Part shown: in pieces, positions 1 through 64,000 of the stretch | How the letters are laid out: every line of letters begins with the position of its first letter | How positions within the stretch are numbered: the stretch's first letter is position 1 | NCBI RefSeq assembly: GCF_006345805.1 | Contig: NC_043014.1 | Coordinates: 4,650,001 to 4,714,000 of the forward strand | Length of the DNA: 64,000 bases | Direction: 5' to 3' | DNA from: Octopus sinensis | Taxonomy: Eukaryota | The notes under the pieces: model-generated | Database searches by the model: none | What the model was told of the DNA's origin: nothing | The model's input: only the letters and a program-made list of their open reading frames with translations | Made by a program: the position numbers and the translations under genes

Positions 1-1230
1 ACAAGACTGCTTACTCCTTTGTAGGTATTTGGTCAAATCAGAATTTTAAATGTTGTCTACTACAGACCAAGTGAAAATGATGTTGTCTACTACGGACCAA
101 GTGAAAATGATGTTGTCTAACCACAGAATATAGATATCTCCATGTTAAATTAGAGGCAGGTGCTGGACGAAAAAACCACCATGGCGATCAAGAATTTCAG
201 GCTGACCAGCCTTGGATTGTAGATATCAAATACCGAGGCTGCTAACTGGTGATCAATTGTACAGGCTACGGATGGAGGTATTGTATGTGAGTGACCAGAG
301 CAGAAAAGTGGCCACTTGACTATCTTTAACTAGAGTGCCCAATGATCGTAGGTGTGGGCTAAATTGAATAGAGTCTCTTAGAATTGATGACAGTGACTGT
401 AAATGGTTAATGGAATGAACGTACAATGTAGAATGAGGACTGGACAAGCCACATACTGTAACTGATGGAAAAAGCTAAGGACTTTATTCATTAAGTAAAA
501 TAGAGAGAGACTAAATATTAGTGAGAGAACACAACAGAGTACAGAATGCACTTCTATTCTTCTCCGCCTCACCGAAATCGTCCTATTGCTTTAACCTTGC
601 TCTTTTCATGCACCACATCACCTCATTAATTATTCAGTATATCTTTGTAAGGTAATTCCGAAACTTCCCATTCAAATCTGCTGCTTCAAACTGCGTCCCC
701 AATCAACCTAACATTCCTTAAAAATGCTCTGAATCTGCTCTCTATAAATCCTACACGTATCATTTATCGATCGCCGACTCCGCCGTCCATTCATCTTAAG
801 CTCTACGCCATCACTGAACCTCTCGATTTTTCCTCCCACCTCGTTTCTGTGTATTGCATGAAAAAAAGTCTGTGTGATCATAACGTCTATGTAAGCCTGA
901 TTCGTCCGAGTCTAAACGAGAGGTTTAGCCACTGACTCTCGTATGATCGACTAAACAACATTTCATCGACGGTTACCCACCACTTCTCTGCATCTCGTCG
1001 TCTCCCGTATTGTCCTACTCAAACCTCCTACAATTTCCACCACCCAAAATATCCCCGTTCACACGTGAACATCTTTTCCATTTCGGATAAACACGAGTGC
1101 ATGGGTTATAAAATATCTTTCTTTTTCTCCATCTGTTGACATCCACCGAAAAACACCTACCCCATGCAAACATACATAATAAACCACATAACAGCCACAA
1201 GTTGGTACCCGTATACACTCAACATATATA

Positions 1231-1300
<70 letters not shown>

Positions 1301-1302
<2 letters not shown>

Positions 1303-1712
1303 CGCAGGAGTGGCGGTGTGGTAAGTAGCTTGCTTACCAACCACATGGTTCCGGGTTCAGTCCCACTGTGTTGCATCTTGGGCAAGTGTCTTCTGCAATA
1401 GCCTCGGGCCGACCAATGCATTGTGAGTGGATTTGGTAGACGGAAACTGAAAGTAGCCTGTCGAATATATGTATATATATATATTTGTGTATGTGTATAT
1501 GTTTGTGTGTCTGTGTTTGTCCCCCCACCATCGCTTGACAAACGATGCTGGTGTGTTTACGTCCCCGTTTCTTAGCGGTTCGGCAAAAAGTGATCGATAG
1601 AATAAGTACTGGGCTTACAAATAATAATTCCCGGGGTCGATATGCTCGACTGAAGGCGGTGCTCTAGCATGGCCGCTGTCAAATGACTGAAACAAGTAAA
1701 AGAAAAAAAGAG
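1301..1712 (+). mobile_element. tRNA-derived SINE, near full length; private to gene A intron 3
   Basis: GGCGCAGGAGTGGC...GGTTCCGGGTTCAGTCCC head with A/B-box-like motifs, inserted in (TA)n. Confidence 0.8.
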
Positions 1713-1726
1713 TATATATATATATG

Positions 1727-1760
<34 letters not shown>

Positions 1761-1978
1761 TACATATGATGAGAAGGCAAATGCACAGCTACGTTCTCAA
1801 GCTTTCAGCAACACACAGCTTACACTCACATAAACACTAACATATATACACCACAATTCGTTCACACGTGATTAAACATGACTTCTTTTAAGTGAAAAAT
1901 TGTAATGAATATTTCCGTTATTTCATTTATAATTTTGCTTAACATCTTTTTTACTTGATTTATTCTTAACAATTCAAG

Positions 1979-2478
1979 GTGTGGCTGGTGGACAATTTTA
2001 TTCCCATACTGGTGGAGGAAGTAATCTCTTGTGTCTACCCAACGATCCCATTTGGGCCAATTATACGATAGAAGTTGAAAAAGGTGGTTACATTTATGGC
2101 AGTGAATATCAATTAGATTTATACCCAACGAATAAACTGTTTTCTTTTGCTAACGCTGAATCAATTCATGAGCACAACGTTCCGTGCGCTGTCTGTTTGA
2201 CACGACAACCTGCTGTCGTTATGATGTTACCAGCCAGGACAAAGTGTTACCCTGGTTGGACAGCTGAGTACTCAGGATATTTGATGACCGCACGTCATGA
2301 ACATAAAGGCAGACATGAATATGTGTGTGTGGACTATGCACCAGAAGCTGATCCAGCAGGTTACAGAAACGAAAATGGAGCTTTACTGTATTTCGTTCAG
2401 GCTGCTTGTGGTTCATTGCCATGTCCACCGTATGTCAATGGTCGAGAATTAACCTGTGTTGTGTGCAGTAAACATTGA
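1979..2478 (+). CDS. Gene A, last exon (exon 4): short-chain collagen C4-like / NC1-like domain; upstream exons lie before the window
   Basis: Acceptor ttcaag|GT, 500 nt to TGA. Motifs GGGSNLLCLP, GSEYQ, VPCAVC, CYPGWTAEYSGYLM, CGSLPCPPY, ELTCVVCSK are typical of spongin short-chain-collagen-related proteins. Confidence 0.9.
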
Positions 2479-4134
2479 AAAGGAATTTACATTGGTTTCT
2501 ATATGAAAATTTATGTCGGCGAATTAAAAAATATAATATACTAAAGCAACATATACGTTTCTTGTAATTGTGTTTCGCAGTATTCTAATACAAGTAATAT
2601 ATGTCGTTAAATAAACTGCGGCTACAAGTTTTCAGAAAATATTCAAAACGAAACAACAGAGACGTCATAGAATGTGACAAATAGCTTAACAGAACGATGT
2701 AACCCTCAGGGAATGATTCTAGAATATTTTGTATGAGGTTCAGTTTATCAAATTTAAAATTTGAAATAAAATGATGATTCGTTTAAATGTGTGTTGTATT
2801 CCGTCTTAAAATGAAATCAATCCCCAAAAGAAACACCTCCGTACAAATATATCACCCTTTCATGATCAATCTTCAGAAAACACGATAAAAGCTTATAACT
2901 AACATCACTAAATCATGATGGTTTAATAAAAAAAATACTCCCATACGTATCAATGTAACTACAATCAATGCGATGACAGCACTGCAATCCAATCACGGAT
3001 ATTACCTAATAAAGGATATTTGATATCCACTGAAGAAATACCACAAAATGTTGACTACCTAACTACTTGTCAGGTTACTAACACATTGAAGTTTTCACGA
3101 AACACTTTCGACAAGGGTACAAGTACACGTCCCACGATGAACTACTTTCAACCTACATTCACATATTCCCGCTTTTCTACAAAAATCACACACACACAGC
3201 TTCTTATCGTTCCCTGAAATCTGATGTGCCAAAATAAAATATGAAACCACCAAGAAATATGAGTACACTTCAGGAACAGCATCAACCGAATCTACAGCAA
3301 CACCACAAAACATCAAGTTCAACAAATTATCTCCGTCTGTAACATAAAACTATCAAACTCGCAGAAGAGGAACTTGCTTCGAGATACATGCATACAATAA
3401 CTGTAACAGACATAAACGACTTAGTAATGAAAGGAAGACGACTTATAAAATATACATTAGGTGGAATCAGTGCAACATGTTGAGTCTTTCACACTCTACC
3501 CAGCATGATTGCTCCTTGTATGTGGGAGTTTGTAGAAGGGCTGCCAGATAAACGAAGGTATCCGTGGAAAGAGGGATCTGTGGGTGGCAGCACGTTTTTT
3601 GTCCGATTAATTGCGTGCCATAAGAATGCTCGATTGTGAAAAAGCTAGAGAAAAAGAATAATAATTAAGTAATATGAAAGCACGAAATGCAAATGGACAA
3701 ATGAATATATGGAAACATTCAACATGGCGTTTCCAGTGAACAGTATTAGCGCTCAGTATTAGGCATAAGCAATTTTTAGGTTCGTTAAAATGTGCTAATG
3801 GCATATTTAAAACTCTAAAGGCAAATTCAGTGCAGAAAGCGGCAAAAACAGCATATCGGTCAGGTGCTGCTCCCTATCGGGTTTCAGTTCAGCCGTTATC
3901 AAAAGAAAATACCGAAGAGGGGAATATCTGGACAAACTTAAAGCCATAGCTTTAACTTAAACATAGTCAACAACAACGAGTAAGTGACGCTATTAGAGCG
4001 CAAGGCTGGAGTCTGTCGTGAGTTACCTCCCTTCGGTATTTCTCTTTGATAAATACTTCGCTAGAGGAGTTGATTTCAACCTTGTGCCCCAACAGTAACT
4101 GCGGTCGCTCGTACGGGCCCGCATTTTCCCCGCA

Positions 4135-4399
4135 TATTTGTGTGCGTGTGTGTGTGTGCGTGTGTCGATGTGTGTGTGTATGTTTGTGTCTGTGTGTGTA
4201 TGTCAGTGTGTGTGTGTCAGTTTGTGTGTGTGTGTGTGTGTTTGTGTATGTGTGTGTGTGTGTTTGTATGTGTGTGTGTATATTTGTATGTGTGTATGTG
4301 TGTGTGTGTTTGTATGTGTGTGTGTGTCAGTGTGTTTTGTGTGTGTCAGTGTGTGTGTCAGTGTGCGTGTGTGAGTGTGTGTCAGTGTGTGTTTGTTTG

Positions 4400-4456
<57 letters not shown>

Positions 4457-4675
4457 CAGTGTGTGTGTGTGTCACTGTGTGTGTCAACTTGTGCGTGTCA
4501 GTGTGTGTGAGAGTGTGTGTCAGTGTGTGTGTGTGTGTGCGTATGTCAGTGTGTGTGTGTGTACGTGTGTGTGTGTGAATGTCAGTGTGTGTCTGTGTAT
4601 GTGTGCCTGTGTGTTAGTGCGTGTGTGTTTGTGTGTCAGTGTGTGTGTGTGTGTGTCAGTGTTTGTGTGTCATGT
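4135..4675. repeat. Degenerate (TG)n block; similar blocks at 8118-8632 and in the other units
   Basis: Read directly from the sequence. Confidence 0.95.
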
Positions 4676-4773
4676 GGCTGATAAGCAAACTGAACCCTGA
4701 ACCACGTCGTTGGTAAACAAGCTACTTACCACACGGCCACTCCTGCGCCCATATAAATAGATTCAAATATATT

Positions 4774-4838
<65 letters not shown>

Positions 4839-4904
4839 CTAGATAGACGAACGGGCCAATAGACAGACAGACTGACGGACGGACAGATTGAAAGACATCG
4901 TGAG

Positions 4905-5015
4905 GTTGTGAAGGAGCGCGGCTTAGTGGTTAGGGCATTCGGTTCACGATAGAAAGCTCGTATGTTCGATTCCTAGCAACGTGTTATGTCCTTGAGCAAG
5001 ACACTTTATTTCTTG
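4905..5015 (+). mobile_element. SINE head fragment; copy at ~36670-36780
   Basis: GGCTTAGTGGTTAGG...GTTCGATTCC...CTTGAGCAAGACACTTTATTTC. Confidence 0.55.
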
Positions 5016-5163
5016 TTGCGGCAAATATATATAGAGAGAAGTGGGGAGGGAGAGAATGGGGGAGAGAGAGGGAGAGGGAGCGAGAGATGAATAGTGATAG
5101 AAAGAGAGACAGACAGACTGACGGTCGGACAAACAGAAAGACAGACAGATAAATAGACAGACT

Positions 5164-5233
<70 letters not shown>

Positions 5234-5359
5234 GAAGAAGATAGACAGGTACATAGATATGCATCTGTGTGTGTGTGTGTGCGTGTGTGTATTTGTTGGA
5301 TAACTATCCGGAGAAAAAATATTCCCTATCAACGAAATCTGCAGTATTTCATGAACAAC

Positions 5360-5500
5360 TGATGAAATTTTTCAGAAAACTTTTCAAAAATTTTGATCAA
5401 AATTTCCAAAAAGTTTTTTAAAGTTTTGATGAAAATTTTCAAAAAACTTTAAAAAATTTTGATGAAAATTTTCAAAAAAGTTTTTTAAAATTTTGATGAA
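5360..5500. repeat. ~33-bp AT-rich minisatellite (TTTTGATGAAAATTTTCAAAAAAG...); copies at 20228-20402 and 37094-37268
   Basis: TTTTGAT(C/G)AA recurs about every 33 bp. Confidence 0.8.
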
Positions 5501-5726
5501 GAGCTAGTAGAAACGTTAGCACGCCGGGCGAAATGCTTAGTGGTATTTCGTCTGCGGTTACGTTCTGTGTTCAAATTCCGCTGAGGTCGACATTGCTTTT
5601 CATCATTTCGGGGTCGATAAATTAAGTACCAGTGAAACACTGGGGTTGATATAACCGACTTAATCCGCTTGTCTGTCCTTGTTTGTCCTCTGTGTGTTTA
5701 GCCCCTTGTGGGTAGTAAAGAAATAG
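5501..5726 (+). mobile_element. Third SINE-like repeat; copies at 20403-20628 and 37269-37495
   Basis: GTTCAAATTCCGC B-box-like motif and GGGGTCGATAAATTAAGTACCAGT core shared with the 1301 family. Confidence 0.65.
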
Positions 5727-6531
5727 ATAGATCTTAAAGCAATCTTACATGGACCCCCAACTGTCAACTTAACTACTGTTGGGAACCACTGATTTGGGCA
5801 CTTGTAAATCCAATATTAAAATTGACTTCGATATGAATCGAATCTTCGTTATATCTCAGAGGCAATATGTCTGAAAATAAAAAGAATAAAAAAATTGAAA
5901 AAACAAAGAACGGAGAAATGACAGCAAAAAAAGAATTGTTTGGATTGGGCAGACGTCGGAGGTAAACACAGCTACCACCAGCAAAACCGTGACCGCCACC
6001 ACAACAATTACCAGCACCAGCACTACTACCACCACTACCATGACCACCACCACAACTACAACCATTGCCACCACCACCACCACTACTATCTCAAACAACA
6101 ACACCACCACCACCAACATCAACAACAAAAGCCTTCATTGTATTGCCGAAGGTAAAAGAGAAGACATGTCAGCAATATCAAAGTCCCCCACCCCACCCCC
6201 CGACCCCAGCAACAGAGATTGAGGTTTACGAAAGATCCTGTATTAAAATCTAAGTGGAAACCCTTTTTCTTCCCGACATGTTGCTGCTATTTCAAAATGC
6301 CTCGGCCAGACTCACGCAAACAACGCCGGGTTCCTAATTCTAGAGAGAATCGGTCGTATTTAATGTATTTCGTTGTTTTGGTTGTTATTGATGTTGTTGT
6401 TGTTGTTGTTAATGTTGTTGTTGTCCAGCCCTCACGAAAGCCTAATCGAGCAGGTCTATGATCGAAGACATCCAGTCGTGACCAACCCATCTTTTATTCA
6501 GTAACGTTTATATAAAAATAACAGCCAAAAG

Positions 6532-6850
6532 GTTTGTTGGCTGGTTGGTGGTGGATCGGTTGGTCATGACTGGTTTGTCGGTTGGTGGCTGGCTGGCTGG
6601 TTGGTCTGTGGGTCACCTGGTTGGCTGGTTTGTCGGTTGGTGGTGGATCGGTTGGTCATGACTGGTTTGTCGGTTGGTTGCTGGCTGGCTGGTTTGTCTG
6701 TGGGGCACCTGCTTGGCTGGTTTGTCGGTTGGTAGGGGATCGGCTGGTTGGTTGGTTTGTCGGTTGGTTGCTGGTTGGCTGGTTTGTCGGTGGGTCACCT
6801 GGTTGGTTGGTTTGTCGGTTGGTCGTGGATCGACCGGTTGGTTTGTGTCA
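6532..6850. repeat. (TGGT/TGGC)-derived higher-order minisatellite; longer at 21430-21965, shorter at 38300-38530
   Basis: ~90-bp cassettes marked by GGATCGG, GTCATGAC and GGTCACC recur. Confidence 0.8.
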
Positions 6851-7194
6851 TGCGCGGGGACATAGAAATAATCGGACTGAATACCAGATCGCGCGGTTAA
6901 ACCATTGGGAGTGAAGGACCCCTAGACTTTGTTAGGGCATCCTTCTAGGAGAAGGTAACTCAGGTAACCGGGATAACTCCGATATAAAACCTGCGGCTCA
7001 GTGGTTACCGATGATGTTGACTTGTTCTTCTTTTCGGATTATGGCTGCTGTTGCTTAGTGACTGGGATTGACTCAGTGCACAGACTTTCCTCACTATAAG
7101 AAACATCTTCATGCACAGGCATTGCAAGATAACAACATTGATTAAGCTTCGTGCAATGCCCATACTCGATAACGAGGGGGCAGCCACCAAGTTT

Positions 7195-7654
7195 GTATGT
7201 ATGTATGTATGGATGTATGTATGTATGGATGGATGGATGGATGGATGTAAGTATGTATGCATGTATGTATGTATGTATGTATGTATGTATGTATGTGTAT
7301 ATGTGTCTATCGATATATACATGCTTACATTCAAACATACATGCATGTATACATGTATACATACATACTTGTATGTATAAATATATGCATACATGTATGT
7401 ATGTATGTATGTACGTATGTATGTGTGTGTATGTATGTATGTTTGTATGTATGTATGTGTGTATGTATGTGTGTATGTATGTATATATATATGTGTGTGC
7501 TTGTAAGTATATATGTATGTATGGGGGTATATATGTATGTATATACGTGAGTGTGTCTGTATGCATGTATGTATGTATGTGAGTATGTATGTATGTTTGT
7601 ATGTATACCTGAAAGTATGTGTGCATGTATGTATGTATATATGTATGTATGTAA

Positions 7655-7685
<31 letters not shown>

Positions 7686-7945
7686 TGTATGTATGTATGT
7701 ATGTATGTATGTATATGTGTATGTATATACGTGAGTGTGTATGTATGCATGCATGCATGTATGTATGTATGTATGTATGTATATATGTAAGTATGTGTGT
7801 ATATATGTGTGTATGTATGTATGTATGTATGTGTGTATGTATGTATGTATGTATGTATGTATGTATGTATGTATGTATGTATGTATATATGCATGCATGC
7901 ATGTATGTATGTATGTATATATGTATGTATGTGTGTATATATGTA
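7195..7945. repeat. Degenerate (TATG)n block; copies at ~22310-23015 and ~38880-39520
   Basis: Read directly from the sequence. Confidence 0.95.
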
Positions 7946-9044
7946 TAAGTGGGTGGGAATTGGTAGGTTTTGATTTTGATATTTACATAAAACTTTTCTA
8001 ATCCGATTAACGCTTGTTGTGAAGAATCCAATCCGAACAGCGGACTTCATTAGATTAAGTCTTGCGATTACTGTGTGGGTTGAACGAAATACTTCCCACG
8101 CTGAATATTAAAACAGTGTGTGAGTGTGTGTGTGTGTGTGTGTTTCGGTGTGTGTGTGTGTGTGTGTGTGTGTCAGTGTATGTGTGCGTGTGGGAGTGTG
8201 TGTGTGTGTGTGTCAGTGTATGTGTCAGTGTATGTGTGTGTGTCAGTGTATGTGCGTGTGTGTGTCAGCGTGTGTGTGTGTGTGTGCCAGTGTGTGTGTG
8301 TCAATGTGTATGTCTGTGCGTGAGTGTGTGTGTGTGTGTAAGACAATGTATCTGTGTGTGTGTGTCAGTGTGTGTGTCAGTGTGTGTTGGTGTGTGTGGG
8401 TGTGTGTTGGTGTGTGTGTATGTCAGTATGTGTGTGTGTGTTAGTGTGTGTGCGTGTGTGTGTCTGTGTGTCAGTGTGTGTAGGTGTGTGTGTTGGTGTT
8501 CGTGTCAGTGTGTGCTTGTGTGTGCGTGTCAGTGTGTGTGTGTCAGTGTCTGTGTGTGTGTCCGTCCGTGTGTGTTTGCGTGTCAGTGTGTGTGTATGCG
8601 TGTGTGTATGCGTGTGTGTCTGTGTATTTGTTGGTTGAACGAAATACTTCCCACACTGAATATTAAAACAGTTTCCCAAGAATTACAAATAAAATTAAAT
8701 AACAACATTAGTAAATAAATATATCATAATATATCCAGAAACAGGAATCATTTCACTTTACACGAGTCTCTCATTCATCAAAATATATTGCTAATTATTG
8801 TGTGACAATATCAAACCATCTCTTTCCAATAATTAAACCTGTCAGACAAGTTCACACCCGCTTTTACAGTTCCACCAATCGCATTGGTTCTTAAATTTAC
8901 GATTAAGATCTATGCCAGAGCTGGGTTGTTGTGCGCTCAATAAATACGTGGAATTCAGTTACAGGTCTTCAGCTTAAACCTCGCATCTCGATCTTTTGTT
9001 GAAGCCACACGAAGTATCACTTACGGCCGACAACTGTCACCAGA

Positions 9045-9188
9045 ATGGATTTCGCACAACTGTCCAGGAATATTTCGCAGCGTTATTCCATTTCTTCTCT
9101 CATAGCTTTTGGGGTTCTTCTCGTTCTGACGATCGTGATTCTTCATCAAGATTCAAGAATAGGAAAAATGGAAGAGAAATCAAAAACG
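9045..9188 (+). CDS. Gene B exon 1: N-terminus with hydrophobic signal-anchor (MDFAQ...LIAFGVLLVLTIVIL...SKT)
   Basis: ATG, 48 codons, phase-0 donor ACG|gtaagt. Conserved in all four units. Confidence 0.8.
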
Positions 9189-9614
9189 GTAAGTCATGGA
9201 TTTTGTGTTAATATATGTATGTCTTTATGTATTTATATATGCATGTATGTATGTATGCATTTACGTATGTATGTATTAATATGTGGATGTATGTACGTAC
9301 CGATGGATGGATGAATGTAATGATGTATGCACGAATCACGTACATATGTTCCTATGGAGCACACACACACACACATAAGATCACACACGTAATCACACAC
9401 GAACACACAGGTGCACACACCTAAGCATACATATATATACATATACGTATATTTGTATATATAATATACATATATATATCTAAATATACATATATATGAA
9501 AATGTTAGTGCGTGAACATATATAGATATATATATACAAACATATATCTGCGTGTGTGTATCTATCACTGTATCACTCTGCCTATCTCTCTCTCTCTCTC
9601 TCTCTCTATTTATC

Positions 9615-9651
<37 letters not shown>

Positions 9652-9664
9652 CTGTGTATATAAA

Positions 9665-9850
9665 TATATTCTTTTACCCGTGTCAGTCATTTGACTGCGG
9701 CCATGCTAGAGCACTGCGTTTAGTAGGACGAATCGTTTCAGGAATTATTCTTTGTAAGCCTATTGCTCATTCTCTCGGTATCTCTAGCCGAACCGCTAAA
9801 TAACAGGGACGTAAACACACTGACATCAGTTGAGAATCGATAGTGGTGCA
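9665..9850 (-). mobile_element. 3' half of the same SINE family; paralogous copies at ~24770, ~41135 and ~53815
   Basis: Reverse complement resembles 1540-1700 (CAGTCATTTGACTGCGGCCATGCT). Confidence 0.65.
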
Positions 9851-10041
9851 ACAATAACAGACACACATAAAACATAGATACATACACGCTATGTGTGCTA
9901 TACACACACAGACACACACACACACACATACACACATACATCTATATATATATATATACATATCATATATACATTCACACATATATAGTTACGTATGTAT
10001 GTACATACATATCTATCAATCAATCTATTTGTCTACATATA

Positions 10042-10158
<117 letters not shown>

Positions 10159-10185
10159 GTCCCTGTTTGTATTTTTCTACATATC

Positions 10186-10274
<89 letters not shown>

Positions 10275-10985
10275 ATATATGTATATATGTATACATACAT
10301 ATACACACATCCCAATTAAACAAAAAGAAGGGTGGAATTGTACTCCTGTCCGATCGCTCTTTCACCAGACATAATCCTGGAGAGGGAAATAAGTGCGTAA
10401 TGAAAAAAATCTAATGGTGGGGTTCTAGCATGGCCATGCCCTGTCGCTGCAACTTTTAGCCCTATTAATATTAGTGTTAAGTATTATATCTAGATGTACA
10501 CTTACACACACGCACAGAAACGGACACATACAAACACACACACGCGCACACATAGGAATACGTACATATTTACACACATTTATCTATTTCTCTCCATCGG
10601 GAACGGAAGTGAGGCGAGTTTTTTTGAATCTTTTCTTTCCAACTGAAAATAAAACGTGCGAGTGCCAATGTAGATCGGTGAATTTCGTAATGTTTGACTG
10701 TAATTCACGTTGGTTTTTATATATGACAATACGTAAGAACGAATGTAAATACATACACACAGACACACGGACAAACACACGCACAAATAAACACAAACAC
10801 ACACACATACGCACGCACACAGACACACGTGCTCAATTGTACACGAACAATCACACTATACAGTGTATGTCCACTCACATATATGTGTGCGTTTGTGTGT
10901 GTGTATGCGTATTAGTAGATACGTATACTTTTGATATTTATGGTGTGTATGCTTAAGTATACGTGCATACGTATATATCGATATG

Positions 10986-11058
<73 letters not shown>

Positions 11059-11062
11059 GTGT

Positions 11063-11335
11063 TGAGGAGCAGTGGCCCAGTGGTAAGGGCAACCGACTCA
11101 CGGTTGTAGGATCTCGGTTTCGATTCCCTGACTGGGCGGTGTCTGTTTAAAGCTCCACGACGCTCAGGGAGTGGTTTGTTGTGATCACTGCTGTACTCTT
11201 TCGCTACAACTTTCTCCCTTTCTTCTGTTGGCCTGCTCGCTTAGCCAACGGGGTGGCGTCATTTGAAGGCTGAAACAATGCGAAGCGCATTGTGACCAGC
11301 GATGTGTAGCAACAACTGATAGCCTGGTCAATCAC
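11063..11335 (+). mobile_element. Second tRNA-derived SINE family; copies at 26030-26270, 42431-42700 and 55684-55950
   Basis: GCAGTGGCCCAGTGGTTAGGGCAGCGGACTC...GGTTTCGATTCCC head, conserved 3' GAAGCGCATTGTGACCAGCG. Confidence 0.7.
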
Positions 11336-11517
11336 GGTGATCACGGAGATATATGTATAATACGCACGCAATTCACACACACATACTTCAAACTAGACCT
11401 GTGGTAGAGACAAAAGGAGCCAAGCCCAATTCCTTCTTCTTACCTCTTAAGATTGACAGCCACAACCACACGCACACGCAGACCTCCGCGCACGCTCTTA
11501 TCCACACTTACACACAC

Positions 11518-11803
11518 ATTCCTCCTCCTCTACCACTTTCCTGTCTTTGAAAGAACTTTTCTTCACCCATTTCCTTCCGGTCATTCAAAATGTGCCCGCG
11601 TGTGTACCATTGGCGATTTTTTTTACTCTGTCTTCCCTCCTCTGGATCTTTCCTTCTCGTATGTTTCCGACGAAGAGCTCCACCCGAACGTTAAACCATC
11701 CTTCTTTCCTTCTTTCCTGAACGTCCAATAATACTATATTTGTTCCACGTCCTCGCGTTGTTGTTTTTTTGTGCTTTCTAGTTTGGATTAAATTTAACTA
11801 TGT
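11518..11803 (+). mobile_element. Pyrimidine-rich Penelope-like repeat with decayed minimal HHR (11663-11696)
   Basis: GTTT-CCGACGA-A-GAGCTCCACCC-GAACGT-T-AAAC. Boundaries approximate. Confidence 0.5.
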
Positions 11804-11831
11804 ATATACATATGTGTATATATATATATAT

Positions 11832-12371
11832 ATTCAACAATATAAGGAATGGCCATAATAGGACATTCCACTTACTAGAAAGGGCAGCCAAACTCAAACC
11901 GCTAAATACCCTTATATTTATTAATTAATGATTTTTTGGCTAATTTTGAAATTAAATCAGCAGTTTATATTTGCTGCTGAGAAGACAGCGCGATTGCGGT
12001 AGAATTTTGAAAATTTAGAGCATATGAACTGGAGGCTTCTTTACCATCGCCTCGTGGACTTATACTCGTCCTAGGCTTCTCTGCTGACGAGGCATGCCAG
12101 ATGTAAATAAATTTAATTAATTCGTTTACTAAAGTTTGCCGAAACTATGCATAGTCCGGAGATGAAAGGGGTAAACGTTTTTATTTGTCTTTCTATTTCA
12201 GAAACACAACTATTTAGCGGTGTGAGTTTGGCTGCTCTTTCCAGTCAGTCGAATGTCCTATTATGGCCATTCCTTATATTGTTGAATGTATGGTATATAG
12301 TCTTTGACTATCTTTCCTTTCTCACTAAACCGCTGGTAGCAGAGAATTTTTTGCTACCCTTATATTTATTA

Positions 12372-12373
<2 letters not shown>
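11832..12373 (+). mobile_element. Retrozyme-like insertion: one permuted 448-bp monomer with 19-nt terminal redundancy, plus a 5' inverted 77-bp arm; private to gene B intron 1
   Basis: Direct repeat TACCCTTATATTTATTAAT at 11907-11925 and 12355-12373. 11832-11908 is the reverse complement of 12211-12287 (5 mismatches). Collinear with the 490-bp monomer. Confidence 0.82.
12078..12162 (+). ncRNA. Canonical type I hammerhead ribozyme; predicted cleavage after GTC at 12156
   Basis: Helix I TCTCTG/CGGAGA (one G.U), core CTGACGA, helix II GGCA/TGCC, GAAA, palindromic helix III ACTATGCATAGT, then C17. Confidence 0.92.
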
Positions 12374-12437
<64 letters not shown>

Positions 12438-12439
12438 GT

Positions 12440-12474
<35 letters not shown>

Positions 12475-12476
<2 letters not shown>

Positions 12477-13094
12477 AGCAGACATACCCGGCATTGCTGG
12501 GGATTAAAATGGCAAAGTTGGTATATAGTATATTGCAGTCATTTTGAAACAGGTGATATGGGAAAGTGCAACATTGACAACAAAACATTTGTAGAGTAAA
12601 TGCTGGGCTAATTCGACTAAGCAACATGCTATGCGTCCGTTTGGAGTGTTTCAGACCCTAACCTGTCATGCAAAATTGGAGGTGGGTTTTCTGTGATTTT
12701 TGAACACACAGAAAAGCTGTCAGTGGATATACTCTCCTTTGCAGCAGTGTGCGCTGTGTCTAACACGACCCATCATCGGAAATTTTGACACCTCACGTCG
12801 GGTTTGTTGTCATACATCACTCATAGAGCAAATTTGGAGGAACTGTGGTTGTTCATTCGCAGGTACCAGGGAACCAATGAGGTGATAGACTTGCCCTTGA
12901 ACTTTCACGTCGGCGTAAATTCATGTTTATCTATCTTCTTAGATTCACCAAACGATGTCATTTGAAATGCAGAGTTGTATTGTCTGATATTGTTCAGAAA
13001 ATCCTTTGACCGGATTGAAGCGCCTTCTAGTAAAATTCCTAAGGGGTTGAGATGGTAGTGTTGGCAATGTTAACTGTCCGAATATGTTGTCATC
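12475..13094 (-). mobile_element. Helitron remnant (RepHel N-terminal fragment plus 3' hairpin-CTAG end)
   Basis: Minus-strand translation is of the NIRQYNSAFQMTSFGES type. The 3' end reads CCCAGCAATGCCGGG-8 nt-CTAG. Confidence 0.8.
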
Positions 13095-13174
13095 TATTGC
13101 ATTGTTTTAAGTTCTAAACGATAATAAATACCCTGAAGTTCTATTTATATGATGCTATTTCTATTTTTTCACAG

Positions 13175-13226
13175 AACCGTTTCATCTCCAAGAAATCTCT
13201 CGACGATAAACCTGATGACACACCAA
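13175..13226 (+). CDS. Gene B exon 2 (NRFISKKSLDDKPDDTP, stalk)
   Basis: ttttttcacag|AAC...CCAA|gtaag, 52 nt, phase 0 to 1, which links exons 1 and 3 in frame. Identical in all four units. Confidence 0.78.
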
Positions 13227-13459
13227 GTAAGAACTAATTTTATAGATAAATTCTTTTAACCGCGTCTCCTTAACCAATGATTTATAATTTCACCAACTTT
13301 GAATTAGTTCAACATTACTATCCATATGTCCACAATAATATATACTAAGACACTTGCTTGAATTTATGTTAGACTATGTTCTACTTTACAAGAATTCCCT
13401 AAATATAATGTTATTCTAATATACTATGCCATTTATTGAGTGTATATGAGTATATATGC

Positions 13460-15480
13460 AGTGCTACGTCGAGAATTGTTTCGGTCTGGACGGTTCCACC
13501 GAGTGTGCTCTTCGCCGAGTGTCCGAGGCGGCCGGTATGTTCACTGTGAACAAATTAGAGTGCTCAGAGCGAGCCCCACCGGCTTGCATACGAAAAGCAT
13601 GGAATGCCCTCTTCATCTGAGAATCAAATTCCCGAGCTGGCACTTCACTGCGTTTATATCTACGATTCAGAAGTCTGTCCACTCTTATGTTTCCAATCAT
13701 TCGTGACTAGAGACCCAAAATAATGATGTTCCACTTTCCTACACAGTTAGTATTTGTCAATCCTGCCTTGGGGTACTCGGCAGCCAACCCATTCAGTGCA
13801 TGTTGTTGGTGACCATCAGACGAATCAGGTAGCAGCATGTCGTCTACAAATAACAGTCGACCGATCACGTAGAGATGGATTGGGATACCTCTACGACAAT
13901 GGCTGCGCATATTCAACCAGATCACAAAAAAGAATATGAGAAGGGGCACTAACAATGCACACTTCAACTAAGTGAAACCTTCACGTTGAAAACTTTCGAC
14001 TTTTACATAAATACAAACATTTGAACATCCATATAAGTTCTTTATGGCAACCAGTATTTGCCCATTAAACTCACCTTCAGGGTAAACCATCCACAACATG
14101 CCCAGGACACGTGATCGTGTGAATTTTCGTGGTTTACAGCGTATAAACCTTGGAAATTCTTCAATGTTTGCTGGAATATCTGTCTTTGAATGTCTAAATG
14201 GTCGGGTGTACTGCAACCAGGACAGTAATCTTGGGCGCGACAAATTCCCTACATATCGTTTCCTGACATCTAGAATAGACTTTTCGATAATTAGAACACA
14301 ATTTTTGATCTTTGTTTGAACAAATTTTGATTGTCACCCCATATTACCATTGCCTTGGTGTTTTTCCAGAGGTCCCATCCACCTAGCGTACATGGGTCAC
14401 TCAGAGAATACCATCTGTATTTAAAGCTTCTAAAATATCAAGCCGAACGTGCTTTTCACCTGCAGCTTTATCACTTTTAAGTGAGTTTAGTTCAAATAAG
14501 CATTCAACCGAAGAAGAACCTGACGGAAATAATAATACAATCCATTTCGATGTCCAACTTCATTCAGCGGGGTCACTCTCAATTTGGATGCAAAAGTCTC
14601 CACAATTTTGTTTCTGATCCCAGCATCCACGGCTTACCAATTTCCAGTGTTCGGCAGACTGTAGGAATTTTCAGGTTTTCAGACACAAACGTTCAGCAAA
14701 GAGTGAAAGATGACTGAAATCTATCAGAAACCTCTGTCACCAAGTATTTCTATACCAGGCACCCTTATAAATATCCCTGTCTTAAAATAATATCTTTACC
14801 ATAGAGAGGACAGTGTGTATCCTGCACAGAAGTCTGCTATGACCTGTCCATTAAGTTCACTGACGACATTCCTTCCAATCAACCCTTCTCACGGTTATCA
14901 GTGCCAAGGTGTGCACCGAAGTCTCCTTGCAGGACAAATGACTTTGCCCCAAATATATCTAAAGCTGAGGTGAATTTGCCTAGGAAGGATTTGTATTTGA
15001 CCCAGCTGTTTGCTGCATATACTTTCAACAGCCACAGTGGTCCTTCATATTCAGTCTTAGATTCAAGAGGTGAACCCTCACACCTAGTAGGTTTCACTCC
15101 ATAAAACAATCCGAAAGCTGGGGATTGAGAGTATCCTAATCCCACCTGTGCAGATATTGTTGGCACCACAGTTGCGTTGTGGAGTTTCAAGCCTATATCC
15201 AGGTGTACGCTATCGGAGAAAGGAAATTTTGTAGAGGAGACACCGATTATATCTTACAGGCAGATTATATCTAACAATTTTGACGTTTTAATTCTCAATT
15301 ATTAAAGGTTGTTCCCTTCTTCATCTGCTTTGGTTTCCTGAGACCGTCAATTTTGTGCTCCCACCCCACACACCCCAGATTATGTTGCAGGTTTCTTGAT
15401 TGTTGCACCGGTGTTGGGTGGTGTGTGCTATACATTTATCGACCGGACTCCTTTACTCGAGATCCGGATGCGATGTCTTT
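13460..15480 (-). mobile_element. Decayed RTE-clade LINE (APE endonuclease plus RT fragments)
   Basis: Frameshifted fragments LQGDFGAHLG (APE), QILVAIKNLY and LLFVDD (RT), QHALNGLAAE. Boundaries approximate. Confidence 0.8.
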
Positions 15481-15977
15481 TAACTAAATCGACAAATGAT
15501 GCGGTATGGTTGTTATTTTCATATTGTAGTTATGATGGCCTTATTTGCGCCGAGCTCCAAACTGATATTTGTAGTTGACCGATGAATATTCGCACCTGGC
15601 GAATATTTTATCATTATTCTATTGAGTTTTATCATTATTCTATTGAGAAGTATATATACTCATACCCAAGTTTACGTATCATACATACATCCGTTCATAG
15701 CGGAGACCGATACACATTCTGATATTCTGAGATTAATCTCTCAAATCTTTGACATCAACGTCACCAACAGGCTCAACAGACAAATGTCTTTTTTCTTTCT
15801 TTACAATTTATTCTTATTATTTACATCTTTCGTTCTGACTTTCATTCATTCACTCGTTCTTTCTTAAATTCTATATTTCTCTCTTCTCCATCAATTCCTT
15901 CCCATCCAACAATCTACTTTGTAAATGATCCCCCAATTCTTTCTTTTAAACTACATTATTTCATTTTAATTTCACAG

Positions 15978-16052
15978 AACTCGGTCTCGGATCATTGTAT
16001 ACCCGGTGGGGCAGAACAACTTGTCCTCCTTATTCAAAACTTGTATATGACG
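15978..16052 (+). CDS. Gene B exon 3 (KLGLGSLYTRWGRTTCPPYSKLVYDG, start of C4-like domain)
   Basis: ttcacag|AA...GACG|gttagt, 75 nt, phase 1 to 1. YxRWGRTTCP..LVYxG is the usual N-terminal motif of this domain. Confidence 0.9.
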
Positions 16053-17453
16053 GTTAGTATACTTTATATTTCTGACCTCTCATTCTCTTTTTATTTTTTT
16101 CTTGTTCTCTTTTTATACCTCTCATTCTCTCTTTTTGTTGCCTCTCTTTCTCTCGCACCCTCTCTCTCACGCACATGCACACACACTCACCCTGTGTCGG
16201 GTTGTCTGACATAAACATTCTCAAATCCTCTTATGATATGTCACGTTTGAAACGTCTATACCTGTAGACTATACAGACACTACATAAGACTGCTTACTCC
16301 TTTGTAGGTATTTGGTCAAATCAGAATATTATATGTTGTCTACTACGGACCAAGTGAAAAGGATGTTGTCTAACTACAGAATATAGATATCTCTACGTTA
16401 AATTATAGACAGGGGCTGGACTGAAAACCACCTAGGCGATCAAGATTTTCAGGCTGACCAGCTTTGGATTGTAGATATGAAATACCGAGAGTGCTAACTG
16501 GTGATCAATTGTACAGGCTACGGATGGTGGTATTGTACGTGAGTAACCAGAGTTGAAATGTGGCCACTTGACTATCTTTAACTAGAGTGCCCAATGATCG
16601 TAGGTGTGGGCTAAATTGAATAGAGTCTATTAGAATTGATGACAGTGACTGTAAATGGTTAATGGAATGAACGCATAATGTAGAATGAGGACTGGACAAG
16701 CCACATACTGTAACTGATGGAAAAAGCTAAGGACTTTATTCATTAAGTAAAATAGAGAGAGACTAAATATTAGTGAGAGAACACAACAGAGTACAGAATG
16801 CACTTCTATTCTTCTCCACCTCACCGACATCGTCCTATCGCTGAAACCTTGCTCTTTTCATGCACCACATCACCTCATTAATTATCCAGTATATCTTTGT
16901 AAGGTAATTCCGAAACTTGCGATTCAAAACTGCTGCTACAAACCTCTTCCCCAATCAACCTCACAATCCCTAAAAATGCTCTGAATCTGCTCTCTGTAAA
17001 CCCTACACGTATCCTTTTTCGGTCGCCCACTCCGCCGTCCATTCATCTTAAGCACTACGCCATCACTGAACCTCACAATTTTTCCTCCCACCTCGTTTCT
17101 GTGTATTGCATGAAAACAAGTCTGTGTGATCATAATGTCTATGTAAGCCTGATTCGTCCGAGTCTAAACGAGAGGTTTAGCCACTGACTCTCGTATGATC
17201 GACTAAACAACATTTCATCGACGGTTACCCACCACTTCTCTGCATCTCGTCGTCTCCCGTATTGTCCTACTCAAACCTCCTACAATTTCCACCACCCAAA
17301 ATATACCCATTCACACGTGAACATCTTTACCATTTCGGATAAACACGAGTGCATGCGTTATAAAATATCTTTCTTTTTCTCCATCAATATATATAATTGG
17401 ATTTGCATGAAACAAGCATACCGCATTACATCTGGAGATCCTTGATGCTTCTT

Positions 17454-17597
<144 letters not shown>

Positions 17598-17816
17598 GTA
17601 CATATGATGACAAGGCAAATGCACAGCTACGTTCTCAAGCATTCAGCAACACACAGCTTACACTTACATAAACACTAACATATATACACCACAATTCGTT
17701 CACACGCGACTAAACATGACTCCTTTTAACGGTCAATTTGTAATGAATATTTCCGTTATTTCATATATAATTTTGCTTAACATCTTTTTTACTTGATTTA
17801 TTCTTACCAATTCTAG

Positions 17817-18316
17817 GTGTGGCTGGTGGACAACTTTATAGCCATACTGGTGGCGGAAGTAATCTCTTGTGTCTACCTAACGACCCCATTTGGGCCAATT
17901 ATACGACAGGAGATACAAAAAGTGCTTACATTTATGGCAGTGAATATCAACTGGAACACTACCCAACAAATAAACTCTTTTCTTTTGCTAACGCTGAATC
18001 AATTCATGATCACAACGTTCCGTGCGCTGTCTGTTTGACACGACAACCTGCTGTTGTTATGATGTTACCAGCCAGGACAAAGTGTTACCCTGGTTGGACA
18101 GCTGAATATTCAGGATATTTGATGGCAGAACATTATGCTCATAAGGGCAGACATGAATATGTGTGTGTGGACTATGCACCAGAAGCTGATCCAGCGGGTT
18201 ACAGAAACGAAGATGGAGCTCTACTGTATTTCGTTCAGGCTGCTTGTGGTTCATTGCCATGTCCACCGTATGTCAGTGTTCGAGAATTAACCTGCATTGT
18301 GTGCAGTAAATATTGA
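17817..18316 (+). CDS. Gene B exon 4; the spliced CDS is 771 nt (256 aa)
   Basis: ttctag|GT acceptor, open frame to TGA, same motifs as gene A. Confidence 0.9.
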
Positions 18317-21300
18317 ATAGAAATTTACATTCGTTTCTATATGAAAATTTATGTCGGCGAATCATAAAATATAATATAATAAAGCAACATATACGTTTCT
18401 TGTAATTGTGTTTCGCAATATTTTATCCGACTAATATATGTCGTTAAATAAATTGCTGCTACAAGTTTTCAGAAAATATTCAAAACGAAACAACAGAGAC
18501 GTCATAGAATGTGACAAATAGTTTAAGAGAACGATGTAATCCTCAGGGAATGATTCTAGAATACATTGTATGAGGTTAAGTTTATCAAATTTAAATGTTG
18601 AAATAAAATGATGATTCGTTTAAATGTGTGTTGTATTCCGTCTTAAAATGAAAACAATCCCCAAATGAAACACCTCCGTAAAAAAATATCACCCTTTCAT
18701 GATCAATCTTCAGAAAACACGATAAAAGCTTATAACTAACATCACTAAATCATGATGGGTTAATAAAAAAAATACTCCCATACGTATCATTGTAACTACA
18801 ATCGATGCGATGAAAGCTCTGCAATCCAATCGCGGATATTACCTAATAAAGGATATTTGATATCCACTGAAGGAATACCACAAAATGTTGACTACCTAAC
18901 CACTTGTTAGGTTCCTAAAACATTGAAGTTTTCACGAAACACTTTCGACAAGGGTACAAGTACACGTCCCACGATTAACTATTTTCAACCTACATTCAAA
19001 TATTCCCACTCTTCTACAAAAATCACACACACACAGCCTCGCATCACATTACACACGCAGCCTCTCATCGTTCCCTGAAATCTGATGTGCCAAAATAAAA
19101 TATGAAACCACCAAGAAATATGAGTACACTTCAGGAACAGCATCAACCGAATCTACAGCAACACCACAAAACATCGAGTTCAACAAATTATCTCCGTCTG
19201 TAACATAAAACTATGAAACTCGCAGAAGAGGAACTTGCTTCGAGATACATGCATACAATAACTGTAACACACATAAACGACTTAGTAAGGAAAGGAAGAC
19301 GACTTATAAAATATACATTAGGTGGAATCAGTGCAACATGTTGAGTGTTTCACACTCTACCCAGCATGATTGCTCCTTGTATGTGGGAGTTTGTAGAATG
19401 GCTGCCAGATAAACGAAGGTATCCGTGGAAAGAGGGATCTGTGGGTGGCAGCACGTTTTTTGTCCGATTAATTGCGTGCCATAAGAATGCTCGATTGTGA
19501 AAAAGCTAGAGAAAAAGAATAATAATTAAGTAATATGAAAGCACGAAATGCAAATTGACAAATGAATATATGGAAACATTCAACATGGCGTTTCCAGTGA
19601 ACAGTATTAGCGCTCAGTATTAGGCATAAGCAATGTTTAGGTTCGTTAAAATGTGCTAATGGCATATTTCAAACTCTAAAAGCAAATTCAGTGCAGAAAG
19701 CGGCAAAAACATCATATCAGTCCAGTGCTGCTCCCTATCGGGTTCCAGTTCAACCGTCATCAAAAGAAAATACCGAAGAGGGGAATATCTGGACAAACTT
19801 AAAGCCATAGCTTTAACTTAAACATAGTCAACAACAACGAGTAAGTGACGCCATTAGAGCGCCAGGCTGGAGTCTGTCGTGAGTTACCTCCCTTCGGTAT
19901 TTCTCTTTCATAAATTCTTCGCTAGAGGAGTTGACTTCAACCTTGTGCCCCAACAGTAACTGCGGTCGCTCGTGAGTGCCCGCATTTCCCCCGCATATTT
20001 GTGTGCGTGTGTGTGTGTGCGTGTGTCAATGTGTGTGTGTATGTTTGTGTCTGTGTGTGTATGTTAGTGTGTGTGTGTGTGTCAGTTTGTGTGTGTGTGT
20101 GTTTGTATATGTGTGTGTGTGTGTTTGTATGTGTGTGTGTGCCAGTGTGCGTGTATGTATTTGTTGGATAACTATCCGGAGATAAAATATTCCCTATCAA
20201 CGAAATCTGCAGTATTTCATGAACAACTGATGAAATTTTTCAGAAAACTTTTCAAAAATTTTGATCAAAATTTCAAAAAAGTTTTTTTAAATTTTGATCA
20301 AAATTTCCAAAAAAGTTTTTTAAAATTTTGATCAAAATTTTCAAAAAACTTTCCATAATTTTGATGAAAATTTTCAAAAAAGTTTTTTAAAATTTTGATG
20401 AAGAGCTAGTAGAAACGTTAGCACGCCGGGCGAAATGCTTAGTGGTATTTCGTCTGCGGTTACGTTCTGTGTTCAAATTCCGCTGAGGTCGACATTGCTT
20501 TTCATCATTTCGGGGTCGATAAATTAAGTACCAGTGAAACACTCGGGTTGATATAATCGACTTAATCCGCTTGTCTGTCCTTGTTTGTCCTCTGTGTGTT
20601 TAGCCCCTTGTGGGTAGTAAAGAAATAGATAGATTTTAAAGCAATCTTACATGGACTTCCAACTGTCAAATTAACTACTGTTGGGAACCACTGATTTGGG
20701 CACTTGTAAATCCAATATTAAAATTGACTTCGATATGAATCGAATCTTCGTTATATCTCAGAGGCAATATGTCTGAAAATAAAAAGAATAAAAAAATTGA
20801 AAAAACAAAGAACGGAGAAATGACAGCAAAAAAAGAATTGTTTGGATTGGGCAGACGTCGGAGGTAAACACAGCCACCACCAGCAAAACCGTGACCGCCA
20901 CCACAACCATTACCAGCACCAGCACTACTACCACCACTACCATGACCACCACCACAACTACAACCATTGCCACCACCACCACCACTACTATCTCAAAGAA
21001 CAACACCACCACCACCAACATCAACAACAAAAGCCTTCATTGTATTGCCGAAGGTAAAAGAGAAGACATGTCAGCAATATCAAAGTCCCCCACCCCACCC
21101 CCCGACCCCAGCACCAGAGATTGAGGTTTACGAAAGATCCTGTATTAAAATCTAAGTGGAAACCCTTCTTCTTCCCGACATGTTGCTGCTATTTCAAAAT
21201 GCCTCGGCCAGACTCACGCAAACAACGCCGGGTTCCTAATTCTAGAGAGAATCGGTCGTATTTAATGTATTTCGTTGTTATTGATGTTGTTGTTGTTGTT

Positions 21301-24132
21301 GTTGTTGTTGTTAATGTTGTTGTTGTCCAGCCCTCACGAAAGCCTAATCGAACAGGTCTATGATCGAAGACATCCAGTCGTGACCAACCCATCTTTTATT
21401 CAGTAACGTTTATATAAAAATAACAGCCAAAAGTTGGCTGGTAGGCAGGTTGGCTGGTTGGTGGTGGATCGGTTGGTCATGACTGGTTTGTCGGTTGGTT
21501 GCTGGCTGGTTGGTCTGTGGGTCACCTGGTTGGCTGGTTTGTCGGTTGGTAGGGGATCGGCTGGTTGGTTGGTTTGTCGGTTGGTTGCTGGTTGGCTGGT
21601 TTGTCGGTTGGTTGCTGGCTGGCTGGTTGGTCTGTGGGTCACCTGGTTGGCTGGTTTGTCTGTTGGTGGTGGATCGGTTGGTCATGACTGGTTTGTCGGT
21701 TGGTTGCTGGCTGGCTGGTTGGTCTGTGGGTCACCTGGTTGGCTGGTTTGTCGGTTGGTGGTGGATCGGTTGGTCATGACTGGTTTGTCGGTTGGTTGCT
21801 GGCTGGCTGGTTGGTCTGTGGGTCACCTGGTTGGCTGGTTTGTCGGTTGGTAGGGGATCGGCTGGTTGGTTGGTTTGTCGGTTGGTTGCTGGTTGGCTGG
21901 TTTGTCGGTGGGTCACCTGGTTGGTTGGTTTGTTGGTTGGTCGTGGATCGATCGGTTGGTTTGTGTCATGCGCGGTAACATAGAAATAATCGGACTGAAA
22001 ACCAGATCGGGCGGTTAATCCATTGGGAGTGGAGGACTCCTAGACTTTGTTAGGGCATCCTTCTAGGAGAAGGTAACTCAGGTAACTGGGATAACTCCGA
22101 TATAAGCCTGCGGCTCAGTGGTTACCGATAATGTTGACTTGTTCTTCTTTTCGGATTATGGCTGCTGTTGCTTAGTGACTGGGATTGACACAGTGCACAG
22201 CCTTTCCTCACTATAAAAAAAATCTTCATGCACAGACATTGCAAGATAACAACATTAATTAAGCGTCGTGCAATGCCCATACTCGATAACGAGGGGGCAG
22301 CCACCGAGTATGTACTTATGAATGGATGGATGGATGGATGTAAGTATGTATGCATGTATGTATGGATGTAAGTATGTATGTATGTATATATGTATGTATG
22401 TATGTATGTGTATAGGGTCTATCGATATATACATGCTTACATTCAAACATACATGCATGTATACATGTATACATACATACTTGTATGTATAAATATATGC
22501 ATACATGTATGTATGTATGTATGTATGAAAGTATGTATGTATGTATGTACGTATGTATGTGTGTGTATGTATGTATGTTTGTATGTATGTATGTGTGTAT
22601 GTATGTGTGTATGTATGTATATATATATGTGTGTGATTGTAAGTATATATGTATGTATGGGGGTATATATGTATGTATATACGTGAGTGTGTATGTATGC
22701 ATGTATGTATGTATGTGTGTATGTATGTATGTTTGTATGTATACCTGTATGTATGTGTGCATGTATGTATGTATATATGTATGTATGTAAATATGTATGT
22801 ATAAATATATGCATACATGTATGTATGTATGTATGTATGTATGTATGTATGTATGTATGTATGTATGTATATTTGTATGTATATACGTGAGTGTGTATGT
22901 ATGCATGCATGCATGTATGTATGTATGTATGTATGTATGTATGTATATATGTAAGTATGTGTGTATGTATGTGTGTATGTATGTATGTGTGTATGTATGT
23001 ATATATGTATGTATGGGTGGGTGGGAATTGGTAGGTTTTGACTTTGATATTCACATAAAACTTTTCTAATCCGATTAACGCTTGTTGTGAAGAATCCAAT
23101 CCGAACAGCGGACTTCATTAGATTAAGTCTTGCGATTACTGTGTGGGTTGAACGAAATACTTCCCACTCTGGATATTAAAACAGTGTGTGAGTGTGTGTG
23201 TGTGTGTGTGTTTCGGTGTGTGTGTGTGTGTGTGTGTTTCGGTGTGTGTGTGTGTGTGTCAGTGTATGTGTGCGTGTGGGAGTGTGTGTGTGTGTGTCAG
23301 TGTATGTGTCAGTGTATGTGTGTGTGTAAGTGTATGTGTGTGTGTCAGTGTATGTGCGTGTGTGTGTCAGCGTGTGTGTGTGTGTGTCAGTGTGTCTGTG
23401 TCAATGTGTATGTCTGTGCGTGAGTGTGTGTGTGTGTGTAAGACAATGTATCTGTGTGTGTGTGTCAGTGTGTGTGTCAGTGTGTGTTGGTGTGTGTGGG
23501 TGTGTGTTGGGGTGTGTGTATGTCAGTATGTGTGTGTGTGTTAGTGTGTGTGCGTGTGTGTGTCTGTGTGTCAGTGTGTGTAGGTGTGTATGTTGGTGTT
23601 TGTGTCAGTGTGTGCTTGTGTGTGCGTGTCAGTGTGTGTGTGTCAGTGTCTGTGTGTGTGTCCGTCCGTGTGTGTTTGCGTGTCAGTGTGTGTGTATGCG
23701 TGTGTGTCTGTGTATTTGTTGGTTGAACGAAATACTTCCCACACTGAATATTAAAACAGTTTCCCAAGAATAAACAAATAAAATTAAATAACAACATTAG
23801 TAACTAAATATATCATAATATATCCAGAAACAGGAATCATTTCACTTTACACGTGTCTCTCATTCATCAAAATATTTTGCTAATTATTGTGTGACAATAT
23901 CAAACCATCTCTTTCCAATAATTAAACCTGTCAGACAAGTTCACACCCGCTTTTACAGTTCCACCAATCGCATTGGTTCATAAATTTACGATAAGATCTA
24001 TGCCAGAGCTGGGTTGTTGTGCGCTCAATAACTAAGTGGAATTCAGTTACAGGTCTTCAGCTTAAACCTCGCATCTCGATCTTTTGTTGAAGCCACACGA
24101 AGTATCACGTACGACCGACAACTGTCACCAGA

Positions 24133-24276
24133 ATGGATTTCGCACAACTGTCCAGGAATATTTCGCAGCGTTATTCCATTTCTTCTCTCATAGCTTTTGG
24201 GGTTCTTCTCGTTCTGACGATCGTGATTCTTCATCAAGATTCTAGAATAGGAAAAATGGAAGAGAAATCGGAAACG
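24133..24276 (+). CDS. Gene C exon 1 (signal-anchor)
   Basis: ATG to ACG|gtaagt, paralogous to 9045-9188. Confidence 0.8.
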
Positions 24277-24713
24277 GTAAGTCATGGATTTTGTGTTAAT
24301 ATATGTATGTCTTTATGTATTTATATATGCATGTATGTATGTATGCATTTACGTATGTATGTATTAATATGTGGATGTATGTACGTACGGATGGATGGAT
24401 GAATGTAAGGATGTATGCATGAATCACTTACATATGTTCCTATGGAGCACACACACACACACATAAGATCACACACGTAATCACACACGAACACACAGGC
24501 GCACACACTAAACATACATATATATACATATACGTATATTTGTATATATAATATACATATATATGTATATATAAATATACATATATATGAATATATTAGT
24601 GCGTGAACATATATAGATATATATATATACAAGCAAATATATGTGTGTGTGTATCTATCACTGTATCTCTGTCTATCTTTCTCTCTCTCTATTTATCTAT
24701 ATATATATGTATG

Positions 24714-24744
<31 letters not shown>

Positions 24745-25125
24745 TTGTTTGTATATATATATAATCTTTTAACCGTTTCAGTCATTTGACTGCGGCCATG
24801 CTAGAGCACTGCGTTTAGTAGGACAAATCGACTTCAGGAATTATTCTTTGTAAGCCTATTGCTCATTCTATCGTTATCTCTAGCCGAACCGCTATGTAAC
24901 GGGGATGTAAACACACCGACATCAGTTGAGAATCGATAGTGGTGCGACAATATCAGACACATACATAAAACATAGATACATGCACACTATGTGTGCTATA
25001 CACACACACACACACACACACACATACATCTATATATATATATATACATATCATATATACATACACACATATATAATTACGTATGTATGTTCATACATAT
25101 CTATCAATCAATCTATTTATCTACA

Positions 25126-25181
<56 letters not shown>

Positions 25182-25207
25182 CATTCTAGCTATCTATCTA
25201 TCTATCT

Positions 25208-25312
<105 letters not shown>

Positions 25313-27274
25313 CATATACACACATCCCAGTAAACACAAAGAAGGGTGGAATTGTACTCCTGTCCGATCGCTCTTCCACCAGACATAATCCTGGAGGGGG
25401 AAATAAGTGCGTATTGAAAAAAATCTAATGGTGGGGTTCCAGCATGGCCATGCCCTGTCGCTGCAACGTTTAGCCCTATTAATATTAGTGTTGAGTATTA
25501 TATCTAGATGTACACTTACACACAGGCACAGAAACAGACACATGCAAACACACACACACGCACACATTGGAATACGTACATATTTACACACATTTATCTA
25601 TTTCTCTCCATCAGGAAAGGAAGTGAGGCGAGTTTTTTTGAATCTTTTCTTTCCAACTGAAAATAAAACGTGCGAGTGCCAATGTAGATCGGTGAATTTC
25701 GTAATGTTTGACTGTAATTCACGTTGGTTTTTATATATGACAATATGTAAGAACGAATGTAAATACATACACACAGACACACGGACAAACACACGCACAA
25801 ATAAACACAAACACACACACATACGCACGCACACAGACACACGTGCTCAATTGTACACGAACAATCACACTATACAGTGTATGTCCACTCACATATATGT
25901 GTGCGTTTGTGTGTGTGTGTGCGTATAAGTAGATTCGTAAATTTGTGATATTTATGGTGTGTAAGCCTAAGTATACTTGTATACCTATATATTGATATGT
26001 ATTTATATATATATATATATATGTCTGTGTGGAGGCGCAGTGGCCCAGTGGTTAGGGCAGCGGACTCACGGTTCCGATACCCAGACTGGGTGTTGTGTGT
26101 GTTTAAATCACCACGACGCTCAGGGAGCGGGTTGTTGTGATCACTCTTTCGCTATATCTTTCTCCCTTTCTTCTTAGCCAGCAGGGTGGCGTCATTTGAA
26201 GGCTAAATCAATGCGAAGCGCATTGTGACCAGCGATATGTAGCAACAACTGATAGCCTGGTCTGTAACAGTGATCACAGAAATATATGTATCATACGCAC
26301 ACAATACACACACACATACACACGTATATACACACTCACCAGCACAGATGCCCACATATACATTTTACGATACTCATGCAGATACGCACACACTTATACA
26401 CACATGGGCACAGACACACACGCACATACACGTACTTAAGTGCACACACGCACACAAGCACACGCACGCACATTACACCCACACAACTCCAAAAAACCCC
26501 ACACACGCATGCACAAATTCACATACACACCGATACATATACATACACGCAATATATGCCTACACGCGCACACACACTTACGTATACACATATAGATACA
26601 TACACACAGACGCACGCAAAAACATGCGCACACATAAGCACGCACACACGCCCACGAATGCACACATCGAAAACTCACAACCCCACGGATACACGTACAT
26701 ACACCCATATACACTTACACACTCACATACAAACGCACACGTACATGCACACACATCTACACGCTCATACGACACGCACGCACACACACACACACACAAA
26801 TGAACTCGCACATACATCCCATACACACGGCACACAATTATACATACACGAACACAATTATAGATACATGTATACACACATACGCACGTACAAGCACACA
26901 CGCACACATACGCTAAGTAAAGCACAGTTATTCGCCACACACCCAGACTCGACGCATACACACACAAACACACATACATACACAGAAACACTACAAAAAA
27001 AACACACACACGATACATATACATACACGCACACACACACATACTTCAAACTAGCAGTACCTACTACTTGACCTGTGGTAGAGACAAAAGGAGCCACGCC
27101 CAATTCCTTCGTTGACCTTATCACTACTAGCCCTACAATACGCAAAGAATAACAGCCACAACCACACACGCATACACACACACACACAAACGTGTCATCA
27201 TTGCACACATACACACATACACACACACGGACATGCAGACCTCCGCAAACGCACATGTCGACACTTACACACAC

Positions 27275-27558
27275 ATTCCTCCTCCTCTACCACTCTCCTG
27301 TCTTTGAAAGAACTTTTCTTCACCCATTTCCTTCCCGACATTCAAAATGTGACCGCGTGTGTACCGTTGGCGAGTTTTTTCCTCTGTTTTCCCTCCTCTG
27401 GATCTTTCCTCGTCGTATGTTTCCGACCAAGAGCTCCGCTCGAAACGTTGATCGCTCCTTCTTTCCTTCTTTCTTGAGCGTCTAATAATACTATATTTGT
27501 TCCACGTCCTCACGTGGCTGTGTTCTTTGTGCTTTCTTGTTTGGATTAAATTTAAGTA
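27275..27558 (+). mobile_element. Paralogous Penelope-like repeat; HHR remnant at 27419-27449
   Basis: Helix II GAGC-TCC-GCTC intact, followed by GAAACGT. Confidence 0.5.
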
Positions 27559-27582
27559 TATATATACATGTGTATATATATA

Positions 27583-27681
<99 letters not shown>

Positions 27682-27763
27682 AAGATATAGATATAGATAT
27701 ATATATATGTAGAAATATGTGTGTGTATATGTGTATGTGTGTGTGTGTGTGTGTGTGTGTTTA

Positions 27764-28385
27764 CTAGCAGAAATACCCGGCATTGCTGGGGACTACAATG
27801 GCAAAGTTGGTATATAATATATTCCACTCATTTTGAAACAGGTGATATGGGAATGTGCAACATTGACAACAAAGCATTTGTAGAGTAAATGCTGGGCTAA
27901 TTCGACTAAGCAACATGCTATGCGTCCGTTTGGAGTGTTTCAGGCCCTAACCTTTCATGCAAAATTGGAGGTGGGGTTTGTGTGATTTTTGAACGCACCA
28001 AAAAGCTGTCAGTGGATATACTCTCCTTTGCAGCAGTGTGCGCTGTGTCTAACACGACCCATCATCGGAAATTTTGACACCTCACGTCGGGTTTGTTGTC
28101 CTACATCTCTCATAGAGTAAATTTGGAGGAACTGTGGTTGTTCATTCGCGGGTACCAGAGAACCAATGAGGGGATAGACTTGCCCTTGAACTTTGACGTC
28201 GGCGTAAATTCATGTTTATCTTTCTTCTTAGTTTCACCAAACGATGTCATTTGAAATTCAGATTTTTATTGTCTGATATTGTTCAGAAAATCCTTTGACT
28301 GGAGGGAAGCTCCTTCTAGAAGATTCCTAAGGGGTTGAGATGGTAGTGTTGGCAATGTTACCTGTCCGAATATGTTGTCATCTAT
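27764..28385 (-). mobile_element. Helitron remnant (paralog)
   Basis: Collinear with 12475-13094. Confidence 0.78.
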
Positions 28386-28462
28386 TGCATTGTTTTAAGT
28401 TCTAAACGATAATAAATACCCTGAAGTTCTATTTATATGATGCTATTTCTATTTTTTCACAG

Positions 28463-28514
28463 AACCGTTTCATCTCCAAGAAATCTCTCGACGATAAACC
28501 TGATGACACACCAA
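28463..28514 (+). CDS. Gene C exon 2
   Basis: AG/GT-bounded 52-nt exon identical to gene B exon 2. Confidence 0.78.
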
Positions 28515-28759
28515 GTAAGAACTAATTTTATGGCTAAAGTCTTTTACCCGTGTCTCCTTAACCAATGATTTATAATTTCACCAACATTGAATTAGTTCCA
28601 CATTACTATCCATATGTCCACAATAATATATACTAAGACACTTGCCTGAATTTATTTCAAACTATATTGTACTTTACAATAATTTCCTGAATAAAATGCT
28701 TTTATATACTATGCCATTTATTGTGTGTATATGAGTATATATGCAGTGCTACGTCGATA

Positions 28760-30700
28760 ATTGTACCAGGCCCTCTTCATCTGAGAATCAAATGCCCGAG
28801 CTGGCGCTTCACTGCGTTTGTATCTACAATTCAGCATTCTGTCCACTCTTGTGCTTCCAATCATTCATCAATAGAGACTCGAAATAATGATGTTCCACTT
28901 TCCTACACAGTGGTATTCGTCAATCCTGCCTTGGGGTACTCAGCAGCCAACCAATTCAGTGCACGTTGTTGGTGACCATCAGACGAATCAGGTAGCCGCA
29001 TGTCGTCTACAAATAACAGTCGACCGATCACGTAGAGATGGATTGGGATACCTCTACCACAATGGCTACGCATATTCAACCAGATCACAAAAAGTATGTG
29101 AGAAGGTGCACTAACAATGCACACTTCAACAAAGTGAAACCTTCACGTTGAAAAATTTCGACTTTTACATAAATACAATCATTTGAACATCCATATAAGT
29201 ACTTTATGGCAACCATTAAAATCACTTTCCTGGTAAACCATCCGTAACATGCCCCAGGGCACGTGATCGTGTGCATTTTCGTGGTTTACAGCGAATAAAT
29301 CTTGGAAATGCTTCAACGATTTCTTGAAGATCTGTCTTTGAACGACTATGTGGTCGGGTGTAGTGCGTCCTGGACAGTAATCTTGGGCGCGACAACTTCC
29401 CTAAATATCTTTTACTGTCATTTAGTGTAGGCTTTTCTATAATTAGAACACGCTACTTGGTCTCTGTTTGAAAAATTGTGATTGTCACCCCATATTACCA
29501 TTGCCTTGGTGTTTTTTGAAGAGGTCCCATCAACCTAGCGTACATGGGTCACTCACAGATTACCATCTGTATTTAAGGTTTCTAAAATATCAAGCCGAAC
29601 GTGCTTTTCACCAGCAGCTTTATCACTTTTAAGTGAGTTTAGCTCAACTAAGCGTTCAACCGAAGAAGAACCTGCCGAAAAACATAATACAATCACGAAT
29701 CCATTTCGATGTCCAACTTCATTGAGGTGGATCACTCTCAATTTGGATGCAAAAGTCTCCACATTTTCGTTTCTGATCCACAGCGGCTTCCAACTGTATT
29801 CTGTAGGTCGCACTGGACTTACCAATTTCCAGTGTTCGTCAGACCGTAGAAATTTTCAGGTTTTCAGATATGTAGGTAGTGCGAGTTGACAACTCCACCC
29901 CTCCTTTTACCCGAACGTTCAGCAAAGAGTGAAAAATGACCGAACACTATCAAAAACCTCTGTCACCAAGTATTTCTATACCAGGTACCCTTATAAATAT
30001 CCCTGTCTTAAAATAATATCTATACCATAGAGTGGAGAGTGTGTATCCTGCACAGAAGGCTGCTATGACCTCACCATTAAGTTCACTGACGACATTCCTT
30101 CCAATCAATCCTTCTCACGGTTATCAGTGCCAAGGTGTGCACTGCAGTCTCATTGCAGGACAAATGACTTTACCCCAAATATTTCTAAAGATGAGGTGAA
30201 TTTTCTTAGGAAGGATTTGTATTTGACCTCGCTGTTTGCTGCATATCCTTACAGCAGCCACAGTTGTCCTTTATATTCAGCCTTAGTTTCAAGAGGTGAA
30301 CCCTCACACCTAGTAGGTTTCACTCCATAATACAATCCGAAAGCTGGGGATTGAGAGTATCCTAATCTCACCTGTACAGACATTGTTGGCACCACAGTTG
30401 CGTAGTGGGGTTTCAAGCCTATATCCAAGTGTACGCTATCGGTGAAACGAAATTTTGTAGAGAAGACACCGATTATATCTTACAGGCAGATTATATCTAA
30501 CAATTCAGACAGTTAAATTCTCAATTATTAAAGATTGTTCCCTTCTTGATCTGCTTTGGTTTCCTGAGACCGTCAATTTGGTGCTCCCACCCCACGCACC
30601 CCAGATTAAGTTGCATGCTTCTTGCTGGTTGCATCCGTTTTGGATGGGGTGTGCCATACATTCATCGAACGGACTCCTCTACTCGAGATCCGGATGCGAT
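28760..30700 (-). mobile_element. Decayed RTE LINE (paralog)
   Basis: KAAGEKHVRLDILETLN and LLFVDD fragments. Confidence 0.78.
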
Positions 30701-31203
30701 GTCTTTTAACTAAATCGACAAATGATGCGGTATGGTTGTTATTTTCATATTGTAATTTATGATGGCCTTATTTGCGCCGAGCTCCAAACTGATATTTGTA
30801 ATTGACCGATGAATATTCGCACCTGGCGAATATTTAATCATTATTCTATTGATTTTTATCATTATTCGATTGAGAAGTATATATACTCATACCCAAGTTT
30901 ACGTATCATACATACACCCTTTCAAAGCGGAGACCGATACACATTCTGATATTCTGAGATTAATCTCTCAAATCTTTGACATCAACGTCAACAACAGGCT
31001 CAACGGACAAATGTCTTTTTTCTTTCTTTACAAATTATTGTTATTATTTACATTTTCGTTCTGACTTTCATTCATTCACTCGTTCTTTCTTTAATTCTAT
31101 ATTTCTCTCTTCTCCATCAATTCCTTCCCATCCAACATCCTACTTTGTAAATGATCCCCCAATTCTTTCTTTTAAACTACTTTATTTCATTTTAATTTCA
31201 CAG

Positions 31204-31278
31204 AACCCGGTCTCGGATCATTGTATACCCGGTGGGGCAGAACAACTTGTCCTCCTTATTCAAAACTTGTATATGACG
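31204..31278 (+). CDS. Gene C exon 3 (KPGLGSLYTRWGRTTCPPYSKLVYDG)
   Basis: cag|AA...GACG|gttagt, 75 nt. Confidence 0.9.
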
Positions 31279-32464
31279 GTTAGTATACTTTATATTTCTG
31301 ACCTCTCATTTTCTTTTTGTTTTTCTCTTGTTCTCTTTTTATACCTCTCATTCTCTCATTTTCTTCACTCTCTTTCTCTCTCACCCTCTCTCTCACGCAC
31401 ATGCACACAAACAGACTCTTTGTGGGGTTGTCTGACATAAACATTCTCAAATCCTTTTATGACATGTCACGTTTCAAACGTCCATACCTGTAGACTATAC
31501 AGACACTACACAAGACTGCTTACTCCTTTGTAGGTATTTGGTCAAATTAGAATATTATATGTTGTCTACTACGGACCAATTGAAAAGGATGTTGTCTAAC
31601 GACAGAATATAGATATCTCTACGTTAAATTACAGATAGGGGCTGGACTGAAAACCACCATGGCGATCAAGAATTTCAGGCTGACCAGCTTTGGATTGTAG
31701 ATATCAAATACCGAGGCTACTAACTGGTGGTCAATTGTACTGGCTACGGATGGTGGTATTGTACGTGAGTGACCAGAGCTGAAAAGTGGCCACTTGACTA
31801 TCATTAAGTAGAGTGCCCAATGATCGTAGGTGTGGGCTAAATTGAATAGAGTCTTTTAGAATTGATGACAGTGACTGTAAATGGTTATTGGAATGAACGC
31901 ACAATGTAGAATGAGGACTGGAAAAGCCACATACTGTAACTGATGGAAAAAGCTAAGGACTTTATTCATTAAGGAAAATATAGAGAGATTAAATATTAGT
32001 GAGAGAACACAACAGAGTACAGAATGCACTTCTATTCTTCTCCGCCTCACCCAAATCGTCCTATCGCTAAAACCTTGCTCTTTTCATGCACCACATCACC
32101 TCATTAATTATCCAGTATATCTTTGTAAGGTAATTACGACACTTCCAATTCAAAACTGCTGCTACAAACTGCGTCCCCAATCAACCTCACATTCCTTTAA
32201 AATGCTCTGAATCTGCTCTTTATAAATCCTATACGTATATTTTATCGGTCGCTGACTCCATCACCAAAAATATCCCCGTTCACTCGTGAACACCTTTTCT
32301 ATTTCTGGTAAACACGAGTACATGCTTTACCGAATTCCTTTCTTTTTCTACTTCTATTAACATCCACGCAAAAACATTTCCCCATGCAAACTTACATAAT
32401 AATCCACGTCATATCCCCAAATACTTGCCCGTATACACACAACATATATATACATATACTTACA

Positions 32465-32536
<72 letters not shown>

Positions 32537-32539
32537 ATT

Positions 32540-33479
32540 CAGATGAATATGGTACTTAAGTTGAGGCTCCAGAATTTAGTACGACATTATCCATACAATT
32601 TCAAATTAAGGTGATTAAAATTAAAATAAGCAACGATGATAACCAGAGATAATGCAGTACGTTCGTTTCATCCAACTCCAGTTAATTGAACAATGCAATG
32701 ATTACATCAGTTTAAAATTTAGAGCAATCCTCGGCTGCTAAAAGACGTAGGATTTAATTAAATTAGAACAGATGGACACATATGTATAATTATACCTAAA
32801 ATCCCCAAGAAATTACATAGAACATGTTGTCTCTACTTCAGCAAAGCAGTTACTAAAATTATCAAGAAGACTCAGGTTGCCACGGATTTTTTGTCTTTAT
32901 GGGGTCAGTTTTAATTGTTTACAAATCCTTTGTATATCTAAGGCAGAGAGAACATAGGGCAGTATATGTTAGGGGGAGGGCTGAGCGAGTAGATAGACAT
33001 TCTAGTTGGTATAGTCATAAAAAAATCAAGAATTATTATAAACAATACCATGAGGTTTAGTAAGGGAACACTTGAAACAAGATGTTAGATGATAATTAAG
33101 GGGGTCGCACACTGGCAGACTATTGACAATGAAACGGAATATCTTATCATATATTATAGTTAAATATTTTAAACAATGTTGCTATGAATACAGTTGAAGT
33201 TTAAGGTTTTCCAAAGGAGTATGAAGAAGAATATTATAACAACAGGATAGAAATTGTTGAATACATTTTGTATTCATAAGTATTCATAAATTTCTTGATA
33301 ATTTTAGTAAATTCTATTTTAGTAACAATCTGTTTTAATTTAAGTAAATCCTACGTATTTGTGCAGCTGAAGATTCCTCTATATTTTAAATTGATGTGAT
33401 TATTGTATTGTTCAATTAAATGGAGTTGCATGAAACAATTGTACTGCATTATCTCTGGAAATCCTTGTTGCTTACTTCG

Positions 33480-33480
<1 letters not shown>
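32540..33480. mobile_element. Older HHR-bearing element with ~146-bp inverted arms (32627-32772 / 33329-33474) in gene C intron 3
   Basis: Arms align by eye at roughly 80-85%. A 3' remnant of the same element is at ~17395-17459 and ~49003-49063. Confidence 0.65.
33362..33448 (+). ncRNA. Degenerate type I hammerhead motif
   Basis: Helix I TGCAG/CTGCA, core CTGAAGA, GAAA, palindromic helix III ACAATTGT, then A17. Helix II is poorly paired. Antisense counterpart at 32653-32738. Confidence 0.6.
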
Positions 33481-33513
<33 letters not shown>

Positions 33514-33721
33514 GAAGAGAATGCTAATGCACAGTTATGATCTCATGCATACAGCAACACTGCTTACACTCACATAAACACTATCATATATACACCAAAA
33601 TTCGACCACACGTTACTAAACATGACTTCTTTCGGTCTCAAATTGTAAAGAATGTTTCCGTTATTTCATATATAATTTTGCTTAATATCTTTTTTATTTG
33701 ATTTATTCTTACCAATTCTAG

Positions 33722-34221
33722 GTGTTGTTGGTGGACAGCATTATTCCCATACTGGTGGGGGAAGTAATCTCTTATGTCTGCCTAATGATCCCATATGGGC
33801 AAATTATACTTCAAATGTTGAAGATGGATGTTGGATTCATGGCAGTGAATATCAATTAGAGTTTTACCAAACGAATAAACTCTTTTCTTTTGCTAACGCT
33901 GAATCAATTCATGATCACAACGTTCCGTGTGCTGTCTGTTTGACACGACAACCTGCTGTTGTTATGATGTTACCAGCCAGGACAAAGTGTTACCCTGGTT
34001 GGACGATTGAGTATTCAGGATATTTGATGGCTGGGCAGTATAAGGAAAAGGGCAGACTTGAATATGTGTGTGTGGACTATGCACCAGAAGCTGATCCAGC
34101 AGGTTACAGAGACGAAAATGGAGCTACTTTATATTTCGTTCAGGCTTCTTGTGGTTCATTGCCATGTCCACCGTATGTCAATGGTCGAGAATTAACCTGC
34201 GTTGTGTGCAGTAAACATTGA
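33722..34221 (+). CDS. Gene C exon 4 (GVVGGQHYSHTGGGSNLLCLP...CSKH)
   Basis: ttctag|GT, 500 nt, open frame by manual translation. The ORF track shows only the 3' part because of start-codon choice. Confidence 0.9.
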
Positions 34222-36233
34222 AAAGAAATTTACATTCGTTTCTATATGAAAATTTATGTCGGCGAATCATAAAATAAAATATAATAAAGCAACATATACG
34301 TTTATTGTAATTGTGTTTCGCAATATTTTATCTAAGTAATATAAGATGTTAAATAAATTGCTGCTACAAGTTTTCAGAAAATATTCAAAATGAAACAACA
34401 GAGACGTCATAGAATGTGACAAATAGCTTAACAGAACGATGTAATCCTCAGGAAATGATTCTAGAATACATTGTATGAGGTTCAGTTTATCAAATTTAAA
34501 CGTTGAAATAAAATGAGGATTCGTTTAAATGTGTGTTGTAATCCGTCTTAAAATGAAAACAATCCCCAAAGGAAGCACCTCCGTACAAATATATCACCCT
34601 TTCATGATCAATCTTCAGAAAACACGATAAAAGCTAATAACTAACGTCACTAAATCATGAGGGTTTAATAAAAAAAATACTCCCATACGTATCATTGTAA
34701 CTACAATCGATGCGATGAAAGCTCTGCAATCCAATCGCGGATATTACCTAATAAAGGATATTTGATATCCGCTGAAGAAATACCACAAAATGTTGACTAC
34801 CTAACCACTTGTCAGGTTACTAACACATTGAAGTTTTCACGAAACACTTTCGACAAGGGTACAAATACACGTCCCACGATTAACTATTTTCAACCTACAT
34901 TCACATATTCCCGCTTTTCTACAAAAGTCACACACAAACACAGCCTCGCATCACATTACACACGCAGCCTCTCATCGTTCCCTGAAAACTGATGTGCCAA
35001 AATAAAACATGAAACCACCAAGAAATATGAGTAGACTTCAGGAACAGCATCAACCGAATCTACAGCAACACCACAAAACATCAAGTTCAACAAATTATCT
35101 CCGTCTGTAACATAAAACTATCAAACTCGCAGAAGAGGAACTTGCTTCGAGATACATACATACAATAACTGTAACACACATAAACGACTTAGTAAGGAAA
35201 GGAAGACGACTTATAAAATATACATTAGGTGGAATCAGTGCAACATGTTGAGTCTTTCACACTCTACCCAGCATGATTGCTCCTTGTATGTGGGAGTTTG
35301 TAGAATGGCTGCCAGATAAACGAAGGTATCCGTGGAAAGAGGGATCTGTGGGTGGCAGCACGTTTTTTTGTCCGATTAATTGCGTGCCATAAGAATGCTC
35401 GATTGTGAAAAAGCTAGAGAAAAAGAATAATAATTAAGTAATATGAAAGCACGAAATGCAAATTGACAAATGAATATATGGAAACATTCAACATGGTGTT
35501 TCCAGTGAACAGTATTAGCGCTCAGTATTAGGCATAAGCAATTTTTAGGTTCGTTAAAATGTGCTAATGGCATATTTCAAACTCTAAAGGCAAATTCAGT
35601 GCAGAAAGCGGCAAAAACAGCATATCGGTCAGGTGCTGCTCCCTATCGGGTTCCAGTTCAGCCGTTATCAAAAGAAAATACCGAAGAGGGGAATATCTGG
35701 ACAAACTTAAAGCCATAGCTTTAACTTAAACATAGTCAACAACAAGTAAGTTACGCCATTAGAGCGCCAGGCTGGAGTCTGTCGTGAGTTACCTCCCTTC
35801 GGTATTTCACTTTGATAAATACTTCGCTCGAGGAGTTGACTTCAACCATGTGCCCCAACAGTAACTGCGGTCGCTCGTACGTGCCCGCATTTTCCCCGCA
35901 TATTTGTGTGCGTGTGTGTGCGTGCGTGTGTCGATGTGTGTGTGTATGTTTGTGTGTGTGTATGTCAGTGTGTGTGTGTGTGTGTGTCAGTTTGTGTGTG
36001 TGTGTGTTTGTATATGTGTGTGTGTGTGTTTGTATGTGTGTGTGTGTGTTTGTATGTGTGTATGTGTGTGTGTTTGTATGTGTGTATGTGTGTGTGTGTC
36101 AGTGTGTGTTTGTTTGTATATATGTGTGTGTGTGTGTATGTGTGTGTCAGTGTGTGTGTGTGTGTGTGCGTGTCAGTGTGTGTGTGTCACTGTGTGTGTC
36201 AACTTGTGCGTGTCAGTGTGTGTGAGAGTGTGT

Positions 36234-36278
<45 letters not shown>

Positions 36279-36544
36279 TGTGTGTGTGTGAATGTCAGTG
36301 TGTGTCTGTGTATGTGTGCGTGTGTGTTAGTGCGTGTGTGTTTGTGTTTCAGTGTGTGTGTGTGTGTGTGTGTCAGTGTTTGTGTGTCATGTGGCTGATA
36401 AGCAAACTGAACCCGGAACCACGTCGTTGGTAAACAAGCTACTTACCACACGGCCACTCCTGCGCCTATATAAATAGATTCAAATATATTGATAGATAGA
36501 TAGATAGATAGATAGATGGGATAGATAGATAGATAGACAGACAT

Positions 36545-36609
<65 letters not shown>

Positions 36610-36933
36610 CGAACGGGCCAATAGACAGACAGACTGACGGACGGACAGATTGAAAGACATCGTGAGGTTGTGAAGGTGCGCGGCTTAGTGGTTAGGGCAT
36701 TCGGTTCACGATAGAAAGCTCGTATGTTCGATTCCTAGCAACATGTTATGTCCTTGAGCAAGACACTTTATTTCTTGTTGCGGCAAATATATATAGAGAG
36801 AAGTGGGGAGGGAGAGAATGGGGGAGAGAGAGGGAGAGGGAGGGAGAGATGAATAGTGATAGAAAGAGAGACAGACAGACTGACGGACGGACAAACAGAA
36901 AGACAGACAGATAAATAGACAGAATGATAGATT

Positions 36934-36967
<34 letters not shown>

Positions 36968-39900
36968 GAAAAAGATAGACAGGTACATAGATATGCATCT
37001 GTGTGTGTGTGTGTGCGTGTGTGTATTTGTTGGATAACTATCCGGAGAAAAAATATTCCCTATCAACGAAATCTGCAGTATTTCATGAACAACTGATGAA
37101 ATTTTTCAGAAAACTTTTCAAAAATTTTGATCAAAATTTCCAAAAAGTTTTTTAAAGTTTTGATGAAAATTTTCAAAAAACTTTAAAAAAATTTTGATGA
37201 AAATTTTCAAAAAACTTTAAAAAACTTTGATGAAAATTTTCAAAAAAGTTTTTAAAAATTTTGATGAAGAGCTAGTAGAAACGTTAGCACGCCGGGCGAA
37301 ATGCTTAGTGGTATTTCGTCTGCGGTTACGTTCTGAGTTCAAATTCCGCTGAGGTCGACTTTGCCTTTCATCATTTCGGGATCGATAAATAAAGTACCAG
37401 TGAAACACTGGGGTTGATATAACCGACTTAATCCGCTTGTCTGTCCTTGTTTGTCCTCTGAGGTGTTTAGCCCCTTGTGGGTAGTAAAGAAATAGATAGA
37501 TTTTAAAGCAATCTTACATGGACCTCCAACTATCAAATTAACTACAGTTGGGAACCACTGATTTGGGCACTTGTAAATCCAATATTAAAATTGACTTCGA
37601 TATGAATCGAATCTTCGTTATATCTCAGAGGCAATATGTCTGAAAATAAAAAGAATAAAAAAATTGAAAAAACAAAGAACGGAGAAATGACAGCAAAAAA
37701 AGAATTGTTTGGATTGGGCAGACGTCGGAGGTAAACACAGCCACCACCAGCAAAACCGTGACCGCCACCACAACCATTACCAGCACCAGCACTACTACCA
37801 CCACTACCATGACCACCACCACAACTACAACCATTGCCACCAGCACCACCACTACTATCTCAAACAACAACACCACCACCACCAACATCAACAACAAAAG
37901 CCTTCATTGTATTGCCGAAGGTAAAAGAGAAGACATGTCAGCAATATCAAAGTCCCCCACCCCACCCCCCGACCCCAGCACCAGAGATTGAGGTTAACGA
38001 AAGATCCTGTATTAAAATCTAAATGGAAACCCTTCTTCTTCCCGACATGTTGCTGCTATTTCAAAATGCCTCGGCCAGACTCACGCAAACAACGCCGGGT
38101 TCCTAATTCTAGAGAGAATCGGTCGTATTTAATGTATTTTGTTTTTATTGATGTTGTTGTTGTTGTTGTTGTTGTTGTTAATGTTGTTGTTGTCCAGCCC
38201 TCACGAAAGCCTAATCGAACAGGTCTATGATCGAAGACATCCAGTCGTGACCAACCCATCTTTTATTCAGTAACGTTTATATAAAAATAACAGCCAAAAG
38301 GTTTGTTGGTTGGTTGGTCGGTGGGTCACCTGGTTGGCTGGTTTGTCGGTTGGTGGTGGATCGGTTGGTCATGACTGGTTTGTCGGTTGGTTGCTGGCTG
38401 GCTGGTTGGTCTGTGGGTCACCTGGTTGGCTGGTTTGTCGGTTGGTAGGGGATCGGCTGGTTGGTTGGTTTGTCGGTTGGTTGCTGGTTGGCTGGTTTGT
38501 CGGTGGGTCGTGGATCGACCGGTTGGTTTGTGTCATGCGCGGGGACATAGAAATAATCGGACTGAAAACCAGATCGGGCGGTTAAACCATTGGGAGTGGA
38601 GGACTCCTAGACTTTGTTAGGGCATCCTTCTAGGAGAAGGTAACTCAGGTAACTGGGATAACTCCGATATAAAACCTGCGGCTCAGTGGTTACCGATAAT
38701 GTTGACTTGTTCTTCTTTTCGGATTATGGCTGCTGTTGCTTAGTGACTGGGATTGACACAGTGCACAGCCTTTCCTCACTATAAAAAAAATCTTCATGCA
38801 CAGGCATTGCAAGATAACGACGTTGATTAAGCTTCGTGCAATGGCCCATACTCGATAACAAGGGGGCAGCCACCAAGTATGTACTTATGAATGGATGGAT
38901 GGATGGATGTAAGTATGTATGCATGTATGTATGGATGTAAGTATGTATGTATGTATGTATATATGTATGTATGTATGTATGTGTATATGGGTCTATCGAT
39001 ATATACATGCTTACATTCAAACATACATGCATGTATACATGTATACATACATACTTGTATGTATAAATATATGCATACATGTATGTATGTATGTATGTAC
39101 GTATGTATGTGTGTGTATGTATGTATGTTTGTATGTATGTATGTGTGTATGTATGTGTGTATGTATGTATATATATATGTGTGTGATTGTAAGTATATAT
39201 GTATGTATGGGGGTATATATGTATGTATATACGTGAGTGTGTATATATGCATGTATGTATGTATGTGTGTATGTATGTATGTTTGTATGTATACCTGTAT
39301 GTATGTGTGCATGTATGTATGTATATATGTATGTATGTAAATATGTATGTATAAATATATGCATACATGTATGAATGTATGTATGTATGTATGTATGTAT
39401 GTATGTATATATGTAAGTATGTGTGTATATATGTGTGTATGTATGTATGTGTGTATGTATGTGTGTATGTAAGTATGTGTGCATGTATGTATGTATGCAT
39501 GTATGTATGTGTGTGTGTATATAGGTAGGGGTGGGTGGGAATTGGTAGGTTTTGATTTTGATATTCACATAAAACTTTTCTAATCCGATTAACGCTTGTT
39601 GTGAAGAATCCAATCCGAACAGCGGACTTCATTAGATTAAGTCTTGCGATTACTGTGTGGGTTGAACGAAATACTTCCCACACTGAATATTAAAACAGTG
39701 TGTGTGTGTGTGTGTGTTTCGGTGTGTGTGTGTGTGTGTCAGTGTATGTGTGCGTGTGGGAGTGTGTGTGTGTGTGTGTGTCAGTGTATGTGTCAGTGTA
39801 TGTGTGTGTGTAAGTGTATGTGTGTGTGTCAGTGTATGTGCGTGTGTGTGTCAGCGTGTGTGTGTGTGTGTCAGTGTGTGTGTGTCAATGTGTATGTCTG

Positions 39901-40487
39901 TGCGTGAGTGTGTGTGTGTGTGTAAGACAATGTATCTGTGTGTGTGTGTCAGCGTGTGTGTCAGTGTGTGTTGGTGTGTGTGGGTGTGTGTTGGTGTGTG
40001 TGTATGTCAGTATGTGTGTGTGTGTTAGTGTGTGTGCGTGAGTGTGTCTGTGTGTCTTTGTGTCTGTGTATTTGTTGGTTGAACGAAATATTTCCCACAA
40101 TGAATATTAAAACAGTTTCCCAAGAATAACAAATAAAATTAAATAACAACATTAGTAAATAAATATATCATAATATATCCAGAAACAGGAATCATTTCAC
40201 TTTACACGTGTCTCTCATTCATCAAAATATTTTGCTAATTATTGTGTGACAATATCAAACCATCTCTTTCCAATAATTACACCTGTCAGACAAGTTCACA
40301 CCCGCTTTTACAGTTCCACCAATCGCATTGGTTCATAAATTTACGATAAGATCTATGCCAGAGCTGGGTTGTTGTGCGCTCAATAAATACGTGGAATTCA
40401 GTTACAGGTCTTCAGCTTAAACCTCGCATCTCGATCTTTTGTTGAAGCCACACGAAGTATCACGTACGACCGACAACTGTCACCAGA

Positions 40488-40631
40488 ATGGATTTCGCAC
40501 AACTCTCCAGGAATATTTCGCAGCGTTATTCCATTTCTTCTCTCATAGCTTTTGGGGTTCTTCTCGTTCTGACGATCGTGATTCTTCATCAAGATTCAAG
40601 AATAGGAAAAATGGAAGAGAAATCGAAAACG
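40488..40631 (+). CDS. Gene D exon 1 (signal-anchor)
   Basis: ATG to ACG|gtaagt. Confidence 0.8.
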
Positions 40632-41069
40632 GTAAGTCATGGATTTTGTGTTAATATATGTATGTCTTTATGTATTTATATATGCATGTATGTATGTATG
40701 CATTTACGTATGTATGTATTAATATGTGGATGTATGTATGTACCGATGGATGGATGGATGTAAGGATGTATGCATGAATCACGTACATATGTACCTATGG
40801 AGCACACACACACACATAAGATCACACACGTAATCACACACGAACACACAGGCGCACACACCTAAATATACATATATATACATATACGTATAATTGTATA
40901 TATAATATACATATATATGTATATATAAATATACATACATATGAATATATTAGTGCGTGAACATATATAGATATATATATATACAAACAAATATATGCGT
41001 GTGTGTATCTATCACTGTATCTCTCTGTCTATATCTCTCTCTCTCTAATTATCTATACATATGTATATA

Positions 41070-41115
<46 letters not shown>

Positions 41116-41455
41116 TATATAAATATATTCTTTTACCCGTTTCAGTCATTTGTCTGCGGCCATGCTAGAGCACAGCGTTTAGTAGAACAAAGTGACTTCA
41201 GGAATTATTCTTTGTAAGCCTATTGCTCATTCTATCGTTATCTCTACCCGAACCGCTATGTAACGGGGACGTAAATACACCGACATCAGTTGAGAATCGA
41301 TAGTGGTGCGACAATAACAGACACATATATAAAACATAGATACATACAAACTATGTGTGCTATACACACAAACACACCCATACATCTATATATATATATA
41401 TATACATATCATATATACATACACACATATATAGTTACGTATGTATGTACATACA

Positions 41456-41549
<94 letters not shown>

Positions 41550-42261
41550 ACTATCTATCTATATATATATATATATATATGTATATGTATATGTATATAT
41601 ATGTATGTATGTATATATACATATACACACATCCCAAGGAAACACAAAGAAGGGTGGAATTGTACTCCTGTCCGATCGCTCTTTCACCAGACATTATCCT
41701 GGAATGGGAAATAAGTGCGTAATGAAAAGAATCTAATGTTGGGGTTCCAGCATGGCCATGCCCTGTCGCTGCAACGTTTAGCCCTATTAATATTAGTGTT
41801 AAGTATTATATCTAGATGTACACTTACACACACGCACAGAAACAGACACATACAAACACACACACTCACGCACACATAGGAATACGTACATATTTACACA
41901 CATTTATCTATTTCTCTCCATCAGGAACGGAAGTGAGGCGAGTTTTTTTGAATCTTTTCTTTCCAACTGAAAATAAAACGTGCGAGTGCCAATGTAGATC
42001 GGTGAATTTCGTAATGTTTGACTGTAATTCACGTTGGTTTTTATATATGACAATATGTAAGAACGAATGTAAATACATACACACAGACACACGGACAAAC
42101 ACACGCACAAATAAACACAAACACACACACAGACGCACACACACAGACACACGTGCTCAATTGTACACGAACAACCACACTATACAGTGAATGTCCACTC
42201 ACATATATGTGTGCGTTTGTGTGTGTGTATGCGTATAAGTAGATACGTATATATTGATGTG

Positions 42262-42294
<33 letters not shown>

Positions 42295-43764
42295 ATGTGT
42301 TTGTGTGTGTGTGTGTTTGTATATGTATGTGTGTTTGTGTGTGTGTGTGTGTTTTTGTGTGTGTGTGTGTATAGCACCCTTCTTTCAGTCTCAATCTACC
42401 AAATTTACTGACATGGCTTTGGTGTGTGTGTGAAGCGCAGTGGCCCAGTGATTAGTGCAGCGGAGTCACGTTTGTAGGATCGCGGTTTCGATTCCCAGAC
42501 TGGGCGTTGTGAGTGTTTAATGCTCCACGAGGCTCAAGGAGTGGGTTGTGTTGATCTCTGCTGTACTCTTTCGCTACAACTTTCTCCCTTTCTTCTGTTG
42601 ACCTGCTCGCTTAGCCCGCGGGGTGGCGTCATTTGAAGGCTAAAACAACGCGAAGCGCATTGTGACCAGCGTTATGTAGCAACAAGTGGTCTGTGACGGT
42701 GATCACGGAGATATATGCATCATAAGCACGCAATACACGCACACACGCATCCACACGTACATACACACACACCAGCACAGATGTCCACATATACATTTAA
42801 CGATACTCATACAGATACGCACACACTCATACACACATGGGCACAGACACACACGCACATACACGTACTTAAGCGCACACACGCACGCACATTACTCCCA
42901 CAAAAGTCCAGAAAAACCCAAAACACACACGCATGTACAAATCCACATACACACCGATACATATACATACACACAATATATGCCTACACGCACACACATA
43001 CACATCCGTATACACATATAGACAGAGACACACACACACACGCACGCAAAAACATGCGCACACATACGCACGTACACACGCACATTAATGCACACACAGA
43101 AAACTCACAACCCCACGGATACACGTATATGCACCCATATACGCTTACACACACACATACAAACCTACACGTACATGCACTCACGCACATACGAGACACA
43201 CGCACATACATACACACACACACAAATGAACTCACACATACGTCCCATACACACGGTACACAATAATACATACACGCGCACAATTATACATACATGTACA
43301 CACACATACACACAGTTATTCGCCACACACCCAAACTCTACACACACACGCACACGTGTCATCATTGCACGCATATACACATACACACACAAACACATAC
43401 ACTCTGTAAAGCAGTGTTATTCGCCACCCTAACTCTACGCCTACACACACGAACACACACACATGCACACACACACACTACAAACAATGCACACACACGA
43501 TACATATACATACACGCACACACACACACACATACTTCAAACTAGCAGTACCTACTACTTGACCTGTGGTAGAGACAAAAGGAGCCACGCCCAATTCCTT
43601 CTTCCTTGACCTTAACACTACTAACCCTACAACACGCAAAGTTTAACAGCCACAAACACACACACATGCACACACACACACACACACGTGTCATTATTGC
43701 ACACCTACACACAGACATACACACGCAGACCACCGCTCACGCTCTTATCCACACTTACACACAC

Positions 43765-44048
43765 ATTTCTCCTCCTCTACCACTCTCCTGTCTTTGAAAG
43801 AACTTTTCTTCACCCATTTCCTTCCGGTTATTCAAAATGTGGCCGCGTGTGTATCGTTGGCGATTTTTTCCTCTGTCTTCCCTCCTCTGGATCTTTCCAT
43901 CTCGCATGTTTCCGACGAAGAGCTCCACCCGAAACGTTAAACCCTTCTTCTTTCTTTCTTTCCTGGGCGTCCAATAATACTATCTTTGATCCACGTCCTT
44001 GCGTTGTTGTGTTTTTTTGTGCTTTCTTATTTGGATTAAATTTAACTA
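43765..44048 (+). mobile_element. Paralogous Penelope-like repeat; HHR remnant at 43908-43942
   Basis: GTTT-CCGACGA-A-GAGCTCCACCC-GAA-ACGT-T-AAAC. Confidence 0.5.
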
Positions 44049-44132
44049 TATATATACATGTGTGTGTGTGTTTATATATATATATAAATATATATATATA
44101 TATTACATGTAGAAATATGTGTGTGTATATGT

Positions 44133-44173
<41 letters not shown>

Positions 44174-44181
44174 TGTGTGTA

Positions 44182-44800
44182 CTAGCAGACATACCCGGTA
44201 TTGCTGGGGATTAACATGGCAAATCTGGTATATAATATATTCCAGTCGTTTTGAATCAGTTGATATGGGAAAGTGCAACATTGACAACAAAACATTTGTA
44301 GAGTAAATGCTGGGATAATTCGACTAAGCAACATGCTATGCGTCCATTTGGAGTGATTCAGGCCCTAACCTGTCATGCTAAATTGGAGGTGGGGTTTGTG
44401 TGATTTTTGAAGGCACCGAAATGCTGTCAGTGGATATACTCTCCTTTGTAGCAGTGTGCGCTGTGTCTAACACGACCCATCATCGGAAATTTTGGCACCT
44501 CACGTCGGGTTTCTTGTCCTACATCACTCATAGTGCAAATTTGGAGGAACTGTGGTTGTTCATTCGCGGTTACCAGGGAACCAATGAGGGGATAGAGTTG
44601 CCCTTGATCTTTGACGTCGGCGTAAATTCATGTTTATCTATCTTCTTAGATTCACCATACGATGTCATTTGAAATGCAGAATTGTATTTTCTGACATTCT
44701 TCAGAAAATCATTTGACTGGATTGAAGCGCCTTCTACAAGATTCCTAAGGGGTTGAGATGGTAGTGTTGGCAATGATACCTGCCCGAATATGTTGTCATC
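44182..44800 (-). mobile_element. Helitron remnant (paralog)
   Basis: ORF 44570-44803 contains FLKNVRKYNSAFQMTSYG. Confidence 0.8.
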
Positions 44801-44880
44801 CATTGTATTGTTTTAAGTTCTAAACGATAATAAATACCCTGAAGTTCTATTTATATGATGCTATTTCTATTTTTTCACAG

Positions 44881-44932
44881 AACCGTTTCATCTCCAAGAA
44901 ATCTCTCGACGATAAACCTGATGACACACCAA
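44881..44932 (+). CDS. Gene D exon 2
   Basis: AG/GT-bounded 52-nt exon identical to the paralogs. Confidence 0.78.
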
Positions 44933-45059
44933 GTAAGAACTAATTTTATGGCTAAAGTCTTTTACCCGTGTCTCATTAACTAATGATTTATAATTTCACC
45001 AACTTTAAATTAGTTCCAAATTACTATCCATATGTCCACAATATTGTGTGTATATGAGT

Positions 45060-47000
45060 ATATATCCAGTGCTACCTCGATAATTGTACCAAGCCCTCTT
45101 CATCTGAGAATCAAATGCCCGTGCCCGCGCTTCACTGCGTTTATATCTACGATTCTGCATTCTGTCCACTCTTGTGCTTCCAATCATTCGTGAATAGAAA
45201 CCCGAAATAATGATGTTCCACTTTCCTACAAATTGCGTATTTGTCAATCCTGCCTTGGTGTACTCGGCAGCCAACCCATTCAGTGCATGTTGTTGGTGAC
45301 CATCAGACGAATCAGGTAGCAGGATGTCGTCTACAAATAACAGACGACCGATCAAGTGGAGATGAATCGGGATACCTCTACCACAATGGCCACGCTTATT
45401 CAACCAGTTCACAAAAAAGAATGTGAGAAGGGACACTAACAATGCACACTTCAACTAAGTGAAACCTTCAAGTTGAAACTTTCGACATTTGCTTAAATAC
45501 AAACATTTGAACATAAATATAAGTACTTTATGGCAACAAGTATTTGCCCAGTAAAATCACCTTCCTCGTAAACCCACCGCAACATGTCCCAGGGCACGTG
45601 ATCGTCTGCCTTTTCGTGGTTTACAGCGTATAAACCTTGGAAATATTTCAATGTTTGCTGCAAGATTTGTCTTTGAATGACTATCTGGTCGGGTGTACTG
45701 CGTCCCTGACAGTAATCTTGGCCATGAAAATTTCCCTACATATCTTTTCCTGACATTTAGTTTAGACTTTTCTATAATTAGAACACAATCTTTGGTCTCT
45801 GTTGGAAAAAATTGTGATTGTCACCCCATATTACCATTGCCTTGGTGTTTTTTCCAGGGGTCCCATCCACCTAGCGTACATGGCTCACTCAGAGAATACC
45901 ATCTGTATTTAAGGTTTCTAAAATATCAAGCCGAACGCGCTTTTCACCGGCAGCATTAACACTTTTAAGTGAGTTCAGCTCAAATAAGCGTTCAACCGAA
46001 GAAGAACCTGCCGAAAATAATAATACAACCACGAATCCATTTCGATGTCCAACTTAATTCAGGCGGGTCACTCACAATTTGGGTGCAAAAGTCTCCACAT
46101 TTTCGTTTCTTATCCCAGCATCCACGGCTTACCAATTTCCAGTGTTCGGCAGACTGTAGGAATTTTCAGGTTTTTAGACATTTAGGTAGTGACGAGTTGA
46201 CAACTCCAACCCTCCTTTTACCCGAACGTTCAGCAAAGAGTGAAAGATGACCGAAATCTATCATAAACCTCTGTCACCAAGTATTTCTATACCAGGCACC
46301 CTTATAAATATCCCTGTCTTAAAATAATATCTATACCATAGAGAGGAGAGTGTGTATCCTGCACTGAAGGCTGCTATGATCTCTCCATTAAGTTCACTGA
46401 CGACATTCCTTCCAATCAATCCTTCTCACGGTTATCAGTGCCAAGGTGTGCACTGAAGTCACCATGCACGACAAATGACTTTACCCCAAATATATCTAAA
46501 GCTGAGGTGAATTTGCTTAGGAAGGATTTGTATTTGACCCCGCTGTTTGCTGCATATACTTACAGCAGCCACAGTGGTCCTTCATATTCAGCCTTAGCTT
46601 CAAGAGGTGAACCCTCACACCTAGTAGGTTTCACTCCATAATACAGTCCGAAAGCTGGGGATTGAGAGTATCCTAATCCCACCTGTGCAGACATTGTTGG
46701 CACCAGAGTTGCGTAGTGGAGTTTCAAGCATTTATCCAGGTGTACGCTATCGGAGAAAGGAAATTTTGTAGAGGAGACACCGATTATATCTTACAGGCAG
46801 ATTATAACTAACAATGTTGACGTTTTAATTCTCAATTATTAAAGGTTGTTCCCTTCTTGATCTGCTTTCGTGTCCTGAGACCGTCAATTTTGTGCTCCCA
46901 CCCCACGCACCCCAGATCAATTTGCAGGTTTCTTGCTGGTTGCACCGGTATTGGGTGGGTTGTGCTATACATTTATCGATCGGACTCCTCTACTCGAGAT
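45060..47000 (-). mobile_element. Decayed RTE LINE (paralog)
   Basis: Collinear with the other copies; LLFVDD. Confidence 0.78.
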
Positions 47001-47493
47001 ACGGATGCGATGTCTTTTAACTAAATCGACAAATGATGCGGTATGGTTGTTAGTTTCATATTGTAGTTATGATGGCCTTATTTGCGCCGAGCTCCAAACT
47101 GATATATGTAATTGACCGATGAATATTCGCACATGGCGAATATTTTATCATTATTCTATTGAGAAGTATATATACTCATACCCAAGATTACGTATCATAC
47201 ATATATCCGTTCATAGCGGAGACCGATACACATTCTGATATTCTGAGATTAATCTCTCAAATCTTTGACATCAACGTCACCAACAGGCTCAACAGACAAA
47301 TGTCTTTTTTCTTTCTTTACAATTTATTCTTATTATTTACATCTTTCGTTCTGACTTTCATTCATTCACTCGTTCTTTCTTAAATTCTATATTTCTCTCT
47401 TCTCCATCAATTCCTTCCCATCCAAAAACCTACTTTGTAAATGATCCCCCAATTCTTTCTTTTAAACAACATTATTTCATTTTAATTTCACAG

Positions 47494-47568
47494 AACCCGG
47501 TCTCGGATCATTGTATACCCGGTGGGGCAGAACAACTTGTCCTCCTTATTCAAACCTTGTATATGACG
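47494..47568 (+). CDS. Gene D exon 3 (KPGLGSLYTRWGRTTCPPYSNLVYDG)
   Basis: cag|AA...GACG|gttagt. Confidence 0.9.
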
Positions 47569-49099
47569 GTTAGTATACTTTATATTTCTGACCTCTCATT
47601 CTCTTTTTGTCTTTCGCTTGTTCTCTTTTTATACCTCTCATTCTCTCTTTTTGTTGCCTCTCTTTCTCTCTCACCCTCTCTCTCACGCACATGCGCACAC
47701 ACTCACCCTTTGTCGGGTTGTCTGACATAAACATTCTCAAATCCTTTTATGATATGTCACGTTTCAAACGTCTATACCTGTAGACTATACAGACACTACA
47801 CAAGACTGCTTACTCCTTTGTAGGTATTTGGTCAAATCAGAATATTATATGTTGTCTACTACGGACAAAGTGAAAAGGATGTTGTCTAACTACAGAATAT
47901 ATAGATATGTCTACGTTAAATTACAGACAGGGCTGGACTGAAAACCACCATGGCGATCAAGAATTTCAGGCTGACCAGCTTTGGATTGTAGATATCAAAT
48001 ACCGAGGCTGCTAACTGGTGATCAATTGTACAGGCTACGGATGGTGGTATTGTACGTGAGTGACCAGAGCTGAATAGTGGCCACGTGACTATCATTAACT
48101 AGAGTGCCCAATGATCGTCGGTGTGGGTTAAATTGAATTGAGTCTATTAGAATTGATGACAGTGACTGTAAAATATTAATGGAATGAACGCACAATGTAG
48201 AATGAGGACTGGACAAGCCACATATTGTAACTGATGGAAAAAGCGAAGGACTTAATTCATTAAGTAAAATATAGAGAGACTAAATATTAGTGAGAGAACA
48301 CAACAGAGTACAGAATGCACTTCCATTCTTCTCCGCCTCACCGAAATCGTCCTATCGCTAAAACCTTGCTCTTTTCATGCACCACATCACCTCATTAATT
48401 ATCCAGTATATCTTTGTAAGGTAATTCCGAAACTTCCAATTCAAAACTGCTGCTACAAACCTCTTCCCCAATCAACCTCACATTCCCTAAAAGTGCTCCG
48501 AATCTTCTCTCTATAAACCCTACACGTATCCTTTATCGGTCGCCCACTCCGCCGTCCATTCATCTTTAGAACTACGCCATCACTGAACCTCACAATTTTT
48601 CCTCCCACCTCGTTTCTGTGTATTACATGAAAAAAAGTCTGTGTGATCATAACGTCTTTGTAAGCCTGATTCGTCCGAGTCTAAACGAGAGGTTTAGCCA
48701 GACTCTCGTTTGATCAACTAAACAACATTTCATCGACGGTTACCCACCACATCTCTGCATCTCGTCGTCTCCCGTATTGTCCTACTCAAACCACCAACAA
48801 TTTCCACCACCCAAAATATCCGCGTTCACACGTGAACATCTTTTCCATTTCAAATAAACACGAGTGCATGCGTTATAAAATATCGTTCTTTTCCTCCATC
48901 TATTCACATCAACCGAAAAACACCTACCCCATGCAAACATACATAATAATCCAAGTCGTAACCACAAATACTTACCCGCATACACAAAACATATATATAT
49001 ATAAATGGAGTTGCATGAAACAATCGTGCCGCATTATCTCTGGATATCCTCGTTGCTTACTACGATATATATACATACATATACATACATATATATATA

Positions 49100-49140
<41 letters not shown>

Positions 49141-49141
<1 letters not shown>

Positions 49142-49543
49142 TTGAGTACAGAAATTCGGGGTGAGTACTTGATAAATGTAAGCACCTGTATATACAGTTA
49201 GGTGGTGTAGGTGGTGGAATAAATTCATCAAAATAAAAACATGATGCCAAGGATTCAGCGGTACATATGTTTCGGGCCTTTATTAGACATTCTACATTGA
49301 GAGAAGAACGAGATGGACGCTTCACTTCTATGCTGTTGCCGCATTAAGTCGTACGCGAATGAGAGGATTTGCATCATCAACCAAGAATTATTGATGTAAC
49401 ACATGTCCTTGTGGAAGAAGTTGTTGTGCGCGGCTGAAGAAGGCCACAGACATACATTATGCATTGTTATAAATCTGTCTAATAAAGGCCCGAAACATAT
49501 GTACCGCTGAATCCTTGGCATCATGTTTTTATTTTGATCAAAT
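49141..49543. mobile_element. Penelope-pLTR-like HHR element with a 63-bp inverted duplication; private to gene D intron 3
   Basis: 49227-49289 is the exact reverse complement of 49476-49538. Flanked by (TA)n and absent from the other units. Confidence 0.7.
49430..49507 (+). ncRNA. Type I hammerhead-like motif; predicted cleavage after GTA at 49503
   Basis: Helix I GCGG/CCGC, core CTGAAGA, helix II GGCC/GGCC closed by an A.C mismatch, GAAA, palindromic helix III ACATATGT, then A17. Confidence 0.78.
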
Positions 49544-49763
49544 TATATATATATATATATATATGAGAAGGTATATGTACAGTTACGATTCAGCAACACA
49601 CAGTTTACACTCATATAAACACTAACATATATACACCACAATTCGTTCACACGTGACTAAGCATGACTTCTTTTAAGTGAAAAATTGTAATGAATGTTTC
49701 CGTTATTTCATATATAATTTTGCTTAATATCTTTTTTAATTGATTTATTCTTACTAATTCAAG

Positions 49764-50263
49764 GTGTGGCTGGTGGACAATGGTACGACCACACAGGTGG
49801 CGGAAGTAATCTCTTGTGTCTACCTAACGACCCCATTTGGGCCAATTATACGACAGAAGTTGAAAAAGGTGGTTACATTCATGGCAGTGAATATCAACTA
49901 CAGTATTACCCGACTAATAAACTCTTTTCTTTTGCTAACGCTGAATCAATTCATGAGCACAACGTTCCGTGCGCTGTCTGTTTGACACGACAACCTGCTG
50001 TCGTTATGATGTTACCAGCCAGGACAAAGTGTTACCCTGGTTGGACAGCTGAGTATTCAGGATATTTGATGGCTAGTCATCACGCAGAAAAGGGCAGGCA
50101 AGAATATGTGTGTGTAGATTATGCACCAGAAGCTGATCCAGCAGGTTACAGGAACGAAAATGGAGCTGTTTTATATTTCGTTCAGGCTGCTTGTGGTTCA
50201 TTGCCATGTCCACCGTATGTCGATGGTCGAGAATTAACCTGTGTTGTGTGCAGTAAATATTGA
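49764..50263 (+). CDS. Gene D exon 4
   Basis: ttcaag|GT, 500 nt to TGA, C4-like motifs intact. Confidence 0.9.
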
Positions 50264-51951
50264 ATAGAAATTTACATTCGTTTCTATATGAAAATTTGTT
50301 GGCGATTCCTAAAATATAATATTTTAAAGCAACATATACGTTTCTTGTAATTGTGTTTCGCAGTATTTTATCCAACTAATATATGTCGTTAAATAAATTT
50401 TGATAGAAGTTTTCAGAAAATATTCAAAACGAAACAACAGAGACGTCATAGAATGTGACAAATAGCTTAACAGAACGATGTAATCCCCAGGGAATGATTC
50501 TAGAATACATTGTATGTGGTTCAGTTTATCAAATTTAAAATTTAAAATAAAATGATGATTCGTTTAAATGTGTGTTGTATTCCGTCTTAAAATGAAAACA
50601 ATCCCCAAATGAAACACCTCCGTACAAATATATCTCCCTTTCATGATCAATCTTCAAAAAACACGATAAAAGCTTATAACTAACATCACTAAATCATGAT
50701 GGTTTAATAAAAAAAATACTCCCATACGTATCATTGTAACTACAATCAATGCGAAGAAATCTCTGCAATCCAATGGCGGATATTTCCTAATAAAGGATAT
50801 TTGATATCCACTGAAGAAATACCAAAAAATGTTGACTACCTAACTACTTGTCAGGTTACGAACACATTGAAGTTTTCACAAAACTCTTTCGACAAGGGTA
50901 CAAGTACACGTCCCACGATGAAATATTTTCAACCTACATTCACATATTCCCGCTTTTCTATAAAAATCACACACACACAGCCTCGCGTCACATTACACAC
51001 GCAGCCTCTTATCGCTCCCTGAACACTGATGTGCCAAAATAAAATATGAAACCACCAAGAAATATGAGTACACTTCAAGAACAGCATCAACCGAATCTAC
51101 AGTAACACCACAAAACATCGAATTCAACAAATTATCGCGAACTGTAACATAAAACTATCAAACTCGCAGAAGAGGAACTTGCTTCGAGATACATGCATAC
51201 AATAACTGTAACACACATAAACGACTTAGTAAGGAAAGGAACAGCACTTATAAAATATACATTAGGTGGAATCAGTGCAACATGTTGAGTGTTTCACACT
51301 CTACCCAGCATGATTGCTCCTTGTATGTGGGAGTTTGTAGAATGGCTGCCAGATAAACGAAGGTATCCGTGGAAAGAGGGATCTGTGGGTGGCAGCACGT
51401 TTTTTTGTCCGATTAATTGCGTGCCATAAGAATGCTCGATTGTGAAAAAGCTAGAGAAAAAGAATAATAATTAAGTAATATGAAAGCACGAAATGCAAAT
51501 TGACAAATGAATATATGGAAACATTCAACATGGCGTTTCCAGTGAACAGTATTAGCGCTCAGTATTAGGCGTAAGCAATTTTTGGGTTCGTTAAAATGTG
51601 CTAATGGCATATTTCAAACTCTAAAGGCAAATTCAGTGCAAAAAGCGGCAAAAACAGCATATCAGTCCAGTGCTGCTCCCTATCGGATTCCAGTTCAGTC
51701 GTTATCAAAAGAAAATACCGAAGAGGGGAATATCTGGACAAACTTAAAGCCATAGCTTTAACTTAAACATAGTCAACAACAACGAGTAAGTGACGCCATT
51801 AGAGCGCCAGGCTGGAGTCTGTCGTGAGTTACCTCCCTTCGGTATTTCTCTTTCATAAATACTTCGCTAGAGGAGTTGACCTCAACCTTGTGCCCCAACA
51901 GTAACTGCGGTCGCTCGGACGGGCCCGCATTTTCCCGCATATTTGTGTGTA

Positions 51952-51986
<35 letters not shown>

Positions 51987-53132
51987 ATGTGTCCGTGTGT
52001 GTGTATGTGTGTGTGTGTGTGTCTCAGCGTGTGTGTGTGTCAGTGTGTGTGAGTCATGGTGTGTGGGTCAGTGTGTGTCTGTGTGTGTCAGTGTGTGTGT
52101 GTGTGTGTGTATCAGTGTATATGTGTGTGTGTGCGTCAGTGTATGTGTGTGTGTGTGAATATGTGTGTGTGAATGTGTGTGTGTGTGTTAATGTGTGTAT
52201 GTGTGTATGAGTATGTCAGTGTGTGTGTGTGAGTGTGTGTGTGTGTGTCTCAGTGTGCGTGTGTGTATGTCAGTGTGTGTATGTGTGTCAGTGTGTGTGT
52301 GCGTGTGTGTGTGTCAGTGTGTGTGTGTATGTGTCAGTGTGTGTGTGTGTATGTCAGTGTGTGTGTGTGTGTCTGTGTGTGTCAGTGTATGTGTGTGTGT
52401 GTGTGTCAGTGCGTGTGTGTGAGAGTGTGTGTGTGTGTGTGTGTGTGTCAGTGTGTATGTGTGTTTGTATTTGTGTGTGTGTCGGTGTGTGTGTGTCAGT
52501 GTGTGTGTGTGTATGTATGTCAGTGTGTGCGTGTGTATGTCTGTCTGTGTGTGTGTGTGTGTGTGTGTCAGTGTGTGAGTGTGTGTGTGTGTCAGTGTGT
52601 GTGTGTGTGTTTGTGTGTGTGTACGTTTTGTGTGCGTGTGCGTGTGGGAGTGTGTGTGTGTGTCAGTGTGTGTGTGTGTGTGTGTTTGTGTGTCTGTGTT
52701 TTGTGTGTCTGTGTATTCGTCTGTTGAACGAAATACTTCCCACACTGAATATTAAAACAGTTTCCCAAGAATTACAAATAAAATTAAATAACAACATTAG
52801 TAAATAAATATATCATAATATATCCAGAAACAGGAATCATTTCACTTTACACGTGTCTCTCATTCATCAAAATATTTTGCTAATTATTGTGTGACTATAT
52901 CAAACCATCTCTTTCCAATAATTAAACCTGTCAGACGCGTTCACACCCGCTTTTACAGTTCCACCAATCGCATTGGTTCATAAATTTACGATAAGATCTC
53001 TGCCAGAGCTGGGTTGTTGTGCGCTCAATAAATACGTGGAATTCAGTTACAGGTCTTCAGCTTCAACCTCGCATCTCGATCTTTTGTTGAAGCCACACGA
53101 AGTATCACTTACGGCCGACAACTGTCACCAGA

Positions 53133-53276
53133 ATGGATTTCGCACAACTCTCCAGGAATATTTCGCAGCGTTATTCCATTTCTTCTCTCATAGCTTTTGG
53201 GGTTCTTCTCGTTCTGACGATCGTGATTCTTCATCAAGATTCAAGAATAGGAAAAATGGAAGAGAAGTCGAAAACG
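53133..53276 (+). CDS. Gene E exon 1 (signal-anchor)
   Basis: ATG to ACG|gtaagt. Confidence 0.8.
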
Positions 53277-53756
53277 GTAAGTCATGGATTTTGTGTTAAT
53301 ATATTTATGTCTTTATGTATTTATATATGCATGTATGTATGTATGCATTTACGTATGTATGTATTAATATGTGGATGCATGTATGTATGTATGTATGCAT
53401 CAACGTATGTATGTATGAATATATGGATGTATGTACGTACGGATGGATAGATGGATGTAAGGATGTATGCCTGAATCACGTACATATGTTCCTATAGAGC
53501 GCGCACACACACACATAAGATCACACACGAAAACACAGGCGCACACACCTAAACATACATATATATACATGTACATATATTTGTATATATAATATACATA
53601 TATATGTATATATAAATATACATATATATGAATATAATAGTGCGTGAACATATATAGATATATATATACAAACAAATATATGCGTGTGCGTATCTATCAC
53701 TGTATCTCTCTGTCCATCTCTCTCTCTCTCTCTATTTATCTATACATACGTATATA

Positions 53757-53798
<42 letters not shown>

Positions 53799-54066
53799 TA
53801 TATAAATATATTCTTTTACCCGTTTCAGTAATTTGACTGCGGCCATGCTAGAGCACTGCGTTTAGTAGGACGAATCGACTTTGGCAATTATTCTTTGTAA
53901 GCCTAGTGCTCATTCTATCGATATCTCTAGCCGAACCGCTATGTAACGGGGACGTAAACACACCGATATCAGTTGAGAAGCGATAGTGGTGCGACAATCA
54001 CAGACACATACATAATACGTATATACATACATACATACACATCCGTGTGTTTGTGTGTGTGTGTGT

Positions 54067-54102
<36 letters not shown>

Positions 54103-54379
54103 AGCACCCTTATTTCAGTCTCAATCTACCAAATCTACTGACATGGCTCTGGTCAACTCGAGGTTATAGTGGTAGGCATTCGTCAAATTTTCTACGCAGT
54201 GGGAATGAACAGAATACCTTGTGGTTAAGAAGCAAGTGTTTTCCCACACAGACACTGTAATATATATATATACATATATACAGATAATGTGTGAAATATA
54301 ATTAATTTAATAAAATCAATAAATTTCACCTAGTAGTATTTCGGTATGGAAAAGGACCATATACGGTAAAAATTTAAAC

Positions 54380-54558
54380 AATTATAATGAGGGTTTTTTG
54401 CAACAATTTGCTTAAACAACATACCGAAAATATTAGAAATAGCAGTCAAAGGGCTACCATTTCTACCATTGCTGTAATAGAAATGGTAGGCCTTTGACTT
54501 CTTTTTCTAACATTTTCGGTATGTGGTTTAAGCAACTTATTGCCAAAAACCCTTATTA

Positions 54559-54563
<5 letters not shown>
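54380..54563. repeat. Fold-back: 86-bp arms with a 12-nt spacer
   Basis: 54380-54465 versus the reverse complement of 54478-54563: 9 mismatches. Confidence 0.9.
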
Positions 54564-54628
<65 letters not shown>

Positions 54629-54697
54629 CATACATATATCACCGCTCGGTCTGGGAATCGAAAGCGCGATCCTACGAACATTGGGCCATTGTACCTC

Positions 54698-54729
<32 letters not shown>

Positions 54730-54880
54730 CATAAATATATATATATACATGTCATATATACATACACACATATATACTTACGAATGTATATACATACCTA
54801 TCTATCTATCAATCTATCTATCTAACTATCTATTTATCTATCTATTTATCTACCTATCTATCTATCTATCTAACTATCTA

Positions 54881-54915
<35 letters not shown>

Positions 54916-57024
54916 TTGTTTATGTATATGTATATATATGTATATATGTATGTATATACATATACACACATCCCAAGGAAACACAGAGAAGAGTGGAATT
55001 GTACTCCTGTCCGATCGCTCTTTCACCAGACATAATCCTGGAGAGGGAAATAAGTGCGTAATGAAAAAAATCTAATGGTGGGGTTCTAGCATGGCCATGC
55101 CCTGTCGCTGCAACGTTTAGCCCTATTAATATTAGTGTTAAGTATTATATCTAGTTGTACACTTTCGCACACGCACAGAAACAGACACATGCAAACACAC
55201 ACACACGCACACATAGGAATACGTACATATTTACACACATTTATCTATTTCTCTCCATCAGGAACGAAAGTGAGGCGAGTTTTTTTGAATCTTTTCTTTC
55301 CAACTGAAAATAAAACGTGCGAGTGCCAATGTAGATCGGTGAATTTCGTAATGTTTGACTGTAATTCACGTTGGTTTTTATATATGACAATATGTAAGAA
55401 CGAATGTAAATACATACACACAGACACCCGGACAAACACACGCACAAATAAACACAAACACACACACATACGCACGCACACAGACACACGTGCTCAATTG
55501 TACACGAAAAATCACACTACACAGTGTATGTCCACTCACATATATGTGTGCGTTTGTCTGTGTATGCGTATAAGTAGATACGTATATTTGTGATATTTAT
55601 GGTGTGTATGCTTAAGTATACGTGCATGCGTATATATCGATATGTATTTATATATGTGTGATGTGTGTGTGTGTGTGTCTGGGTGGAGGCGCAGTGGCCC
55701 AGTGGTTAGGGCAGCGGACTCATGGTTGTCGGATCGCGGTTTCGATTCCCAGACTGGGCGTTGTGAGTGTTTAATGCTCCACGAGGCTCAGGGAATGGGT
55801 TGTGTTGATCTCTGCTGTACTCTTTTTCTACAACTTTTTCCCTTTCTTCTGTTGGCCTGCTCGCTTAACCAGCGGGGTGGCGTCATTTGAAGGCTAAAAC
55901 AACGCGAAGCGCATTGTGACCAGCGATATGTATCAACAACTGGTCTGTGACGGTGATCACGGAGATATATGCATCATACGCACACAATACACACACACAT
56001 ACATACACACGTAAATACACACACACCAGCACAGATGTCCACATATACCTTTAACGAACAATACTCATACAGATACGCACACACTTATACACACATGGGC
56101 AGAGACACACACGCACATACACGTACTTAAGCGCACACACGCACGCACATTACTCCCACACAACTCCAGAAAAACCCAAAACACACACGCACGTACAAAT
56201 TCACATACACACCAATACATATACATACACACAATATATGCCTACACGCACACACATACACATCCGTATACACATATAGACAGAGACACACACACACACA
56301 CGCACGTAAAAACATGCGCACACATACGCACGTACACACGCACATTAATGCACACACCGAAAACTCACAACCCCACGGATACACGCATATACACCCATAT
56401 ACGCTTACACACACACATACAAACGTACACGTACATGCACACACGCACATACGAGACGCACGCACATACATACACACACAAATGAACCCACACATACGTC
56501 CCATACACACGGTACACAATAATACATACACGCGCACAATTATACATACATGTATACACACAGACGCAAAGTTATTCGCCACACACCCAAACTCTACACA
56601 CACACGCACACGTGTCATCATTGCACACATATACACATACAAACACACGCACACATACACTCTGTAAAGCACTGTTATTCGCCAAACACCCTAACTCTAC
56701 GCCTACACACACGAACACACACACATGCACACACACACACTACAAACAATACACACACACGATACATATACATACACGCACACACACACATACATCAAAC
56801 TAGCAGTACCTACTACTTGACCTGTGCTAGAGACAAAAGGAATCACGCCCAATTCCTTCTTCGTTGACCTTAACGCTACTAACCCTACAACACGCAAAGT
56901 TTAACAGCCACAACCACACACACACACACATACACACACACGTGTTATTATTGCACACATACACACTGACACACACGCGCACACGCAGACCTCCGCACAC
57001 GCTCTTATCCACACTTACACACAC

Positions 57025-57307
57025 ATTCCTCCTCCTCTAACACTCTCCTGTCTTTGAAAGAACTTTTCATCACCCATTTCCTTCCGGTCATTCAAAATGT
57101 GTGTGCGTGTGTACCTTTGGCGATTTTTTCCCCTGTATTCCCTCCTCTGGATCATTCCATCTCGTATGTTTCCGACGAAGAGCTCCACACGAAACGTTAA
57201 ACCCTCCTTCTTTCTTTCTTTCCTGGGCGTCCAATAATACTATGTTTGTTCCACGTCCACGCGTTGATGTGTTTCTTTGTGCTTTTTGTTTGGATTAAAT
57301 TTAACTA
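57025..57307 (+). mobile_element. Paralogous Penelope-like repeat; HHR remnant at 57168-57202
   Basis: Same motif as 43908-43942. Confidence 0.5.
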
Positions 57308-57312
57308 TATAT

Positions 57313-57401
<89 letters not shown>

Positions 57402-57463
57402 GATATATCTATGTGTATATATATATGTGTGTGTGTGTGAGTGTATGTGTGTGTGTGTGTGTA

Positions 57464-57858
57464 CTAGCAGACATACCCGGCATTGCTGCGGATATACTCT
57501 CCTTTGCAGCAGTGTGCGCTGTGTCTAACACGACCCATCATCGGAAATTTTGACACCTCACGTCGGGTTTCTTGTCCTACATCACTCATAGAGTAAATTT
57601 GGAGGAAATGTGGTTGTTCATTCGCGAGTACCAGGGAACCAATGAGGGGATAGACTTGCCCTTGAACTTTGACGTCGGCGTAAATTCCTGTTTATCTATC
57701 TTCTTAGATTCACCAAACGATGTCATTTGAAATGCAGAGTTGTATTGTCTGATATTGTTCAGAAAATCCTTTGACTGGATTGAAGCGCCTTCTAGAAGAT
57801 TCCTAAGGGGTTGAGATGGTAGTGTTGTCAATGATACCTGTCCGAATATGTTGTCATC
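57464..57858 (-). mobile_element. Helitron remnant, internally deleted
   Basis: ORF 57586-57831 contains FLNNIRQYNSAFQMTSFG. Confidence 0.8.
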
Positions 57859-57938
57859 TATTGCATTGTTTTAAGTTCTAAACGATTATAAATACTCTGA
57901 AGTTCTATTTATATGATGCTATTTCTATTTTTTCACAG

Positions 57939-57990
57939 AACCGTTTCATCTCCAAGAAATCTCTCGACGATAAACCTGATGACACACCAA
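57939..57990 (+). CDS. Gene E exon 2
   Basis: AG/GT-bounded 52-nt exon identical to the paralogs. Confidence 0.78.
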
Positions 57991-58219
57991 GTAAGAACTA
58001 ATTTTATGGCTAAAGTCTTTTACCCGTGACTCATTAACTAATGGTTTATTATTTCACCAACTTTGAATTAGTTCCTCATTACTATCCATATGTCCACAAA
58101 AATATATACTAAGGCATTTGCCTGAATTTATTTCAATATATGTTCTACTTTACAATAATTTCCTAACTAAAATGTTACTCCAATATACTATGCCGTGTAT
58201 TGTGTGTATATGAGTATAT

Positions 58220-59745
58220 ATGCAGTGCTACGTCGATAATTCTACCAAGACCTCTTCATCTGGGAATCAAATGCCCGAGCTGGCGCTTCACTGCGTTTAT
58301 ATCTACAATTCAGCATTCTGTCCACTCTTGTGCTTCCAATCATTCGTGAATAGAGACCCGAAATAATGATGTTCCACTTTCCTACACAGTGCGTATTTGT
58401 CAATCCTGCTTTGCGGTACTCGGCAGACAACCCATTCGGTGCACGTTGTTGGTGACCATCAGACGAATCAGGTAGCAGCATGTTGTCTACAAATAACAGT
58501 CGACCGATCAAGTAGAGATGAATTGGGATACCTCTACCACAATGGCTGCGCATATTCAACCAGATCACAAAAAAGAATGTGAGAAGGGGCACTAACAATG
58601 CGCACTTCAACTAAGTGAAACCTTCACGTTGTAAACTTTCGACTTTTACATAAATACAATCATTTGAACATCCATATAAGTACTTTATGGCAACCAGTAT
58701 TTGCCCATTAAACTCACCTTCCGGGTAAACCATCCGCAACATGCCCCAGGGCACGTGATCGTGTGCCTTTTTGTGGTTTAAAGCGTATTCCTCTTGGAAG
58801 TTCTTCAACGTTTGATGGAATATCTGTTTTGAACGACTATCTGGTCGGGTGTTCCGCGTCCCGGACAGTAATCTTGGGCACGACAATTTCCCTACATATC
58901 TTTTCCTGACATCTAGTGTAGACTTTTCTATAATTAAAACACACACTTTGGTCTCTTTTTGAAAACATTGTGATTGTCACCCCATATTACCATTGCCTTG
59001 GTGATTTTTCCAGAGGTCCCATCCACCTAGCGTACATGGGTCACTCAGAGAATACCATCTGTATTTATGGCTTCTAAAATATCAAGCCGGACGTACATTT
59101 CACCAGCAGCATTACCACTTTTAAGTGAATTTAGCGCAAATAAGCGTTCAACCGAAGAAGAACCTGCCGAAAAATAATACAATCACGAACCCATTTCGAG
59201 GTCCAAGTTCATACGGGTGGGTCACTCACAATTTGGATGCAAATGTCTCCACATTTTTGTTTCCGATCCCAGCATCCACTGCGGCTTCCAACTGTATTCT
59301 GTAGGTCGCACTGGCCTTACCAATTTTCACTGTGCGGCAGACTGTGAGAATTTTCAGGTTTTCAGACAGTTAGGTAGTGCCGAGTTGACAACTCCACCCC
59401 TTCCTTTTACCCGAACGTTCACCAAAGAGTGAAAGATCACCAAACTCTATCAAAAACCTCTGTCACCAAGTATTTCTATATCAGGTACCCTTATAAATAT
59501 CCCTGTCTTAAAATAATATCTATACCAGAGAGAGGAGATTGTGTATCCTGCACAGAAGCCTCCTATGACCTCTCCATTAAGTTCACTGACGACATTCCTT
59601 CCAATCAATCCTTCTCACGGTTATCAGTGCCAAGGTGTGCACTGAAGTTTCCTGGCAGGACAAATGACTTTACCCCAAATATATCTAAAGCTGAGGTGAA
59701 TTTGCTTAGAAAGAATTTGTATTTGAATTCGCATTTTGCTGCATA
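58220..59745 (-). mobile_element. Decayed RTE LINE, truncated at 59745
   Basis: KKAHDHVPWGML, QILVAIKYLY and LLFVDN fragments. Confidence 0.78.
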
Positions 59746-59749
59746 TACA

Positions 59750-60420
59750 AAGAGTACGCTAAGGGCTCAAAGGAATAGCCATACCGAATCATCCATCGAG
59801 TGGGATAAAAGCAGTTGCCTCTGGATCTTGATTGGAGAAGACGATTCGGAAAATATATTGCAGTCTCCACCCAACTCAATCTGAGATGCATTGGGATGGA
59901 ATACAAAATATGCGTCTTCCAAACCACGTAGCAGGTCCAGAAGGGATCAACCGTTCATAATTGAGAATTAGACTGTCAAAACCGGACGATACAAAACGCT
60001 GCCTGTTATATATAATCAGTCTCCTCAAGAAAGCTTCGTTACTTCGGAGGCATACACTTGGAAGTAGGTTGGAAACTCCACTGTGCAGGCGTGGTGCCAA
60101 CTATGTCTGCACAGTCGGAAGTGGGATGCTCACGATCCCTGGTTTTCAGATTGGATTATGGAGTGAATCCCACTAGGTATTAAGGGATACCTCCTGAAGC
60201 TCAAGCAGAATGAAGGAGTGGTGTAGCTGCTGGAAGTAAATGCATCCAATAGCGAGGCCAAATACAAATGCTTCCTTAACAAAGTCACTGCATCTTTGGA
60301 TATATTTGGGGTAAAGTCAGTTGTCTTACAAGGAGACTTCCGTGCACACTTTGACGCCTATAACCGCAAGAAGTATTGATTGGGTGGAATCGCCTCACAC
60401 AACTTAATGGGGTGGCCATA
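59750..60420 (+). mobile_element. Divergent, oppositely oriented copy of the RTE 5'/APE segment
   Basis: Aligns to the reverse complement of ~14870-15480 (e.g. GATATATTTGGGGTAAAGTC, ATAATTGAGAATTA) at visibly lower identity. Confidence 0.7.
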
Positions 60421-60586
60421 CTAGTCTTCTGGAAGGAAATGGACTCTCTTCGCGCCAAACACCAAGCTGATATTTGTAATTGACCAATCAGGTGCCAAGA
60501 ATTGATAATATGGCTAACATATCTATAAAAGAAGAACTTAATCATTTTTATTGTCACAAATATATATAAATGCATTTATATATGTA

Positions 60587-60642
<56 letters not shown>

Positions 60643-60644
<2 letters not shown>

Positions 60645-60929
60645 ATCTTTCAACCCTATTATCTCCCCTAATTTCGCTCTCACGTCTCATGTTTGTTCTT
60701 TGACTTCTGGCTGAAATCAGATCGCCATGTTGATTCGTTAGTTACTGCACGCATTTTTTTCTCTCCTTCTTTCTGTGTTTTTTTTCTCTGTGTATCTTTC
60801 TGTTGAAGAGCGTAGGCTCGAAACGTTAAAGACTTGTTTTATTTATATTTCCTGAGCGCCATACTAATACAATTGTTTGTTTGTTTTCCACCTGCCTTCG
60901 TCTTTTGTCTATTTTCATAACGCTTCCCG

Positions 60930-60931
<2 letters not shown>
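60643..60931 (+). mobile_element. Penelope-pLTR-like repeat carrying a minimal hammerhead motif
   Basis: Sits between two (TA)n runs and contains the motif at 60795-60832. Confidence 0.55.
60795..60832 (+). ncRNA. Minimal (dimer-type) hammerhead variant
   Basis: Helix I TCTTT/AAAGA, core CTGTTGA (A6 to U) plus an extra A, helix II GAGC-GTAG-GCTC, GAA, ACGT palindrome, then U17. Confidence 0.65.
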
Positions 60932-60980
<49 letters not shown>

Positions 60981-60982
<2 letters not shown>

Positions 60983-61404
60983 CGCAGGAGTAGCTATGTC
61001 GTAAGTAGCTTGCTAACCAACCACATGGTCCCGGGTTCAGTCCCACTGCGTGGCACCTTAAGCAAGTGTCTTCTACTATAGCCCCGGGCCGACCAATGCC
61101 TTGTGAGTGGATTTGGTAGACGGAAACTGAAAGAAGCCTGTCGTATATATGTATATATATATGTATATGTATGTGTGTGTGTTTGTGTGTCTGTGTTTGT
61201 CCCCCTAGCATTGCTTGACAACCGATGCTGGTGTGTTTACGTCCCCGTCATCTAGCGGTTCGGCAAAAGAGACCGATAGAATAAGTACTAGGCTTACAAA
61301 GAATAAGTCCCGGGGTCGATTTGCTCGACTAAAGGCGGTGCTCCAGCATGGCCGCAGTCAAATTACTGAAACAAATAAAAGAGTAAAAGGAAAAAAGAGT
61401 AAAG
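60981..61404 (+). mobile_element. Same SINE family; private to gene E intron 2
   Basis: Collinear with 1301-1712 and flanked by (TA)n. Confidence 0.8.
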
Positions 61405-61548
61405 ATATATATATATATATATATCATCACAATCAAGGAACGGCCATAATAGGCCATTCACCCACTAGAAATAACAGCCAAATGCTTTAACCGCAAAATA
61501 ACGTCAATTCCGTAAACCAGGAGAAAATTAAAAAACATTTACCCTGTA

Positions 61549-61655
61549 ATTTCTTAGACGATGCACCGTTTCATCTACTGTTTAATGGAAAACTAACCTG
61601 ATTAAATTAAATCAAGCCAATCTACCATAGGCCCTTAGATTCATCAGTAAGAAAT
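61549..61655 (-). ncRNA. Type I hammerhead ribozyme in the inverted arm
   Basis: Exact reverse complement of 62425-62531. Confidence 0.9.
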
Positions 61656-62424
61656 AGCCAAGCCGGAACAGATATTTTCCACGAGGCATTCTCGTTGCTA
61701 CCTCGTCAATATCTGACCTAAAATTTTCAAATCGTCGCACTCGCGCCAAATTTATCGGCAGCAAATAAATATAAGCCGCCGATTCCATTACGGAACTAAC
61801 CAGAAAATTCATAATTAATCAATATAGGGTGGCAAAAAAATTTTGTAGAATTCTTTTGCCACCAGCGGCCTAGTGGGAAAAAATTAAATAGTCATAAACC
61901 ATTTTTAAGTTCAACATCACAATCAAGGAACGGCCATAATAGGCCATTCACCCACTAGAAATAACAGCCAAAAGCTTTAACCGCAAAATAACGTCAATTC
62001 CGTAAACCAGGAGAAAATTAAAAAACATTTACCCTGTAAATTTACAGGGTAAATGTTTTTTAATTTTCTCCTGGTTTACGGAATTGACGTTATTTTGCGG
62101 TTAAAGCTTTTGGCTGTTATTTCTAGTGGGTGAATGGCCTATTATGGCCGTTCCTTGATTGTGATGTTGAACTTAAAAATGGTTTATGACTATTTAATTT
62201 TTTCCCACTAGGCCGCTGGTGGCAAAAGAATTCTACAAAATTTTTTGCCACCCTATATTGATTAATTATGAATTTTCTGGTTAGTTCCGTAATGGAATCG
62301 GCGGCTTATATTTATTTGCTGCCGATAAATTTGGCGCGAGTGCGACGATTTGAAAATTTTAGGTCAGATATTGACGAGGTAGCAACGAGAATGCCTCGTG
62401 AAAAATATCTGTTCCGGCTTGGCT

Positions 62425-62531
62425 ATTTCTTACTGATGAATCTAAGGGCCTATGGTAGATTGGCTTGATTTAATTTAATCAGGTTAGTTTTCCATTAAAC
62501 AGTAGATGAAACGGTGCATCGTCTAAGAAAT
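62425..62531 (+). ncRNA. Type I hammerhead ribozyme; predicted cleavage after GTC at 62523
   Basis: Helix I ATTTCTTA/TAAGAAAT, core CTGATGA, helix II ATCTA/TAGAT with long paired extension, GAAA, quasi-palindromic helix III ACGGTGCATCGT, then C17. Confidence 0.92.
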
Positions 62532-62914
62532 TACAGGGTAAATGTTTTTTAATTTTCTCCTGGTTTACGGAATTGACGTTATTTTGCGGTTAAAGCTTTT
62601 GGCTGTTATTTCTAGTGGGTGAATGGCCTATTATGGCCGTTCCTTGATTGTGATGTTGAACTTAAAAATGGTTTATGACTATTTAATTTTTTCCCACTAG
62701 GCCGCTGGTGGCAAAAGAATTCTACAAAATTTTTTTGCCACCCTATATTGATTAATTATGAATTTTCTGGTTAGTTCCGTAATGGAATCGGCGGCTTATA
62801 TTTATTTGCTGCCGATAAATTTGGCGCGAGTGCGACGATTTGAAAATTTTAGGTCAGATATTGACGAGGTAGCAACGAGAATGCCTCGTGAAAAATATCT
62901 GTTCCGGCTTGGCT

Positions 62915-63021
62915 ATTTCTTACTGATGAATCTAAGGGCCTATGGTAGATTGGCTTGATTTAATTTAATCAGGTTAGTTTTCCATTAAACAGTAGATGAA
63001 ACGGTGCATCGTCTAAGAAAT
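62915..63021 (+). ncRNA. Type I hammerhead ribozyme; predicted cleavage after 63013
   Basis: Identical to 62425-62531, 490 nt downstream. Confidence 0.92.
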
Positions 63022-63241
63022 TACAGGGTAAATGTTTTTTAATTTTCTCCTGGTTTACGGAATTGACGTTATTTTGCGGTTAAAGCTTTTGGCTGTTATT
63101 TCTAGTGGGTGAATGGCCTATTATGGCCGTTCCTTGATTGTGATGTTGAACTTAAAAATGGTTTATGACTATTTAATTTTTTCCCACTAGGCCGCTGGTG
63201 GCAAAAGAATTCTACAAAATTTTTTTGCCACCCTATATTGA

Positions 63242-63301
<60 letters not shown>

Positions 63302-63629
63302 TCACATCCAAGTCCAACTACAAAACAAACATCCGTTCTTAAGGGAGACACATACACATTCTGATATTCTGAGATTAATCTCTGAATTCGTTGACATCAA
63401 CGTCAACAACAGGCTCAATAGTCAAATGACTAATTTTCTTCGTTTAAAATTTATTCTTTGCGAATCATTTACTTCTTTCATTCTGATTCTCATTCATTCA
63501 CTCATTCTTTTTCTCTTAAATTCTAAATTTCTTTCCTCTCTCTCAATTTCTTCCAAACCAACAACATCCTTTGTATAGGATTCAAGAATTCTTTCTTTTA
63601 AACTAAATTGTTTCATTTTAATTTCACAG

Positions 63630-63704
63630 AACCCGGTCTCGGATCATTGTATACCCGGTGGGGCAGAACTACTTGTCCTCCTTATTCAAACCTTGTCTAT
63701 GACG
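63630..63704 (+). CDS. Gene E exon 3; exon 4 is expected beyond the window
   Basis: cag|AA...GACG|gttagt, encodes KPGLGSLYTRWGRTTCPPYSNLVYDG. Confidence 0.88.
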
Positions 63705-64000
63705 GTTAGTATACTCTGTATTTCTATCCTCTCTTTCTCACACGCACACGCACGCACGCACACGCACGCACACTCAAGCAAATCATGTGATATATCACGT
63801 TTGAAACGATACCTATAGACCCTATAGAGACTGCACAATACTGCTTACTCCTTTGTAGGTATTTGGTCAAATCAGAATTTAAATGTGGTCTAATATGGAC
63901 CAGGTGAAAAGGATGTTGTCTAACCTCAGAATATAGATATCTCTACGTTTAATTATAGATAGGGACTAGACTGGAATCCAGTATAGCGATCAAGGACACC

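What the first reader, a model, noticed from the sequence alone, without database searches (positions are those of the whole stretch)
1979..2478. Clustered hypervariability in exon 4 across four paralogs: a diversifying receptor/lectin-like array
Seen: the exon-4 peptides of A-D (165 aa) differ at 15-23 positions in the pairs counted, while exon 2 is nucleotide-identical and exons 1 and 3 differ by at most a residue or two. Changes cluster at residues 6-8 (F/L/H/W at 6), 30-39 (IEVEKGGYIY / TGDTKSAYIY / SNVEDGCWIH / TEVEKGGYIH), 46-49 (DLYP/EHYP/EFYQ/QYYP), 103-112 (TARHEHKGRH / AEHYAHKGRH / AGQYKEKGRL / ASHHAEKGRQ) and 130-135. Many are multi-nucleotide codon changes. Ten cysteines and the NYT sequon are invariant. 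Inference: positive selection on a composite binding surface, as in immune, allorecognition or adhesion repertoires.
Basis: partly seen in the sequence, partly recalled or inferred. Interest (0 to 1): 0.72.

Follow-up and report, generated by a model that had tools for sequence, protein, structure and literature searches.

The report
Octopus gene array with hypervariable loops
The window holds part of a large tandem array of octopus genes for small membrane-anchored proteins whose front end is nearly identical between copies while three or four loops of the head domain (related to the end domain of collagen IV) differ sharply; this looks like a recognition repertoire, but proof of positive selection is weaker than the standard test suggests.

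Summary
Window 1979-2478 is the last exon (165 codons plus TGA) of one copy in a ~16-kb tandem array of octopus 'short-chain collagen C4-like' genes. There are four exon-4 copies (A-D) and four sets of exons 1-3 (genes B-E). Exon-4 peptides differ at 15-27 sites, and the differences cluster (permutation p=0.002). Exon 2 is nucleotide-identical. Exon 4 has nine invariant cysteines, not ten.

The proteins have a short N-terminal tail, a membrane-anchor helix, a stalk with no Gly-X-Y repeats, and a spongin-type domain related to collagen IV NC1.

On 25 copies from three genomes, M1a/M2a and M7/M8 are strongly positive (LRT 104 and 112, omega about 3.5). This result is not robust. Silent-site diversity varies about 10-fold along the exon. 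Gene conversion is evident (PHI p=0.001). Models that allow site-rate variation leave an equivocal signal: p=0.0016 on one tree, not significant on segment trees.

Replacement divergence in the clusters (0.30-0.59) still far exceeds intron (0.07-0.09) and four-fold-site (0.10-0.19) divergence.

Best reading: a constant-stem, variable-head recognition family diversified in loops and reshuffled by gene conversion. Neutral loops that escape conversion remain a live rival.

The parts
1979..2478 (+). Gene A, exon 4 (last exon: 165 codons + TGA). Encodes most of the Cys-rich NC1-like head domain. Exons 1-3 of gene A lie upstream of the window.
1996..2004 (+). Hypervariable residues 6-8 of exon 4 (copy A coordinates).
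2068..2127 (+). Hypervariable residues 30-39 and 46-49. This is the nucleotide divergence peak (mean pairwise p about 0.24 among A-D).
2287..2316 (+). Hypervariable residues 103-112, a predicted hairpin loop after the long strand. Second divergence peak (p about 0.19).
2368..2385 (+). Weaker variable patch, residues 130-135. Not picked by M2a or M8.
2609..2614 (+). AATAAA 131 nt after the stop codon; candidate polyadenylation signal. Read from the sequence only.
9045..18316 (+). Gene B, complete 256-aa ORF. Exon 1 CDS 9045-9188, exon 2 13175-13226, exon 3 15978-16052, exon 4 17817-18316. All introns are GT-AG.
24133..34221 (+). Gene C, complete 256-aa ORF. Exons 24133-24276, 28463-28514, 31204-31278, 33722-34221. 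Extra Cys at hypervariable residue 36.
40488..50263 (+). Gene D, complete 256-aa ORF. Exons 40488-40631, 44881-44932, 47494-47568, 49764-50263.
53133..63704 (+). Gene E, exons 1-3 only: 53133-53276, 57939-57990, 63630-63704. Exon 4 lies beyond the window end.
23701..24276 (+). Example of the near-constant promoter plus exon 1 block. Pairwise p is 0.007-0.035 within the window. An 844-bp block around exon 1 is about 89-98% identical to window copy D in 19 of 21 copies across three genomes.

Best explanation
The window is a slice of a large, head-to-tail array of octopus genes from the spongin short-chain-collagen family (NCBI name 'short-chain collagen C4-like').

Shown: each gene makes a 256-residue protein. 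Exons 1-3 encode a constant part: a 15-residue N-terminal tail, one hydrophobic helix and a charged stalk with no collagen repeats. The end of exon 3 plus exon 4 encode a ~190-residue, ten-cysteine, N-glycosylated head related to the NC1 end domain of collagen IV. The head core is under strong purifying selection (omega about 0.05-0.18). Three to four predicted loops (residues 6-8, 30-49, 103-112, and less so 130-135) take almost any residue while keeping their length.

Shown: loop sequences are reassorted between paralogs by short-tract gene conversion, giving mosaics. Silent sites in the variable codons are also about twice as diverged as elsewhere in the exon. The promoter and exons 1-3 stay nearly identical among copies and species.

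Inferred: the array is a germline repertoire of constant-stem, variable-head recognition proteins. They are probably displayed as type II membrane proteins, possibly as oligomers, because relatives carry a collagen helix or a coiled coil in place of the stalk. Selection would favour or at least preserve loop diversity, while conversion and purifying selection hold the scaffold constant.

The ligand and the tissue are unknown.
For: Anatomy. Four or five units with intact ORFs and GT-AG introns. AlphaFold2 model of the O. vulgaris paralog P0008: pLDDT 86.9, helix 16-51, beta-rich residues 72-255.

Family. 408 homologs were found; the best are Octopus 'short-chain collagen C4-like' at E=1e-104. 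Relatives carry Gly-X-Y repeats (amphioxus, soft coral) or a coiled coil (bivalves) before the same domain.

NC1 link. Foldseek's top 19 PDB hits are all collagen IV NC1 (probability 0.97-1.0). hhalign against human alpha1(IV) NC1 gives E=6.8e-5 over the CAVC...C.GW...GY motif. The literature describes seven Cys shared with collagen IV plus three spongin-specific Cys (PMC5395295).

Array size. Copies span 11.08-11.70 Mb of O. vulgaris OX597833.1 and 3.97-6.55 Mb of O. sinensis CM016876.1. I extracted 21 further intact exon-4 copies and one frameshifted pseudogene.

Diversity. Clustering p=0.002. Exon 4 is more diverged (p 0.08-0.13) than the introns (0.05-0.09), the 3' flank (0.03-0.09) or the promoter (0.02-0.035). 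dN in the clusters is 0.30-0.59, against 0.007-0.027 in the rest of the exon. M2a and M8 LRTs are 104 and 112. 27 of 31 variable sites lie in loops. The 25 copies show almost no length variation at residues 30-39 and 103-112.

Conversion. PHI p=0.001 on all informative sites and 0.043 on silent sites. Max-chi-square pairs give p=0.002-0.006. Trees of the two exon halves are incongruent.
Against: Positive selection is not robustly shown. With site-rate variation allowed, the LRT drops to 17.45 on one tree (p=0.0016) and to 0.89 and 2.52 on segment trees. Local omega is 0.80-0.82 for the clusters. Cross-species nearest pairs give omega about 1 or lower.

The codon models are my own implementation. 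They use an NJ topology and M0 branch lengths that are only rescaled for the site models.

The fold link to NC1 rests on Foldseek E-values with TM-scores of only about 0.2. An exon-4-only model found no PDB match. Pfam has no model for the domain.

Membrane topology, oligomer state, a single binding face, expression and ligand are all untested. Bivalve papers link family members to gill expression or to shell formation, not to recognition.
Confidence: 0.55

Rival explanations
1. Neutral loops that escaped gene conversion. The loops are simply unconstrained (omega = 1). The scaffold and flanks are kept alike by purifying selection and by conversion between neighbouring copies. Once the loops drift far enough apart they become poor substrates for conversion, so they and the silent sites next to them keep diverging. 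No adaptive diversification is needed.
For: Local omega in the clusters is 0.80-0.82, not different from 1. Omega is about 1.05 or 0.49 in cross-species nearest pairs. The dual-rate null model explains most of the M2a/M8 signal. Silent diversity is about twice as high in variable codons (0.36 against 0.18) and varies about 10-fold by block along the exon. Silent changes in nearest pairs are three times more frequent in variable codons (p=0.018). Conversion is detected.
Against: The full-alignment dual model still prefers a class with omega = 2.4 (p=0.0016). The 11 M8 sites give local omega 1.93 (p=0.005), though they were chosen post hoc. The loops keep their length across 25 copies despite near-saturated residue turnover. 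Dozens of intact copies are retained and only one frameshifted pseudogene was seen. The variable motifs recur in new combinations across species.
Confidence: 0.3
2. A structural or secreted matrix protein family (spongin-like; cuticle, egg case, ink or mucus component) in which the loops tolerate change because they have no specific partner. The array would exist for dosage.
For: The family name and its history are structural: spongin exoskeleton and collagen IV relatives. A peptide of another O. vulgaris family member was found in the ink proteome. Oyster literature ties a member to shell formation.
Against: There is no collagen repeat and no Pfam collagen hit in the octopus proteins. The N-terminal hydrophobic helix, about 19 residues starting at residue 16, looks like a membrane anchor rather than a cleaved signal peptide (inference). 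A dosage array would be expected to stay homogeneous in the coding exon, but exon 4 is the most diverged aligned part of the unit.
Confidence: 0.12
3. An artefact: collapsed or mis-assembled repeats, or decaying pseudogenes whose differences are errors or decay.
For: The window contains a near-perfect palindrome at 61425-63249 that could be an assembly artefact. The O. vulgaris array holds one frameshifted copy.
Against: All four exon-4 copies and all three complete genes are open, with canonical splice sites. The rest of the exon shows omega 0.04-0.18. The same variable positions and motifs recur in two independently assembled genomes. A 1.1-kb RNA-derived contig encodes an uninterrupted 283-aa relative.
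Confidence: 0.03

Closest known systems
Spongin short-chain collagens / 'short-chain collagen C4' (first described in the sponge Ephydatia; family defined by Aouacheria et al. 2006, as cited in PMC5395295)
   Same: The C-terminal Cys-rich domain is the same (hits at E=1e-44 to 1e-104; ten-cysteine pattern). The taxonomic spread is the same: cnidarians, annelids, molluscs, amphioxus.
   Different: The octopus genes have no Gly-X-Y collagen segment. They carry an N-terminal membrane-anchor-like helix and a charged stalk instead. They sit in a very large tandem array with hypervariable loops. The papers I could search report none of this for the family.
Collagen IV NC1 domain (PDB 1LI1, 1M3D; Pfam C4)
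   Same: Shared motif CAVC...(P)C(P)xGW...GY and terminal CxVC. Foldseek probability 0.97-1.0 for 19 NC1 chains. hhalign E=6.8e-5.
   Different: No Pfam C4 hit, no HSQ motif, ten Cys rather than twelve, and about 190 residues rather than about 230. TM-score is only about 0.2, and the exon-4-only model gives no hit. It is not attached to a long triple helix.
Expanded invertebrate recognition families with an oligomerising stem and a variable globular head (bivalve C1q-domain proteins, snail FREPs). An analogy from my own knowledge, not tested here.
   Same: Tandem expansion, a conserved scaffold with variable loops, and collagen or coiled-coil stems among relatives.
   Different: The fold is unrelated. 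No immune expression or binding data exist for the octopus genes.
Vertebrate MHC peptide-binding exons and KIR/Ly49-type arrays. An analogy from my own knowledge.
   Same: Diversity is concentrated in one exon. Both silent and replacement divergence are raised there. Inter-locus gene conversion makes mosaics. The rest of the gene is nearly constant.
   Different: Here the diversity seen is between paralogs; allelic polymorphism was not examined. Omega above 1 is not robustly shown.

Membership tests
Spongin short-chain collagen (SSCC) family | C-terminal NC1-like domain with the spongin cysteine pattern (seven Cys shared with collagen IV plus three spongin-specific) | tested here: met
   Ten conserved Cys: one in exon 3 and nine in exon 4. 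Best database hits carry this family name. The pattern is described in PMC5395295.
Spongin short-chain collagen (SSCC) family | Short collagenous Gly-X-Y segment before the domain | tested here: not met
   There is no Gly-X-Y run in the 256-aa proteins. P0008 has no Pfam Collagen hit, while the amphioxus relative P0074 has one at E=3.7e-9. The genes are therefore SSCC-related, not short-chain collagens in the strict sense.
Spongin short-chain collagen (SSCC) family | Secreted extracellular matrix protein | not testable with these tools
   The N-terminus looks like an uncleaved signal anchor: hydrophobic residues 16-34, within a predicted helix 16-51. Topology needs an experiment.
Collagen IV NC1 (Pfam C4, PF01413) | Match to the Pfam C4 model | tested here: not met
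   No Pfam hit at E up to 10 for the exon-4 peptide, P0008 or the relatives tested. A profile search of PDB sequences finds no NC1 chain.
Collagen IV NC1 (Pfam C4, PF01413) | NC1 fold | tested here: inconclusive
   For the full-length model the top 19 Foldseek hits are all NC1 (E=2e-5 to 1.4e-2; 17 at E<=0.001), but with TM about 0.2 and rmsd about 17 A. The exon-4-only model gives no hit. hhalign probability is 63.5% over 52 columns.
Collagen IV NC1 (Pfam C4, PF01413) | Two homologous subdomains with 12 Cys and HSQ motifs, at the end of a long triple helix | tested here: not met
   Ten Cys, no HSQ motif and no triple helix. This agrees with what PMC5395295 reports for spongins.
Diversifying recognition repertoire (functional class, not a homology family) | Tandem multigene array with variation concentrated in exposed loops of a conserved scaffold | tested here: met
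Diversifying recognition repertoire (functional class, not a homology family) | dN/dS above 1 at the variable sites | tested here: inconclusive
   M2a and M8 say yes. The dual-rate model gives p=0.0016 on the full alignment but is not significant on segment trees. Local omega is 0.8 for the clusters and 1.9 for the 11 sites chosen post hoc. Nearest cross-species pairs give about 1.
Diversifying recognition repertoire (functional class, not a homology family) | Variable residues form one exposed face; paralog-specific ligand binding; expression in immune, sensory or barrier cells | not testable with these tools
   The structure tool returns no coordinates. There are no expression data. The literature search found only an ink-proteome peptide from another paralog.

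The most novel reading that the evidence does not exclude
Octopuses carry a previously undescribed germline repertoire of dozens of type II membrane receptors. These are built on the collagen IV NC1 / spongin fold and have lost the collagen helix. Their three to four hypervariable loops are diversified under selection and reshuffled as cassettes between paralogs by gene conversion. They serve non-self or chemical recognition (immune, symbiont, prey or mate). This would be a new scaffold for a variable receptor family, in a lineage with few known expanded immune receptors.
Probability: 0.3. Interest if true: 0.75.

Novelty: new variant of a known kind. Interest (0 to 1): 0.45.

Why it matters
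The spongin-type NC1-like domain is widespread in invertebrates. It has no Pfam model and no known function beyond 'collagen-like'.

If the octopus array is a recognition repertoire, a domain known only as the assembly end of basement-membrane collagen would also serve as a variable binding head. Cephalopods would gain a candidate diversified receptor family. The array would also be a clean natural example of a constant stem held uniform while one exon stays diverse in the same 16-kb repeat.

There is a methodological lesson too. The standard M7/M8 test gives a spectacular false sense of certainty here (LRT 112), because silent rates vary along the exon and the copies are mosaics.

Tried and rejected
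- Pfam scans of the exon-4 peptide and of full-length relatives found no model for the domain.
- A profile search of PDB sequences gave only a spurious RING-ligase hit at E=0.31.
- An AlphaFold2 model of the exon-4 peptide alone (pLDDT 81.8; the five models ranged 51-82) gave no PDB fold match. It did not sharpen the NC1 comparison.
I therefore modelled the O. vulgaris paralog P0008, which is 95% identical to copy B in exon 4.
- I first thought silent divergence in exon 4 exceeded that of the introns. Four-fold sites are 21.7% segregating against 14-16% in introns 1 and 2, which is not significant (p=0.13 and 0.29). They are higher only than the 3' flank and the promoter. I dropped that claim.
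- I looked for species-wise clustering of promoter/exon-1 sequences, the signature of concerted evolution. The tree is a star with no species structure, so the block is simply very conserved or widely homogenised.
- The per-codon correlation of silent diversity with distance to the nearest variable codon is null (rho=0.02). Only a block-level pattern is visible.
- A parsimony count of N against S changes at the 11 selected codons is not different from neutral (p=0.21).
- One combined segment run timed out and was redone.
- The tRNA scan found nothing.
- ORFs of 160 aa or more outside the genes all lie in microsatellites.
- Literature searches found no paper on these octopus genes beyond one ink-proteome peptide. 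Aouacheria et al. 2006 is not held in the library.

Full report
**What is at the coordinates**

The window is AT-rich animal DNA (GC about 0.39) with microsatellites and interspersed repeats. Positions 1979-2478 follow an AG acceptor. In the frame set by a split glycine codon they read 165 codons and a TGA stop. The same exon recurs on the + strand at 17817, 33722 and 49764, at 88.8-91.8% nucleotide identity. A self-comparison shows head-to-tail repeat units of about 16 kb.

A protein search with the peptide found 408 homologs. The best are Octopus sinensis and O. vulgaris proteins that NCBI names 'short-chain collagen C4-like' (E=1e-104, up to 92% identity). Mapping a full-length O. vulgaris protein onto the window gave four-exon genes with GT-AG introns:
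- Gene A contributes exon 4 only.
- Genes B, C and D are complete 256-codon ORFs.
- Gene E contributes exons 1-3 only.

No copy in the window is identical to any copy I retrieved from O. vulgaris or O. sinensis. The N-terminal exons match those two species rather than O. bimaculoides. The source is therefore an octopus of the vulgaris group.

**Check of the observation**

- The four exon-4 peptides differ at 15-27 positions, and 32 of 165 positions vary.
Clustering along the exon beats 20,000 permutations (p=0.002).
- The quoted peptide strings, the invariant NYT sequon and the frequent two- and three-base codon changes are all correct.
- Exon 2 is identical in all four copies. Exons 1 and 3 differ by one or two residues at most.
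- One detail is wrong. Exon 4 has nine invariant cysteines. The tenth conserved cysteine lies in exon 3, and copy C has an extra cysteine at variable residue 36.

**What the protein is**

The deduced protein has four parts:
- a 15-residue N-terminal tail;
- a hydrophobic stretch of about 19 residues;
- a charged stalk of about 35 residues with no Gly-X-Y repeats;
- a cysteine-rich head of about 190 residues.

An AlphaFold2 model of the O. vulgaris paralog P0008 (95% identical to copy B in exon 4) has mean pLDDT 86.9. It shows one long helix over residues 16-51 and a beta-rich domain over residues 72-255. I read the helix as a type II membrane anchor; this is an inference.

Pfam has no model for the head domain. 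Relatives in amphioxus and a soft coral carry collagen repeats in front of the same domain. Bivalve relatives carry a signal peptide and a coiled coil there. The family therefore usually mounts this head on an oligomerising stem.

The literature defines spongin short-chain collagens as a short collagen segment plus an NC1-like domain. That domain shares seven cysteines with collagen IV NC1 and has three of its own (PMC5395295). The ten cysteines found here fit that pattern.

My own tests of the NC1 link are supportive but not clean:
- Foldseek's top 19 PDB hits for the full-length model are all collagen IV NC1 (probability 0.97-1.0), but TM-scores are near 0.2.
- hhalign of the family profile against human alpha1(IV) NC1 gives E=6.8e-5 over 52 columns around the CAVC...C.GW...GY motif. 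I checked that the NC1 sequence I used is identical to PDB chain 1LI1_A.
- A model of exon 4 alone found no PDB match.

**Size of the family**

I fetched eight loci around database proteins. In O. vulgaris, copies lie between 11.08 and 11.70 Mb of OX597833.1. In O. sinensis they lie between 3.97 and 6.55 Mb of CM016876.1. From these loci I extracted 21 more intact exon-4 copies, one frameshifted pseudogene and one degenerate remnant. The same positions are variable in all of them. A 1.1-kb contig from an RNA-seq run encodes an uninterrupted 283-residue relative, so at least some family members are transcribed.

**Divergence along the repeat unit**

Pairwise p-distances among the four units in the window:

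| Region | Pairwise p-distance |
|---|---|
| Exon 4 | 0.08-0.13 |
| Introns | 0.05-0.09 |
| 3' flank | 0.03-0.09 |
| Intergenic DNA | about 0.025 |
| Promoter | 0.02-0.035 |
| Exon 1 | 0.007-0.028 |
| Exon 2 | 0 |

Within exon 4 there are two peaks: p about 0.24 at codons 30-49 and about 0.19 at codons 90-110. The valleys between them are at 0.02-0.04.

Four-fold sites of invariant codons diverge by 0.10-0.19. That is like the introns (21.7% against 14-16% segregating sites; not significant) but higher than the 3' flank and the promoter.

An 844-bp block spanning the promoter, exon 1 and the start of intron 1 is mostly 93-98% identical to window copy D in 19 of 21 copies from three genomes. 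It forms a star tree with no species structure.

**Tests of selection**

I wrote a Goldman-Yang type codon likelihood (F3x4 frequencies, NJ topology, branch lengths fitted under M0 and then rescaled). I applied it to 25 exon-4 copies. All tests below are this implementation, not PAML or HyPhy.

| Test | Result |
|---|---|
| M0 | omega 0.41 |
| M1a vs M2a | LRT 103.8; omega 3.8 on 5.2% of sites |
| M7 vs M8 | LRT 111.7; omega 3.5 on 5.5% of sites |
| M1a vs M2a, codons 1-60, own tree | LRT 36.2 |
| M1a vs M2a, codons 101-166, own tree | LRT 19.1 |

M2a and M8 pick the same 11 sites: 6, 8, 34, 37, 46, 47, 88, 103, 104, 107 and 112.

A parsimony count then showed that silent changes are also in excess at the selected codons. 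The local N:S ratio there is no different from neutral (p=0.21). I therefore fitted models with three site-rate classes crossed with the omega classes.

| Dual-rate test | Result |
|---|---|
| Null (no omega>1) vs M2a, fit | lnL -3937.8 vs -4003.6 |
| Adding omega>1, full alignment | LRT 17.45, 4 df, p=0.0016; omega 2.4 |
| Adding omega>1, codons 1-60, own tree | LRT 0.89 |
| Adding omega>1, codons 101-166, own tree | LRT 2.52 |

Fitting each codon set with its own silent rate:

| Codon set | omega | Comment |
|---|---|---|
| 31 highest-entropy codons | 0.82 | not different from 1 |
| 11 M8 sites | 1.93 | p=0.005, but chosen post hoc |
| Remaining 135 codons | 0.18 | strong constraint |

Three cross-species nearest pairs were analysed with variable codons defined on the other 19 copies. 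They give replacement divergence of 0.060 in variable codons, against silent divergence of 0.057 overall and 0.124 locally.

That is three to six times the intron or four-fold-site divergence. In the rest of the exon it is 0.007-0.027.

**Mosaic structure**

- Silent diversity varies about 10-fold between 10-codon blocks. It is twice as high in variable codons as in conserved ones.
- In nearest pairs, silent changes are three times more frequent in variable codons (p=0.018).
- The PHI test rejects clonality (p=0.001 on all informative sites; 0.043 on sites in invariant codons).
- Several pairs have significant max-chi-square breakpoints.
- Trees of the two exon halves disagree, and loop motifs recur in different combinations across copies and species.

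This is the pattern expected from short-tract gene conversion between paralogs.

**Structure mapping**

27 of the 31 high-entropy sites lie in predicted loops, against 76 of the other 134 sites (p=0.0017). Residues 103-112 form the turn after the longest strand. Residues 30-49 span a long loop of somewhat lower confidence. Loop lengths are almost fixed across the 25 copies. The tools give no coordinates, so I could not test whether the loops form one face.

**Conclusion**

- The anatomy is secure.
- The scaffold is strongly constrained. The loops change at least as fast as local silent sites and much faster than any neutral yardstick outside them.
- The loops are reshuffled by gene conversion.
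- Whether selection drives the loop changes (omega above 1) is not settled. The classical tests say yes. Tests that allow silent-rate variation and separate trees say 'perhaps, at a few sites'.
- I favour a constant-stem, variable-head recognition repertoire (confidence 0.55). The main rival is neutral loops that have escaped conversion (0.30).
- The function is inferred from architecture alone. The only published hints for the family are gill expression in mussels, a link to shell formation in oysters, and an ink-proteome peptide in octopus.

Noticed in passing
window 61425-63249 (intron 2 of gene E): A nested set of near-perfect inverted repeats: arms of 206-618 nt, 98-100% complementary, one pair with no spacer. 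This is either a foldback element or an assembly artefact. Together with about 3.5 kb of extra sequence it makes intron 2 of gene E 5.6 kb, against 2.7 kb in genes B-D.
   Followed up: partly
window 4139-4670, 7194-7946, 8116-8625 (and the matching places in each unit): Long degenerate microsatellites, (TG)n, (TGTA)n and (GT)n, fill the intergenic region upstream of each exon 1 and give it a strong GC skew. Tracts like these could promote unequal exchange or conversion in the array; I did not test this.
   Followed up: partly
window about 1300-1713, and 60931-61424: An insertion of about 410 bp, flanked by (TA)n, sits just upstream of exon 4 in copy A only. It is 89% identical to a segment in intron 2 of gene E, so it is probably a short interspersed repeat. 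ARAGORN finds no tRNA in it.
   Followed up: partly
window 8546-9390, 23632-24478, 39988-40831, 52632-53529; L001-L008: An 844-bp block (promoter, exon 1 and the start of intron 1) is mostly 93-98% identical to window copy D in 19 of 21 copies from three genomes. The exceptions are window copy E at 89% and two divergent copies at 71-75%. The tree is a star with no grouping by species. This is far more uniform than the introns (5-9% divergence).
   Followed up: yes
window 14125-14232, 15244-15396 (intron 2 of gene B) and the matching places in C, D and E: Exon-like stretches match the alternative N-termini of several O. sinensis RefSeq models (for example P0009). They are open in gene B but carry stop codons in C and D. 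Those alternative N-termini may be annotation artefacts or decayed alternative first exons.
   Followed up: no
exon 4 residue 36 of copy C (window 33829-33831); residue 35 in L001:3134, L006:49737, L008:34191 and L008:67984: An extra, eleventh cysteine recurs inside the first hypervariable loop in several paralogs. It gives an odd cysteine count, so a free thiol or an intermolecular disulfide is possible.
   Followed up: no
L003:5162-5654; L004:22049-22243: The O. vulgaris array holds an exon-4 pseudogene with frameshifts and a degenerate exon-4 remnant. The family therefore loses copies as well as gaining them.
   Followed up: partly
family-wide (P0008, P0026, P0074, P0084, P0100): The spongin-type NC1-like domain has no Pfam-A model, despite hundreds of homologs across several animal phyla.
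   Followed up: yes
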